61,125 bases of DNA from contig CAVPIW010000013.1 in assembly GCA_963705105.1 (NCBI GenBank), positions 1 to 61,125 on the forward strand, in the 5' to 3' direction. A program made the position numbers and the translations under genes. Below are positions 1 through 61,125 of this stretch, piece after piece (position 1 is the stretch's first letter; each line of letters starts with the position of its first letter). Below the pieces are notes generated by a model. That model was not told the origin of the DNA, did no database searches, and worked only from the letters and a program-made list of their open reading frames with translations. Source of the stretch: an uncultured Nitrospiraceae bacterium. Its GTDB lineage: Bacteria; Nitrospirota; Thermodesulfovibrionia; Thermodesulfovibrionales; Dissulfurispiraceae.

Positions 1-53
1 GTCTCTCGCCGGCACACAGGATCTTGTGTTGGCGCTGTCCCTGTTTTTACCTG

Positions 54-82
54 TTGACATTGAGTAGCTTTAAAGCTACAAT
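54..82 (+). promoter_or_regulatory. sigma70-like promoter with overlapping palindromic operator of the TA operon
   Basis: TTGACA (54-59), 17-bp spacer, TACAAT (77-82); perfect 16-bp palindrome GTAGCTTTAAAGCTAC (64-79) overlaps the spacer and -10, as in TA autorepression. Confidence 0.75.
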
Positions 83-87
83 AGGAT

Positions 88-642
88 GTGCGCGATTTTC
101 CCTTTGAGTTGAGTATTACGTCACCGCGACGGGCAGGATACCTTTCAAAGAGTGGCTGAAAGGGCTTCAGGATGTATCTGCAAGAGCCAGGATCCGTGTG
201 AGACTCGACCGGGTAAGGCTTGGTAATTTTGGCGATAGTCGTACCGTCGGCCAAGGTGTGCATGAACTGAAAGTGGATTACGGCCCGGGCTATCGGATCT
301 ATATTGGGCGGGAGAGCGCCCATATCATCCTTCTTCTCCCTGGTGGTGACAAGTCAAACTTTCTGTTGCATGGAAAGGGGGGCGAAGCGCCTCAAAGCCT
401 TGCTGAAGGCGACGATACGCATTGTCAGCTTCGTGTTTCAGGAATCCACTCTTTGTGTCATGACCATTGGTTTCTAATTAGTCTTTCGTTTCGATACAGG
501 TGTCGCCGCAGCAAGGTTTTCGGCGCATACACCCCCCCTTTCCGGATGTCCTATTGCAACGATAAGGTCAAGTCAGCAGGAGGACATTGAGGTCGCAAAG
601 GAATACTGGAAGGATCATAAGAGGAGGAAAAGGCATGCCTAA
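88..642 (+). pseudogene. RelE/HigB-type addiction-module killer toxin, interrupted by a MITE and an apparent 1-nt frameshift near 108-110
   Basis: EYYVTATGRIPFKEWLKGL...RLGNFGD...ELKVDYGPGYRIY...LLLPGGDKS; removing the insertion restores SQQEDIEVAKEYWKDHKRR* (stop 640-642). Confidence 0.85.
357..567 (+). mobile_element. ~210-bp non-autonomous hairpin MITE, copy 1
   Basis: Imperfect TIRs (ACTTTCTGTTGCA / TGCAACGATAAGG), TCA target duplication (354-356, 568-570), interrupts toxin gene; homologous copies elsewhere in window. Confidence 0.85.
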
Positions 643-946
643 GACGTCTTCGTATCAAAAGGACTTAATCGAGGCGCTGAAGGACCCCTGTGAGGCAGCG
701 GCCTATCTCAATGCAGCCATCGAGGAAGGAGACCGCTCGGTTTTCCTGCTGGCTTTACGCAATGTGGCAGAGGCGCGTGGCGGGATGGCTGTTCTCGCGG
801 AAAAGACAAATTTAAGCCGTGAAAGTCTTTACAGGATGCTTTCAAAAAAAGGCAATCCCGAGATCAAGAGCCTTTACATGGTTCTTCATGCCATGGGGTT
901 GCGGCTTGCCATAGAGGCTGAGCCTCATACCTGTGAAGCAGCCTGA
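635..946 (+). CDS. addiction-module antidote protein (HTH antitoxin, HI1420-like)
   Basis: AAAYLNAAIEEGD...LALRNVAEARGGMAVLAEKTNLSRESLYRMLSKKGNP; ATG 635 overlaps toxin end. Confidence 0.9.
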   Translation: MPKTSSYQKDLIEALKDPCEAAAYLNAAIEEGDRSVFLLALRNVAEARGGMAVLAEKTNLSRESLYRMLSKKGNPEIKSLYMVLHAMGLRLAIEAEPHTCEAA

Positions 947-1170
947 CGTGACGGCAATAGAGTTCCCCGGGATATTCAATTCGCAACGGTCTTCTCATGG
1001 GGACCCTGTACCATCGATTGACGGTGTTTCAAGTTACGAGACACCTTTCCCTTCCTATTCGGTGTTTCTTCTCGGTCCTCTCCGCCATTCCGACGGAGTG
1101 GATCGTCTCGATAAATGGGCGCTCTCCCCATTTATGACTAAACTCCCCGTCTGTGGTAAACTGAAAACTA

Positions 1171-4100
1171 ATGACAAATGAGCCAAATACGAGACCAGGC
1201 TCCTCTGACCTGACGTTTATTACGAACGAAGCGGGGCAGTCTTTGAGTGATCGTTTTGCGACTCTCCTCCACAAAGACACGCGCTTTTTCGACTGTCTGG
1301 TCGGTTACTTCTTCATCAGCGGCTTCTACAGAATCTATCCCGCCCTGGAGAACGTAGAGAAGATTCGTATCCTCATAGGACTTCAGACTGACCGCGCCAC
1401 ATACGATCTGCTTCAGCGTGCGAAGGAGCAGGGGGAACTCGACCTGCAATCGCACGCGACCTCCAAGGAACAGGTCGCCAAGGACGTGCTCAACGAATTG
1501 GAGAAATCTGCCGACAGTGCCGAAATCGAAACGGGAGTTCACAAGTTTGTTGAGTGGATTCGATCAGGCAAGTTGGAAATCAAAGCCCACCCCAGCGAGA
1601 ACCTTCATGCGAAGGTCTACATAATGACCTTTAAGGAAGGAGACCGGGACAAAGGCAGGGTCATCACCGGTTCTAGCAACCTAACCCAAGCGGGTTTGCA
1701 GGACAATCTTGAGTTCAACGTCGAGCTCAAGAACCGAGCCGACTACGACTTTGCATCGGCGAAATTTAACGAGCTTTGGGCAACTGCCGTTGACGTGTCG
1801 CAGCCATACGAAGACACGATTGTCAACAAGTCACCTTTCGCAAGCTTCACGCCTTATGAGCTCTATCTGAAATTCCTTTACGAGTACTTCAGGACAGAAC
1901 TCAACCGCCCCTCCGAACTTGAGGACATGTATGTCCCGGTGGGATTCAAAAAGCTCAGGTTTCAGGAAGAGGCCGTCCTGAACGCGCGGAAAGTGCTGGA
2001 TGAATATGGCGGCGTGTTTCTCTCCGATGTTGTCGGGCTCGGCAAAACATACATGGCCGCACTGCTGGCCCAACAGCTCGACGGACGTCACCTTGTCATA
2101 GCGCCCCCGCATTTGCTTGACCGTGAGAAACGTGGCTCGTGGCCCAATGTTTTCAGTGACTTCCAAGTCCGCCAGACGGATTTCGAGTCCATCGGCAAGC
2201 TGGATGATCTGCTCGGACGGGACATCACGAAGTACAGCAACGTCTTCATTGATGAATCACACCGGTTCCGCACGGAGATGACCCAGAGCTATCAAGCGCT
2301 CGCCCAAATCTGTCGGGGTAAGCGAGTGATTCTTGTCTCCGCCACGCCGTTGAACAACACGCCGCGCGATATTCTGAGTCAGATCAAACTATTTCAAGCG
2401 GGGAAGGCCAGCAACATCCCGAACCTTCGCAACCTTGACGCCTTCTTCATGGGTATGGAGGCTAAGTTAAAGGGTCTGGATCGTCAGGCTGACCGCGAAA
2501 TGTACTTCCGATCGGTGCAGGCAAACGCCAAAGAGACCCGCGAGAAGGTTCTCAAATTCCTCATGGTACGGCGCACGAGGACCGAGATTGAAAGATACTA
2601 TGGCGAGGACATGAAGCAACAGGGGCTGAGGTTTCCTGAGGTTGAGGACCCAGTGCCGCTGTTCTATAAGTTGAGCAAGCGGGAGAACGAAATCTTCAAC
2701 GAAACGCTGATGCTCCTTACCTCAGACTTCACCTATGCCCGATACACGCCTTTGCTTTACTATGAAGGCAAAATGGACGAGCGCGAGAGGCAGGGCCAGC
2801 GGAACCTCGCCAAATTCATGAAAATCCTCATGGTCAAGCGGCTGGAAAGCAGTTTCCACGCTTTCCGGCTGACCCTGGATCGTTTCATAAACTCCTACGC
2901 CCGTGTCATTGCCGAGTTCAAGAAGGGGAATGTCTACATCAGCAAGAAGCACATCGGCAAAATCTTCAGTCTTCTCGAAGAAGATGACCAAGAAGGTATC
3001 GAAAAACTCTTGGCGGAGGACAAAGCGGAGCGACTGAGCGCGGATGACTTCTCCGATGACTTTATTGTTCACCTGAACGCAGACTACCACACCCTGCGTC
3101 GCATCAGGAAGATGTGGGACAACATTCAGCGCGATCCAAAGTGGCTTGCCTTTCGGGATATTCTACGCACAGATCAGCATCTAAAGAATAGCAAACTCAT
3201 CATCTTCACTGAGTCGCAGGAAACCGCCAAATATCTCTCTGGGCACATTCGCGAAGAAGTGGATTCGAGAACCCTTTTGTTCTCGGGGAAGTCGAGCGAG
3301 GCAGAGCACAGAAACGTAATCGCAAACTTCGACGCTAACGCCTTCAAGCCGTCCGATGAGTATCGGATATTGGTCAGCACAGAAGTCCTTTCCGAAGGCG
3401 TGAACCTTCATCGATCAAACGTGGTCATCAACTACGATATTCCCTGGAATCCAACCCGCCTGATTCAGCGCGTCGGACGTGTAAACCGCGTGGACACGAA
3501 GTTCGACGTCATCCACACATACAACTTCTTTCCCTCGGAAGAAGGCAATGACGCCATCAAGCTACGCGAGGCGGCTGAAGCCAAGATACACGCATTCATT
3601 GAGATGCTTGGCTCGGATGCCCGGTTGCTGACCGAGGGGGAGGAAGTGAAGTCGTTCGACCTCTTTGCCAAGCTCACGAGCAAGAAGACTATCACAGGCG
3701 AGGATGAAGAGGAGGAAAGCGAACTCGAGTATTTGACCGAAATCAGGAACATCCGCGACAAAGAACCCGACCTCTTCGCCCGCATCAAACGACTGCCGAA
3801 GAAGGCGCGATCAACGCGCACGTTGCCCGCCACCAAAGACGCCATTGTGCGGCAGTTCCCGGCTTTGGTGACCTACTTCCGCCTAGGCCGGTTGGACAAG
3901 TTCTACCTCGCGGTCAAAGGCGCGGCCGATCCGGCTGAACTGGACTTCCTCACCACCGTCAAAGTCTTGAGGCCGTCTGACTCCGCCGAGAAGCGCCAGT
4001 CCATTCCGCCGGACTTCTACACCCTTCTTGACCGCAACAAGGACGCCTTCGCAAAGACCACCAGCCCTGAGATTGACGACGCGATCCCGCACCACAAGGG

Positions 4101-4533
4101 AGGGGCCAACGATGCCTATATTCTCAAGCGCCTCAAGGCGAAGGAAATCAGGCGCTATCAGGGTTTCACGGAGGATGATGAGGAGTACATTCGAAATGCA
4201 ATCCAGCTTCTAATGGATGGCTCCCTTCCCAAGCCCACGATGAAGAAGGTTGCCGAGGCATTGAAGAAGGAAATCGAACCGTTGAGAGTCCTAGGAATCC
4301 TGAGACGGGATATTTCGCCTTTATTCTTCCAGTCCACCCGCGCTCAGATGACTCACTACGCGCAGAGTCCACGGGAGGTCATTCTCTCGTCATGGGTTCT
4401 ACCCAGCAACGGGCACGACAGAAATGACGAGATAAAGGATTGGTCGCTTTTTTCACTGCAGGCCGCATTCCGTGGTATGGAGGACGAAGACTTCTCCGCA
4501 TATGACAACATCCCGGTGAAGGAGCGCTATTGA
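1171..4533 (+). CDS. PLD-nuclease-domain SNF2-like helicase associated with type IIG R-M
   Basis: HAKVYI...GSSNLT (PLD), DVVGLGKT (Walker A), IDESH (DExH), SATP, LSEGVNL, QRVGRVNR. Confidence 0.9.
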   Translation: MTNEPNTRPGSSDLTFITNEAGQSLSDRFATLLHKDTRFFDCLVGYFFISGFYRIYPALENVEKIRILIGLQTDRATYDLLQRAKEQGELDLQSHATSKEQVAKDVLNELEKSADSAEIETGVHKFVEWIRSGKLEIKAHPSENLHAKVYIMTFKEGDRDKGRVITGSSNLTQAGLQDNLEFNVELKNRADYDFASAKFNELWATAVDVSQPYEDTIVNKSPFASFTPYELYLKFLYEYFRTELNRPSELEDMYVPVGFKKLRFQEEAVLNARKVLDEYGGVFLSDVVGLGKTYMAALLAQQLDGRHLVIAPPHLLDREKRGSWPNVFSDFQVRQTDFESIGKLDDLLGRDITKYSNVFIDESHRFRTEMTQSYQALAQICRGKRVILVSATPLNNTPRDILSQIKLFQAGKASNIPNLRNLDAFFMGMEAKLKGLDRQADREMYFRSVQANAKETREKVLKFLMVRRTRTEIERYYGEDMKQQGLRFPEVEDPVPLFYKLSKRENEIFNETLMLLTSDFTYARYTPLLYYEGKMDERERQGQRNLAKFMKILMVKRLESSFHAFRLTLDRFINSYARVIAEFKKGNVYISKKHIGKIFSLLEEDDQEGIEKLLAEDKAERLSADDFSDDFIVHLNADYHTLRRIRKMWDNIQRDPKWLAFRDILRTDQHLKNSKLIIFTESQETAKYLSGHIREEVDSRTLLFSGKSSEAEHRNVIANFDANAFKPSDEYRILVSTEVLSEGVNLHRSNVVINYDIPWNPTRLIQRVGRVNRVDTKFDVIHTYNFFPSEEGNDAIKLREAAEAKIHAFIEMLGSDARLLTEGEEVKSFDLFAKLTSKKTITGEDEEEESELEYLTEIRNIRDKEPDLFARIKRLPKKARSTRTLPATKDAIVRQFPALVTYFRLGRLDKFYLAVKGAADPAELDFLTTVKVLRPSDSAEKRQSIPPDFYTLLDRNKDAFAKTTSPEIDDAIPHHKGGANDAYILKRLKAKEIRRYQGFTEDDEEYIRNAIQLLMDGSLPKPTMKKVAEALKKEIEPLRVLGILRRDISPLFFQSTRAQMTHYAQSPREVILSSWVLPSNGHDRNDEIKDWSLFSLQAAFRGMEDEDFSAYDNIPVKERY

Positions 4534-4880
4534 TGCCGAAGCCGGGACACATAGCGTATGTTCAGTTGCCCAACACCAACCTTACCCAGGGCAAGAAACG
4601 CCCCGTTCTTGTTCTCGGCAAGTGTCCCGGCAAGTTCGATGACTGGCTGATTTGTGCCGTGTCCTCTCGCCAACACCAAGCGACTGAAGGGTTTGACGAA
4701 TTGGTCAACGCCAGCGATGCGGACTACGTACAAACCGGCCTTGCCGCACCGAGCGTAATTCGGATTTGTCGTCTGGCTGTCGTTGAAAGCTCTTTGTTGA
4801 TCGGAGCGATTGGTTCCGTAGACGCAGCAAGACTCGCCCGAGTCTTGGGTAATCTCAAGAAATGGACTGCGAATCTATAG
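4530..4880 (+). CDS. PemK/MazF-family toxin
   Basis: PGHIAYVQLPNTNLTQGKKRPVLVL...TGLAAPSVIRICRL, a PemK-like pattern. Confidence 0.85.
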   Translation: MMPKPGHIAYVQLPNTNLTQGKKRPVLVLGKCPGKFDDWLICAVSSRQHQATEGFDELVNASDADYVQTGLAAPSVIRICRLAVVESSLLIGAIGSVDAARLARVLGNLKKWTANL

Positions 4881-4887
4881 TGCAACC

Positions 4888-7800
4888 ATGAACAAGAAGC
4901 AGGCATCCGACCTCATCCAGAACACCTTCCCAGAAGCCTTCGACAGGTTCCGGTTCCGTAACTTCATGATCAATGTCCTTAATCACATAGATGAATCCAA
5001 GGCACAGCAATGGTCCACACAGTATGTCAAGGATGCCTTCAAGTCCCACGTCCGCCGATACGAGCGCCTTGGCACGTACACCAGCCCGATGAAAGAAAGA
5101 GTGGACGTGCTGATCGTATATCTGACTGCCGAATCGAAGCTCGAACGAGCCCGAACCGCCATACGTAACTTCGTGGCTGACCACCTTAAGAAGCGCGACG
5201 AGAAGGATGCCGCGCTGGTCGCTTTCGTATCCTCGACGGAGAAGCAGTGGCGCTTCTCCTACGTGAAGATGGAGTATGCCACGATCGAGAAAGACTCGGG
5301 CAAGGTTGGTGTCGAGACACGCCTCACTCCCGCCCGCCGTTTTTCTTACCTCGTCGGTGAGGGTGAAAGCTGTCATACTGCCCAGACGCGATTTCTCGGC
5401 CTTCTTCAGGATACGAGCACCGACCCCTCGCTCGGACAGATTGAGGATGCCTTCAGCGTCGATGCCGTTACCAAAGAGTTCTTCTCCCAATACGCCCAAC
5501 TGTTCGGGGATATAAAGGCCGCATTGGAGAAGCTTCTTGCAAGGGATCAGGCGGTTCGAGGCGAGTTCAAGGCCAAGGATGTTAACACCGTGGATTTTGC
5601 CAAAAAGCTCATGGGGCAGATCGTTTTCCTATATTTCCTTCAGAAAAAAGGCTGGCTCGGCGTCGAGAAGGACAAAGACTGGGGCACTGGCCCACGCGAC
5701 TTCCTCCGGCGAATGGCGAATGGTGAATACGGGAAGTACGAGAACTTCTTCAACGATGTTTTGGAACCACTGTTCTACGATACCCTTGCGACCGACCGGG
5801 GGCACGAAGCATGGTGCACCCGATTCAGGTGTCGCATTCCCTTCTTGAATGGCGGACTTTTTGAGCCGCTATGCGACTACGACTGGCGAAAGACGGACAT
5901 CATTCTGCCCAACAAGCTTTTCACCAATTCCGATTACGTCGAGGAGGGCATAACCGGAACAGGTGTGCTTGATGTGTTCGACCGTTACAACTTCACCGTC
6001 AATGAAGCCGAGCCGTTGGAAAAGGAAGTTGCCATTGACCCGGAAATGCTCGGCAAGGTATTCGAGAACCTGATTGAGGAGAATCTTCGCAAGGGTCTCG
6101 GATCGTACTATACCCCGCGCGAGATCGTCCACTACATGTGCCAGGAAAGCCTCATCAACTATCTGGATACAGCGGTCAACACAGCGAATGATATCGTGCC
6201 GCGTGTCGATGTCGAAACCTTCGTACGCTTGGGCGAGCAGATTTCACATTACGAAGCCGTTGAAGCACAGTACGCGATCAAGATGCCTAAGAGTATCGAA
6301 AAGCACGCTAAGGCCCTTGACGATGCGCTCAAGAGCATCACAGTCTGCGACCCAGCAGTCGGTTCCGGCGCATTTCCGGTAGGCATGATGACAGAGATCG
6401 TCCGTGCGCGTACGTCGCTCACGCCATACTTCAACGATGTTGCTGAACGGACGGCATATTGTTTTAAACGCCATGCCATTCAGAACTGCCTTTACGGTGT
6501 AGACATAGACCCCGGGGCGGTTGAGATTGCCAAGCTGCGTCTTTGGCTTTCTATAGTCGTAGATGAGGAGGACCTGAAACAGGTGAAGCCCCTACCCAAC
6601 CTCGACTACAAAGTCGTGGTGGGGGATTCGCTGATAGGCTTTCCGTTCAAGTCAGAGCGAATTCACAAAATCGAATCGCTCAAGCTCCAGTTCTTTGACG
6701 AAACGGATTCCAAGAAGAAACACGATTTGAAGAATGCCATCGATGGAGAGATGGCCGCAGCATTCGCGAACTCAACACGAAGCCTCGGTTGCGAGGTTAC
6801 GTTTGACTTCGAGATTTGCTTCTCTGAGGTATTTCAAACCAACAAGGGATTTGACGTTCTTATTGCCAATCCGCCTTACATTCAACTATCAAAGACGAAA
6901 GACGTTCCTGATTGGTATAAGCGTTATCTCAAGAATCGCTTTGGGACATCGGGTGGTCGCCTCAACACCTTCATCTTCTTCATTCATTTGGGCCTGGCGT
7001 TACTAAAAAAGGGCGGCAATTTGGCATTTATCGTTCCGAACACTATACTGACACAAGAATATTACAGTGCGACACGACAATTACTTCTTCAGCACAACCA
7101 TCTGAAGACAATAGTCCAATATGCGCAGCTACCTTTTGAGAACGCTGTGGTGGAAAATGTCACATTGATCGTTGGAAAGGAGCACCTTGATCAATATCCT
7201 GTGCAGATCTACGTGGATGACTTCTCTGCAATGGACCTTACTGGGAAGAAAGACAACACTTCATTCCTCGCTAATTCAGGTTTTTCTATCTCCGTTAATA
7301 CAGATGGTATCATCGATAAAGTGTTCTCGCGTCACAAACGTACACTCGGCCAGTTGTGTGACATTAACCAGGCAATAGCTCTCAAAGGCGACCGAAGTTT
7401 GTCTCTCAGGAGTTCAAATCCAGATGGTCGCTTCTACAAGGTGCTTGATGGTCGGCACATCAATAGATACTTCATCCAATGGGGTGGCGACTATCTGGAG
7501 TACAGGCTGAGCAGAATACACTCCTGCAAGAGGAAGGATATCTTTGAATCCCGTGAGAAGTTGTTCTTCAGGAGGGTGTCTTCAAGCCTCATTTTCGCGT
7601 ATGATGATGCACAATACTTTGCGTTGAACACATTGGTTGTTGTCAATCTCAAGCCGGACACGCAGTTGAACCTTAAATGTCTTCTCGCCATCCTGAATTC
7701 GAGGCTCATGGATTACGTTTACAAGAGGAAATTCAAGTCCACCAAGACAGTGTTTTCAGAGATTCAAGCTCGGACAGTGGCGCAACTTCCTATTGGTACA

Positions 7801-7974
7801 ATCGATGCTCCACTCGAAGAACGGCTGATTGCTCTTGTCAACCAGATTCTAGTCGCTAAGCGTCGCAATACCGCGGCAGACACCACTGCTCAGGAGCGGG
7901 AGATCGACCACCTCGTTTATGCCCTATACGGCATGACTCCCGCAGAGATCAAGATGATAGAGGCCGGAGTGTGA
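4888..7974 (+). CDS. type IIG (Eco57I-like) restriction-modification enzyme, N6-adenine methyltransferase with TaqI-like C-terminus
   Basis: GSYYTP, DPAVGSGAF (motif I), NPPY (motif IV), LNSRLMDYVY, EIDHLVYALYG. Confidence 0.92.
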   Translation: MNKKQASDLIQNTFPEAFDRFRFRNFMINVLNHIDESKAQQWSTQYVKDAFKSHVRRYERLGTYTSPMKERVDVLIVYLTAESKLERARTAIRNFVADHLKKRDEKDAALVAFVSSTEKQWRFSYVKMEYATIEKDSGKVGVETRLTPARRFSYLVGEGESCHTAQTRFLGLLQDTSTDPSLGQIEDAFSVDAVTKEFFSQYAQLFGDIKAALEKLLARDQAVRGEFKAKDVNTVDFAKKLMGQIVFLYFLQKKGWLGVEKDKDWGTGPRDFLRRMANGEYGKYENFFNDVLEPLFYDTLATDRGHEAWCTRFRCRIPFLNGGLFEPLCDYDWRKTDIILPNKLFTNSDYVEEGITGTGVLDVFDRYNFTVNEAEPLEKEVAIDPEMLGKVFENLIEENLRKGLGSYYTPREIVHYMCQESLINYLDTAVNTANDIVPRVDVETFVRLGEQISHYEAVEAQYAIKMPKSIEKHAKALDDALKSITVCDPAVGSGAFPVGMMTEIVRARTSLTPYFNDVAERTAYCFKRHAIQNCLYGVDIDPGAVEIAKLRLWLSIVVDEEDLKQVKPLPNLDYKVVVGDSLIGFPFKSERIHKIESLKLQFFDETDSKKKHDLKNAIDGEMAAAFANSTRSLGCEVTFDFEICFSEVFQTNKGFDVLIANPPYIQLSKTKDVPDWYKRYLKNRFGTSGGRLNTFIFFIHLGLALLKKGGNLAFIVPNTILTQEYYSATRQLLLQHNHLKTIVQYAQLPFENAVVENVTLIVGKEHLDQYPVQIYVDDFSAMDLTGKKDNTSFLANSGFSISVNTDGIIDKVFSRHKRTLGQLCDINQAIALKGDRSLSLRSSNPDGRFYKVLDGRHINRYFIQWGGDYLEYRLSRIHSCKRKDIFESREKLFFRRVSSSLIFAYDDAQYFALNTLVVVNLKPDTQLNLKCLLAILNSRLMDYVYKRKFKSTKTVFSEIQARTVAQLPIGTIDAPLEERLIALVNQILVAKRRNTAADTTAQEREIDHLVYALYGMTPAEIKMIEAGV

Positions 7975-8220
7975 CAGGCGAACGCATGATCATTGATGAT
8001 CGGTGGGGGCAGCGCCCATCTATAAGAGGAAAATATAAGGGGGAAAGGTGCCTCTTAATGGGTGACACCTTTTGTCGCTACATTCCCGAATGTAGAAGCG
8101 GTGAATAACGCCCTTCTTTCGCTCATCGATATCGCAAAGAGGACAACACGCCCAAGGCGTTCCACCGGATCGACCCCAAAGGGGGCCTCCCGGTGAACTC
8201 GTCGGCATTCTTCGCCAGAC

Positions 8221-8312
8221 CTGACATATCTCCTTGAAAGGGCCGCCCTGCAAGAGTTCTTCTGGAAAGTGTGAGGAAAGATGACCCACGGTTTTGCGAT
8301 TTCGTGGCTGAA
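8221..8312 (+). repeat. diverged ~90-bp direct repeat, second copy at ~13667-13755
   Basis: Shared core CTGACATATC...CCCTGCAAGAGTTCTTCTGGAAAGT...GGCTGAA at both sites. Confidence 0.7.
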
Positions 8313-8494
8313 ACAAGCTAATAGAATAAATCCCTCGATCCGCTGCTGGGCTAATCTTGCTATGGGAAGACGTCTTTCGAGAGTGGTCCGCACTACTGAC
8401 AGGCGCTGGATCATGCAAAGTGCCATATGAATGAGCGCAGAAGAATAGGATAATCCTGAAATACTAGGGAGTTCGTAAGTAAGGTATCACCAGG

Positions 8495-8569
8495 TGTCAT
8501 TCCCGCAAGCGGAGCGCGTCGGGAATCCTTCGGGAAACAAAGAGAGATTCCGGATAAGCCGGAATGACA
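8495..8569. repeat. REP-like palindromic element (GTCATTCCCG...GGAATGAC class)
   Basis: TGTCATTCC...GGAATGACA termini with internal hairpins; relatives at 36864-36921 and 43077-43181. Confidence 0.7.
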
Positions 8570-8748
8570 AAACGAGGCAATGATGGTGTTTTCTTTCGTT
8601 CTTATTAGTAACTAATTCCTGTTATTATGCAGCGACGGCATAACAGACCATATTTGGTAGTATGAAACGGTTGCTGCAGCCCCAAAACGCCGCCAAAGCC
8701 TGCCTTTTTTCCCTGTTGCCTCAAAACTAAATCGCGATGAAATGATAC

Positions 8749-8777
8749 TTGACTCACCCTCTTTTTTTCGATATGAT
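8749..8777 (+). promoter_or_regulatory. sigma70-like promoter for the DGQHR operon
   Basis: TTGACT-17 bp-TATGAT about 80 bp upstream of the ORF. Confidence 0.6.
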
Positions 8778-9917
8778 GTGAAAAAAGCAGTCGGCAGTTA
8801 AAGAATAATGTTCGACATGTGTAATCGTGTCAGTTCTTGAATCAGTCAATGTTCCATGGAGATTTACATGCCAATAATCAAGAAGATCCTGAGAAATGTT
8901 GAGACGGAACAAGAGAATGTCGTCCGTACAAGACCGCCTTCCTATCCTGCACTTCTGTTGTCACAGAACCAGCACCGATTCTATTTTTTCACGATTCCGG
9001 TCGACGACCTTTTTGCTTATTGTTTTGTCGCTCGAAGAGGTGAAGATCCAATCAGCGGGTTTCAGCGATCTCTCAATGAGGATCGGGCAGACGATATCGC
9101 TTCGTACCTGAGTGCTGGGACGGGTTCAATTCCCTCAAATATCGTCTTGTCCGCTCAGCAGAAATCTCACTTTAAGTACTCCAATAGAACAAAGACAGTG
9201 TCGTTTGATCGGGTGACCGAAGCTTTCCTGGTGCTTGATGGACAACACAGACTTTGGGGGTACCAAAAATGCAAGATTCGTCATCGGGTCCCCGTGGCCG
9301 TATATCAAAACCTTTCTCGGGCGGAGGAGGCACGATTGTTTGTTGACATCAACACTAATCAAAAAGGGGTTCCAGCAACCCTCTTATTAGACATCAAGAG
9401 GCTTGCCGAGATAGAGACAGGTCGCGAAAGCATTCTTCGGGAATTGTTTGATCGACTATCCAAGGACAGTCGATCACCTATTGCCGGAAAACTCAGCTCA
9501 GCCACTTCCGTTCCAGGGAAGATCTCCAGGGTTAGTTTCAATCGTGCCCTTTCCCCACTCTTGGAACAAAGCGCAGTTTTGGATGAACTATCAGAGGCAG
9601 ATCAGTTTAAACTTGTCAGAAACTATCTTGCCGCTTGGGAGATTGAGCTGAACGATAAGCAGTTACTCACTCGGGCGGCTATTTTTGAAGCAATCTTCGA
9701 AGTTATGGAAGATATCGTTAAATTGTCGCTCGCTGCACACGGCAATCTGAAACAGGAATCCATGCAGCAGGAGGTTCGTCCGCTTGCCAGGATCGACTAT
9801 GGCGGCCCGCTTCCGGGAGGTACCAGACTCACGAAGAAGGGTATCGTAACAGCCATGCGAACAATCCTTCGTCGGAACGTGAATGGGGTCGGTTGTCAAT
9901 AGTGGACACCAAACCTC

Positions 9918-10781
9918 TCATGCTGCCTGTGCATTCATATGGTATGCTTTTTCAAAAGCAGCAGGTGAAAGATACCCAAGTCTTGCCTGCCGCCGCTGCC
10001 GATTGTAGAACACCTCGATATACTCGGTGATCTCCCGAATCGCCTCCTGCCTCGTCTTATACCGCCTGTGATGCACAAGTTCACTTTTCAACACTCCCCA
10101 GAAACTCTCCATCGGCGCGTTGTCATAGCAGTTGCCCGTCCCGCTCATTGAGGCATTCATCTTCAAGTGTTTCAGCAGCTTCCTGTAGTCATGCGCACAA
10201 TACTGACTGCCCCGGTCAGAGTGGTGTATCAGCTCTGCAGGAGGACGTTTCGCCCAGATCGCTCGTAACAACGATTCCCTGACAAGGTTCTGTGTTATCC
10301 TCTCCCCCATCGCATACCCCACAATCTCTCCCGCAAAAAGGTCCTTATGCGCTGCAAGATATAGCCACCCTTCCTCCGTCGGGATATACGTGATGTCGCT
10401 GACCCACACGCGGCCCGGTGCCGTCGCCTCAAAGTCTTGCTGTAGCAGATTGTCCGCCACAGGTAACGTATGCCGCGAGTCCGTTGTGACCTTGAACCGC
10501 CGCTTTTGTTTGCACCGTATCCCCAATTTCCTGCGTATCCTCTTGATTCGGCTCACTCCTGCTTTCACCCCGTGGGCTGCCAAATCCTTCTGCAGACGCT
10601 CCGGACCATACGTCCCTCGTGTGCGCTCGTGTGCCGCCTGTATCTCGACCTCCAACCGCGCCTCCTCTTTGGCATGGGCGGACGCGGGCCGACTGACCCA
10701 GGCAAAATAACCGCTCGCCGATACATCAAAAACACGGCTCATAAACGGGATCGGATACTCGAGTCGCAATTCATTCATCAT
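9918..10781 (-). CDS. IS3 transposase OrfB (DDE/rve)
   Basis: WVSDITYI, HHSDRGSQY, DNAPMESF, YNRQR. Confidence 0.95.
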   Translation of the reverse strand: MMNELRLEYPIPFMSRVFDVSASGYFAWVSRPASAHAKEEARLEVEIQAAHERTRGTYGPERLQKDLAAHGVKAGVSRIKRIRRKLGIRCKQKRRFKVTTDSRHTLPVADNLLQQDFEATAPGRVWVSDITYIPTEEGWLYLAAHKDLFAGEIVGYAMGERITQNLVRESLLRAIWAKRPPAELIHHSDRGSQYCAHDYRKLLKHLKMNASMSGTGNCYDNAPMESFWGVLKSELVHHRRYKTRQEAIREITEYIEVFYNRQRRQARLGYLSPAAFEKAYHMNAQAA

Positions 10782-11092
10782 CGCGTACCTGGCTGCGACT
10801 CCCTCGCAAAGTACGCGGCCGCTTTTTTTAACAGGTCCCGCTCCATCCTCGTCTCTATAAGCTCTTTCTTGACTCTTGCCAGTTCCATCTCTATCTCGGT
10901 GAGGGGCCGATAGTTCTTGCCGATGTCCTTGAGTTTGCCGGCCTTATACGCCTTGACCCAGTTGCCCAACGTAGATGGCGGCAACGACAACCGATGGGCC
11001 ACTTCAGGTAATGACATGCCTGTCTCCACAATCATCTTCACTGCTTCCTCTCGAAATTCCTTCGTGTACCGTCCTTGCGGAATCCCTTTCAT
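10778..11092 (-). CDS. IS3 transposase OrfA (HTH)
   Basis: YTKEFREEAV...LKKAAAYFA; A7 slippery run near 3' end fits -1 frameshifting. Confidence 0.95.
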   Translation of the reverse strand: MKGIPQGRYTKEFREEAVKMIVETGMSLPEVAHRLSLPPSTLGNWVKAYKAGKLKDIGKNYRPLTEIEMELARVKKELIETRMERDLLKKAAAYFARESQPGTR

Positions 11093-12112
11093 TCTGACAC
11101 CTCCGTCTTTCTTAGTTTACCGACTTTGGTGTCCACTTTTTCCATCCTACCTCAGAAGATATCAGGAGATCAGCTTTGATCCTTCCAAGTGGCCCTGTTT
11201 GGCAAGAGATCCGTCACCAAGCTCTTGAGGCGATCCCTATTGGGAGCATTGGCCATACGCAACGCCTCAGACCACTTCGTGAGTGGCTAGACCAAAGCTA
11301 TTTTGTGGTTACTGCAGCGCATAGGTCCTCTTTCGAGTTGGAAGTCGACATTAATGATTTCGCAGGAGCCCTTTTCGATGACGCAGACCGGTTCTTAAAT
11401 CATTCAACTGAACATCAGTTTGAAGTATATGATCGTTTTAGCAGAAATGATTGGACAAGTGCGGCATGGCTGGTAGTGACTTGTTATTATTGGGCGTTCT
11501 TCTCGGTTCAGTCTTTCTCTCGCTTGACGGCTCGAAACCTCGTTTGGTTCTTGAACCAGCAGGCGGCCGCCCAACTCGCCAGCATGTGTGTGTCTCCCGG
11601 GCCAATGTCTCCTGGGGCAGGCGCCTACATGATAGAGACGACTCATACAACAGCATTAAATAGGAGGCAAATCACTTTACGAAAGACATCCGGGCGCTTA
11701 CACGACGTTGTGTGGAGGCATTTCTTTAAGTATTGTGAATCCCTTTTGGCTTTGGCTGATGCCGCAACAAGCCCAATAGAATACCGCCTGATTTCAGCCT
11801 TTGTTCGCTCGTCTCGTGAACTAGGGGCGGATTGGCCAAGTCGGTTAAGAAATGCAGTGAACTATCAAGCAGGCTTTTGCTACAAATTGCTGGCCACCTC
11901 AGGTCCGACCATACTTCCGCGGCGACGGATTTATAGACGAAGGTATGGCATCGCCGAAGTGGTTGACCTTATGGAAAATGCCCTTAGCCATTTGGCAGGT
12001 CAAAAGAACATTGCTCTTGGGATTGAGAACTATGGAGTGCTTCTCGTCTGCTATAGTTATCTCACCTTTGCGCTGGCCGATGACCTCTTCTTCGATTTAT
12101 TTTCTCGCCATG

Positions 12113-13484
12113 GAGGTCATGTCAATAGGTGTGTAAAAAGCCATTAGGCGGCGATCCTTTCGACAGACTCTTCCTGCTCGACGGCAATGCCGTCTGTGAA
12201 GTGTTTCCCCTCGTGGACATCCCTCAGTAACCAATATCCCTTGAGCCTGCGGAATCTCTTCTCAGCGACTCCCAGCAACTTCCAGATCATTGCCGTCGCG
12301 TTTTGGACTTTCCTATACCGCTTCGCCGCATCCGTTCTCAAACGCACCGCGCTGAACGGTGACTCCACCACATTGGTCGTCCTGATATGCACCCAGTGCT
12401 CTTTCGGCAATGAATAGAACGTCACCATTCGCTCCCAATCTCTCCTCAGGGTTTCCGTCGCCTTCGGAAAGTCCTTCCCATATCGGCTGACAAAGCTGTC
12501 CCTGAGCCTCTCACACTCTGCCTGCGTCTCTGCATAGGGGATCCTGGTGAGATACTCGCCCGCCTCGGCACGGATCCTCTTGGGCATCGCATCCAACACG
12601 TTGGTTATCTTATGGTTCCAGCACCGCTGCTCTTTGCCCTCGGGATGAAGCTCTCCCAACGCTGACCATATTCCCAAATGGCCATCGGCAACCGTCACTG
12701 TGCCCAGCTTCAGTCCCCGAGCGGTCAGATCCCTCAGGACCCCTGCCCAGGATTCCTTGCTCTCCCGATATCCGCTCTCACAGGCCAACAGCACCTTTTC
12801 CCCTGTCACCAACGCCCCGATGATCACCAGCAATGCTGCTTTGTCCTTCTCTAACCCGGCCTTCACATATATCCCGTCCGCCCACTGATAGACGACCTCA
12901 AGCCCGGAAAGATCTTGCCCCTTCCACTCGTCGTATTCGCACTGCCACTTGCCCTTCAGCCGCTGGATCGACGAGGACGACAGCGGCGCCCCTTCTCCCA
13001 ATAACCCCCGAAGCGCCATATCAAAATCCCCCTGCGCCAGTCCGTGGAGATACAATTCCGGCAGTAACTGCCCCACTTCTTTGGACCGACGCGTGAAAAA
13101 GGGCAATACCTTGCTCTCAAATCGCTCCTCCGCCCCCCGCACACGGGGCCGCCGGACCGTGATCGTCCCGTTCATCAGCGTGAACTTCTTCCGCTTCCCG
13201 TGTCCGTTCCAATACCCCCGGGTGCCGTCCACCTTCTTGATCCTCTCGGATTTCTTCCTCCCCAGAAAGATCTCCACTTCTTCCTCCAGTATGTCCTGAA
13301 TGTACTCCTGCACTTTCAGCCGAACTATGCTTTCCAATGCCTCGTATGTCGCCCTTGACGGCTCAACTGCCTCGGTGATACTCTTTTCCATGGTGGTGTC
13401 TCCTTTCTCTGTGTTGATTCCCAAGTCACCTGATTAAGGATACACCGCCTTCTTTCTTATTTACACACTTTTTGATCTTACCTC
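12113..13484 (-). mobile_element. IS256-family insertion sequence
   Basis: IRs GAGGTCATGTCAATAGGTGTGTAAA / GAGGTAAGATCAAAAAGTGTGTAAA; 8-bp TSD TCGCCATG (12105-12112, 13485-13492). Confidence 0.95.
12144..13391 (-). CDS. IS256 (Mutator-type) transposase
   Basis: WADGIY, VADGHLG, QRCWNH, IRTTNVVES; start reassigned to ATG 13391 behind AAAGGAGA. Confidence 0.95.
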   Translation of the reverse strand: MEKSITEAVEPSRATYEALESIVRLKVQEYIQDILEEEVEIFLGRKKSERIKKVDGTRGYWNGHGKRKKFTLMNGTITVRRPRVRGAEERFESKVLPFFTRRSKEVGQLLPELYLHGLAQGDFDMALRGLLGEGAPLSSSSIQRLKGKWQCEYDEWKGQDLSGLEVVYQWADGIYVKAGLEKDKAALLVIIGALVTGEKVLLACESGYRESKESWAGVLRDLTARGLKLGTVTVADGHLGIWSALGELHPEGKEQRCWNHKITNVLDAMPKRIRAEAGEYLTRIPYAETQAECERLRDSFVSRYGKDFPKATETLRRDWERMVTFYSLPKEHWVHIRTTNVVESPFSAVRLRTDAAKRYRKVQNATAMIWKLLGVAEKRFRRLKGYWLLRDVHEGKHFTDGIAVEQEESVERIAA

Positions 13485-13596
13485 TCGCCATGGTTTGCGA
13501 CGGCCAAATGCATTAGCAAAGAGTAGCTTTCGGTCTACTGTGGGACTTGTTGACCAACAAAGCGGCGTGATGTGGCCATTCGCCAATTAAAGAGGT

Positions 13597-13657
13597 TGTC
13601 GACCCTTTTCTTCCAGCGGACCGCAAAAAGCCGCGGCCGCTGAAGAGCCCGTTATGC
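13597..13657 (+). other. integron attC-like recombination site
   Basis: TTCCAGCGGACCGC pairs with GCGGCCGCTGAA leaving two extrahelical bases; ends in GTTATGC (near-GTTRRRY core); left R'' box degenerate (GTCGAC); lies just after a stop codon. Confidence 0.7.
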
Positions 13658-13871
13658 TCCTCTAAACCTGACATATCTATGCGATAGGCCCCTGCAAGAG
13701 TTCTTCTGGAAAGTATGCGCTAAAGATAACCCACTGTTGTGCGACCTTGGCTGAAGTCGCCGCGCTCGGTCTCACTAAGGGAGCATTTGTTTCAGGAGGG
13801 GGTCGAGAAATGCGTTGACAAACCTTGTACACGCAAACCCTGACTTCCCAGATGATATTGAGACTCTAGCG

Positions 13872-14735
13872 CTACAAATATCTTGCAGTGAGATAGCGCA
13901 CATAGTCCTGATGATCTGTTCGAAGGTGACTTTCCAAAGCGACAATCAGCTCCTGATACGTGAGCGAATGGAATTTGATGCCGTCGCTCTTCGCAATGCC
14001 GGTAAATTCTTCAGCCTCCTCCCGATGCCGCTTTCCCTGATCTCCAAGGACATCGTACCAGAGGTAGAGTAAGCGGAAACCCTGCCGTCCGAACTGGCGT
14101 TTCAGGCCGAGTATGTGCTTCACGAGCTGGGCGGGGTGCAGATGAGCAAACTCGTAGTCATCGGGCGATATGCGCATGGCAAAACGCAGCAAGTTGGGAA
14201 TGTCCGCCCAGAGATCATCAAGGCCGAGGTACTTCGCCTTGATCCCCACGTGCCCGTGACCGCCGTATGCCTCGGAAAACTTGCACTCGACAGCGAACCT
14301 CTTGATTCTTGCCGATGGTGCGTTGTGGATTACCACGTCGATGTTCGGGTGATAGCCGAAACCGTCATCGATCGGATATTTCTCCTCGAAATGTATCGCA
14401 CATGATACCTGCGAATCCCCGCGGCAGAGGCCGCATAGAGCCGCGATTACCGGGACTGCCTTCATCGATTTCCAGTATTGGAAAACGTTGACGGCGAGCG
14501 CAGAAGAAGAGTGGACTGCCTGCATCTTGCCTGGGAATTTCGTTGAGCCGAGTTCGCTGCCATCCCCTGCGGCGAACGACTTCATCACCTCGGGCAGGAG
14601 CGGCCGGAATAAGTTCTGATCCAACTCGGGAGTATAGGCAGGACGTCCGCGTGCGCCCTTGCTTCCGATCAGGGAGAGACCGGAATTGGCCGCCCACGCC
14701 GTTTGCTTCGCCAAAATATAGTAATATCCGTTCAT
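13872..14735 (-). CDS. PD-(D/E)xK putative restriction endonuclease (PGN_0703-like)
   Basis: HSSSALAVNVF, FEEKY, PNIDVVI, VECKFSE, QLVKH. Confidence 0.75.
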   Translation of the reverse strand: MNGYYYILAKQTAWAANSGLSLIGSKGARGRPAYTPELDQNLFRPLLPEVMKSFAAGDGSELGSTKFPGKMQAVHSSSALAVNVFQYWKSMKAVPVIAALCGLCRGDSQVSCAIHFEEKYPIDDGFGYHPNIDVVIHNAPSARIKRFAVECKFSEAYGGHGHVGIKAKYLGLDDLWADIPNLLRFAMRISPDDYEFAHLHPAQLVKHILGLKRQFGRQGFRLLYLWYDVLGDQGKRHREEAEEFTGIAKSDGIKFHSLTYQELIVALESHLRTDHQDYVRYLTARYL

Positions 14736-14876
14736 CGTTGTCTATTGTGAACTGCTGGCATCACCTGTTGTTGAAAGCCGACCGGCGGATGCCCTTGTTA
14801 ACCCTTGCCACAACAGAACTCCCATGCCTCCGCTCTTGCTGCACCTTTCATCCTCATACTGAAATGATTCGTTTCC

Positions 14877-15795
14877 TTATCTGCAAATACTGGTTTTGAG
14901 AAAATCTATAAATTCAAAGAAGTGAGAGCCCATATACGCAGCTGCTGCGCCAATGAGAATGTTTAACAAGGTGCCTGTTAGGAATCGAGTAAATATCCAC
15001 GAGCCCAATTGTTTTCGGGCACTGTACCATACAAGAGCTGGAACATTATCCAAAGTTTGAGGAAATCTAATTATATTCTTCCATACTTCCCATTTTGCAG
15101 CCACCTTGAAGGCAAACCACCCAGCAAGAATAGCGGTTTGATCTATCCGGAAAGATATCATGATTAGTATACGCTGTTGGGGCCGAGAAAAAAGAGCCAT
15201 ATCTGGCGGACCAAAACAGTCGACATAAAGGAGCCGAATATGGCGAAATATGGTTACCATCTCCCAGCATCTGGTGATCATCGCTATTTGCCTTCCTGCA
15301 GCTCACATTTTTATAGTGCCTTCATGATAAAATGTGCTGCCATGCCTGATGAAGAATCGATATCGTCGAGACAGTGGCAGCTTCGGCCGTCATCATTGAT
15401 TGGTTCATCATTAATGGATATTTCTACCCTTCCAGGGGATCTTCTATCGACAGAGAGTGTGACGCTTCATTAGAATGAGCATTTTTTCCCGGTGGCCACT
15501 GCCGTTTCAAGGGCAGGTTTGCAGCTATACTGTCATGCTGTAACGGGAACCATTCTCGCCATATACGGTTCCTTCATCGCCGGATTCGGTTCCTTTCCCG
15601 CGGCGCTAACATACGCTCAAAAAAGCCAACCGGATGACCACCCTTAAAAGGGGTGGAAAGCAGCGTCCAGTCGTTATTTTCTATCTCGGGGGGTTGTTTG
15701 GGCTCGGGTATGATCTTTATTAATATCGTGTCAACATGCAAGCCAAGGAGAATTGTTATAAGAAGACTGATAATAAACTCTATGAAAGCTTCCAT
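14877..15795 (-). pseudogene. 158-aa membrane protein split by an IS21-like miniature element
   Basis: Joining 15795-15612 to 15169-14877 gives an in-frame 477-nt ORF reading ...HPVGFFERILIMISF...AGWFAFKVAAKW. Confidence 0.8.
15175..15611. mobile_element. 437-bp non-autonomous IS21-like element
   Basis: TGTT...AACA termini, ~33-bp imperfect IR, reiterated subterminal motifs (GAGCCATATCTGGCG, GAGCCGAATATGGCG, GAACCGTATATGGCG), 5-bp TSD TACGC; no transposase. Confidence 0.8.
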
Positions 15796-15883
15796 GGTAA
15801 ATCCACTTCATTTGTTATTGTCATTTTTTCACATCATAGCGAAAAAGAAGGGGTGAGTCAAGCGAAAAAGCAGTCTAGGACGT

Positions 15884-16483
15884 GACCCCGGCATCTCGGG
15901 GTCAGACTTGCGAATTGCTTTAAAGACTTAAAGCTCCTCGCGTGAGCAGGGCATGCGCCCACCCGTTCCGAGATGAAAACCCTCTTCCATCACACGGATC
16001 TCCTTCTCCATTGCTTTGCCGTACCCCGTGTCCTTCCTGATTTTCTCCTCCAGGGATTCACGGATCAGGGCGCTGAGTGATTTCTTCTCCTTCAATGCCA
16101 GCATCTTTGCCTTTATCAGGACTGCCTTGGGGATGGACAACGTCACATTTTGCCGCTCCATAATGGTCTCCTTCTTTCATCACATAATTATGTGCAGCAC
16201 ATATTTACGTGTTCAGTCAACCGCCGTGGTCCCTCATTCGTGCGTGGTAAGAAGGACAGGGGCTGCGGAAATGATTGATGACTGACCAACAGCTACCGCC
16301 CGCAGAGGTGCCTGAAAACGGCCTCTTCCATGGATCCCGGGGTTATGCGGGTCCAGCGGCGCTGCTCAGGGGCTGACACGGTCGTCCCGTCCCTGTACTG
16401 GATAGTCAGCGCGAGGCCGCGCCATTTCTCCTGTGCACAGTCGAATTCATTGTAGGCACGCATTTCCTCAATGGGGTCGGATG
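15884..16483 (+). repeat. 600-bp near-identical direct repeat, copy 1 (copy 2 at 20732-21331)
   Basis: Colinear at offset 4848; contains RHH gene and 3' half of the 21141-21518 gene. Confidence 0.95.
15928..16161 (-). CDS. CopG/RHH antitoxin-like protein, copy 1 (no toxin partner seen)
   Basis: QNVTLSIPK...KKSLSALIRESLE...SREEL; upstream palindrome CACATAATTATGTG (16181-16194). Confidence 0.75.
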   Translation of the reverse strand: MERQNVTLSIPKAVLIKAKMLALKEKKSLSALIRESLEEKIRKDTGYGKAMEKEIRVMEEGFHLGTGGRMPCSREEL

Positions 16484-16484
16484 A

Positions 16485-17456
16485 TTAGCGGAGCGTGTAT
16501 ATGCCGAGCACTTTCCGGGCCTCGTCCCGGACGAGGTCCCTGAGGGCTTGCGGTGCGATAACCTCGACCCCTGATCCGTGCTTCAGGATCTCCCGCGATA
16601 TCTCACCGAACTCCGCAACGGGGATAGTCAGTTCGAGGGAACCGTCCTCCATCCTCTTCTCCTTCTGGTCTTTATGCCAGACCTGGCCGGCGATCCACTT
16701 CGCCTTTTCAGGCGTGAAGCGCAGCGTCACATCCTGCACGTCCGTCCCTTTGTAGATGCCGAAGCTGTCGGTCAGGAATGTGTGGATGTCGAAGTGCGGC
16801 TGGATCTCAAATAGGTCGTCGGTCTTCTCCATGTCGCTCATCCTGCCCAGGTGGAAGTCCCGCATGTCCTGCCGCGTGTGGCAGTACGCAATGAGGTGCC
16901 AGGTCCCCATGTAGTTGAGCAGGTGGTAGGGGTCGACCTTCCGCGGCATCCTTTCATCCCTCCCGGGGGAATAGTAAGTGAAAACGAGGCGTTTTTTTTC
17001 GAGGCAGGATTCCAGCACGGTCCTCACGGTCTCTTCCGGCACAGAGGCGTATTCGATGAGCTGAAAGGAGATGACGTCGTCGATGCGGCCGGCATCAGAA
17101 AGCCGCTTGTTCAGGATGGACGTGATCTTGTCCGCCACTGCAGTGACCTCCCTGCCGATCCTGTCCTGGCTGATGTCGCAGAGGATCTTCCGGGCGATGA
17201 GCAGGCCGCTCAGTTCGGCGGCCGACAGGTAGATCGCCGGCAGGGCATAGGTTTCCTGAGTGTAGAAATACCCTTTCCGTGATGTGTCATAGGCGAGGGG
17301 GCAGTGGAAACGGTCACGCATGAATTCGATGTCACGCTGCGCCGTCTTGGCCGAAATCTCGAACCTTTCGGCGAGTGTGCTGGCACTCGGGTATCTCTTC
17401 GCCCGCACCTGCACGTCGAACCAGACGAACCGCTCATACACGTTCTTGTCGCCCAT
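16485..17456 (-). CDS. WYL-domain transcriptional regulator (HTH-WYL-WCX)
   Basis: LAERFEISAKTAQRDIEFMR, VDPYHL...WHLIAYC...RDFHLGRM, VEVIAPQALR; start reassigned to ATG 17456. Confidence 0.92.
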   Translation of the reverse strand: MGDKNVYERFVWFDVQVRAKRYPSASTLAERFEISAKTAQRDIEFMRDRFHCPLAYDTSRKGYFYTQETYALPAIYLSAAELSGLLIARKILCDISQDRIGREVTAVADKITSILNKRLSDAGRIDDVISFQLIEYASVPEETVRTVLESCLEKKRLVFTYYSPGRDERMPRKVDPYHLLNYMGTWHLIAYCHTRQDMRDFHLGRMSDMEKTDDLFEIQPHFDIHTFLTDSFGIYKGTDVQDVTLRFTPEKAKWIAGQVWHKDQKEKRMEDGSLELTIPVAEFGEISREILKHGSGVEVIAPQALRDLVRDEARKVLGIYTLR

Positions 17457-17641
17457 GGTCCCGTAGTATACCCGAAATCCCGGCAGGATATCTGCCCGAT
17501 GCGCGGGGACGTGCAAGACCTTGTAATATCGTCATTTTAACCTATGACACTCCCTGGGGGAGGTTGCCCCTCATAATGGATGCAAGGACATGGAGACGGG
17601 TGGTTAGCACTCAGTCTCTGACCGGCGAAAGGGGGACGACA

Positions 17642-18619
17642 ATGACACAGGAAAGGACAGACACAGCCATAGTGAAGGACTTCATCTCATCCCTGCGGAT
17701 CGGGCTGCCCGACACCCGCGGCAACCTTATGGTTTTTCCGCTCTACACGGATCAGGCTGCCGAGGACGGCTACGTGGTGCTCGACGACGCCCTGGGGAGC
17801 GGGAAGTTCACCGTCACGGAAATGAGCGAGGAGGGCCGCGTGCCGGAGCTCAGGGTCGTCAACGGCCTCGACAGGGACGTGCTCCTGCTCGACGGAGAGC
17901 AGCTCATCGGGGCCAAGCAGAACAGGATCGTCAACACCACCGTCATCGTGGGCAAGAGGAAGGAGACGGTGATCCCCGTGTCCTGCGTGGAGCAGGGGCG
18001 GTGGAGATACCGGGGCAAACACTTCAGTGCCGGCGCATCCCATCTCTATGCCGATCTGAGGGCGAAGAAGGCAAAGTCCGTAACCGCAAACCTGAGAGAG
18101 TCCAGGTCTTTCCGCTCCGACCAGTCGGAGGTCTGGAGGGACATCGACAGCAAGTCGAGGAGAATGGGCGTGTGCTCCGAGACGTCCGCCATGAGCGACA
18201 TCTACGAGAAGAGGCAGAAGGAGCTGAAGACCTATGAAGAGTCCTTCACCGTCCATCCGGGGCAGGCCGGCTTTGTCGCCCTCATCGGCGGCAGGGTGGC
18301 GGGCCTCGACATCTTCGGCACGACGTCGGTCCTGACCAGGACATACGAGAAGCTCCTGAGCGGCTACATCCTGGATGCCCTCGACAAGGCCCTTGCCGGG
18401 GAAAAGGCGGCTGCACAGGACCCCGCCGAAGCCCTGCAGGAGGTGAAGAAGTTCCTCCGGGAGGTCGGTCTTGCCAGGAAGCAGTCCTTCAAGTCCGCCG
18501 GAGAGGGGGACGACCTGAGGTTCGGGAACAAAAGGGTGAACGGCTTCGCCCTCCTGAAGGACCACCGCGTCGTTCACCTGGCGGCTTTTGCCGGGTCATT
18601 GACTGACGAAGCATTCTGA
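17642..18619 (+). CDS. ARPP-1/DUF6569-like protein
   Basis: NLMVFPL, VPELRVVN, LLLDGEQLIGAKQNR, PVSCVEQGRW, SDQSEVW; RBS AGGGGGA before ATG 17642. Confidence 0.8.
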   Translation: MTQERTDTAIVKDFISSLRIGLPDTRGNLMVFPLYTDQAAEDGYVVLDDALGSGKFTVTEMSEEGRVPELRVVNGLDRDVLLLDGEQLIGAKQNRIVNTTVIVGKRKETVIPVSCVEQGRWRYRGKHFSAGASHLYADLRAKKAKSVTANLRESRSFRSDQSEVWRDIDSKSRRMGVCSETSAMSDIYEKRQKELKTYEESFTVHPGQAGFVALIGGRVAGLDIFGTTSVLTRTYEKLLSGYILDALDKALAGEKAAAQDPAEALQEVKKFLREVGLARKQSFKSAGEGDDLRFGNKRVNGFALLKDHRVVHLAAFAGSLTDEAF

Positions 18620-18911
18620 GCCGGTCGCGGTCCGGGGGATTGAGGTATGAACTGGTCCCGTCATGCAAATTGGGAGAAACCATGAAGAGAAAGAGAAGAG
18701 TGAAAGGCGACAGTGATTTCGAAAAGAGGATCGAGGATGCCTTCAGGGATTTCGGCAAGAAGTGGGATGAAGCTGGCGGCGGTCCTTTGTTTGATCTGTC
18801 AAGTCTGCCGGAATCGCCTGATGAGGATGAGGTATCCGTGGGGAGTAAAGGTCGAGAATCCATTGGTTGGGAGGGATCTATACTTGGAGCGCCCCTCGGT
18901 AAGCGACTCAC

Positions 18912-19256
18912 TCAAGCGGGCTTGTCGAGCAGAATCTCCAGCCGAGCGATCAAATCGGGGATATTCCTTGTGGTTGTTTTCCAAAGCACCCGCAGGTTGA
19001 TGCCGAAATATTCATGGATGACCACGTTCCGCAGCCCGCGGATCGAACGCCAGGGTATCTCCGGCGCCATGGCGCTTATTTCCTCCGGAACGTGCGAAGC
19101 AGCTTCACCGATGATCGTCAGTTGACGGATAACGGCATCCTGAATGAGTTCATTTTGACAGAACCCCTCGAAAGTCGAATCCCGGACATAACGTTCGATC
19201 TTACGTGCCGCCGTCAGCATGTCCTGCAATCGGAACTCACAGTTTCTACGTGACAT
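18912..19256 (-). CDS. HepT-like (DUF86) HEPN RNase toxin
   Basis: IIGEAA, PEIPW, GLRNVVIHEYFG (RX4HXY). Confidence 0.92.
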   Translation of the reverse strand: MSRRNCEFRLQDMLTAARKIERYVRDSTFEGFCQNELIQDAVIRQLTIIGEAASHVPEEISAMAPEIPWRSIRGLRNVVIHEYFGINLRVLWKTTTRNIPDLIARLEILLDKPA

Positions 19257-19542
19257 GTAACGCTTCGTCGAGGATGTTGCGTTTCAACGCCGGATGGAGC
19301 GCATCGGGAGTTGCCAAATCCACAGGAATGCCGAGCAAATCGCTTAATCGCTCTTTCAGCTCGACGAATTCAAACAAACCGATTTCGGCCTCCGGTTCAA
19401 ACTCGACCAAAATGTCCACATCGCTTTTCGGGCCAGCTTCTCCCCGTACGACCGAGCCGAAAACGGATATTGAGCGAACATGAAACTGTTCCAATAGTGC
19501 CCGATTGGTCTGAAGGATTTCAATGACGCGTGCTTTATCCAT
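19246..19542 (-). CDS. MntA-like minimal nucleotidyltransferase antitoxin
   Basis: VFGSVVRGEAGPKSDVDILVEF (GSX10DXD), overlaps the HepT gene. Confidence 0.92.
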   Translation of the reverse strand: MDKARVIEILQTNRALLEQFHVRSISVFGSVVRGEAGPKSDVDILVEFEPEAEIGLFEFVELKERLSDLLGIPVDLATPDALHPALKRNILDEALHVT

Positions 19543-19679
19543 TTTTGCACCTCCTTCCGGCCGCCCATGACTTATGTTGCACGTTCAGAAAGTACACATA
19601 AGTATCAGGTTTTTGTGGAATTATATGCAACATGTGGTTTTTGGAGGCAGGAACTGGCCGTTATTCCGGCTGACCCGTA

Positions 19680-20192
19680 TAGATACCGAGCACTCTCCCG
19701 GCCTCGTCCCGGACAATGTCCCTGAGGGCCTGCGGTGCCACAACCTCGACCCCTGACCCGTGCTTCAGGATCTCCCGCGAGATCTCACCGAACTCCGCCA
19801 CGGGGATGAACAGTTATGAAATTCTGAAGTCCACGCTCTCATCGGCGAGAATCCTAAACTGCAATTATCTCCTCCCTGGAGATGACATCCGCAGAATATG
19901 ACAGCACTGCAAGGATGTCTTCTCTTGTGAGGTGCAGATAGGCCTGGATCACTTCATCGACAGACATTCCTTCCGAAAGTTTCGTCAGGACAAGTTCGAC
20001 GGTTATCCTTGTTCCTTTGATGACCGGTTTCCCGAGCATGATTTTAGGGTCAGATATTATTCTATCTGTATAGGTCATGGTTTTGACCTCCTTTTCCCGT
20101 TGTCCTATTCTACACATTTCGCCTCGGGAAACCTATTTGAGCACCTGCACATCGAACCAGACGAACCGCTCATACACGTTCTTGTCGCCCAT
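19680..20192 (-). pseudogene. relic second WYL gene (only 5' and 3' ends remain) enclosing a DUF433 gene and a PIN-toxin stub
   Basis: 20120-20192 matches WYL start (MGDKNVYERFVWFDVQV); 19680-19808 matches WYL 3' end at 16495-16625. Confidence 0.8.
19854..20078 (-). CDS. DUF433 antitoxin-like protein
   Basis: RIISDPKIMLGKPVIKGTRITVE...LTREDILAVLSY; followed by truncated RILADESVDFRIS* (DUF5615-like start). Confidence 0.9.
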   Translation of the reverse strand: MTYTDRIISDPKIMLGKPVIKGTRITVELVLTKLSEGMSVDEVIQAYLHLTREDILAVLSYSADVISREEIIAV

Positions 20193-20364
20193 ATTATTCG
20201 CGAACTCCCCTCAGTGCAGATACCCTTGAGTCCTTTATGACGCCTTTGATGTCCTGCTCATTGTCCTATCAATAAACCAAAGCACTGCGGTGCCCCTTTT
20301 ATGTAAAGAGCTCATTTCGCTTCATACTACGAATGACGTGTTTGGCGTATTTATGACGGGTTTA

Positions 20365-20690
20365 CTAGTCATCTGTCTTTGACGGGTTTGACGGGTTTAT
20401 GACGGGTTTAGCCTTGGCCATAACGTAATGAGCTGCCCTCCCGGCGCCGCCGACTTTTTCTAGAATGAAAAGCTTCGTAAGTTGTCTAAGCTCTCTCAAA
20501 GCAGTACTTTCAGATGTCTCGGTCAAAGCTCGATACTCACCCGTGCTTATTTTCCCTTTAGTCTTTACGTGAGCCACCGCTTTCATCTGCCGCTCATTAA
20601 GTCCGAGTGACAGTATAACTTCTTGCGTCAGCCAGTCGCGCCAGATAGTCGTAACGAAAAAACCTCCGCGTTGCTCGAACTGCGGTATCC
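20365..20690 (-). pseudogene. C-terminal winged-HTH fragment of an ATP-binding/RecG-C-like regulator
   Basis: PQFEQRGGFFVTTIWRDWLT...LGLNERQMKAV...EYRAL...TALRELRQL...GAGRAAHY; 5' part missing. Confidence 0.6.
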
Positions 20691-20731
20691 GTGGTCTTCA
20701 TGACCAGGAGGAATAAAGAATGAATAAATCA

Positions 20732-21331
20732 GACCCCGGCATCTCGGGGTCAGACTTGCGAATTGCTTTAAAGACTTAAAGCTCCTCGCGTGAGCAGGGC
20801 ATGCGCCCACCCGTTCCGAGATGAAAACCCTCTTCCATCACACGGATCTCCTTCTCCATTGCTTTGCCGTACCCCGTGTCCTTCCTGATTTTCTCCTCCA
20901 GGGATTCACGGATCAGGGCGCTGAGTGATTTCTTCTCCTTCAATGCCAGCATCTTTGCCTTTATCAGGACTGCCTTGGGGATGGACAATGTCACATTCTG
21001 CCGTTCCATAATGGTCTCCTTCTTTCATCACATAATTACGTGCAGCACATATTTACGTGTTCAGTCAACCGCCGTGGTCCCGCATTCGTGCGTGGTGAGA
21101 CGGACAGGGGCTGCGGAAATGATTGATGACTGACCAACAGCTACCGCCCGCAGAGGTGCCTGAAAACGGCTTCTTCCATGGATCCCGGGGTTATGCGGGT
21201 CCAGCGGCGCTCCTCAGGGGCTGACGCGGTCGTCCCGTCCCTGTAGTAGATAGTCAGGGCGAGGCCGCGCCATTTCTCCTGTGCACAGTCGAATTCATTG
21301 TAGGCACGCATTTCCTCAACGGGGTCGGATG
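20732..21331 (+). repeat. 600-bp direct repeat, copy 2
   Basis: Matches 15884-16483. Confidence 0.95.
20776..21009 (-). CDS. CopG/RHH antitoxin-like protein, copy 2
   Basis: Protein identical to 15928-16161. Confidence 0.75.
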   Translation of the reverse strand: MERQNVTLSIPKAVLIKAKMLALKEKKSLSALIRESLEEKIRKDTGYGKAMEKEIRVMEEGFHLGTGGRMPCSREEL

Positions 21332-21518
21332 GGCCCTTTCGCTCGATTTTTACCCGTGCCCTCACCAGGTCTTTTGACGTCTTCGCGATGCTCCGTTCAT
21401 CGACGTAGGTAAGATTGCCGGCACTCTTTGCAATCAATACCCAATCAGCCCCCCCGGCCCCTGAGAGGGAAAACAGCAGCAGAACAAGCGCGCCAACTGT
21501 CAGGTACGTCAGTTTCAT
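21141..21518 (-). CDS. exported protein, surface-adhesin-E-like
   Basis: Signal peptide, ADWV..., YVDERSI, EFDC, WTRITPGS...LC. Confidence 0.65.
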   Translation of the reverse strand: MKLTYLTVGALVLLLFSLSGAGGADWVLIAKSAGNLTYVDERSIAKTSKDLVRARVKIERKGPSDPVEEMRAYNEFDCAQEKWRGLALTIYYRDGTTASAPEERRWTRITPGSMEEAVFRHLCGR

Positions 21519-21654
21519 TTCAAGCTCCCTTCCTGCTCTGCCCTTCCGACATCGGCGGTATTCCTAACGCATGGCGCCAAAGATGCCATGCGGACCTGCA
21601 CAACGGATGGTTGAGAGGTACGGCAAAACACCGTCCTTTGCCGGATCAGACGCC

Positions 21655-22311
21655 CTAAAGATGAAGATGATCACCATTATGGAGTTCCACATGGGAAAGC
21701 TCTTTCCAGTTCGGCCCGGTCCGCTTCCGGACGATGCGAAGTTTGAACGGCAACAGATTCTTAAACAGGGGGAAGGGGTTTTCGGTTTCCATTACCTGGA
21801 AGTGCAGATGCGGCTGGAGTGACGACCCGGAGTTGCCCACCTCTCCCAACTGTTCCCCCGCGTGCACGTGATCTCCGGCCTTCACCCGCACGGAGCCGCA
21901 TCGCAGGTGTGCCAGCAGCGGGTAAACATTACCGCATTTGAGAATAACGTAATTGCCGCCATATGCCTGAAATGGAGATCCCGGTTCAGGAGGAAACATC
22001 AGGAGCATAACAAGATCGCGCATCATGCTTATTCGCACCCTGTCGGGCATGCCGTCACTGCAGGCCGCCACCACGCCGTCGAGAGGAGCATATACCGGCT
22101 GCCGCCATGCGTACGTGACATCAACAGGAATAGAGCCGAAAACATGCCGGAAGAAGATCGCACCCCGGTAGGGAAGCTTTTTCCCCTTCGTCGCCAGGAA
22201 ATCAAAGGCGAGTTTGGGGTGACCGGGCGGGTTCATAATTGCCCACTCTCCCTTGACCGGCGATTCGATAATGATGTCTGTGTTGTCCATTTCAATCCTT
22301 GCGCCGAACAT
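21655..22311 (-). CDS. M23-family peptidase
   Basis: PVYAPLDGVV, GNYVIL, AHL, GEVGNSGSS..PHLHFQ. Confidence 0.85.
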   Translation of the reverse strand: MFGARIEMDNTDIIIESPVKGEWAIMNPPGHPKLAFDFLATKGKKLPYRGAIFFRHVFGSIPVDVTYAWRQPVYAPLDGVVAACSDGMPDRVRISMMRDLVMLLMFPPEPGSPFQAYGGNYVILKCGNVYPLLAHLRCGSVRVKAGDHVHAGEQLGEVGNSGSSLQPHLHFQVMETENPFPLFKNLLPFKLRIVRKRTGPNWKELSHVELHNGDHLHL

Positions 22312-22727
22312 GCTATTTTCAGTCTACCGTCTCTTTTAAATCATAGACGAAAGAAGGGGAGCAGTCAACGGAAACACTCCGGAACTGGTGGCAATGGGCA
22401 GGAGGGGGCAAGGGGCACGGCGCCTCGGGGTCAGACTTGCGAATTGCTTTAAGCTGATCGTTGAAACAAGCCTGCCCTGACTCATTACAGGCCTGCCTTC
22501 CGGACACGGGGCAACAGGCGACGAGGTTCTGCATTCAAAAGGGCGGGAGACTTTCGGACAAGCCCGGGCGACCTTCGGCGGCGATCGGCCGCATCAGCAG
22601 ATTCACGGGTTGCCGATTCACACAGTCGCCAGTCATTGAATCTGAAGCCCCCGTTGCCGATTCTTGCACTTCCCCCATCAAATAGACCATAATTATAGTC
22701 AGCAGCTTACCAAAGAGGAGGTGCCGC

Positions 22728-23000
22728 GTGACCAAAACCATCCCCCTTGCAGAAGCAAAGAAAAAACTTTCGTCCATCATCAGGGAAGTCGATGAAAAAT
22801 ACGACCGCTTCACGATCACGAAGAACGGCGTCGACAAGGCCGTCATCCTGAGTTCCGAGGAGTTCGACGGTCTCCTGGAGACCCTCGACATCCTCTCCCG
22901 CAAGGAAGAGAGGGAAGCCGTCGCCAGGGCCAAAGAGCAGGTCAGGAAGGGAGAGACGGTGTCCCTGACGGTCTTCAAATCCCGACTGAAAACGCGATGA
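22728..23000 (+). CDS. Phd/YefM antitoxin
   Basis: EAKKKLSSII...ITKNG...AVILSSEEFDGLLETLDILS; near-palindrome GACCATAATTATAGTC upstream. Confidence 0.92.
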   Translation: MTKTIPLAEAKKKLSSIIREVDEKYDRFTITKNGVDKAVILSSEEFDGLLETLDILSRKEEREAVARAKEQVRKGETVSLTVFKSRLKTR

Positions 23001-23257
23001 TCTTCAAGATAGAGCTCTCCACAGAGGCCGCGTCCGACCTTGAGGCCCTGTATGGCGCCGACAGCACACTTTTCAGACGGATCCTGGCGAAGGTGGAGTC
23101 TCTGGCTGACCGGCCCGCGCAGGGAAAACCTCTTGTCGGTAACCGCAAGGGTGAGTATTCCCTCAGGGTCGGCACATATCGCGTGATTTATGAAATCGAC
23201 GCCCGGCATCATACCGTATATATTCTCACCGTGAAACACCGAAGAGACGCATACTGA
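22997..23257 (+). CDS. RelE/ParE toxin
   Basis: GKPLVG...YSLRVGTYRVIYEI...HRRDAY; ATGA overlap with antitoxin. Confidence 0.92.
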   Translation: MIFKIELSTEAASDLEALYGADSTLFRRILAKVESLADRPAQGKPLVGNRKGEYSLRVGTYRVIYEIDARHHTVYILTVKHRRDAY

Positions 23258-23301
23258 ATATCATCGAACGCTTCTTCTCGCGCTATGTTACCTGTGCGTT
23301 A

Positions 23302-23505
23302 ACCTTATCGTTGCAGTACACTCACGGGAAAGGCGGGGCTGGGGTGAATGCGCCGAGAAGCCTTGCTGCGGCGGCACCTTAACCATCACAAACGACAACG
23401 TTTCCAGCTATCGGTCGACATGTGAACCTCTTTACTCACACTGTCACTGACACTGACACTGTTTTTTCAGAGCGCTTCTCCCCGCCTTTTTATGCAACTG
23501 AAAGG
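23302..23505 (-). mobile_element. hairpin MITE, copy 2 (interior partly replaced by CACTGA-like repeats)
   Basis: ACCTTATCGTTGCA...TGCAACTGAAAGG, flanked by TTA. Confidence 0.75.
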
Positions 23506-23720
23506 TTACCCTCTGTCAAGATTTGATCGGCCCGCGTTTCCGGAAGATTCGAGGACCGGAGCGTTCGCGTTCCCTTCGCTTGACGACCGGCGCCGGAGAG
23601 GATATATTTCTGGTAAAGACTCCTGTCATTCGGTGGGGCATTGATCACTGATTGCACCAGTCGCATGTTCCCCGGGCTCCCTCATTGCGGGATATGGACG
23701 GGGGCTTCCGGAGGTTTCTT

Positions 23721-24825
23721 ATGACAGACGACCTGCTGAAGGCGATCAGCGAATCGGACGTGGCCTCGGCAAGGGAGAAGCTCAGGACCCTGCTGAGTTC
23801 CGGCATGCAGCCGCCGGAGGTGCATGAGGGTCTCTACGCTGCGGCGCAGCGCGTCCTGAATCCTCCCTTCATCAACCCCCATCTCCCCAAGATGTACCGC
23901 ATCTGGAGAGAACTCTCGCCCTATCTGCCCGGAGACGACCTGCCCGGCTTTGTTGAACTGGAGGTCGTCGAATATGCCCGGAGGCCGAAGCTGCCGGTCC
24001 TCGGGCGAAAGGGTCCCCTCCCCTGCACAGGCTCGTTCGAAGACATGGAGTCGGCCATACGATCGCAGGACCGGGAAAAGACGGTCGACTCTCATGGCCG
24101 CGATGCTCTGCCAGGCAGGACCGGTGGCATTCGCCCGGAGGCTCCTCATGCTCGGCAGCGGCTATCTCGACAACACCCTCGGCCACTCCATCTCCTGCAC
24201 GGCCTTCATCCTGCTGGAGCTGCTCGACCGGGCAGACAGGGACCCCTGGCCCGCGCTGACGGTGCTTGCCGACTACTTCTGCAAGGGGAGATTTTGCGAC
24301 ATGCCCCCGGTTGAAAGCCGGGCCAAGGAGGAGAATGCCGGCAATGGGGACATAGTCCTCTCTGTCAGCGGCCGCGGCATCGTCAACCTGCACCACACGA
24401 TCACGAGATATGCCATAGACCGGGTGAGACCTTTGATTGCCGAAGAGGAGCACAACCACCTTTTACAGAAATGGCGCCTTTTCATGGGCGACAAGAGTGC
24501 CGGCGCACTGCCGGCAGGGACATATCAGCGGGGGAAGCCTGATTATGACAGTTTCCTGGAGTCTTACAGATCACAGGACACGGAAGCCGTCGTCGCCGCG
24601 CTGGCCGCTCTGATCCCTGTTCCCGAAGGGAGAAACATCCTTGGAGGGTTCCTGGTAAAGGCCCTCTGCGATACCTACAACGGCAATTACGATCCCCATT
24701 ATGTCACCGGCCTGGGCTCGGCCCTGTGGGCGATCAACCGGTTCCGGGAGACCCCCGTCATCGCAGTTGGCGCACTTCGCCAATACGTGGACTACCTTTT
24801 CGAAGGCCTGAAGCAGACGAAATGA
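23721..24825 (+). pseudogene. hypothetical protein with apparent frameshift near 24085-24092
   Basis: Two overlapping frames (MTDDLLKAI...REKTV and LMAAMLCQ...) join into one plausible ORF upstream of putA. Confidence 0.55.
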
Positions 24826-24832
24826 GGATCTG

Positions 24833-27757
24833 ATGAACGAAAAGGACCTCCGGGAGAAAATCGGGCAGACGGAAGAGCGCCTTCGGATGCTGATGGGAGG
24901 CGCTGTCCCGGACCTCTTCAGCGGGCGCCGGTGGATGGGCAGGACCATGAGGTTCGCCATGCAGCATCCCCACTTCAGGGGAAAGCTCCTGAGGTTTCTC
25001 GACGTCGCCCCCTCAGTCCGTGACGACGCGCGCCTTACCCAATTGTTCGGGGAATATTTCGGCGCGTCCGATGAACTCCCTTTTCTCCTGCGGCAGGGCA
25101 TTGATCGTATCGCAGGGGGACGGGTCCGTGTTGATGCCGCTGCAGCAGCCATACGGACAGGCGTGAAGAAGCTGTTCCGGCAGTTCATCGCTGCGGAGGG
25201 ACCCGGGGATGCGGCGTCCGTCCTGGACGATCTCCGCCGCCGGGGCTTTGCGGTGAGTTTGGACCTGCTCGGGGAGGAGATCCTCAGTGAACGGGACGCC
25301 GCCGAGGCGCAGCAGGAACATCTCAGCGCCCTGGATCTTATGGCGCCGGTTGCATTGTCCTGGCAGGACGACCCCCTCCTCGACAATGACGGCAGGGGCG
25401 CTATCCCGAAGCTGGACCTTTCCGTCAAGGTCTCCTCCTTCAGTCCCCGCATCGATCCCGTCGACTGGGACGGGTCGATCGAACGGGCACTGCACGGACT
25501 GATGCCCGTGGCAAGGAGGGCCGAAAGCGCCGGGGTTTCTCTCACCGTCGACATGGAGCATTACGACATGAAGAACCTCACCCTGCAGTGCTTCAGGCTC
25601 CTCTGCGAGGAAGGCGACCTCAGATTTGGGGGCATCGCCCTGCAGGCCTATCTTCCGGAGACGGAGGAAGACCTGAGGAGACTGATCGCATGGGCACGAC
25701 GGCGGGGACGGAGGGTGACGGTCCGCCTCGTGAAGGGGGCGTACTGGGAATATGAGACGGCGGTGAACCGCCAAAGGGGATGGCCCGTGCCCGTTTTCCT
25801 TTCAAAGGAGGAGAGCGACAGCCATTACGGGCGGTTTTCGGGGATACTGCTTGAGCATCTTGACGCTGTGAGACCCGCCTTCGCAACCCACAACATCCGG
25901 AGTATCAGCCATGTCATTGCCCTGTCCGGGGCATGGGGGATCCCGAAGGAGTCCTTTGAATTCCAGATGCTCTTCGGGATGGCCGGACCGATCAGGGATG
26001 CCCTCAGGCAGATGGGCTACAGGGTGAGGGTATACGCGGCAACGGGCGGTTTGGAAGCCGGGACCGGCTATGTCATGCGGAGGCTCCTCGAAAACACGTC
26101 CGAGACCTCCTTTCTGCGGCGTTACTTCAGCGGAGACGTGGAAGAGGCAGTTCTGCAGGGAACGTTGCCTTCAGCAGGGCCGCCGGAGGAGAGCGGCACA
26201 CATCCCTTCAGGAACGAGCCCCTTCTGGACTTCTCCCGTGAGGCGAACAGGAGCGGAACAGCCGCTGCCCTGGCCGCATGGAGGGACCGTTTCGGCCGCC
26301 TCTATCCCCTCAACCCGGCGATCGCGACAGGTGGTCCGTCAGCCTTCATACGCTCCCTCAATCCCGCAAATCCTGCGAACGTTGTCGGCATTGTGGAAGC
26401 GGCCTCCCGGGAATCGGCAGAAATTGCCCTCCGGGAGTCCCTCGCGGCATGGACGCCATGGAGGGAGACGCCTCCCCGTGAACGCTCGGAATGCCTCCGC
26501 AGGGCTGCGGAAGCGATGCGTGCGGAACGGTTCGGGCTCATCGCACTGGAGGTTCACGAAGCCGGCAAATCATGGAGAGACGCCGATGCGGACGTTGCGG
26601 AAGCGATCGATTACCTTGAGTACTACGCCGGGGAGATGCTGCGCCTCGGGCCTCGCCATCCGGGCAACGTCCGGGGCGAGGTGAATGAATACTTCTACGA
26701 ATCACTGGGAGCCGGGCTCGTCATTTCCCCCTGGAACTTTCCTCTCGCCATACCCTGCGGGATGGCATCGGCGGCGCTCGCCGCAGGCAATTGCGTGCTG
26801 CTCAAACCCTCCAGCCGGGCGCCTGTGACGGCATGGAAGCTCTGCGAAATCCTCGCGCACGCGGGCGTTCCGCGCGGAGTCCTCCAATGCCTTCCGGGGG
26901 CGGGCGGTGATGTGGGCGACTTCCTCGCGGGTCATCCCCTCGTGAGTTTCATCGCCTTCACCGGATCGGCCGAGGTCGGCCTGAGAATTCTTCGGCAAGC
27001 GGGCCGCATCCATGAGGGTCAGGAGCACATCAAAAGGGTCATAGTGGAGATGGGCGGCAAGAATGCGATCATCGTCGACGAGACTGCGGACATCGATGAG
27101 GCGGTCGGGGCAGTCGTCGAATCCGCCTTCGGCTATCAGGGCCAGAAGTGCTCCGCCTGCTCCCGTGTCATCGTCATCGCAGACGTCTATGACCGGTTCT
27201 GCGAAAGACTCGTCGATGCAGCCCGGAGTCTCCCTGCCGGTCCCCCGGAAGACCCGCGGCACCTCCTGGGGCCTGTGATCGACGCAGAGGCCCTGAGAAA
27301 AATACAGTCTTCCATTGAAGCGGGCAGGAAGGACGGCAGGGTCCTCCTTCTCAGCGACACCGGACGGCGTGGTAACTTCGCGGGACCCTCGATTTTCGCC
27401 GGTCTCCCCCGTCACTCCCCGGTGCTCAGGGAAGAAATTTTCGGACCGGTCCTGGCCGTCATGAAGGCGGCGGACCTTGATGCCGCCCTGGAGATCGCAA
27501 ACGACAGCCCCTACAGGCTGACCGGGGGGATCTTCTCGCGGAGCCCCGCTGCTATCGAAAGGGCGAAGCAAAGATTCAGGGTCGGCAACCTGTACATCAA
27601 CAGGAAGATTACAGGCGCCCTTGTGTGGCGGCAGCCCTTCGGCGGCTTCGGCATGTCCGGAACGGGCGCGAAGGCGGGCGGACCGGACTACCTGCTGCAG
27701 TTCCTCAATGCGAGGAGCATCAGCGAGAACACGATGAGAAAAGGCTTCGCGCCCTAA
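24833..27757 (+). CDS. putA: bifunctional proline dehydrogenase / P5C dehydrogenase
   Basis: VDME, RLVKGAYW, FATHN, EFQMLFGM, RRLLENT; ALDH motifs PWNFP, FTGS, EMGGKN, GQKCSACSR, EEIFGP. Confidence 0.95.
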   Translation: MNEKDLREKIGQTEERLRMLMGGAVPDLFSGRRWMGRTMRFAMQHPHFRGKLLRFLDVAPSVRDDARLTQLFGEYFGASDELPFLLRQGIDRIAGGRVRVDAAAAAIRTGVKKLFRQFIAAEGPGDAASVLDDLRRRGFAVSLDLLGEEILSERDAAEAQQEHLSALDLMAPVALSWQDDPLLDNDGRGAIPKLDLSVKVSSFSPRIDPVDWDGSIERALHGLMPVARRAESAGVSLTVDMEHYDMKNLTLQCFRLLCEEGDLRFGGIALQAYLPETEEDLRRLIAWARRRGRRVTVRLVKGAYWEYETAVNRQRGWPVPVFLSKEESDSHYGRFSGILLEHLDAVRPAFATHNIRSISHVIALSGAWGIPKESFEFQMLFGMAGPIRDALRQMGYRVRVYAATGGLEAGTGYVMRRLLENTSETSFLRRYFSGDVEEAVLQGTLPSAGPPEESGTHPFRNEPLLDFSREANRSGTAAALAAWRDRFGRLYPLNPAIATGGPSAFIRSLNPANPANVVGIVEAASRESAEIALRESLAAWTPWRETPPRERSECLRRAAEAMRAERFGLIALEVHEAGKSWRDADADVAEAIDYLEYYAGEMLRLGPRHPGNVRGEVNEYFYESLGAGLVISPWNFPLAIPCGMASAALAAGNCVLLKPSSRAPVTAWKLCEILAHAGVPRGVLQCLPGAGGDVGDFLAGHPLVSFIAFTGSAEVGLRILRQAGRIHEGQEHIKRVIVEMGGKNAIIVDETADIDEAVGAVVESAFGYQGQKCSACSRVIVIADVYDRFCERLVDAARSLPAGPPEDPRHLLGPVIDAEALRKIQSSIEAGRKDGRVLLLSDTGRRGNFAGPSIFAGLPRHSPVLREEIFGPVLAVMKAADLDAALEIANDSPYRLTGGIFSRSPAAIERAKQRFRVGNLYINRKITGALVWRQPFGGFGMSGTGAKAGGPDYLLQFLNARSISENTMRKGFAP

Positions 27758-28015
27758 AACCGATTTCCCCCTCCGTCACCGCGCTTCACGCGTGCATGAT
27801 ATCTGCTCCCGGTGATGTCGATAACATTTACTCATCTCTCCATTAAAAATATTTAGTAGACAGCGGCCTTATTTGGCGCTATAAAGAACTATACGGCATT
27901 CAGCGGACCGCGCAGGCAAGTTTTATCGAACCGTGTTCATTCGACACTCACTTCACGGCAATGATCACATGCCCTGTGCTCTTTGGCAACCTCAAAATCG
28001 AAAAGGAGACCCATC

Positions 28016-30295
28016 ATGCGAAGAGATCATCCGGTAATCAACGTAGTAATCATTATGGCGCTTATAGTGTTGTCATTCCTTGTCATGACAGGGCTCTCAC
28101 CTGAATCGACGGCGCTGCTCGACAAGGCTTACGCCCAAACTCCTCCCAACCCGGCCATCATTCAACCTATCGTCACAAGAGATATTGCAAGAGAAATTAT
28201 TCTGCCAAAGATCGATACCATCTGGAACCTGGCAGATCGGAAGAAGGGCCTCCGGGCGCTGCAGCACGACGATCTGCTCCCGACGGGGACGATTGTCAGG
28301 CCTGCCTTCGGGTTAAATCTCGCCCCGCAGGAGCTGACGTGCCAGAACGCGTGCTGGCTCTTCTTCGTCGACAAGGCGCCGGGGGCGCATTTCTCCCATC
28401 CCGTCTCGATCATCCTCCTCGATTCGGAGACCGGCGAGGAGCAGGTGATGGAGACGGAGTGGTGGCCTGAGGTATCGGGCCCCAACATCCCCAAAAAGCA
28501 GCTGTTCAATATCCTGGACCTGCGCAAAGACCCGGGGACAATCATCTTCGATCAACCCCCTGTCCTGCTGCCTGCCATTCAGCAGCCGGGAGTTGCCCCT
28601 CAAATCTCCCTGGCTGCCCAAGCTGCCCTGAAGGGGTTGACGGCAGGAGCGCTCCCCGCTCCGTGTGACGGGTGTACGGCGTGGGCCGTTATTGTATGCG
28701 GATACGACGATCTGCCGGACACGTTCGATGAGGACACGGACGGCATATATGCGGTGCTCAAAAACCTGGGCCTGTCCGATGACAACATCTTCTTTCTCAG
28801 TCCGCACACCACTCATGCCGGCGTTGACAGGCCGACGAGCAAGGCAAACGTCGAATGGGCGATCAATGAGGTCGCGAACGGGGTGAACCGGGCGAATGGA
28901 GACGACAAGGTGCTCTTCTTCTACAGCTCCCATGGAGGCATTGACGGTCTGACCTGCATCGATGAGGGCATCTCGGCAGCGGAACTCGACGGTTGGCTCG
29001 GCGGGATCAAGAGCAAGGAAATGACGATCATCATCGAGGCCTGCCACAGCGGCAGCTTTATCGGGAAATACGCCGACGGGACCTATAACCCGGCAGAGGA
29101 CGACCTGACCGGTCCCGGAAAGAGCGGGAGGGTAGTTTTCACGTCAGCCTCGACGGACACGAGCTCCTATCCCGATGTCGACGGACCTGACGATCCCAAC
29201 GGGGCTGCCGATATCGGCAGCGAGTCGATCTACGGGTATGTCATGGCATTCGGCATTCCTGCTGCCGACACAAACGGAGACGGGGCGGTCTCCTTCGAGG
29301 AGGCGCTGCAGTATGCCCTGGCGAACGACGTCACCCGGATAAGGGGGGACAACACTCCTCAGTTTTCCTGGACCACTGGCATGACTCCTGCAAAAGTCTA
29401 TCCTTACTGTTATCCGACAAGCGATCCCAATGGCTCTTACAAAGCGGAGTGCACGAACAGTTCCGTTCAGATATCGCTTGACGGGACGGCTTCATCCGCT
29501 GTAGCGCCATGCAATGACCCTCTCGTATTTCTATGGGACACCGACTGCCCTGCTGCCGCTTTCAGTAACCCCGCCATCGCCGCACCCCTGTTGACACTGA
29601 ATCCGATATCACAGTGCCTGGAGTGCAACGTATGGCTCACCGTGACCTGCAGCGACGGCAGTGCCGACACCCGGTGCACCAGGGTGACAGTGACCGATAA
29701 GGTTCCGCCGGTGATCACCTGCCCTGCTGACAGGGTCGTGAGCTGCGAGCAGCCGACAGATCCCGCTCATACCGGCATGGCGATCGCTATCGACATCTGT
29801 AAACCCGATCCTCTCATCACCAGTTCTGATGCTGTCACTCCCGGCGCCTGTGCAAACGAGAGGACCATTGCACGCACCTGGACCGCCACCGATGGATGCA
29901 GCAACAGGGCCGACTGTCTCCAGACGATCCAGGTCGTCGATACAACGGCGCCTGTCATCGGGAGTGTCAGTGCCGCGCCGAACGTCCTCTGGTCCCCGAA
30001 CCACAAGATGGTCCCCATAAGGGTGACGGCGACTGCGACGGATAACTGCAGCGCAACACCGGTGTGCACAATCACCAAGGTGGTCAGCAATGAACCGGAG
30101 AACGGGCTCGGTGACGGCGACACGGCCCCGGACTGGAAGATCACCGGCCCCCTCTCCGTCGACCTGAGGGCCGAGCGTTCCGGCACGGGGAACGGCAGGA
30201 TCTACACGATTACAGTCACCTGCACGGACGATTGCGGGAACAGCTCAGCGGGCACGACGAAGGTGACGGTGCCGAAGAGCCAGAAAAACAAATAG
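28016..30295 (+). CDS. secreted clan-CD cysteine peptidase (C13/caspase-like) with EF-hand-like loop and Cys-rich HYR/Ig-like repeats
   Basis: N-terminal hydrophobic segment; FFYSSHG and IIEACHSGS dyad; DTNGDGAVSFEE; DKVPPVITCP, LRAERSGTGNGRIYTI; RBS AAGGAG before ATG 28016. Confidence 0.75.
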   Translation: MRRDHPVINVVIIMALIVLSFLVMTGLSPESTALLDKAYAQTPPNPAIIQPIVTRDIAREIILPKIDTIWNLADRKKGLRALQHDDLLPTGTIVRPAFGLNLAPQELTCQNACWLFFVDKAPGAHFSHPVSIILLDSETGEEQVMETEWWPEVSGPNIPKKQLFNILDLRKDPGTIIFDQPPVLLPAIQQPGVAPQISLAAQAALKGLTAGALPAPCDGCTAWAVIVCGYDDLPDTFDEDTDGIYAVLKNLGLSDDNIFFLSPHTTHAGVDRPTSKANVEWAINEVANGVNRANGDDKVLFFYSSHGGIDGLTCIDEGISAAELDGWLGGIKSKEMTIIIEACHSGSFIGKYADGTYNPAEDDLTGPGKSGRVVFTSASTDTSSYPDVDGPDDPNGAADIGSESIYGYVMAFGIPAADTNGDGAVSFEEALQYALANDVTRIRGDNTPQFSWTTGMTPAKVYPYCYPTSDPNGSYKAECTNSSVQISLDGTASSAVAPCNDPLVFLWDTDCPAAAFSNPAIAAPLLTLNPISQCLECNVWLTVTCSDGSADTRCTRVTVTDKVPPVITCPADRVVSCEQPTDPAHTGMAIAIDICKPDPLITSSDAVTPGACANERTIARTWTATDGCSNRADCLQTIQVVDTTAPVIGSVSAAPNVLWSPNHKMVPIRVTATATDNCSATPVCTITKVVSNEPENGLGDGDTAPDWKITGPLSVDLRAERSGTGNGRIYTITVTCTDDCGNSSAGTTKVTVPKSQKNK

Positions 30296-30344
30296 GGACG
30301 GAGCATCCGGAAAAGTCGCATTCCGTTCATCATCACCACACGAA

Positions 30345-30384
30345 ACAGAGAAGGCGGGACCGGAAAGGGTCCTGCCTTCTCTGT
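30345..30384. terminator. bidirectional hairpin terminator
   Basis: ACAGAGAAGGCGGGACC...GGTCCTGCCTTCTCTGT between convergent genes. Confidence 0.7.
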
Positions 30385-30433
30385 ATTCGTTAGCGCCGAC
30401 GGACAAAACCCATCCGGGAACAGGCGTGTTGTG

Positions 30434-30997
30434 TCACCTGCGGCCTATGGAAAATGCCTTTCCAAGAAACCTTCCGACGCCATGGTACGTCTGGCCGGTG
30501 GGAGAGAAGATCACAGGCTCTATCTTTCCGATGTCCGGAACCCCTCTTTCGTCCAGCACGGACTCATCGGCTTTGACGTCGAGGATCTCCCCGATGAACT
30601 GCGTATGCAGGCCTATCTCAACGGTATGCCGAACCCTGCATTCGAGCACGACAGGGAACTCGAGCACGTAGGGCGCATCGACGAGCTCGCTCCTGACCGG
30701 AGTGAGCCCGGCTGACGTAAACTTGTCCTCCCGTGCTCCCGACACGAGCCCGACATAATCGGCCTCCCTGATATGCCTCTCCGAGGGAATGCTCACAGTG
30801 AAAGCCTGTCGTTCAACGATGTTTCCGTAGGTGTATGTCACATTCCTGAGGGATACGGCCACACAGGGAGGCGTCGAGCAGCAGATGCCTCCCCATGCGG
30901 CGGTCATGACGTTCGGTTTGCCGGCCCTGTCGTAGCTCCCGACGACGAGGACCGGAGTCGGATACAGGATCGTCCTGGCGCCCATTGATTTCTTCAT
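30434..30997 (-). CDS. flavin reductase-like (flavoredoxin) protein
   Basis: [25 protein letters not shown]...HTQFIGEI. Confidence 0.9.
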
Positions 30998-31069
30998 GGC
31001 AATCCTCACTTATGATAGTTTTGTCGAAGAAGCCGTTCCCCTGCAATGGCTGACACTGTCGTCACACGA

Positions 31070-32065
31070 TCACTCCACGCGTTGTATGAACACCTCCCGC
31101 CGCGGCGGGCTGTATTCATAGGACGTGAGATTGCCGTTCTCATCGAGCACGGCGGTGAGTGAAAAAGGCATCCCGCCGTTTCTGAAGAGGTTGCGCCATG
31201 TCGTCTGCGTGCTGTGGAAGCGCAGGTCACCGAAGGTGATCCGCTTCCCCTCCGACGCGGAAGTCTCCTTCACCACGGGGTAGCGTGAAAACCAGGAGTA
31301 GGTTTTGAAAAAAGACGCCTTCCCGCCGAGCGCCTCCATGACACCCCTGTCCGCCTTCCTGAAATCCTCGAAGACCAGCGGCCTGCCGGGGTCGAAGAGG
31401 CGGACCTGCGCCAGCCTGTACGTCTGGCCGTCCTCGACAATGGCCTTCCAGACAAAGGGAGTCAGAAATTCGGGCGTGAGGTGCACCTTTTCATAGCCTA
31501 TCCCCTCCCGCGTGAGCCGGGACTCCAGGCGGTCCGTGACGGCGCCCCGGACCATGAGGTTTGCGAAGGGATAGGCAAGGGTCCAGGCAATCCCGAGAAC
31601 GGCGATGAGCCTCCGGTGCTTCCCGCTGATGAAAGAGGCCGCAAGGAAGACGATCATCGTGATTGTGAAGAGGGGATCGATGATGAAGACGCACTCGATG
31701 GTGTACCGCTCATTGTTCATGGGGAAGAAGACCTGCGTGCCATAGGCGGTGATGAGGTCGAGGAAGATGTGGCCGACGATGCCCCCGAAAGCGATGACAA
31801 AAAGGAGCCACAGGGGTCGTCTCCTGAAAAGCGCCCTGAAGGCGAGGGCAAGGGCCAGTGCCAGGGCCAGGCCGCCGAGGAGAGAATGCGTTATGCCGCG
31901 GTGGTGGATGAGGTAGAGCTCGGGGTTGCCCCTGCCCATGAAGTTGTCGATGTCCGGTATGAGGGCGGCAATGAGCGTGAAGAGAAGTATGGCGCGGCCC
32001 CCGAACCAGTGTCTGACAGCCTGTCCGCCGAGAAGCCCCGCAGCGGAGTGAGTGACGAGGTCCAT
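31070..32065 (-). CDS. membrane metal-dependent hydrolase (YdjM-like)
   Basis: MDLVTH, PDID, HRGITHS, HIFLDLITAYGT. Confidence 0.88.
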   Translation of the reverse strand: MDLVTHSAAGLLGGQAVRHWFGGRAILLFTLIAALIPDIDNFMGRGNPELYLIHHRGITHSLLGGLALALALALAFRALFRRRPLWLLFVIAFGGIVGHIFLDLITAYGTQVFFPMNNERYTIECVFIIDPLFTITMIVFLAASFISGKHRRLIAVLGIAWTLAYPFANLMVRGAVTDRLESRLTREGIGYEKVHLTPEFLTPFVWKAIVEDGQTYRLAQVRLFDPGRPLVFEDFRKADRGVMEALGGKASFFKTYSWFSRYPVVKETSASEGKRITFGDLRFHSTQTTWRNLFRNGGMPFSLTAVLDENGNLTSYEYSPPRREVFIQRVE

Positions 32066-32075
32066 TGGCGTATAC

Positions 32076-32921
32076 TTATCCGATGAGGCCGTTCCGGTAA
32101 TCGCGGAATGCCTGCTCGATCTCCCTCTGCGTGTTCATGACAAAGGGCCCTCCGCGGGCGATGGGCTCCCTGTTCGGGTGGGCGGCGAGGAAAAGAAACC
32201 GCGCGCCCTTTTCCCCGCCCCCGATCTGCACGGTCGTGCCTGCCGTGAACTCGACAAGCCGCCTTTCAGGCACCTCCGGGCTGCCCTCTCCGGGGCAGAC
32301 AAGGACCGACCCGGAATGGACATAACAGAAACTGTTCATGCCCGGTTCGAGATCGAAGCTGAAGACCGACCCCTTCCTGACTTCCGTGTCGAAATACTGC
32401 GTCCGCACCCAGTTTTCCGCGGTCCCCTGCGTCTCCCCGTATGACCCCGAGATGATCCGCACCTTCACGCCGTCATGTTCCACGACGGGCATCATCTCAG
32501 GCCCCAGGTGCTGGTAGCGGGGCTCCACCATCTTGTCCTTCGCCGGGAGGCTCAGCCAGAGCTGGTACCCGCAGGCCTCGCCTTCGACGGCCTCGGGCAT
32601 CTCGCTGTGGAGAATCCCCTTTCCCGCGGTCATCCACTGAACGCACCCGTCCGTCAGAAGCCCTCCTCCCCCCCTGGAATCCCTGTGCCTGAACCTGCCG
32701 TGGATCATATAGGTGATCGTCTCGATGCCGCGGTGAGGGTGGGTCGGGAAACCGGCGATATAATCGCGTGGGTCGTCGCTCCTGATCTCGTCGAGAAGCA
32801 CGAAGGGGTCGATGTGGCCGAGCCCCGCCGAGCCGATGATCCTGTTGATGCTCACGCCGGCCCCGTCGATGACGTCCTGTCCCTTGTGTATTTCCTTCAC
32901 TTCGCAGACGGTCTTGAACAT
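32076..32921 (-). CDS. pirin-family protein
   Basis: DPFVLLD, HPHRGIET, QWMTAGKGILHSE, GPFVMN. Confidence 0.95.
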   Translation of the reverse strand: MFKTVCEVKEIHKGQDVIDGAGVSINRIIGSAGLGHIDPFVLLDEIRSDDPRDYIAGFPTHPHRGIETITYMIHGRFRHRDSRGGGGLLTDGCVQWMTAGKGILHSEMPEAVEGEACGYQLWLSLPAKDKMVEPRYQHLGPEMMPVVEHDGVKVRIISGSYGETQGTAENWVRTQYFDTEVRKGSVFSFDLEPGMNSFCYVHSGSVLVCPGEGSPEVPERRLVEFTAGTTVQIGGGEKGARFLFLAAHPNREPIARGGPFVMNTQREIEQAFRDYRNGLIG

Positions 32922-33424
32922 GTGTCCCCCTTTGAAGAAGCATTGCGGCCGGCCCCCGTCAGTCCGCCACGGGCCTTCCTGCCGAGGCCGAGTTTCTTGC
33001 AGAGCCGGGCCAGTTCATCCTGCTCATCGCTGCTGAGCACGCTCATTTCTTCGGATATGCGCGCGGCGTGGTCCGGGAAGTATTCGCCGATCAACCGCCG
33101 TCCGCGGTCCGTCAGGTGGATTTCGAAGGCCCGGCGGTCTCCCGGCTTCTGCCGCCGCGTCACAAGACCCCTCTTCTGAAGGTTGTCGACGACCATGGTC
33201 AGGTTGCCGCTTGTCCTGAGTATCTTCTTTGCGATCTCTCCCTGCATGAGCGGACCCAGGTGGTAAAGCGCCTCCAGCACGCCGAACTGGCTGACTGTGA
33301 GATCCACTGCGGCCAGCCGGCGGTGAATGTATGCCGTGAGCGACTCCGCCACGCGCATGAGCTTCACATACGCACCGAGCGCCCTTGCCTGGTCCTTCGA
33401 ATATCTGCCGCTTTCCTTTTTCAT
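32897..33424 (-). CDS. MarR-family regulator
   Basis: LTVSQFGVLEALYHLGPL...SGNLTMVVDNL...DRR. Confidence 0.92.
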   Translation of the reverse strand: MKKESGRYSKDQARALGAYVKLMRVAESLTAYIHRRLAAVDLTVSQFGVLEALYHLGPLMQGEIAKKILRTSGNLTMVVDNLQKRGLVTRRQKPGDRRAFEIHLTDRGRRLIGEYFPDHAARISEEMSVLSSDEQDELARLCKKLGLGRKARGGLTGAGRNASSKGDTCSRPSAK

Positions 33425-33468
33425 TTTAACGTTATTTATTTTAATGTTAAACTATTTCAGCGCTCCTG

Positions 33469-33915
33469 TCAACTCCCCAGGGCCATCCTCACCGCCTCCG
33501 CCGCATCCTTCGCCATCACGATCCCCCTGATGTCCCAGGTGCCGATGCCGATGACGGGCTTGCCCATTTTGAGGCCGTAGGCTATCTCCGAAAGGGTGCC
33601 GTATTCGCCGCCGACGGCGATGAGGGCGTCGGCCGTCCTGGCGATGATGACGTTCCTTCCCTCGCCGAAGCCTGTGGCGACGGCAACGGTGATGTGGGGA
33701 TTCGCAGAGTCCCTGTTCGCCTGGGGCAGTATCCCGACGGTGATCCCTCCCTCTTCCCGTGCGCCCCGGGCCGCCGCCGCCATGACCCCGCCCAGTCCCC
33801 CGCAAACAAGTATGCAACCATTCCTTGCTATCTCCCGGCCGACCTCTTCAGCGACGGCAGCAAGCGACGCCGTCGCCTCCCCGGCCCCTATGACCGCTAT
33901 GACTTTTCCTTTCAT
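33469..33915 (-). CDS. TIGR00725 / LOG-like Rossmann-fold protein
   Basis: VCGGLGGVM, TVGILP, RNVII, GGEYGTLSEIA. Confidence 0.9.
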   Translation of the reverse strand: MKGKVIAVIGAGEATASLAAVAEEVGREIARNGCILVCGGLGGVMAAAARGAREEGGITVGILPQANRDSANPHITVAVATGFGEGRNVIIARTADALIAVGGEYGTLSEIAYGLKMGKPVIGIGTWDIRGIVMAKDAAEAVRMALGS

Positions 33916-34004
33916 ACGGACCCTCCCTATATGATCTGTCTTCGTTCTACGTTATCCTCAGTCGTCACACACGCCCGAAGGCGGGGCACATGCGCCACCG
34001 TAAA

Positions 34005-34072
34005 AGTCATCAAGTCATTAAGTCATTGAGTCAGTCATTGAGTCATTGAGTCATTGAGTCATTAAGTCACTG
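34005..34072. repeat. tandem 8-bp repeat (AGTCATTG/AGTCATTA), about 8 units
   Basis: Directly visible. Confidence 0.9.
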
Positions 34073-34260
34073 GGGGTCGACAGTCGGAACCCAGGGCGCA
34101 AACTCCCACGACGGGAAGGCTTATGTGGTGAAAAGCCTTTCCGCTAAGATACCTTGTTTATCACCAGACCACATTTTGCCGTATCTATTGATACCGAAAG
34201 TCCGCCAGCCAACAGAGACTGAACACTCTGAGATGAACGTATTCCATCATACGCTCAACC

Positions 34261-34540
34261 GAATGGCGGGGCAAAGCGCCGAAAAGCATCGGTGCTGCGA
34301 AACCGCTGCCGTCCCGTGGGGAGTTTGTAAGCACGACTGTTGATGATACATAAGGATGAAATCTTTAAAATCCAATAATAAACAATCATGCTCGCTATCA
34401 GCGAGGCTTTGAGGCGCTTTGCCCCGCCATTCTGCACATCTGCCAAAATGGCCCTCATCATCGCATTGGAAAGGCTTTGAACCATATCTGCCTTCCCGCC
34501 GGAACGGCTTTGAGGCGCTTCGCCACGCCTTTCCATGCAA
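34261..34540. mobile_element. divergent/composite relative of the hairpin MITE
   Basis: Perfect IR GAATGGCGGGGCAAAGCGCC (34261-34280 / 34413-34432) plus a second GGCTTTGAGGCGCTTCGCC...TGCAAC end. Confidence 0.6.
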
Positions 34541-34678
34541 CGGCGCGTCATTTCGAACGCCAACGGAATCGCACATTCTGACGACTGACAACGGACGACT
34601 GACGTTATGATTCCGGGACATGTTCCATTATAATAGTTGTGAAAGAGGTCATTCACGTGAAAAGGGAGGAGAACCATC

Positions 34679-35674
34679 ATGCAAGTCAGGGAAGACGTGA
34701 AGGAATTGAGAAAGCTCTGGGGAGGCTTCTGGCCGTCACGGGTGCTCATAACAGCCAATAACCTGGAGATCTTCGATCAGCTCAGGCAGGAACGGACGGC
34801 CGCCGAGGTTTCAAAGGCGCTGAAGACCGACCTCCGGGCGACGGAGATCATTCTCGACGCCCTGACGGGACTGGGCCTCCTCACGAAAACACATGACCGT
34901 TACATAAACAACGATACGGCAAAGAACTTCCTGACGAAAGACAGCCCCTACTACCAGGGAGACATCCTGCGCCATGCCGATGTGCTCTGGCAGAACTGGT
35001 CCGCCCTCGATGAATGCGTGAAGACGGGAAAACCCGCCCGCAAGGCGCAGAACCAGGGTTCCTTTATCCGGGGGATGCATAACCTGGCGGTCCTGAAGGC
35101 GGCCGACATCATCGATGCTGTCGGCATGGAAGGGGTGAAGACCGCCCTCGACCTGGGCGGCGGGCCGGGCACCTATGCCCTCGAAATGGCAAAAAGAGGC
35201 GTCAAGGTGACCCTCTTCGACACGCCGGAGACGATCGCGATCGCAAAGGGGATGATACAGGGCCCGGAAAAAAAGCAGATTCGCTTCATGAGCGGGGACT
35301 TTCTCGCTCACGACATCGGCTCGGATTACGATCTCGTCTTTCTGAGCCAGATACTCCATGCCTTCTCATCCGATGGCTGTCAGCAGATCCTGAAAAACGC
35401 CTTCGATGCCATCAGAACAAACGGCAGGATCGTCATCCAGGAATTCCCCGTGGACGAGTCGCGGACGCTGCCGCTCCAGGGCGCCCTCTTCGCCGTAAAC
35501 ATGCTCGTGAACACCGAAGGCGGGAGATGCTATGCGCCGTCAGAAATGAAAGCATGGCTCGAGCACACCGGCTTCACCGACGTCGAAGAGAGGATGTTCG
35601 AAGAGACGGTGCTCGTCTTCGGGACGAAAAGGGAAGCGGCAAAGCAGAAATCGGTCTGGGTGATGCACCGGTGA
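34679..35674 (+). CDS. SAM-dependent O-methyltransferase (dimerisation + methyltransferase domain)
   Basis: LDLGGGPGTY, GDF, SQILH. Confidence 0.9.
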   Translation: MQVREDVKELRKLWGGFWPSRVLITANNLEIFDQLRQERTAAEVSKALKTDLRATEIILDALTGLGLLTKTHDRYINNDTAKNFLTKDSPYYQGDILRHADVLWQNWSALDECVKTGKPARKAQNQGSFIRGMHNLAVLKAADIIDAVGMEGVKTALDLGGGPGTYALEMAKRGVKVTLFDTPETIAIAKGMIQGPEKKQIRFMSGDFLAHDIGSDYDLVFLSQILHAFSSDGCQQILKNAFDAIRTNGRIVIQEFPVDESRTLPLQGALFAVNMLVNTEGGRCYAPSEMKAWLEHTGFTDVEERMFEETVLVFGTKREAAKQKSVWVMHR

Positions 35675-35701
35675 CGGGGGACACGGCACCGGAGGACTCA
35701 T

Positions 35702-36367
35702 TCATGACGACGCGTTTTTCTTCAGCCACTTCGAGAGCCTGTCCGCCCGCCTGAGAGGCTCGGGATTTCTGTACCGGCCGCAGCAGGACAGTACGACGGA
35801 GACGGCACTCCCGGGATCGATCCGGTGACCGGGCGAGATGAAGAGTGGCTTCACCCCGTCTCTCGTGCGCAGCACGACGCCGACCGCCCTGTCCTCATAC
35901 ACGAGGGGAGACCAGCTTCCCCGAACCGCTCCCGGTTCCCGGTACTCGCCGACGAGCCGTGACTTGGCACAGCCGATGGAGGGTATGTCCAGGACAACGC
36001 CGATGTGCGACGCGAGGCCGATCCCCCTTGGGTGGGCGATGCCTTGTCCGTCGAGGAGAATGATATCGGGGCGCTCCGAAAGATTCCGGATCGCTTCGAC
36101 GATGGCCGGCCCTTCCCTGAAAGAAAGATATCCCGGCACATAGGGAAATGTTACTGTCGAGATGGCATGGGCGTCCTCGACGGGAGCGAGAGGGGAAAAT
36201 CGATAGAGACAGGCGACGGCGAAGACCTGACGGCCGTCGAAGGCCGCGTCGACGCCGGCGATGAGCGAGGGCACCCCGTCCGGAGGCCCCATGACGATCC
36301 GCTCCCGGAGCCTCTCCTGGATCTGCCTCGCCGCCTTCGTATCGGAGGGCCACAAGAAATCGTCCAC
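35702..36367 (-). CDS. nfi: endonuclease V (deoxyinosine 3' endonuclease)
   Basis: AGVD, FPYVPGYLSFRE, DGQGIAHPR, IGCAKS, SPGH; true start GTG 36367 behind AGGAGG. Confidence 0.95.
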   Translation of the reverse strand: MDDFLWPSDTKAARQIQERLRERIVMGPPDGVPSLIAGVDAAFDGRQVFAVACLYRFSPLAPVEDAHAISTVTFPYVPGYLSFREGPAIVEAIRNLSERPDIILLDGQGIAHPRGIGLASHIGVVLDIPSIGCAKSRLVGEYREPGAVRGSWSPLVYEDRAVGVVLRTRDGVKPLFISPGHRIDPGSAVSVVLSCCGRYRNPEPLRRADRLSKWLKKNASS

Positions 36368-36384
36368 AGCGCCTCCTGCGCTTA

Positions 36385-36595
36385 CCTTGTCGCTGCATGA
36401 CAAGGCGGGGCGAAGCGCCTCAAAGCCTTGCTGAAGGCGACGATGAGCCTCGTCAGGTTTGTCTTTAAGGATGCCACTCTTTGTGTGATCGACCATTGTT
36501 TTGAAAGATATCTGTTGCGGCGGTTAAGGTGTCGCCGCATCAAGGTCTTCGGCGCATACACCCCGCCTTCCAGGACAGGTGTGGAACGAGAAGGG
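36385..36595 (+). mobile_element. hairpin MITE, copy 3
   Basis: Homologous to copy 1; TTA on both sides. Confidence 0.85.
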
Positions 36596-36784
36596 TTACC
36601 TTTCCTGGCCGCTCAGAATCCGGTCCCGCCTTGCACAGACGGCGCATTCCTCTTCATCGGCCGAACCGTCTTCCCAGCGGGTGAGCTTGATGCTCGAGTT
36701 CCAGCAGACCGGGCAGAGGATGAAGTACGACTCCCCGAATCCCCTCACCTCGCTGAAACGCAGTGTCGCGTGATCAGTGAACAT
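36596..36784 (-). CDS. small hypothetical protein with two CxxC motifs
   Basis: CPVC...CAVC; its TAA stop is the MITE target site. Confidence 0.35.
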   Translation of the reverse strand: MFTDHATLRFSEVRGFGESYFILCPVCWNSSIKLTRWEDGSADEEECAVCARRDRILSGQER

Positions 36785-36863
36785 ATACTATTTTACCACG
36801 CCCGGCAAAATAGCCTGTTCCTATGGAGGTCGATGATAAGCCGACATGTCTTGTTCTGTATTT

Positions 36864-36921
36864 GTCATCCCGGCTCGTCCGGGATCCTTCTTAAAAAAGA
36901 TTCGCGACAAGCGGGAATGAC
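36864..36921. repeat. REP-like palindromic element
   Basis: GTCATCCCG...CGGGAATGAC. Confidence 0.6.
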
Positions 36922-37021
36922 GTGGATGTGGTTTTACGTACATATTTGTTAGCGATAGCTTTCCAATTGCATGACAAGGCGGGACAATGGGGCGTGTGCG
37001 ACGATAGGGTATACTAAAAGT

Positions 37022-38080
37022 ATGAACGCCATTGAATCACTGATCGAGACGGTCAAACACAATTGCGACATCTCCGATGCGCGGCACTGGGGCTTTTTCT
37101 CGATCTGCGGACTCCTCATGCGCTACCGCGACCTGTTCCGGTCCGAGCGGGGCCTCTCTCCCTGGGAGCCGATCGACCGTGCCGAGATCTCCGAGTGGAT
37201 CCAGCGCAAGGAACTGCGATGGGAGACATTGGAAGAGGCGGACTTCAACGATCTCGTCATCGGTGATATGCGGACCGACCCCTTCGATGCCTTTTCCGTC
37301 AACAGCCGGCTCCGTTCGGAGGGTCTGGTCTACGGCGCCGGATACGGTCTCTACATGAAACCGAGTTTCTTTCTTGCCCGTCTCACCGGCAGCAGGGAAG
37401 TCTATGATTACACAGTCTGCTATGCCGGCAGGGAGATCGCCAGGGACATCTTTGCATCGCCGGGTATGCTCCAGGGCCGGTGCATCTTCATCAGGACGGA
37501 GCCCCTGAGGACACTCCTGTGGGAGAAGTTCACCGAGTGCGGCGCCAGGAAAGAGTCATGCACGGTCAATCCCTTCTCATCCTACGGTTTTGAAGGCCCC
37601 GGGCCGGGGATGGCAGGATTTGCCGAACGTTTTGACGGTGTCGTTCAGGACTATGCGGACATCGTCCTTCATCACGAAGTCGGAGAGGCAATTGAGGATG
37701 TGCCTGAATGGGGCGATATCCTTGTGAGCACCAAAGACAGGGGTGCCGAATATTTCCTCAGGGCCGTCAAGGACCTCATCGCCGACACCTCTGCTTACGG
37801 ACCCTTGGGCAGAATAATCACGGACCGGAACAGCAGGGTACTCGGACTCTTTGTGTCATTTGTCGAACGGTATCGCCTCCAGCTTTTCCCGGAAATCCGC
37901 AATGCCTACGAGGGTTTCATGCAGGACCGGGACTGGTCCCGTCTGGAGATGACGAGGGTCAGAGGATACGAACGCTTTACGGTACTCAGGCAAGAGATCC
38001 TCGGGGCATACCGGTCAACAGGCCCGGGAGAGCACATGATCGGGCGGATCGGCGAATTGCGCCGTCAATTCGGTCTGTGA
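37022..38080 (+). CDS. Sfum_1244-like conserved protein
   Basis: NCDISDA..GFFSICGLLMRYRD, YGAGYG..KPSFF, HHEVGE. Confidence 0.7.
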   Translation: MNAIESLIETVKHNCDISDARHWGFFSICGLLMRYRDLFRSERGLSPWEPIDRAEISEWIQRKELRWETLEEADFNDLVIGDMRTDPFDAFSVNSRLRSEGLVYGAGYGLYMKPSFFLARLTGSREVYDYTVCYAGREIARDIFASPGMLQGRCIFIRTEPLRTLLWEKFTECGARKESCTVNPFSSYGFEGPGPGMAGFAERFDGVVQDYADIVLHHEVGEAIEDVPEWGDILVSTKDRGAEYFLRAVKDLIADTSAYGPLGRIITDRNSRVLGLFVSFVERYRLQLFPEIRNAYEGFMQDRDWSRLEMTRVRGYERFTVLRQEILGAYRSTGPGEHMIGRIGELRRQFGL

Positions 38081-38088
38081 AATGATCA

Positions 38089-38299
38089 CCTCACACGTGC
38101 ATGAAAAGGCGGGGCGAAGCGCCTCAAAGCCTTGGTGAATGCGACGATGAGCATTGCCAGGTTCGTCTTCAGGAGTACGCTCTGTGCGTGCTCGACCATC
38201 GGCCTAAAACGTCGTCTTCTGTGACGGTTAAGGTGTCGCCGCACCAAGGTTTTCGGCGCATACACCCCGCCTTTCCGGGAAGCGTATGCAACGATAAGG
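38089..38299 (+). mobile_element. hairpin MITE, copy 4
   Basis: Homologous to copy 1, ends TGCAACGATAAGG. Confidence 0.85.
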
Positions 38300-38326
38300 T
38301 GAAATTTCGTGACAAGGGAGGTCACA

Positions 38327-38887
38327 ATGGGAGCGAAGGAACTTTTTGAGGAGGCCCAGTTTCTGTTCATTGAGGGGAAGGATAAGGAGAGCGTCGACGT
38401 CTTCACCAAGGCCGTCGAGGCCGGCGCTGATCCGTTTATGTGTTATCTGAGCAGGGGGACTGCCTATCTCAGGCTGAAGGACACGGCGAGCGCCATGGCG
38501 GATTTCGACAAGGCGATCGGCCTCAACAGCCGGAACGCGAGGGCTTACTACTACCGGGGCATGATCCACATGATCAGGGATGAACACGACAAGGCCGTCG
38601 AAGACTTCAGCAAGGCCCTGGAACTGAAACCGGGCTATCCGACGGCAAAATTCGCCCGTGCCACTTCATATGCGCGGCTTGAAAAATTCGATGACGCTGC
38701 AAGCGATCTGAGGGCTGTCATGCCGGAAATGGAGGCGAATATTCAGGGTTTTGTCGACGCCCACGGTATTGTGCGGACGGAGATGTGGAAGGTCATGGCC
38801 CAGCTTACGGGTGAGAGGCGGCAGGACGCGCTGGAACTTTCGGATGATGAGATGAAGACCCTGCAGAAATGGCTCGCCGAAGACTGA
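38327..38887 (+). CDS. TPR-repeat protein
   Basis: AMADFDKAIGLN, AYYYRG, AVEDFSKALELKP. Confidence 0.88.
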   Translation: MGAKELFEEAQFLFIEGKDKESVDVFTKAVEAGADPFMCYLSRGTAYLRLKDTASAMADFDKAIGLNSRNARAYYYRGMIHMIRDEHDKAVEDFSKALELKPGYPTAKFARATSYARLEKFDDAASDLRAVMPEMEANIQGFVDAHGIVRTEMWKVMAQLTGERRQDALELSDDEMKTLQKWLAED

Positions 38888-38897
38888 TGGAATAGAA

Positions 38898-40136
38898 TCA
38901 GCGTGAGGCGAGGCGGTTGACGACGAACCTTCCCTCTTTCATGATGACGTCCATATGTTTGCCGTCATTCTGGAGCAGGCCGAGGTCGTCCAGGGGATTG
39001 CCGTCGATGACGAGCAGGTCGGCAAGGGCGCCGGGAGTGATGACGCCGATCTTTCCGGTCATATTGAAGAGGTCGGCGCAGACCGTCGTTGCGCAGCGTA
39101 TGACGTCGGCAGCGGGCATGATTTCCCTTCTGAGGCTGAACTCGAGAGACTGGTAACGGTGGAAAGACCCGTAGAGGTCGGTTCCATAGGCGATGGAAAC
39201 CCCTGACCGGCAGGCCGATTCAAGGGAGCGCAATGACATCTCCCGCAGGTTGCCCACTTTCGTGGCGGCCCCGGCAGGCATCTCGCCCTTTCCCGCCTCG
39301 CGTGTTATCACCTCATAGACGGAAAGGGTGGGAACGAGAAAAGCCTTCTTCTTCTTGAGCACCTTCAGAGTTTCGTCTTCAATGAGGTTTCCGTGCTCGA
39401 TGGACCGGACGCCGCACTCGAGGGCGCGCCGTATGGACCGGTCGTTGTAGGCATGGGCCATCACATAGGTGTTCGCCGCCTCGGCCTCTTCAACAATCGC
39501 CCGCATCTCATCGAGAGAGAACTGGGTGTTTTCGACGGGGTCCGTCGGCGAGGCGACGCCTCCTGACGCCATGACCTTGATCTGGTGCGCACCCTTCCTC
39601 AACTCGTCGCGGGCGGCCCTGCGGACCTCTGTGACGCCGTCGCAGATCCTGCCGAGGGTGCCGAGGGGAGGATTCAAGGGATAGATCCTGTCCTCACCGC
39701 CGCTTCTCATGTCGCCGTGACCGCCGGTCTGGGAAAGGGCATGGCCGCTGTATAGAATGCGGGGGCCTTCGCACAACCCTTCCCGCACAGCCTCGGCCAG
39801 TCCCCAGTCCGCCCCGCCCGCGTCCCTGACCGTCGTAAACCCTCGCATGATCATCCCCCGGAGCACCTTTGAAGCGCTGATCGTGATGTACGAGGGCGCC
39901 ATCCGCTCCAGGCGGACAAAATCGGGGGCTACGGCTGTCACATGGACATGGGCGTCGCAGAGCCCCGGCATGAGCGTCTTTCCTGCAAGGTCGAAGGAGA
40001 TTGCGGAGGCAGGGGCCTTCAGCGGGCTGTCACTGACTTCCCTGATGATGCCATCCTCAATAAGGACATGGCGGTCAGGCAGCACAACGCCGGCGGCGGT
40101 GTCGAGAAGGCTGCAGTTATTGAAGAGGATAAGCAT
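38898..40136 (-). CDS. metal-dependent amidohydrolase (prolidase-like)
   Basis: [33 protein letters not shown]; start reassigned to ATG 40136. Confidence 0.92.
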
Positions 40137-40157
40137 GGCGTCCAGGGGATTGAATAA

Positions 40158-40237
<80 letters not shown>

Positions 40238-40326
40238 TAGCTATAATACCATAAATCATCATCACAGGTGCATGTGCCCGGCAGTTGCATGAAAAGGAGG
40301 AGAGAAGTGCCGTGACCCGCTTCTTA

Positions 40327-40538
40327 CCTTATCGTTGCAACACACTCCCGGGAAAGGCGGGGTGTATGCGCCGAAAACCTTGGTGCGGCGACACCTGTAT
40401 CGAAAGGGCAGACGAACTACACGCCAATGGTCGATGACACAAACAGTGGAATCCTGAAACACGAAGCTGACGAGGCGTATCGTCGCCTTCAGCAAGGCTT
40501 TGAGGCGCTTCGCCCCGCCTTTTTATCCAACTGCAATG
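40327..40538 (-). mobile_element. hairpin MITE, copy 5
   Basis: Reverse-complement homolog of copies 1 and 6, abutting the kinase stop codon. Confidence 0.85.
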
Positions 40539-40539
40539 T

Positions 40540-42909
40540 TTACTGGCCGTTTTCGTGAAGCACCGCCTGCAAGACCTTGCCCAGTGTCTGCAGGGTGTAG
40601 GGCTTTTGAATGACGTTGTTGAAACCGTAATCCCTGTAATTGGACATGACAGGGTCCGTTGAATATCCGCTCGAAACGATCACCCTCGCCTGCGGGTCCA
40701 TCTCTCTCAGTTTCCTTGCCGTCTCGACCCCGCCCAGTCCTCCCGGGACGGTCAGATCCATGATGACAAGATCGAAGGGGTTGCCGGCTTCCCTCGACCT
40801 GGCATACTGGTCGATTACAACTGCCCCGTCCGGCGCGGTCTCCACGTTATAACCCAGTCTTTGAAGCATCGCCGCCACCACATCGCGCACCAGCTCGTCG
40901 TCATCCATGACGAGCAGCCTCCCCTTTCCGCAGGGGAGTGCATCTCCCGTCTCGCCGTGGATGCGGGTTTCTTGCGATGACGCAGGCAGATAGATATCGA
41001 ATGTCGTGCCTTTGCCGAGGTCGGAATCCACGCTGATGTGCCCTCCGTGCCTCTTGATGATCGAATGCGACGTTGACAGACCCAGTCCGCTTCCCTCCTG
41101 CTTCGTCGTGAAATAGGGGTCGAATATCCACGGGAGAAGTTCCCTCGGAATGCCCGTTCCCTGATCGGTGATGGCGATCTGCACGTAGTCACCCTTTTCC
41201 AGGGGGAGGATATCCGTATCATCGATTGTCCTGTTTTCGCACCTGACGGTAATGATCCCTCCACCGGGCATCGCCTGTTTTGCGTTGAGAATGATGTTGC
41301 CGATGACCTGGCTGATCTGTCCTTCATCGACATCAGACGGCCTGAGGTCAGCAGCAATGGCAAATTCGCATTTCGCTGACGAGCCTCTCACGGCAAATTC
41401 TGCGGAAGCCCTGATCAACGCGCCGAGGGACGTCGTCTTCTTGACGGGCGCCCCTCCCCGCGAAAATGTCAGCAACTGGCGCGTCAGTCCCTGGGCCCTC
41501 AGAACGGCCTGCTCTGCTTCGGCCAGCCTCTCGTAAGCCCGTTGCCCCACGTCGCCGGAAAGCTTCGTCAGGTTGATATTGCCGAGTATGGCCGTCAGGA
41601 CGTTATTGAAGTCATGGGCGATGCCGCCGGCCAGTATCCCGAGGGACTCGAGCTTCTGAATCCTCAGGACCTCCTCTTCCATGCTCTTCCGCTCGGTTAT
41701 ATCGCTGAGCAGGTTCAACGTCGCAGGGCGTCCCTCCCAGGCGATGAGGGCGGTCCTGATGTCCACCCACCTGACGGCGCCGTCCTTCCGGACAATCCTG
41801 AATTCGTATGCGTCGTCCTGTTTCAGCTCGCCTCTCAGTCGCTTCATGTGACGATCCCGGACCATATCCCTGTCCCTGTGATAGATGAACTCCGTAAAGG
41901 GGACGTCGGTCAGTTCCGCTTCGGTAAAGCCGCTTATCTGCACCATGCGGGGATTGACATACCTGAGGTATCCGTCCTGGGCGATGATGATCGCCTCGTT
42001 TGCGTGCTCGACGACAGTCCTGTATTTTTCCTCCGACTCCCTGAGCGCCTGCTCGGCCCGGACCCGCTCCGTGATGTCTTCACACACGACGATCGTGAAT
42101 TGGGGGACATTGTCTGCGTTTCGGATCAAAGACGCCCCGAGCTGCCCCCAGAGAATTCTGCCTGTTTTATGGATGTATCGCTTCGTAATCGTGTAATTGT
42201 CCAGCTCTCCCCGTATCAGTTGCCCGTAAAGCCATTGGCTTGACTCAATGTCATCAGGATGAGTGATTTCCGTGGCATGTACGCCGATCAGCTCTTCCTC
42301 TTTGTAGCCGAGGAACCGGCAGGCTGCGTCGTTTGCAGCAATGATGCGGCCTTCGGCGCCGACGATCGCCATGGGAATGACGGCGTTGTTGAAGAGCCCC
42401 CTGAAACGGGTCTCGCTCTGCCTCAGCGCCTCCTCCGCCTTTTTCCGCTCTGTAATATCCTCACCGATGCTCGCCGTGCCGACAATATGCCCCTGCCCAT
42501 CGCGGAGGACCGTGTTGTTCCAGGAAATGAGCCTCCGTTCGCCGGAACCGGTGATAATGTCATTTTCGTAATGCGGCGGGATGTTTCCCGTATTGACGGT
42601 GTTCAGAAAGGCGGACTTGACCTCGTCGCGGACATCGTCAGGAAGAAACATGCCGAACCAGTCTCCGCCGACGACATCTCCGCGGCACCGTCTTGTCGTC
42701 TCGAGGAGGAAATCATTGCAGAAGACTATATTCCCCTGGGTATCGAGAACAACAGCGACCAGTCTCACGGTCTCCAGCATTTCCCTGAACCGCCGTTCCG
42801 ATTCACAGAACGCGTCGTCCGCCGGCGCCTCAGCGCTCACCGGACCGGCAGGAACCGGCGCGGGCCGGTCTGTCTGCGCTGTCACCTTATCGTCTTCAGG
42901 ATTCGTCAT
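40540..42909 (-). CDS. hybrid sensor histidine kinase (3 PAS, HisKA/HATPase, receiver)
   Basis: AGGIAHDFNN, DQGTG, GSGLGL, LVMDDD...IMDL...KP. Confidence 0.95.
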   Translation of the reverse strand: MTNPEDDKVTAQTDRPAPVPAGPVSAEAPADDAFCESERRFREMLETVRLVAVVLDTQGNIVFCNDFLLETTRRCRGDVVGGDWFGMFLPDDVRDEVKSAFLNTVNTGNIPPHYENDIITGSGERRLISWNNTVLRDGQGHIVGTASIGEDITERKKAEEALRQSETRFRGLFNNAVIPMAIVGAEGRIIAANDAACRFLGYKEEELIGVHATEITHPDDIESSQWLYGQLIRGELDNYTITKRYIHKTGRILWGQLGASLIRNADNVPQFTIVVCEDITERVRAEQALRESEEKYRTVVEHANEAIIIAQDGYLRYVNPRMVQISGFTEAELTDVPFTEFIYHRDRDMVRDRHMKRLRGELKQDDAYEFRIVRKDGAVRWVDIRTALIAWEGRPATLNLLSDITERKSMEEEVLRIQKLESLGILAGGIAHDFNNVLTAILGNINLTKLSGDVGQRAYERLAEAEQAVLRAQGLTRQLLTFSRGGAPVKKTTSLGALIRASAEFAVRGSSAKCEFAIAADLRPSDVDEGQISQVIGNIILNAKQAMPGGGIITVRCENRTIDDTDILPLEKGDYVQIAITDQGTGIPRELLPWIFDPYFTTKQEGSGLGLSTSHSIIKRHGGHISVDSDLGKGTTFDIYLPASSQETRIHGETGDALPCGKGRLLVMDDDELVRDVVAAMLQRLGYNVETAPDGAVVIDQYARSREAGNPFDLVIMDLTVPGGLGGVETARKLREMDPQARVIVSSGYSTDPVMSNYRDYGFNNVIQKPYTLQTLGKVLQAVLHENGQ

Positions 42910-43076
42910 TTCCCATCCCCGGCATGTATTTCACATCCGCTTGCAGCAGATTCGCTTCACATATTGCATAAGAGCATAATTTATATCGTTGTCGTGAAAT
43001 CCGGGAGGAACATGAACTCCACAGTGCAGATGCACGGAAAAGCGGGGAGATGATGCCGGCACGAGGAGTGGCAACT

Positions 43077-43181
43077 CGTACCCGCGAAGCTTGTCCCCGC
43101 GGATAGTAAGCGGGGAGCGGACATCCAGATTGCAGGAAACTACATCAAAAACACAGGATTCCCGTCTGCACGGGAATGACG
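43077..43181. repeat. REP-like palindromic element
   Basis: ends GGATTCCCGTCTGCACGGGAATGACG. Confidence 0.65.
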
Positions 43182-43223
43182 GACGGGATCTGCATGAGAC
43201 TCTTTATGTGATCGGCAACTTTA

Positions 43224-43435
43224 CCCTGTAGTTGAATAAAAAAGCGGGGCGAAGCGCCTCAAAGCCTTGCTGAAGGCGACGATACGCCTCGTCAGCTTCG
43301 TGTTTCAGGATTCCACTCTTTGTGTCATCGACCATTGGCGTATAGGTCGTCTGCCCTTTCGATACAGGTGTCGCCGCATCAAGGTTTTCGGCGCATACAC
43401 CCCGCCTTTCCTGGCAGTGTGTTGCAACGATAAGG
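43224..43435 (+). mobile_element. hairpin MITE, copy 6
   Basis: Homologous to copies 1 and 5; 8 bp from the patatin stop. Confidence 0.85.
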
Positions 43436-43443
43436 TTTAATTT

Positions 43444-44652
43444 CTAAAGGTCCAGCAGCCTGACGGCGATGCGGTCAGCCACTTTTTTCCCGGGTGCACC
43501 CCTGGCGCTGCGAATGCCCCGTGCTTTTGCCGCCCCTCCCGCCATTTTATTGAAATAATCGGCCATGGCGCGTTGCCCTGCAGCAACGAGGGCGTTCCGT
43601 CTTTCCCCGCTCATGTCGAACTCAGTCGTTCCGTAGCCCTGGGCCGGCAACCGCACGACGAGGTGGTTGAACTCATCGATCACCATCTTGTCATGGGCCG
43701 TCGTCGCCGTGTTCGCCAGACGGGAGAGGCGCTGCACCGTCTTCAACTCTCCCGGCTTCACGTTGACGTCTACGATCAGCCCTTTTGCACTGCGGGTTTG
43801 CATCACCGGCAGAGATTCGTCGATCAGCAGGCCGAGCACGGGATCGGCGCCCTTCGGACCCATCAGCCGCGTCACCTGAGGCTCATCGGAGATGAAGAGC
43901 TCGATGGGAAAGTTAGACAGCAGCCCGCCGTCGACGATGGTGTGGCCCGTGATGTCCTTCTGCAGATATGTCCCCCAGTCCTTGTCCCAGACCACCTCAT
44001 TCCAGACCAGGGGAATGCTCATGGACATGCGCACCGCCCAGACGACGGGGCACTTTGGAGACGTCCGGTGGTTGAGGACGAGCAGGCGACCGTCCGTCGT
44101 GTCGGACACCACCATGGACAAATCGACCTGCGTCTCATCGAAAAACCGGGCAAGTGTCATGGCGCTGAACTTCCGCGTGGACCCCTTCCAGGGGCCGCTG
44201 TCGAGCTTCGCCTGCAGCCAGGAAATGAAACGATCGGCGGCGTACCAGCCTCCACGCTCTACAAAGGCGAAGAAGTGGCGAAAACGGTCGCTCCCGGCGA
44301 GCAGCTCGGCAATCGCATCGTCCAGTCGTTCCTCGATGATGTCGGGCAGGATCTTCATGTTGACATTGCGAAGCAGATCACGGGTTGCGCTGGCCCTGAT
44401 TTCCTCCTCCGTAAAGGGCGGCGGCGTGCCCATGAACCCGGCAAAGACGGACCTGCCGTTGTCCTGCTCGTTCAGCGCCTCCAGCATCTCCTCCGCTGAG
44501 TACCCGGCGGCCATCAATGTTGCCGTAATAGCGCCGGCCGATGTCCCGAGGATCCTCCCGAAGGTATGCCCCCGCCTCGTGAATTCCGCACAGGCCCCGA
44601 CGAACACCATCCCCTTTGCCCCACCGCCTTCAAAGACCAGATCGTATTTCAT
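43444..44652 (-). CDS. patatin-like phospholipase
   Basis: FEGGGAKG, GTSAG (catalytic Ser), DGG (catalytic Asp). Confidence 0.93.
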   Translation of the reverse strand: MKYDLVFEGGGAKGMVFVGACAEFTRRGHTFGRILGTSAGAITATLMAAGYSAEEMLEALNEQDNGRSVFAGFMGTPPPFTEEEIRASATRDLLRNVNMKILPDIIEERLDDAIAELLAGSDRFRHFFAFVERGGWYAADRFISWLQAKLDSGPWKGSTRKFSAMTLARFFDETQVDLSMVVSDTTDGRLLVLNHRTSPKCPVVWAVRMSMSIPLVWNEVVWDKDWGTYLQKDITGHTIVDGGLLSNFPIELFISDEPQVTRLMGPKGADPVLGLLIDESLPVMQTRSAKGLIVDVNVKPGELKTVQRLSRLANTATTAHDKMVIDEFNHLVVRLPAQGYGTTEFDMSGERRNALVAAGQRAMADYFNKMAGGAAKARGIRSARGAPGKKVADRIAVRLLDL

Positions 44653-44820
44653 ATACGGAACCTCCCGTCAATCATATTGATTTTGACCTTGTAGGAGCCG
44701 TTCCCCAAACGGTCCGAGATATTTCCTTTCAACGAAATGCTGACACTATCATTTTTCCAAGGCGCTTTGCGCTGTCTTAATCACGCAGGACAATCGTCAT
44801 CGTCGGGCCTGTCGAGGCGT

Positions 44821-47800
44821 CTATGGCCACCACCGGGTCACGTCCTTCATGACGCGAATTGTCGCGGTAACTGCCTCCTTCTCTCCGAGGTGTTTCACCA
44901 TGGGGGCGAAAAATGCGAGGTCGAGGAGCAAATCGGCACGTGACCGCTCAGCCAGGGCATGCAGAGCATCCTTCCACAGAGAGCGGGCGTCCGAAGATAA
45001 CAACGACTGCCACTGCCCGATGATACCCACCCATGCCCATGACCTGTCCCAGGCGCCCCGAGCGGCATCATGCTTCCAGACCCATTGAGCCCCCTGTATG
45101 AGGGCTTCCTTCAGGAGATCCGCCCTCTCTTCCGGGGGAAGTGTGGGGACAAGGCAGACAAGGGCCTGTGCACGCTGATGGGCATAGAGGCCCCTGTAGG
45201 CTTCCCAAAACAACTCCTTCCATTCCGCACCTGAGGATGCAGAAAGCGCCAGCCCGACGAGAATATCCGTACATTCAACTGTCGACGCCCCGGCCTTGCG
45301 CAGGATTAACAGGCGGCTGCGACAGGCGCCCAGCGTCTCACTGAGCACACTGGTTCGCTCATCGGGGCCGAGACAGGGCATCAGGGCTGCAAGGGCACGG
45401 GCGCGGAAGCCCTCATCGCCGATCTCCCGGGCCGCGGCCAGTGCCCTTTGAATGAGTTCACCGGAGAGGTAGCCCCCTGTTGCACAAGCCGCAATTGATT
45501 CGGCACGCTGCTGCCAGTTGCCCGTCAGGGTGATTGCCTCAAGGGTTTTCTCACCGGCAAGCGGTTTTTCTTTCTCAGGCAGGTGGGGTAGCAGGGGAAC
45601 CAGTGCTGCTGCGCGATACCCAGACTCAGCTCGCAGTTTCAGTGACGCAGTCATAACCTCTGCCAACACACCGGGAGGCAGATGAGAGGCCAACGTAACG
45701 ATCACACCCGCTCGTTCGGACTCCGACCGGGCATCGCTCAGAAGGCTCCTGATGAGCCCCGGCCGGTCTTGTTCCGGTATACGGGGGAGACATCTCACAA
45801 GCTCTTTGGCGCGGGTGGTGACAGGGGATATCTGATGAACAGCCGTGACCGCCTCGGCGATACGCGAGTCCGGGAGGGCAGGGACCAGACCCAGCAGTGC
45901 CTGTCCCCGCCTGTAATCGTTGTCTATTCCGTCGACGATCGCCAGAACCTCCTGCAGGTGAACTTCCGGTACTGCATGCACTATCCCGGCAAGGGCTTTC
46001 GGCAGGTCATCCGACGTGGACGGAAAAGCACGCAGTTCTTCCAGGATGTGCTTCCATGCCAGGGGTCTCAACGATTCCGGAAGCCATTCGACGAGGCGAT
46101 GCAGTTTCGCGATGCGGTCAAGTAGTGAAGGTATGGCGGCAATCATTGCGATGAGTTCCGGCGGCGCCAGAGGGCACTCTTCCATCGGGGCATGAAGGGC
46201 AAAAGCGAGAATGGCGGCGGCCTGTTCCTCATTGTCCCGAAGGGCGCGGGCAACGGAAATAGCCCGGGGAAGTAAATGTCCCGGAAGGTGAGACGCCAGC
46301 CCATCGATCAGTTTGAACCTGAGTTCGTCGCTTGCTATGCCCTCAGCGGCATCAAGACCCCTTGCGAGCAGGTCCTCCCGCAGGTGTCCTGCGAGGTTGC
46401 GCAGGGCATCGACACGCGCACTTTCTTCGTCGAGCGACAGCGCTATCCGGAGAAGTTCATCCCGGCCGGTCTCAGTCACCTTTGGCGCAAGCTCGCCGAT
46501 CGCTTCTGCCCGCCGTGTGGCATTATCGGGCTGACGGAGCGCATCGAGCGCTTCTTTCCTTAACTGATCCCTCAGCAGATCAGGAGTCCACGGTATGAGC
46601 AGCGCAAGCCCTATCGCCTTTGCGGTGTGGCAATCCTGGCCCCGCGCCTCAGCCAGGGCCTCTTCCAGGACAGGCAGCGCATCCTCTGCGGAAAGGGACG
46701 AAATGAACGCCGCCATCGCGCGGACCTTAACGGGATCTGTCCCTCCCCCCATATACCTGACAGCCTCCCTCCCTTCCCGCACCAGATCTAGCCGCACGGC
46801 ATCGGAGCAACGAGGCAGCAATGCAGCAATCGCCTCAGCGCGGGCATAGGGATTCCCGAGCGACCGCACTTTCGCCACTGCGCGCTCCAGATGATGGCCA
46901 GTCATCTCCGGCACGAGAAACGCGAAGGCTTCGGCAACTTCGCCGTCATCTACAAAGGAAAGAACCGCTTCCTGCGCCCTTTCCAGGGTCTCCGCACGTT
47001 CTGCGCCATGCTGTCGTCGCGCCAGGGCTGCCAGGGCTTCCACGACCTCCTTTTTTGGTGACGCCGCTGCGAGGGTCCGAAGCTCTTCCGCGACGCGCGT
47101 CAGGAAGCCGGTGGGGAGGAATGGAATCAACCCGCCGAGGGCAACGGCACGGTCATCGGCAAAAGGAATCAACAGCGCCATATCGATCGCCTCGGCAAGC
47201 CTCCCGGGGGGCAGGACGCCCGCGATTCGAGCCAGCTCATATGCCCTGGTCGACTCATATTGAAATGCTCTCAACAACGCAAACATCTCACCGGTGATCT
47301 CATCGCGCCGTTCACCGTCGCAACGGGCAGAAAGGGCGGCAAGGGGCCGCACCCTCTCATGGACGTTCTGAATCGAGCGGGCCAGCGCATAGGCCCTGTC
47401 GAAATGTTCGGCTGTCAGGCGAGGCGCCAGGATTGATAGCGCCGTCGCCCTGCCCTCCTCGTCGGTGATTTGCTCGATCGAGCGCAGGGCCTGACCTGAC
47501 GTCCAGATGCCCTGATCGAGCAGAACGCCAAGCAGCGACGGTGGCAGGCTTGAAGACATGCTATGGACGCTGGCACTTACAAGGGCATACCGTACTTGGA
47601 GGGCTATGTCGAAAGACGCGTCTGCCGCAGCCCATGCAACTGCCGTATCGGCCAGGAAACCCGTCAGGCTTCCCTCCCTTTGTTCCTTGATCGCGGCCCA
47701 CCGCTCGCTGATGAGCTCATGGAGGCTTTCGGCCCATTCCGCACGGGCGCTGTGACTGGCCAGATGGGCAAGTCCGTAGTCGTCGATCCCCTCGATCTTC

Positions 47801-49299
47801 GCCTCCTTCCAGGACGAAGCGCCGTCCCGGTAGGCGCAGACAGCCTTTCTATGCCAATCCCGGGGATCGACAAAAAGGTCCGTCGTTGCGGAACAGGTCT
47901 TCGTTTCTCCGCTCGTCAGAAACTCCGGCATTGTGGCATGGTAGAACCTGCAGCGGTCTCCCTCTTCGTCCAGAAACTGCCGCAGGCACTCCTTCGCCTC
48001 GATCACATCGTCCCTGCTCCCGGCAATTCCGCCCAGATGACGGATCTGATCGGCGCTCAGCGGCTCGAACGCCACCGACAGCACACCGAGCGCAGGCTTG
48101 TACACCTCCGTCCAGATCGAGAGGAAATGGTCCTTCCCCGTCGACTCATCCCTCACCCTGATGCTCCTGTCCCTGACAGACGGGCTGTTCTTAATTTGAT
48201 GCAGAAAGAATGCATAGAGCTCCTGCATGTCTTTGGGAAGCTCCCTTAAGGATAGTAATCCCTTCAACAGACTAAGCCCTTCCCATTCATTCTTCTCTTT
48301 GACCGTCAAGGCCTGGTCAATTCCACGTGCAAAGGCGTCCAGGTACCCAATGTTCCCGTCAGCCCTGTTGACCGCTTCGCTAACAAAATCTGCAATTTTG
48401 CGTTTTTCACTCTTAAGGCTCGCAGCAACCTCAGGGACGCTTGCCAGCTTCTCGACGTATGTCTTCAACTCATCGTGAACACGATTGTCCTTTGATTTAA
48501 TGGTAAGCGGTCTGATAGAGGTTTGCTTCTTCTCACAAAAGGTGACGACATCTCCCTCAAGAGGCCGGGAGGTCAAAATGAACCGCACGTTATGAGGCAG
48601 TTCCGGGCAGTCGATCAGCCACTTCAGAAGTGTACCTTCAGATCCGTGGTACCGGATCTCGTCGAGAGCATCGACAAGAATGACAACCTTTTTCCCCGGG
48701 TTAAGCTTGAGGAGTAACGAGGCCGGATCGAAGAGCGCCATGAACTGGAGGTCCTTCTGATCAATAAGACGGGGATCAATGACTAGTTCGTCAACCCGGA
48801 GACCGACGACGGTTCCTTTGTTTCGTTCGACCTGCTGTTGTATCTGTAGAACCTTTGTGTAAAAAGGAGAGGCAAGAATCCTCTTGACGTCAGCCCCCGT
48901 GACCGCGCCTTGTTCTTCTACCGTCCCGATGCGCTGTTCGATGACTATCTTCACCTGTTCCTGAGTAAACAGTTCCGGGAATATCGCTGCCAATTGATAG
49001 CCGATGCGCAGCAGGAAAGAATGGACGCCCACGTCTCCCAGCGGAGTACGCTGGTCCCGCCGAATAAAATAGCGCGGCCAGTCGGGGTGATCATGCGCAA
49101 GCTGCGCCATGAAGGCGCTCTTGCCGGAGCCCGGTTCCGCCGTCAGGAACACGAAGCGGCACTCAGGGTCTTTGAATTTTTCGGCCACTTCATCAGCCAG
49201 CCAGTCACGGCGGACGAAACGCGGTCTATCATAATAGGAAGCAATGACAGAAGCGAAAAATAAGTCATCGTATTTGGAGCTATCAATCTCCGGGCTCAT
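44821..49299 (-). CDS. NACHT/STAND-like NTPase with long C-terminal helical repeats (bacterial NLR-like)
   Basis: PRFVRRDWL, AEPGSGKS (Walker A), ILVDALDE (Walker B), ILTSR, FYHAT; many RAxALxxLAPxL repeats. Confidence 0.88.
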   Translation of the reverse strand: MSPEIDSSKYDDLFFASVIASYYDRPRFVRRDWLADEVAEKFKDPECRFVFLTAEPGSGKSAFMAQLAHDHPDWPRYFIRRDQRTPLGDVGVHSFLLRIGYQLAAIFPELFTQEQVKIVIEQRIGTVEEQGAVTGADVKRILASPFYTKVLQIQQQVERNKGTVVGLRVDELVIDPRLIDQKDLQFMALFDPASLLLKLNPGKKVVILVDALDEIRYHGSEGTLLKWLIDCPELPHNVRFILTSRPLEGDVVTFCEKKQTSIRPLTIKSKDNRVHDELKTYVEKLASVPEVAASLKSEKRKIADFVSEAVNRADGNIGYLDAFARGIDQALTVKEKNEWEGLSLLKGLLSLRELPKDMQELYAFFLHQIKNSPSVRDRSIRVRDESTGKDHFLSIWTEVYKPALGVLSVAFEPLSADQIRHLGGIAGSRDDVIEAKECLRQFLDEEGDRCRFYHATMPEFLTSGETKTCSATTDLFVDPRDWHRKAVCAYRDGASSWKEAKIEGIDDYGLAHLASHSARAEWAESLHELISERWAAIKEQREGSLTGFLADTAVAWAAADASFDIALQVRYALVSASVHSMSSSLPPSLLGVLLDQGIWTSGQALRSIEQITDEEGRATALSILAPRLTAEHFDRAYALARSIQNVHERVRPLAALSARCDGERRDEITGEMFALLRAFQYESTRAYELARIAGVLPPGRLAEAIDMALLIPFADDRAVALGGLIPFLPTGFLTRVAEELRTLAAASPKKEVVEALAALARRQHGAERAETLERAQEAVLSFVDDGEVAEAFAFLVPEMTGHHLERAVAKVRSLGNPYARAEAIAALLPRCSDAVRLDLVREGREAVRYMGGGTDPVKVRAMAAFISSLSAEDALPVLEEALAEARGQDCHTAKAIGLALLIPWTPDLLRDQLRKEALDALRQPDNATRRAEAIGELAPKVTETGRDELLRIALSLDEESARVDALRNLAGHLREDLLARGLDAAEGIASDELRFKLIDGLASHLPGHLLPRAISVARALRDNEEQAAAILAFALHAPMEECPLAPPELIAMIAAIPSLLDRIAKLHRLVEWLPESLRPLAWKHILEELRAFPSTSDDLPKALAGIVHAVPEVHLQEVLAIVDGIDNDYRRGQALLGLVPALPDSRIAEAVTAVHQISPVTTRAKELVRCLPRIPEQDRPGLIRSLLSDARSESERAGVIVTLASHLPPGVLAEVMTASLKLRAESGYRAAALVPLLPHLPEKEKPLAGEKTLEAITLTGNWQQRAESIAACATGGYLSGELIQRALAAAREIGDEGFRARALAALMPCLGPDERTSVLSETLGACRSRLLILRKAGASTVECTDILVGLALSASSGAEWKELFWEAYRGLYAHQRAQALVCLVPTLPPEERADLLKEALIQGAQWVWKHDAARGAWDRSWAWVGIIGQWQSLLSSDARSLWKDALHALAERSRADLLLDLAFFAPMVKHLGEKEAVTATIRVMKDVTRWWP

Positions 49300-49390
49300 C
49301 GCTTGTCATCCCTTCATCATGTCCATCAAAAGGACGCATGGTGCGGTGACATGTTTTCCCGCTCAGCTGCAGCATCACAGAAGAATTCGA

Positions 49391-50549
49391 TCAATGTTTC
49401 ACTCTTTTCCGTGTCAACTTGGCGCATTGCTGTTGCAGCCACGTGATGCGTTGGCCGATCTTCAGTATGTTGTCCGCCGAGAAACCAGGATCCTCAGGAG
49501 CCAGCTCATATGTCCTCTGCCACTCCTGAACTGCCCTTATGCACCATTCTTCTTTGTGCGTCGGGTCGCTCTCCATCTTGTCCTCGAATGCAAGGGCCAG
49601 ATCGTTGTGCGCTGCCGTGTAGGTTGGGAGCAAATCGATCGCCCGTTTATATGATGCAATGGCAGCGTCCGTGTTTCCTAATGCGTGCTCAATATTTCCA
49701 AGGCCATTGTGAGCGCCTGCATTATCGGGCTCCTGCTGCGCGACATGCCGGAAAAGTCTCGCAGCCTCTTCGTAGTATTTCTGCTTACTGGCGTGGTCGT
49801 TCATAGCGTCCGCGACTTGTGCAAGAGTTTTGGCTATGTACCCACGCTGTGTCAGTGCGCTTGGACCCAAGGGGTCCGTATGCATGGCCGCACTGCGAGC
49901 GTCTTCTAACTTCTTTACTGCAGCCCCGTAATTCTGTGTATTGATGTCATTCCATGGCTCGGGATTGCTGTATCCAGGCGATGGATTCGAACGAGTCAGA
50001 ATATTCCGTGTCTATGGCACAGGCCTGGTGAAAGTATTTCAGGGCCTCTTCGTATTTCCGGTCATATGCCGCCAGCATGCCCAAATGGTAAAGTGTCTGG
50101 GCGGATACAGGCAGGCCTCTGGACGCGACATCCTTCTGTGCGGCCTCAACTTCGGCAATCTGACGACTGACGTTCTCAGGCACGGACTGAGTTGCCAGGA
50201 CCTTCAGGGTCTGTTTGTCGACGCCCTGCAGTGCAGCAATCCGATTGACGATCTCATCGAGCGCCTGAGGCCCCAGGACCATGACGTTGTTCGTGATCGT
50301 CTTCCGGTCAACATAGTCACCCTTTACGATCTTCTTCTCCATCTGATTGACCGTACTCCGGATCGTAATCTTCCCTTTCACTTTTCCGATCGCCACCCCC
50401 GTAACCTTGCCACCTTCGACCGTGCCCACCTCCTGGGCAACGTTTATCCTGGCAGATGGCTTCGCGGTCTTCTTGATTTGTACACCGCAATTTGGGCAGA
50501 AACTTGCCTTGTCAGGAAGGGGTTCGCAACCGCACTTTGGGCATTTCAT
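49391..50549 (-). pseudogene. zinc-ribbon + beta-repeat + TPR protein, split by a 1-nt frameshift near 49950
   Basis: CPKC/CPNC N-terminus; GCC ATG G AAT GAC: removing one G joins 50549-49947 to the 49885-49391 TPR ORF (AMNDINTQNYGAAVKKLEDARSAAMHTDP). Confidence 0.8.
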
Positions 50550-50594
50550 GGACACTCCTTCACAAACTCATTTTGACCATTTTCGCCTCACTCA

Positions 50595-51803
50595 TCAGGC
50601 GCCCGGGATCAGATTCTCCTTGACCACTTCTGCGACGCCCTTTGTAAGGTTGGGAAACCGGATCTGTTCATAGCCGATGTAGTCATACCCAGCGTACACC
50701 AACACCGCCAGCAACGCCACCCGGAGAGCCGTGACGACCGCGAGAACCTGAGGAAATTGAGCCTGGACGAACTTGGACAGCCCGATGACGTCCCCAATCG
50801 TGTTGATGCGCCCTACCAGGACTGTGAACTTGTCGGACAGCGCCGCGACGGTAATCGCGGTCGCGTTGATCACCTCCACCCCGGCCGCGGTTTTCGCCAG
50901 CCAACCCGGCAGCGCTGCATCAAGCGCATCAACCTTGTAGAGCTTGCCGACCAACTTCTCGAATAGTTCAATTTTGCCGGTCTTCTGGATCTCGTCAAGC
51001 CACGCCTTGATTCGCTTGCGGGCTTCGCCTTCGACCTCTCTGCCCAGCAGGGCCAAGATCTTATCGTAGACGTTGAGCACAGTCCTGGTGGCTGTCGAGA
51101 TAGCGTGTTGAATGAGCGCGCTCGCCCCCTCCTTCACGCGGTCAAACACCTTCGCGATGTCTTTACTCAGCAATCCCGCGCTCTCCATGACCGCACTCCA
51201 CTCAGTCTTGAACACCAACTTGAAGGCAAGATCGCCGCCGACCTCAACCACCCTCTGTGAGATGGCGCTCGCCGTCACGGTGGCCGCTTGCTGCAGTGCT
51301 TTCTTGGCCGTCTCAGGAGTGTCCGCCGCTTTTGGGGCGCGCCGAGCCTTACTGGGAGCGACTAGCCCTGCGGAAACGGTCTTCGCCATCGCCTTCTCCA
51401 TATTGTCGATGGCCTCGCGCAGGCTGGCACCGCGTGCTGCGCGCGTTATCCCGCGAGGCGCCCGTTCGGCTGCTGAAGGAGGACCGGCTGTCTCGCTCGC
51501 AGCGATCTGCATCAGCTCAGTCGCAACCTGCAGTTCCGCTGCAGCCTGCGCCAGCAGCTGCCCGCTGATGCCCTCACGCAGGGCCGGGTCCGGCGCCTGC
51601 AGGTAGACCTGAGCCAGCGGCGCCATTTTCTCCGAAATATCGGCTATAACTTCTGCGTGATCGATCAGCGTCTCCACGGGTATGTCTGCGGCGCCGCGCG
51701 TGACTGCCCTATTTCCGGCGGGCCGCGCATCCCTCAGCGCCCGGAACCGGGCGAGGTAGTCCTTCGTTGCCTCTTCATACGTGTGGTACACCTGTCTCTC
51801 CAT
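50595..51803 (-). CDS. uncharacterised Ala-rich helical protein with hydrophobic C-terminal segment
   Basis: 402-aa ORF, RBS AAAGGAGA, co-oriented in cluster; VLAVVTALRVALLAVLVYAGYDY. Confidence 0.8.
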   Translation of the reverse strand: MERQVYHTYEEATKDYLARFRALRDARPAGNRAVTRGAADIPVETLIDHAEVIADISEKMAPLAQVYLQAPDPALREGISGQLLAQAAAELQVATELMQIAASETAGPPSAAERAPRGITRAARGASLREAIDNMEKAMAKTVSAGLVAPSKARRAPKAADTPETAKKALQQAATVTASAISQRVVEVGGDLAFKLVFKTEWSAVMESAGLLSKDIAKVFDRVKEGASALIQHAISTATRTVLNVYDKILALLGREVEGEARKRIKAWLDEIQKTGKIELFEKLVGKLYKVDALDAALPGWLAKTAAGVEVINATAITVAALSDKFTVLVGRINTIGDVIGLSKFVQAQFPQVLAVVTALRVALLAVLVYAGYDYIGYEQIRFPNLTKGVAEVVKENLIPGA

Positions 51804-51850
51804 TGTTGATCTCCTTTCGGGGTACTGAGGTCGCCTCTATCCGGATGTCA

Positions 51851-53302
51851 TCAAAGACTGCCCTCCCACCCCACGATCTCTCCCCCTTTCTTTATTGTCT
51901 TGACTTTCTGTTTCACGGTGGCCTGGGTGCCTTCCTCGGTTTCCTTACTTTTGATCCCAACCATCTTGCCTCCCCTACCCACAATCCCCGCGCCTTGCCG
52001 TACATCGAGGGAACCTTTAAGCTTGGTAACCTTGATCCCGGTCATCTTGCCTTCAAGCGTATCTGTAACGGTCTGTCGGATGATCTTCCGGAACTGCTCG
52101 GCAGCCCGTCCAGCCCGCTGCATCCGTTCGGGAAATAGTTGGCCGTCAGGCAAGCGGCTGTAAAGGACAGGCACGCCCCATTCGACATCCACGTTGTGTT
52201 CGAGATCCGGATTGGTGCTGGTCTCTCGCAGCATCGCTCGTCGTGCCGCCGACATCGCTTCGTCCAGTGACAGGCCGATGGCAAGCGCGCTATAGAAGGC
52301 CCGGCTGAAAGCCTTGGCGCTGACGTCGATCACCTCATACTGCATGGCGACGATCGCCGGGATTTCCCTGGCGGCCAACGCACTGGCAAGACCATCCCAA
52401 GAGGCTCTTTCCTGACGTTCACCGGAGTAGCACGCCCCCAGGACGACCAGCCGCACGCCTGCATCCTGGACGATCGCCGCGAGGTCGCTGGCGTGCAACC
52501 TGGCCTCTGCCCTGCTTTTCTTGTCGGCAACGAGGAGCAGCGCGGCTTCGTCATGCGGGCCTGCAGTGGACCCCTCAGGCCCGGGAATGCCGTGCCCCGC
52601 AAAGTGGAAGATATGAGTTCCCTTAGGCAGTTTCTGGGCCAATTCATCGGGGGTCGCATTCGTGAGCACCGGGCCGAGCGTAAAGCGTACCCCTTCCACG
52701 TTGAAGTCCTTCAGGGACTCCCGGATCACCGCGAGGTCCTTGTCCAACCGAAGCTTCGGCTGTTTCTTCGGTAAGGCTGATGCGAATACCATTCGGATGT
52801 CGGTCACATCCTTCGTCGTCTTTTCCTGCGTCGGGTGGGGGTGCGGTATGGGTTCGTGACGCACAATTGAAATGCGTGGGTTCAGCGCGAGAAACCCGAG
52901 CATGGACTTGGATTCGGGACCGCCAAGGAAGTCGAGGTAGGCATATTCCCAGGGCCACGTCTTCAGAACGTGGTCGGCAATGATCAGGCGCAGCCGCACG
53001 CCGCCATCGATGCCGGCCCGGTCATAAGCCGCTCGAAACCGCTCCCGAATGACCCCCTCAGGTAGGAGGCAGTTAGCAAGCTTCTTGCCCAGCACAACCA
53101 TGCTGCCAAAAGTCCCCTGTTTAGCAACCAGCAACAGCATGGCATCGGATGGAGGACTCTCTTGGAGGGGAACCGAAATAGGAGTAATCGTCTCGCCCAC
53201 CTCTGGAGTCGGCAACAGAGCCACTTGGCACACGCTCTTTCCATCCGGAGAGCGTGTCAGGTAGAGGTTAAAGTCCATATATTGTCGTGGTTTTGTTGCC
53301 AT
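51851..53302 (-). CDS. CHAT-domain (caspase-like) protease with C-terminal beta-repeat tail
   Basis: WPWEY, HFAGHG, VVLGACYS, VAMQYEV, FSRAFY, WGVPVLY; RBS AGGAGG before ATG 53302. Confidence 0.92.
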   Translation of the reverse strand: MATKPRQYMDFNLYLTRSPDGKSVCQVALLPTPEVGETITPISVPLQESPPSDAMLLLVAKQGTFGSMVVLGKKLANCLLPEGVIRERFRAAYDRAGIDGGVRLRLIIADHVLKTWPWEYAYLDFLGGPESKSMLGFLALNPRISIVRHEPIPHPHPTQEKTTKDVTDIRMVFASALPKKQPKLRLDKDLAVIRESLKDFNVEGVRFTLGPVLTNATPDELAQKLPKGTHIFHFAGHGIPGPEGSTAGPHDEAALLLVADKKSRAEARLHASDLAAIVQDAGVRLVVLGACYSGERQERASWDGLASALAAREIPAIVAMQYEVIDVSAKAFSRAFYSALAIGLSLDEAMSAARRAMLRETSTNPDLEHNVDVEWGVPVLYSRLPDGQLFPERMQRAGRAAEQFRKIIRQTVTDTLEGKMTGIKVTKLKGSLDVRQGAGIVGRGGKMVGIKSKETEEGTQATVKQKVKTIKKGGEIVGWEGSL

Positions 53303-54168
53303 ATCGTCTTCCTCCTGCAGGGCTTCCAATCACGAGAATATCTGCCTCTTCTTGTTCGTCTTCTTCCCCTCCAACTGCGGGTGCTGAGGATAGCCGCCGT
53401 CGTCCAGCAGCACCTGGAGGCGGTCATGCACCTGTTGATACGTGATCTGATAGTTCAACTCCTTGATGGCCTGCAGGGCATAGTAGGTCATGGCGCCGTG
53501 ATAGGTCCCGCCGATGAGGGCGTCATAGGAATACTCCTTGTCCGAGCACCCGCTCAGGAGCACGTCCTTCATCTTCGATTCCGGGAACTTGATCTTCCCC
53601 TTCGGTTTTGCCTTAAAGGGATTCTCCAGCACCTTCATGCCCATGAGGGCCGGATTGAGAAACCTTATTCTCCTGTCATCAGGCGTTTTCAATCCGGGAA
53701 TGACCTCGGCGACTGCCGCCCGCGTCACCGTACCGGAGAAGCAGGAGTCAGAGATGACCGTCATGCGGACACCCTTTTGCAGCTCCGCAAACATGTTACG
53801 CAGCTCATCGTCGATAATCAGGTTGGAATCGCAGTCATAGGGACAGAGGGCCTCATCGTACTTTTCTTCATCGCCGCCCTCCTCTGCAACATAGGTTCCG
53901 TGCGATGAGTTGGTGAAGACGAGGATATCGCCGGACTGGGCGCCTGCCAGCAGGTCTTTAATGCCGGCGATCATTTTCTCCTTCGTGGCCTCGGTATCGA
54001 GCATGAGTTTCACGTCGGCCTTTGCGAAACCGAAATGATCGATAATGAGTCCCGCCCACGCCTTTGCGTCATTGACACAGCCGTTGAGATCGTTGCCGTC
54101 ATAGGGATAATCGTTGATGCCCACACAGAGAGCCTGGGGTCGGTTGTCAATAGTGGACACCAAACCTC

Positions 54169-55032
54169 TCATGCTGCCTGTGCATTCATATGGTATGCTT
54201 TTTCAAAAGCAGCAGGTGAAAGATACCCAAGTCTTGCCTGCCGCCGCTGCCGATTGTAGAACACCTCGATATACTCGGTGATCTCCCGAATCGCCTCCTG
54301 CCTCGTCTTATACCGCCTGTGATGCACAAGTTCACTTTTCAACACTCCCCAGAAACTCTCCATCGGCGCGTTGTCATAGCAGTTGCCCGTCCCGCTCATT
54401 GAGGCATTCATCTTCAAGTGTTTCAGCAGCTTCCTGTAGTCATGCGCACAATACTGACTGCCCCGGTCAGAGTGGTGTATCAGCTCTGCAGGAGGACGTT
54501 TCGCCCAGATCGCTCGTAACAACGATTCCCTGACAAGGTTCTGTGTTATCCTCTCCCCCATCGCATACCCCACAATCTCTCCCGCAAAAAGGTCCTTATG
54601 CGCTGCAAGATATAGCCACCCTTCCTCCGTCGGGATATACGTGATGTCGCTGACCCACACGCGGCCCGGTGCCGTCGCCTCAAAGTCTTGCTGTAGCAGA
54701 TTGTCCGCCACAGGTAACGTATGCCGCGAGTCCGTTGTGACCTTGAACCGCCGCTTTTGTTTGCACCGTATCCCCAATTTCCTGCGTATCCTCTTGATTC
54801 GGCTCACTCCTGCTTTCACCCCGTGGGCTGCCAAATCCTTCTGCAGACGCTCCGGACCATACGTCCCTCGTGTGCGCTCGTGTGCCGCCTGTATCTCGAC
54901 CTCCAACCGCGCCTCCTCTTTGGCATGGGCGGACGCGGGCCGACTGACCCAGGCAAAATAACCGCTCGCCGATACATCAAAAACACGGCTCATAAACGGG
55001 ATCGGATACTCGAGTCGCAATTCATTCATCAT
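54169..55032 (-). CDS. IS3 transposase OrfB
   Basis: Identical protein to 9918-10781. Confidence 0.95.
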   Translation of the reverse strand: MMNELRLEYPIPFMSRVFDVSASGYFAWVSRPASAHAKEEARLEVEIQAAHERTRGTYGPERLQKDLAAHGVKAGVSRIKRIRRKLGIRCKQKRRFKVTTDSRHTLPVADNLLQQDFEATAPGRVWVSDITYIPTEEGWLYLAAHKDLFAGEIVGYAMGERITQNLVRESLLRAIWAKRPPAELIHHSDRGSQYCAHDYRKLLKHLKMNASMSGTGNCYDNAPMESFWGVLKSELVHHRRYKTRQEAIREITEYIEVFYNRQRRQARLGYLSPAAFEKAYHMNAQAA

Positions 55033-55343
55033 CGCGTACCTGGCTGCGACTCCCTCGCAAAGTACGCGGCCGCTTTTTTTAACAGGTCCCGCTCCATCCT
55101 CGTCTCTATAAGCTCTTTCTTGACTCTTGCCAGTTCCATCTCTATCTCGGTGAGGGGCCGATAGTTCTTGCCGATGTCCTTGAGTTTGCCGGCCTTATAC
55201 GCCTTGACCCAGTTGCCCAACGTAGATGGCGGCAACGACAACCGATGGGCCACTTCAGGTAATGACATGCCTGTCTCCACAATCATCTTCACTGCTTCCT
55301 CTCGAAATTCCTTCGTGTACCGTCCTTGCGGAATCCCTTTCAT
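55029..55343 (-). CDS. IS3 transposase OrfA
   Basis: Identical protein to 10778-11092. Confidence 0.95.
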   Translation of the reverse strand: MKGIPQGRYTKEFREEAVKMIVETGMSLPEVAHRLSLPPSTLGNWVKAYKAGKLKDIGKNYRPLTEIEMELARVKKELIETRMERDLLKKAAAYFARESQPGTR

Positions 55344-55570
55344 TCTGACACCTCCGTCTTTCTTAGTTTACCGACTTTGGTGTCCACTTTTTCCATCTAC
55401 TCAAGCCCTCTTTGCCATGCCGTCCTCCTTCCGGGGACCATGATGTCCCCAACGCGGTCTTTACTCGTGTTTTTTATCTGCGCCTTTTCCCTTTCATTCT
55501 GTTGCCACGGTATATATTGTGCGCGCCTCCGGTTTTTTTGACCGCATCAAAGTTTTTGGTCCCGTCGCAC

Positions 55571-56569
55571 TCAGGAAAACATGCCCTCCGCGAGCCATTC
55601 CGATCGGTACACGGTCCAGAAATCCACTGCCAGCCCCTCCTCAACATATTTGTAGGGGAGATAGCCGTACCCGTTCTCGCCCCAATCATCGCCCCAGGAG
55701 TTCCGGAAAATCAAACACCCTTCCTTCATCTTTTTCCCGGCGTCCTCGATTTCGATATCATCGTCATAGCCCACCGCCAAAACGGCGTGACCGCCCTGCA
55801 GTCTGTCCGTCGACGTCGGATAGGGCACGTAGGGAGAATCGGTCATCGACGTGTAAACAGGAAACCCGAAGGCCACCACAAAGCCCGCCGCCAGGACGTA
55901 TTTGACGGCGCCCAGCGTCTCTTTGCCGCTCGCATGGTAAGGATCCAGACGGGCGTACTTCATCGCCTTGAAGTTGTTGGCATACCCATAGAGAAACGCG
56001 TCCGGCTCGTCCTCATAACGACTGATGTCATAAGGGCAATACTCCTCGGGGGGCACGCCGAAGCCGGCGGCGGCCTTGATGGTGGTGCGAATGTGAGCGC
56101 CCGTATCCCCTGTCCAGCCAAGCAGCCGGCGGGTCACTTTATATAGAAACAGCCGGGACAGGTCGGTGTGCTCGCCGATCCCGCGCCGCATCATATACTC
56201 CAGCATGCCGATGACGGCGTGGGCGGTGCATGAGCCGAGGGCGTCCTGGTTTTCTACCGAAGAACAATACGAGCGATTGTCTGCGCGATTTGGAATTTTC
56301 GTCGTCACAGGCGCAAGGCCAAGACGCACGTTCGCTGTCTGTAAGGGTTCTTTAAATGCGGGCGTGTCCAGGCCGTGATCGCGGCAGTCCGGGATATCGG
56401 GTTGCCAGCCGCCGGCAACCTGACGTCGACCGGAGCGCGGTATAATGAGGCCGGCCCCTGTTTTCATAAGGACGGCCTTGCCGTCGGCACGGGAAATAAC
56501 GACACCTCCTCCGGCGCGAGATGCAATCGGGCGGGCCCCGGCCTTTGACGCAGTTTTGTCTGTTTTCAT
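55571..56569 (-). CDS. papain-like cysteine protease (peptidase C1), copy 1
   Basis: NQDALGSCTAHA, LSRLFLY, GGHAVLAVGYDD, RNSWG. Confidence 0.93.
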   Translation of the reverse strand: MKTDKTASKAGARPIASRAGGGVVISRADGKAVLMKTGAGLIIPRSGRRQVAGGWQPDIPDCRDHGLDTPAFKEPLQTANVRLGLAPVTTKIPNRADNRSYCSSVENQDALGSCTAHAVIGMLEYMMRRGIGEHTDLSRLFLYKVTRRLLGWTGDTGAHIRTTIKAAAGFGVPPEEYCPYDISRYEDEPDAFLYGYANNFKAMKYARLDPYHASGKETLGAVKYVLAAGFVVAFGFPVYTSMTDSPYVPYPTSTDRLQGGHAVLAVGYDDDIEIEDAGKKMKEGCLIFRNSWGDDWGENGYGYLPYKYVEEGLAVDFWTVYRSEWLAEGMFS

Positions 56570-56699
56570 GACGATTTCTCCTGATCTCTTCGTATGGCGT
56601 TAGCTCGGTTAATGAACGACCCGGGGGACCCTTTTCAATCCCCCGGATACATGCAACAGGCGTGGCCGTTGTCCCCGCTTTCTCGGCAGGCGACAGACA

Positions 56700-57515
56700 T
56701 CACGTGAATATCTGCCTCTTTTTGTTCGTCTTCTTCCCTTCCAGTTGCGGGTGCTGGGGGTAGCCGCCGTCGTCCAGCAGCACCTGGAGGCGGTCATGCA
56801 CCTGCTGGTGCGTGATCTGATAGTTCAGCTCCTTGATGGCCTCGATGGCGTAATAGGTCATGGCGCCGTGATAGGTCCCGCCGATGAGGGCGTCATAGGA
56901 GTATTCCTTGTCCGTGCAGCCGCTGAGCAGGAGCGCCTTCATTTTTGACTCCGGGTACTTGATCTTCCCTTTCGGTTTTGCCTTGAAGGGATTCTCGAGC
57001 ACTTTCCTGCCCATGAGAGCGGGGTTGAGAAACCTGATCCTTCTGTCGTCAGGGGTCTTCAGTCCGGGAATGATCTCGGTAATGGCCGCCCGCAGCACAG
57101 TTCCCGAGAAGCAGGAGTCCGAGACGACCGTCATGCGGACACCCTTTGCAAGCCCTTCAATGAGCTCGCGCAACTCGTCATCGACGATGAGATTTTCTGC
57201 ACAGTCGTAAGGACAAAGGGCCTCGTCGTACATCTCCTCATCTCCGCTCGTGTCCGCCAGATATGTTCCGTGCGACGAGTTTGTGAAGACGAGGATATCG
57301 CCCGACTTTGCACCTGTCAGCAGGTCCTTGATGCCTGCGATCATTTTCGCCTTTGTGGCCTCGGCGTCGAACATGAGCTTCACATCGGCCTTCGGGAACC
57401 CGAAGTGATCGATGATGAGACCGGCCCACGCCTTCGCGTCGTTGACGCACCCGTTGAGATCGTTACCGTCATAGGGATAATCGTTGATTCCCACACAGAG
57501 AGCCCTCTTTGCCAT
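56700..57515 (-). CDS. metacaspase (peptidase C14) B, copy 1
   Basis: SSHG / DSCFSG dyad; intact paralog of metacaspase A. Confidence 0.95.
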   Translation of the reverse strand: MAKRALCVGINDYPYDGNDLNGCVNDAKAWAGLIIDHFGFPKADVKLMFDAEATKAKMIAGIKDLLTGAKSGDILVFTNSSHGTYLADTSGDEEMYDEALCPYDCAENLIVDDELRELIEGLAKGVRMTVVSDSCFSGTVLRAAITEIIPGLKTPDDRRIRFLNPALMGRKVLENPFKAKPKGKIKYPESKMKALLLSGCTDKEYSYDALIGGTYHGAMTYYAIEAIKELNYQITHQQVHDRLQVLLDDGGYPQHPQLEGKKTNKKRQIFT

Positions 57516-57831
57516 GCCGTCCTCCTTCCGGGGATTATAATGTCCCCAGGACCTTTTATTACATGTTCTTCAGGTGTTTCCCGTACTCCTCCGAAATCTC
57601 CCGTAGCAATATCTTACTAATTCATACCACAAAATGACATTCCTGTCTTGACCTTTTTTGCTTTTCTTTTGACATATTTTCTCAGGAATGATGAAATCGC
57701 CGTTGCGGGGGAGTTACGGACGGGGAATGCTCAGCGTTGTCTGAGCGGCAGGAGAAGTCAGGATGGGCTTTACAGAGGTCGGAGCGGGGATAACCGGACG
57801 ATACAACTCGGATTAGGAAATAGAGCTGTTC

Positions 57832-58191
57832 CTATTGGCGCTTAAGCCCCAGGGCCTTCGAGTATGATTCCTCGGAAAAGCCGTAGATCTTTTTCCCGTT
57901 GATGATGGCAAAGGGAACGCCCTTGCGTCCGGAAAGCTCCTTCTTTCGCTCTGCTGCCCTGCTGTCCTTTTCTATATCGTAGGCCACATACCGGATGCGA
58001 TTGTCCTGAAGGAACTTGACGGCTTTCGCGCAATAGGGGCACCAGTCGGTAATGTAAATTTCGACCGTCGCTGCTTTCTCGTCGGCAGCAATTATCCGTC
58101 CGCCAGGTTTCGAAGACTCTCCGAAACAGAGACACTGTGTTCCCAGTATTACGGCTACCATCATTGCAAAAGCAACAAGCTTCACTCTCAT
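57832..58191 (-). CDS. exported glutaredoxin/NrdH-like protein, copy 1
   Basis: Signal peptide, WCPYC, GVP...ING...GF. Confidence 0.88.
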   Translation of the reverse strand: MRVKLVAFAMMVAVILGTQCLCFGESSKPGGRIIAADEKAATVEIYITDWCPYCAKAVKFLQDNRIRYVAYDIEKDSRAAERKKELSGRKGVPFAIINGKKIYGFSEESYSKALGLKRQ

Positions 58192-58422
58192 ATCCGTCTC
58201 CTTCAGGTTTGTATGCAACTCAACTATGCTGTGACATCCGTGGTCTTTCTGTTAGAGCCCTCTTTGCCATGCCGTCCTCCTTCCGGGGACCATGATGTCC
58301 CCAACGCGGTCTTTACTCGTGTTTTTTATCTGCGCCTTTTCCCTCTCATTCTGTTGCCACGGTATATATTGTGCGCGCCTCCGGTTTTTTTGACCGCATC
58401 AAAGTTTTTGGTCCCGTCGCAC

Positions 58423-59421
58423 TCAGGAAAACATGCCCTCCGCGAGCCATTCCGATCGGTACACGGTCCAGAAATCCACTGCCAGCCCCTCCTCAACATA
58501 TTTGTAGGGGAGATAGCCGTACCCGTTCTCGCCCCAATCATCGCCCCAGGAGTTCCGGAAAATCAAACACCCTTCCTTCATCTTTTTCCCGGCGTCCTCG
58601 ATTTCGATATCATCGTCATAGCCCACCGCCAAAACGGCGTGACCGCCCTGCAGTCTGTCCGTCGACGTCGGATAGGACACGTAGGGAGAATCGGTCATCG
58701 ACGTGTAAACAGGAAACCCGAAGGCCACCACAAAGCCCGCCGCCAGGACGTATTTGACGGCGCCCAGCGTCTCTTTGCCGCTCGCATGGTAAGGATCCAG
58801 ACGGGCGTACTTCATCGCCTTGAAGTTGTTGGCATACCCATAGAGAAACGCGTCCGGCTCGTCCTCATAACGACTGATGTCATAAGGGCAATACTCCTCG
58901 GGGGGCACGCCGAAGCCGGCGGCGGCCTTGATGGTGGTGCGAATGTGAGCGCCCGTATCCCCTGTCCAGCCAAGCAGCCGGCGGGTCACTTTATATAGAA
59001 ACAGCCGGGACAGGTCGGTGTGCTCGCCGATCCCGCGGCGCATCATATACTCCAGCATGCCGATGACGGCGTGGGCGGTGCATGAGCCGAGGGCGTCCTG
59101 GTTTTCTACCGAAGAACAATACGAGCGATTGTCTGCGCGATTTGGAATTTTCGTCGTCACAGGCGCAAGGCCAAGACGCACGTTCGCTGTCTGTAAGGGT
59201 TCTTTAAATGCGGGCGTGTCCAGGCCGTGATCGCGGCAGTCCGGGATATCGGGTTGCCAGCCGCCGGCAACCTGACGTCGACCGGAGCGCGGTATAATGA
59301 GGCCGGCCCCTGTTTTCATAAGGACGGCCTTGCCGTCGGCACGGGAAATAACGACACCTCCTCCGGCGCGAGATGCAATCGGGCGGGCCCCGGCCTTTGA
59401 CGCAGTTTTGTCTGTTTTCAT
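58423..59421 (-). CDS. papain-like cysteine protease (peptidase C1), copy 2
   Basis: As copy 1 except YVPYP to YVSYP. Confidence 0.93.
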   Translation of the reverse strand: MKTDKTASKAGARPIASRAGGGVVISRADGKAVLMKTGAGLIIPRSGRRQVAGGWQPDIPDCRDHGLDTPAFKEPLQTANVRLGLAPVTTKIPNRADNRSYCSSVENQDALGSCTAHAVIGMLEYMMRRGIGEHTDLSRLFLYKVTRRLLGWTGDTGAHIRTTIKAAAGFGVPPEEYCPYDISRYEDEPDAFLYGYANNFKAMKYARLDPYHASGKETLGAVKYVLAAGFVVAFGFPVYTSMTDSPYVSYPTSTDRLQGGHAVLAVGYDDDIEIEDAGKKMKEGCLIFRNSWGDDWGENGYGYLPYKYVEEGLAVDFWTVYRSEWLAEGMFS

Positions 59422-59551
59422 GACGATTTCTCCTGATCTCTTCGTATGGCGTTAGCTCGGTTAATGAACGACCCGGGGGACCCTTTTCAATCCCCCGGAT
59501 ACATGCAACAGGCGTGGCCGTTGTCCCCGCTTTCTCGGCAGGCGACAGACA

Positions 59552-60367
59552 TCACGTGAATATCTGCCTCTTTTTGTTCGTCTTCTTCCCTTCCAGTTGC
59601 GGGTGCTGGGGGTAGCCGCCGTCGTCCAGCAGCACCTGGAGGCGGTCATGCACCTGCTGGTGCGTGATCTGATAGTTCAGCTCCTTGATGGCCTCGATGG
59701 CGTAATAGGTCATGGCGCCGTGATAGGTCCCGCCGATGAGGGCGTCATAGGAGTATTCCTTGTCCGTGCAGCCGCTGAGCAGGAGCGCCTTCATTTTTGA
59801 CTCCGGGTACTTGATCTTCCCTTTCGGTTTTGCCTTGAAGGGATTCTCGAGCACTTTCCTGCCCATGAGAGCGGGGTTGAGAAACCTGATCCTTCTGTCG
59901 TCAGGGGTCTTCAGTCCGGGAATGATCTCGGTAATGGCCGCCCGCAGCACAGTTCCCGAGAAGCAGGAGTCCGAGACGACCGTCATGCGGACACCCTTTG
60001 CAAGCCCTTCAATGAGCTCGCGCAACTCGTCATCGACGATGAGATTTTCTGCACAGTCGTAAGGACAAAGGGCCTCGTCGTACATCTCCTCATCTCCGCT
60101 CGTGTCCGCCAGATATGTTCCGTGCGACGAGTTTGTGAAGACGAGGATGTCGCCCGACTTTGCACCTGTCAGCAGGTCCTTGATGCCTGCGATCATTTTC
60201 GCCTTTGTGGCCTCGGCGTCGAACATGAGCTTCACATCGGCCTTCGGGAACCCGAAGTGATCGATGATGAGACCGGCCCACGCCTTCGCGTCGTTGACGC
60301 ACCCGTTGAGATCGTTACCGTCATAGGGATAATCGTTGATTCCCACACAGAGAGCCCTCTTTGCCAT
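59552..60367 (-). CDS. metacaspase B, copy 2
   Basis: Identical protein to 56700-57515. Confidence 0.95.
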   Translation of the reverse strand: MAKRALCVGINDYPYDGNDLNGCVNDAKAWAGLIIDHFGFPKADVKLMFDAEATKAKMIAGIKDLLTGAKSGDILVFTNSSHGTYLADTSGDEEMYDEALCPYDCAENLIVDDELRELIEGLAKGVRMTVVSDSCFSGTVLRAAITEIIPGLKTPDDRRIRFLNPALMGRKVLENPFKAKPKGKIKYPESKMKALLLSGCTDKEYSYDALIGGTYHGAMTYYAIEAIKELNYQITHQQVHDRLQVLLDDGGYPQHPQLEGKKTNKKRQIFT

Positions 60368-60683
60368 GCCGTCCTCCTTCCGGGGATTATAATGTCCCCA
60401 GGACCTTTTATTACATGTTCTTCAGGTGTTTCCCGTACTCCTCCGAAATCTCCCGTAGCAATATCTTACTAATTCATACCACAAAATGACATTCCTGTCT
60501 TGACCTTTTTTGCTTTTCTTTTGACATATTTTCTCAGGAATGATGAAATCGCCGTTGCGGGGGAGTTACGGACGGGGAATGCTCAGCGTTGTCTGAGCGG
60601 CAGGAGAAGTCAGGATGGGCTTTACAGAGGTCGGAGCGGGGATAACCGGACGATACAACTCGGATTAGGAAATAGAGCTGTTC

Positions 60684-61043
60684 CTATTGGCGCTTAAGCC
60701 CCAGGGCCTTCGAGTATGATTCCTCGGAAAAGCCGTAGATCTTTTTCCCGTTGATGATGGCAAAGGGAACGCCCTTGCGTCCGGAAAGCTCCTTCTTTCG
60801 CTCTGCTGCCCTGCTGTCCTTTTCTATATCGTAGGCCACATACCGGATGCGATTGTCCTGAAGGAACTTGACGGCTTTCGCGCAATAGGGGCACCAGTCG
60901 GTAATGTAAATCTCGACCGTCGCTGCTTTCTCGTCGGCAGCAATTATCCGTCCGCCAGGTTTCGAAGACTCTCCGAAACAGAGACACTGTGTTCCCAGTA
61001 TTACGGCTACCATCATTGCAAAGGCAACAAGCTTCACTCTCAT
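60684..61043 (-). CDS. exported glutaredoxin/NrdH-like protein, copy 2
   Basis: Identical protein to copy 1. Confidence 0.88.
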   Translation of the reverse strand: MRVKLVAFAMMVAVILGTQCLCFGESSKPGGRIIAADEKAATVEIYITDWCPYCAKAVKFLQDNRIRYVAYDIEKDSRAAERKKELSGRKGVPFAIINGKKIYGFSEESYSKALGLKRQ

Positions 61044-61125
61044 ATCCGTCTCCTTAGGTTTGTCAACCTTGATGTGACATCCGTTGTCTTTCTGTTATCG
61101 TCGGCGAAGGCTCTTTATTCAATTC

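Follow-up and report, generated by a model that had tools for sequence, protein, structure and literature searches.

A G/V/I/Q-rich beta-repeat common to a STAND NTPase, a Zn-ribbon/TPR protein and a CHAT protease is a candidate receptor-effector coupling module

The bacterial amyloid signaling sequences BASS1-10 have been described with Bell, TIR2, CHAT, cyclase, and hydrolase effectors (Dyrka et al., bioRxiv 10.1101/2020.01.06.895854). They are rich in Q, N, G, V, and I and poor in K, P, and L. The screen behind them took Pfam NACHT/NB-ARC matches as its input and used only the N-termini before these matches. The one functionally tested bacterial precedent that we found in the literature is the Bab/Agp antiphage pair, which carries BASS11 and whose receptor is a TPR-GreA/B-PIN protein with an N-terminal motif (Ibarlosa et al., bioRxiv 10.1101/2024.11.07.622273). 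In the HET-S/NWD2 pair of Podospora (HRAM), the repeat is 21 aa long and the effector has a HeLo pore domain. The bNACHT and Avs proteins combine a STAND NTPase and a C-terminal repeat sensor with a fused effector (bioRxiv 10.1101/2022.07.19.500537; PMC13581612). Among the NLR-linked amyloid signals found in the literature, the signal lay at the receptor's free N-terminus each time.

The window, a stretch of 61,125 nucleotides from an uncultured Nitrospiraceae bacterium, contains a gene run in which three products carry the motif h-x-h-x-Q-x-h…G-x-h-x-G-h, with about 26 aa per repeat (Table 1). The initial annotation had reported six copies in the NACHT, TPR, and CHAT proteins, and all six were found where it had placed them, on the minus strand. 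PADLOC and NCBIfam named no system for the locus proteins. Homologues of the C14 protease occur at loci L010 and L014, and at L150 one lies upstream of the CHAT gene. The patatin phospholipase, a possible second effector of the locus, has homologues that are 63-69% identical at loci L014, L042, and L091. Loci of this kind are mobile and have a patchy distribution; the one in the window has an IS3 directly upstream of it.

Table 1. Genes and motif copies of the locus, with positions in the window.
Feature	Position	Strand	Remarks
Patatin phospholipase without motif, downstream of NTPase	43444..44652	-	Pfam Patatin 97 bits
STAND (NACHT/NPHP3_N-like) NTPase, 1492 aa	44821..49299	-	Short N-terminus, NTPase with motif insertion, long helical-repeat region
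NTPase-domain insertion with two motif copies, about aa113-178	48766..48963	-	
NTPase motif copy 1, aa118-138	48886..48948	-	Q122 in 120/120, G135 in 109/120 homologues
NTPase motif copy 2, aa151-169	48793..48849	-	Q155 in 120/120, G166 in 118/120 homologues
Zn-ribbon/motif/TPR protein, ~388 aa	49391..50555	-	Pfam Zn-ribbon and TPR
Single motif copy of Zn-ribbon/TPR protein, aa37-56	50388..50447	-	Kept in orthologues
402-aa helical protein without motif; candidate CHAT substrate	50595..51803	-	
CHAT (caspase/separase-fold) protease, three-copy C-terminal tail	51851..53329	-	Pfam CHAT 87 bits
CHAT tail copy 1, aa415-434	52028..52087	-	
CHAT tail copy 2, aa441-461	51947..52009	-	
CHAT tail copy 3, aa470-490, extreme C-terminus	51860..51922	-	
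C14 caspase-family protease without motif, first gene in run	53330..54172	-	Pfam Peptidase_C14 93 bits

The NTPase matched Pfam NPHP3_N with 34 bits and NACHT with 17.9 bits, the latter under the cut-off. An AF2 model of aa1-480 (pLDDT 88.8) had NRC2 as a fold match (8rfh, Z 18.1, rmsd 4.3, 306 aligned), and other STAND proteins, namely MalT, Avs3, and NLRP9, matched as well. The protein has the parts of a STAND NTPase: a P-loop nucleotide-binding domain with Walker A (aa54-61), a D[AGS]hDE Walker B (aa206-214), invariant Walker residues, helical and winged-helix domains, and C-terminal repeats. Both motif copies lie between Walker A and Walker B, a site that the initial annotation had overlooked while placing the copies correctly. 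They form an insertion of ~57 aa and not an N-terminal tag; the median Walker A-to-B spacing is 153 aa in insert-bearing NTPases vs 96.5 aa in insert-less relatives. Both glutamines of the insert are invariant among the homologues, and Walker A and Walker B are intact in the main receptor clade. In 4 of 50 insert-bearing NTPases, Walker A lies past residue 200, vs 17 of 26 that have no insert. Insert-bearing NTPases are without a fused effector, whereas their insert-less relatives appear to have one at the N-terminus. The helical-repeat region is the putative sensor, and in homologues the sensor repeats are TPR, helical, or WD40.

The CHAT gene probably starts at the ATG at 53302, giving 483 aa. 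Its product has the caspase-haemoglobinase fold (Csx29, 7y9x, Z 20.2, rmsd 3.8, 304 aligned) and an intact dyad, His237 and Cys291, which is invariant in 108 aligned sequences. The tail is present in 112/120 CHAT homologues, 84 of which have three copies, and 150 of 198 repeat intervals measure 26-27 aa. In the window, the tail has a net charge of +8. The adjoining 402-aa protein matched nothing in Pfam, NCBIfam, or PADLOC, and its leads in the Atlas were all below 0.9. Homologues were found at seven forward loci and at L150, mostly adjoining CHAT. T/E-R-G/A/S sites recur in the family, and there is a hydrophobic stretch at the C-terminus; the protein may be the substrate of the protease. The copy in the Zn-ribbon/TPR protein was also correctly placed at first, but one extra base near 49950 breaks the gene into two ORFs (49947-50555 and 49391-49885), a break that had been missed. 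Intact orthologues of ~390-400 aa at L023 and L084 align across the break, and the extra base is missing from a near-identical contig of public run X1 (one contig, depth 5.9). The frameshift is probably an assembly error.

A PSSM was built solely from the NACHT-insert repeats in 120 homologues, including the window's own NACHT. It scored the four copies outside the NACHT protein at 22.8 (Zn-ribbon/TPR), 16.6, 12.3, and 15.5 bits, and a shuffled control of 2.27 million residues gave ~5.7 matches at ≥14 bits and 1.3 at ≥16 bits. A pattern derived from the copies themselves, and so partly circular, had seven six-frame matches in the genome, five of them within the three genes, vs a mean of 5.3 genome-wide on shuffles. 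The PSSM scores compared with shuffles, together with the neighbor enrichment in both directions described below, rule out chance similarity of the copies.

A lack of motif enrichment in adjacent genes at other loci had been named beforehand as the first outcome that would refute the coupling proposal. This outcome did not occur: the products of adjacent receptor and effector genes did have the motif in common, with enrichment in both directions. Using the insert-only model on de-duplicated loci, C-terminal neighbor tails of 2-3 copies were found at 16/51 insert-bearing vs 1/28 insert-less loci; with the tail profile at non-seed loci, the counts were 12/34 vs 0/27. In the reverse test, 18/37 loci found through their effector had a partner with the motif no more than 5 kb away (1.08 expected), as did 14/37 with a stricter cut (0.4 expected). 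About 22/51 insert-bearing loci, some on short contigs, are without a scored tail-bearing neighbor. Since several tail-bearing CHATs and NTPases also occur repeatedly beside genes that lack the motif, some of this linkage may be synteny passed on by descent. Cognate pairs resemble each other slightly more than non-cognate pairs do (28.7 vs 25.2; p 5e-5, and 0.004 within taxon groups), in a set of 36 pairs that includes non-independent kin. The window's receptor ranks 17/36 for its own effector and is not more alike to it than non-cognate pairs are, so no specially matched receptor/effector sequence was seen here. The tests in both directions support the initial idea that a homotypic module couples the NTPase and the TPR protein with CHAT, and the tail swapping, covariation, and weak complex prediction described below point the same way. 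In the NTPase the receptor copy is internal and not N-terminal.

The tail is carried by CHAT, Bell-like, TIR, PNP, cyclase, kinase, and membrane proteins. Among the best 150 of 327 tail matches, 127 were scanned for domains: 28 were CHAT proteins, and the others included TIR, PNP_UDP_1, kinase, guanylate cyclase, DUF4062, and TCAD2. The tail ended within 10 aa of the C-terminus in 120 of these best 150 matches. On the receptor side, the motif occurs in the NACHT insert, nSTAND1, Zn-ribbon/TPR proteins, and degenerate STAND proteins. Other receptor classes elsewhere have it at the N-terminus, and so does the Zn-ribbon/TPR protein. Effectors carry 2-3 copies, and many receptors carry one, actinomycete receptors among them. 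One Bell-like tail protein is on a plasmid, and no CHAT relative was found in the viral contigs searched. Within samples in which limited candidates were scored, the tail profile was absent from 300 other genomes of the host's phylum, 400 genomes of the phylum of G042, and 200 genomes of the class of G045.

Family searches with the tail returned single weak Pfam matches, nothing better than E 1.4 among PDB sequences, and no usable match in the ESM Atlas; such blanks are no proof of novelty. One of 23 tails weakly matched Bactofilin (E 0.0066), which we treat as a lead only. Bactofilin is a beta-helical protein that polymerizes end to end. Such models of the RHIM, PP, HET-s (HRAM), and sigma motifs as the Pfam copy used may include gave no match to the window proteins at E≤1 or to the 23 tails at E≤10, in searches whose HMMER filters lose weak short-motif matches. 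The literature search, which covered text outside subscription papers, figures, and bioRxiv supplements, yielded no description of the motif or of a signaling insert within NACHT. The BASS Tables S2/S3 or the BASS11 alignment could list the motif as an unpaired Bell-side motif.

Four strands are predicted in the insertion (aa119-173, pLDDT 64-82), and the tail has a pLDDT of 63-93 as an AF2 monomer. Covariation joins positions one repeat apart, both in the insert (A132-T163, D137-R168, K139-D170, R140-E171) and in the tail (Q410-Q436-Q465, G422-G449, K424-K451). This is consistent with stacked beta-solenoid rungs, in a sample of about 90-100 effective sequences with some top pairs out of register. 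The fold searches used whole-protein models and their lists were filled by CHAT and STAND cores, so no library match establishes the fold class of tail and insert. AF2 over-predicts confident beta-solenoids for repeat sequences, according to PMC11795689. A complex prediction was run with the monomeric NTPase domain and lends weak support to insert-tail contact (0.56 vs 0.00 for the best of three controls); runs agreed to at least 95% with a partner pLDDT of at least 78, and the output gives no interface. The score mark is passed by 116/157 solved pairs and 2/215 mismatched pairs, and 18 of the solved pairs and both mismatched ones pass it with scores of at most 0.60.

As in BASS, a beta motif of ~25 aa, rich in G, V, I, and Q, is common to an adjacent NLR-like NTPase and effector; on the effector it is C-terminal, single or often as 2-3 pseudo-repeats. 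The effector classes overlap (CHAT, TIR, cyclase, and small helical proteins resembling Bell by eye), and hosts include actinomycetes, cyanobacteria, Chloroflexota, and Methanosarcinales. However, the main receptor clade, including the window's NTPase, has two copies inside the NTPase domain and not N-terminal of a NACHT/NB-ARC domain. The BASS screen could not pair this clade because it was limited to the N-termini before such domains. The composition (G 15%, V 15%, I 7-9%, Q 5-6%, P 0.5-1%, N 2-3%, K about 7.5%) fits BASS for G, V, I, Q, and P, but not for N, which is rare, or for K, which shows no depletion. In the portion of PMC8086366 that was compared (one validation fold, ten classes, NLR sides from C03 onward), no in-register match was seen by eye or with short-word searches; the nearest class there is C06, with a likeness limited to charged beta-solenoid character.

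Like HET-S/NWD2, the system has fewer rungs on the receptor and more at the effector C-terminus, with predicted stacked rungs and charge-compensating pairs one repeat apart. Unlike it, the repeat is 26-27 aa, the HET-s Pfam model is not matched, the receptor copy is internal, and the effector is a protease. Bab/Agp resembles it as a bacterial receptor-effector coupling by a short common motif that also occurs on TIR, CHAT, and NACHT proteins, but the BASS11 residues named in the running text of that paper (I87-G88-S89-V90 and D99-N100) give no hint of the Q…GG-x-V-x-G pattern. The window's NTPase shares its architecture with bNACHT and Avs but has no fused effector, and the keyword passages of those two papers say nothing of an amyloid motif or a beta-insert of such kind.

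The best reading of these sequences is that the repeat is a homotypic, BASS-like coupling module in an unusual receptor position. The sequences show that it co-occurs on receptors and effectors, that it is swapped as a module, and where its copies lie. It very probably mediates receptor-effector coupling. The effector set on the tails is the one known for BASS. That the coupling is templated, amyloid-like stacking in an NLR-type defense or cell-death module is our main reading, with a probability of roughly 0.55. Each ~26-aa copy would be one beta-solenoid rung, made of two long strands joined by Gly arcs. The helical-repeat region would sense a trigger, probably an invader, and the NTPase would oligomerize and gather its two-rung inserts, possibly near the ring axis. 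The clustered rungs would then template the three-rung CHAT tail by stacking in the manner of HET-s, and the Zn-ribbon/TPR protein, with its one rung, would join this stack as a second sensor or as an adaptor. Clustering or tail release would activate CHAT, which may cut the 402-aa neighbor at Arg sites. The insertion would thereby take over the job of the N-terminally fused effector domain of insert-less relatives.

Because the insert is tied down at each end within a folded domain, a fibril may be hindered from growing without limit. This bears on the most serious rival, in itself rather unlikely, in which small pre-folded solenoids (2-3 rungs in the tail, two in the insert) stack end to end into a finite, defined complex on the oligomerized NTPase, and proximity activates the protease without self-propagating fibrils, like CARD/death-fold adaptors. 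The fixed insert, the weak cognate matching, the charged, N-poor, and nearly Pro-free tails, the AF2 monomer folds, and the Bactofilin lead would fit such docking. However, AF2 confidence in solenoids is unreliable on the published account cited above, the copy-number pattern mirrors HET-s/NWD2 and BASS, and the single rung of the TPR protein and the actinomycete receptors would be unlikely to fold alone, so that templated assembly would be needed.

It is improbable that the insert or the one-copy TPR protein caps the effector tail until sensing releases it, as in a toxin-antitoxin or securin-separase pair. Such a guard would suit the tight gene pairing with toxic-type effectors, the degenerate Walker A (by eye) of many actinomycete partners, and a complex predicted with a monomeric NTPase domain, but the motif activates the effector in HET-S/NWD2 and Bab/Agp, both Walker motifs are intact in the main clade, and insert-bearing NTPases are without their relatives' long N-terminal regions, which fits recruitment. 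We consider it more improbable still that the copies are alike through common descent or through a ligand that they have in common (for example a protein of a phage or a third protein of the host) and co-occur in co-inherited defense islands, with no mutual binding. While the window's unmatched pair, the weak complex score, and the mobility of the loci (the IS3 and the 0/300 count in the host's phylum) agree with this, the tail moves between effectors, and the receptor copy between receptors, that are unrelated to one another, yet the two stay adjacent, and insert-less STAND loci almost never have the tail.

Tentatively, the locus may represent an undescribed cross-phylum class of NLR signaling with nucleating rungs in the nucleotide-binding domain, in which the same rung lets several unrelated receptor types template any tail-bearing effector. 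In such a class, ring formation would gather the rungs at the central pore, and the effectors so templated would include proteases, TIR, cyclases, kinases, and membrane helices. Cleavage by CHAT, whose candidate substrate is encoded next to it, gives this locus an enzymatic read-out for telling polymerization from finite docking. The motif is also a handle for finding the partners of several hundred small proteins and CHAT proteases that lack annotation. If templated coupling through the insert is true, the insert clade would be a second way of wiring oligomerization to effector recruitment, and it would account for the action of STAND proteins that have no effector fused to them.

All six motif copies that the initial annotation had claimed for the NTPase, the TPR protein and the CHAT protease are present where it placed them. 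For scoring, the two NTPase copies from each of 120 homologues, and no other sequences, were used to build a PSSM. With this matrix, the TPR copy scored 22.8 bits and the CHAT copies scored 16.6, 12.3 and 15.5 bits, and 2.27 million shuffled residues gave about 5.7 matches at a cut of 14 bits and 1.3 when the cut was 16 bits. The TPR gene is interrupted at 49950-49951, where its reading frame changes. Its orthologues at two fetched loci (L023 and L084) are each one uninterrupted ORF of ~390-400 aa, and the extra base is absent in a near-identical public-run contig (one contig, depth 5.9). The break likely stems from an error in assembly or from a lesion specific to this strain.

Coordinates of the gene run and of neighbouring features in the window
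Feature	Positions	Strand	Remark
C14 caspase gene	53330-54172	-	member of run
CHAT protease gene	51851-53329	-	member of run
402-aa helical protein gene, motif-less	50595-51803	-	member of run
Zn-ribbon/TPR protein gene	49391-50555	-	member of run
STAND NTPase gene, 1492 aa	44821-49299	-	member of run
Patatin gene	43444-44652	-	member of run
IS3 element	54135-55403		upstream of run, directly at start of C14 gene
Second IS3-type copy	9884-11154		near-identical to the first
Tandem duplication, 2851 bp	55404-61097		99.4% identical, upstream of run
~200-bp intergenic repeat, five copies	352-572, 36382-36598, 38098-38308, 40323-40544, 43221-43444		81-96% identical, both orientations, MITE- or REP-like
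G-D-Y-V segment, Zn-ribbon/TPR protein aa58-92	~50280-50385	-	second beta-rich segment, after motif

Several features around the run were also recorded. More IS3-type copies lie on other contigs of the genome. The tandem duplication encodes a C14 caspase, a papain-family C1 peptidase and a glutaredoxin. It stops close to where the contig ends, and may be an artefact of the assembly. The NTPase, CHAT, TPR and 402-aa genes are each single-copy in the genome. The G-D-Y-V segment is conserved in two orthologues and may represent additional rungs or a second signalling tag of another kind. The 402-aa protein is found repeatedly next to CHATs with the tail. Three T/E-R-G/A/S sites are retained in what are probably its linkers, and it has a hydrophobic stretch at its C-terminus, features that make it a candidate membrane effector activated by the protease.

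A search with NTPase aa1-300 returned 239 homologues at E<=1e-10 (proteins of 820-2611 aa), and the best 120 of these were analysed. All 120 start within ~30 residues of the query start and have both Q122 and Q155; 109 of them have G135, and 118 have G166. The AF2 model of aa1-480 (pLDDT 88.8) shows a STAND core to which four strands are added at aa119-173 (pLDDT 64-82), placed between the helix following strand 2 and the helix preceding Walker B. Going by STAND topology, this insert may occupy the place equivalent to the initiator-specific motif of Apaf-1. PMC5050015 describes that motif as lining the central pore of the Apaf-1 ring. The median Walker A-to-B spacing was 153 aa at insert-bearing loci compared to 96.5 aa in insert-less relatives, and a few one-copy forms were intermediate. 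The insert accompanies loss of a long N-terminal region, since Walker A lies past residue 200, counted in the open frame, in 4/50 insert-bearing versus 17/26 insert-less proteins.

On the effector side, 559 CHAT homologues were found. Among the best 120, 112 had a tail match of at least 14 bits and 84 had three copies, with a copy spacing of 26-27 aa in 150/198 cases. Both catalytic residues (His and Cys) are invariant.

To examine co-occurrence, the surroundings of at least 125 NTPase relatives were drawn from GTDB genomes and JGI metagenomes; 79 loci were kept once 8 duplicates, those shorter than 8 kb and those lacking a STAND-core match had been removed. Among the matches listed, a neighbour carried a multi-copy C-terminal tail at 16/51 insert-bearing (one of which, L087, looks spurious) versus 1/28 insert-less loci; this sole positive control, L054, has intermediate Walker spacing. 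Fisher's p = 0.004 overstates this difference because kin among the loci are not independent. With a profile of 23 tails, 12/34 insert-bearing and 0/27 insert-less non-seed loci scored. A scored tail was absent nearby in about 22 of the 51 insert-bearing loci. The neighbours included CHAT, TIR, membrane and TCAD2/EAD8 proteins, additional STAND proteins with one copy, and small helical proteins that by eye resemble Bell sequences. Hosts include Anaerolineae, Ktedonobacteraceae, Nostoc, Pseudanabaena, Streptomyces, Actinosynnema, Desulfobacterales, Acidobacteriota and Methanosarcinales. Two proteins (L109:3012-4385 and L020:13785-14480) carry the motif together with EAD8 and/or TCAD2 and another Gly/Asp/Ile-rich beta segment, and are possible adaptors between two signalling systems.

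In the reverse direction, whole genomes were screened with the tail profile, and the centre genome was left out of each count. It matched 7/144 genomes in the order of genome G042 and 2/250, 15/250 (including one unpublished genome, G1179, used nowhere else), 14/250 and 2/111 in further samples; three other samples gave 0/300, 0/400 and 0/200. The surroundings of 39 matches were taken, and 37 remained after two on forward-set contigs were dropped. Another ORF within 5 kb carried the motif at >=12 bits in 18/37 loci compared to 1.08 expected from shuffles, and at 14 bits in 14/37 compared to 0.4. Motif enrichment in adjacent genes, which the initial annotation had set as a test, was seen from both directions. 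The partners were insert-bearing NTPases, Zn-ribbon/TPR proteins, and nSTAND1 or NACHT proteins whose single copy is N-terminal. In actinomycetes they were also 700-1050-aa proteins without a Pfam match, which have a degenerate Walker A with one shorter motif copy directly before it. A motif-bearing partner was not found in several reverse loci (L151, L157, L159, L168 and L182).

In actinomycete loci L163, L165, L172-L181 and L183-L185, small helical tail genes overlap or abut the 700-1050-aa genes, whose products have a low-complexity N-terminus and apparently form an unannotated inactive-STAND-like receptor family. A clostripain (C11) peptidase gene lies upstream of the tail-bearing CHAT in L148, and the corresponding genes in L149, L151 and L153 start with similar sequence. 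The tail-bearing protein at L147:10195-11076 has a weak, below-cut-off match to Cap4 nuclease and adjoins a Zn-ribbon/motif/nSTAND1 gene.

At E<=0.001, the tail profile found 327 cluster representatives among 1.84 billion. The match ended within 10 residues of the C-terminus in 120 of the best 150. Pfam, run on the 127 of these of ~100 aa or longer, identified CHAT in 28, TCAD2 in two, and TIR, PNP_UDP_1, protein kinase, guanylate cyclase and DUF4062 in one each; none of PNP, kinase, cyclase and DUF4062 was among the profile seeds. Two small-helical clusters (29 and 27) and several membrane-protein clusters had no significant Pfam match.

Over 36 receptor/effector pairs, motif likeness was 28.7 for cognate and 25.2 for non-cognate pairs (permutation p 5e-5; 0.004 within taxon groups), but the window's receptor came only 17th of 36 for its own effector. 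The comparative evidence makes a good case, at a probability of roughly 85%, for coupling of receptors to effectors by the motif.

How coupling occurs is less certain. AF2 predicted strands in the CHAT tail (pLDDT 63-93), and PMC11795689 notes that AF2 can over-predict solenoids. Mean-field coupling analysis found pairs one repeat apart in both the insert, where some are of opposite charge (D137-R168, K139-D170 and R140-E171), and the CHAT tail (among them the Gln ladder 410-436-465); the alignments were shallow (~90-100 effective sequences) and other top pairs fit no explanation. When NTPase aa12-270 was modelled with the CHAT tail, the predicted complex scored 0.56 (weak support) versus 0.00 for the best of three controls, with runs agreeing in >=95% of contacts and partner pLDDT >=78. 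On the calibration pairs, 116/157 solved and 2/215 mismatched ones reached the mark; at <=0.60 there were only 18 solved pairs and both mismatches, and the NTPase-tail score comes without an interface. We lean towards templated amyloid-like stacking as the mode of coupling, regard docking of finite solenoids as possible though rather doubtful, and hold a guard role to be improbable.

According to the BASS preprint (bioRxiv 10.1101/2020.01.06.895854), BASS motifs sit at the N-terminus of NLRs and the C-terminus of effectors (CHAT, TIR2, cyclase and hydrolase), so the design principle, CHAT partner included, was already known. As described there, proteins entered the BASS screen by a Pfam match to NACHT or NB-ARC, and only the N-terminus ahead of that match was examined; the window's NTPase falls under the Pfam NACHT cut-off and its motif is internal. 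No in-register match to BASS classes was found in 3 of the 241 parts of the BASS data supplement or by short-word searches; C06 is, from these parts, the nearest class in character. Like BASS, the motif is G/V/I/Q-rich and Pro-poor, but it is N-poor and K is not depleted. The comparison covered accessible text of the BASS and Bab/Agp (bioRxiv 10.1101/2024.11.07.622273) preprints, PMC12261475, 10.1101/2022.07.19.500537, PMC13581612, PMC7159879, PMC8195603, PMC13506858 and PMC9815663; literature searches, within openly available main text, gave no description of the motif. We did not assign the motif to a named class because the receptor copies of the NTPase clade are not in the BASS position and no sequence match was found. 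Of the homotypic module proposed initially, receptor-effector coupling is supported by the comparative evidence. The RHIM and HET-s models gave no match. The motif pair probably works as a BASS/HRAM pair does, and the six-copy locus of the window belongs to a rare, patchy, cross-phylum system.
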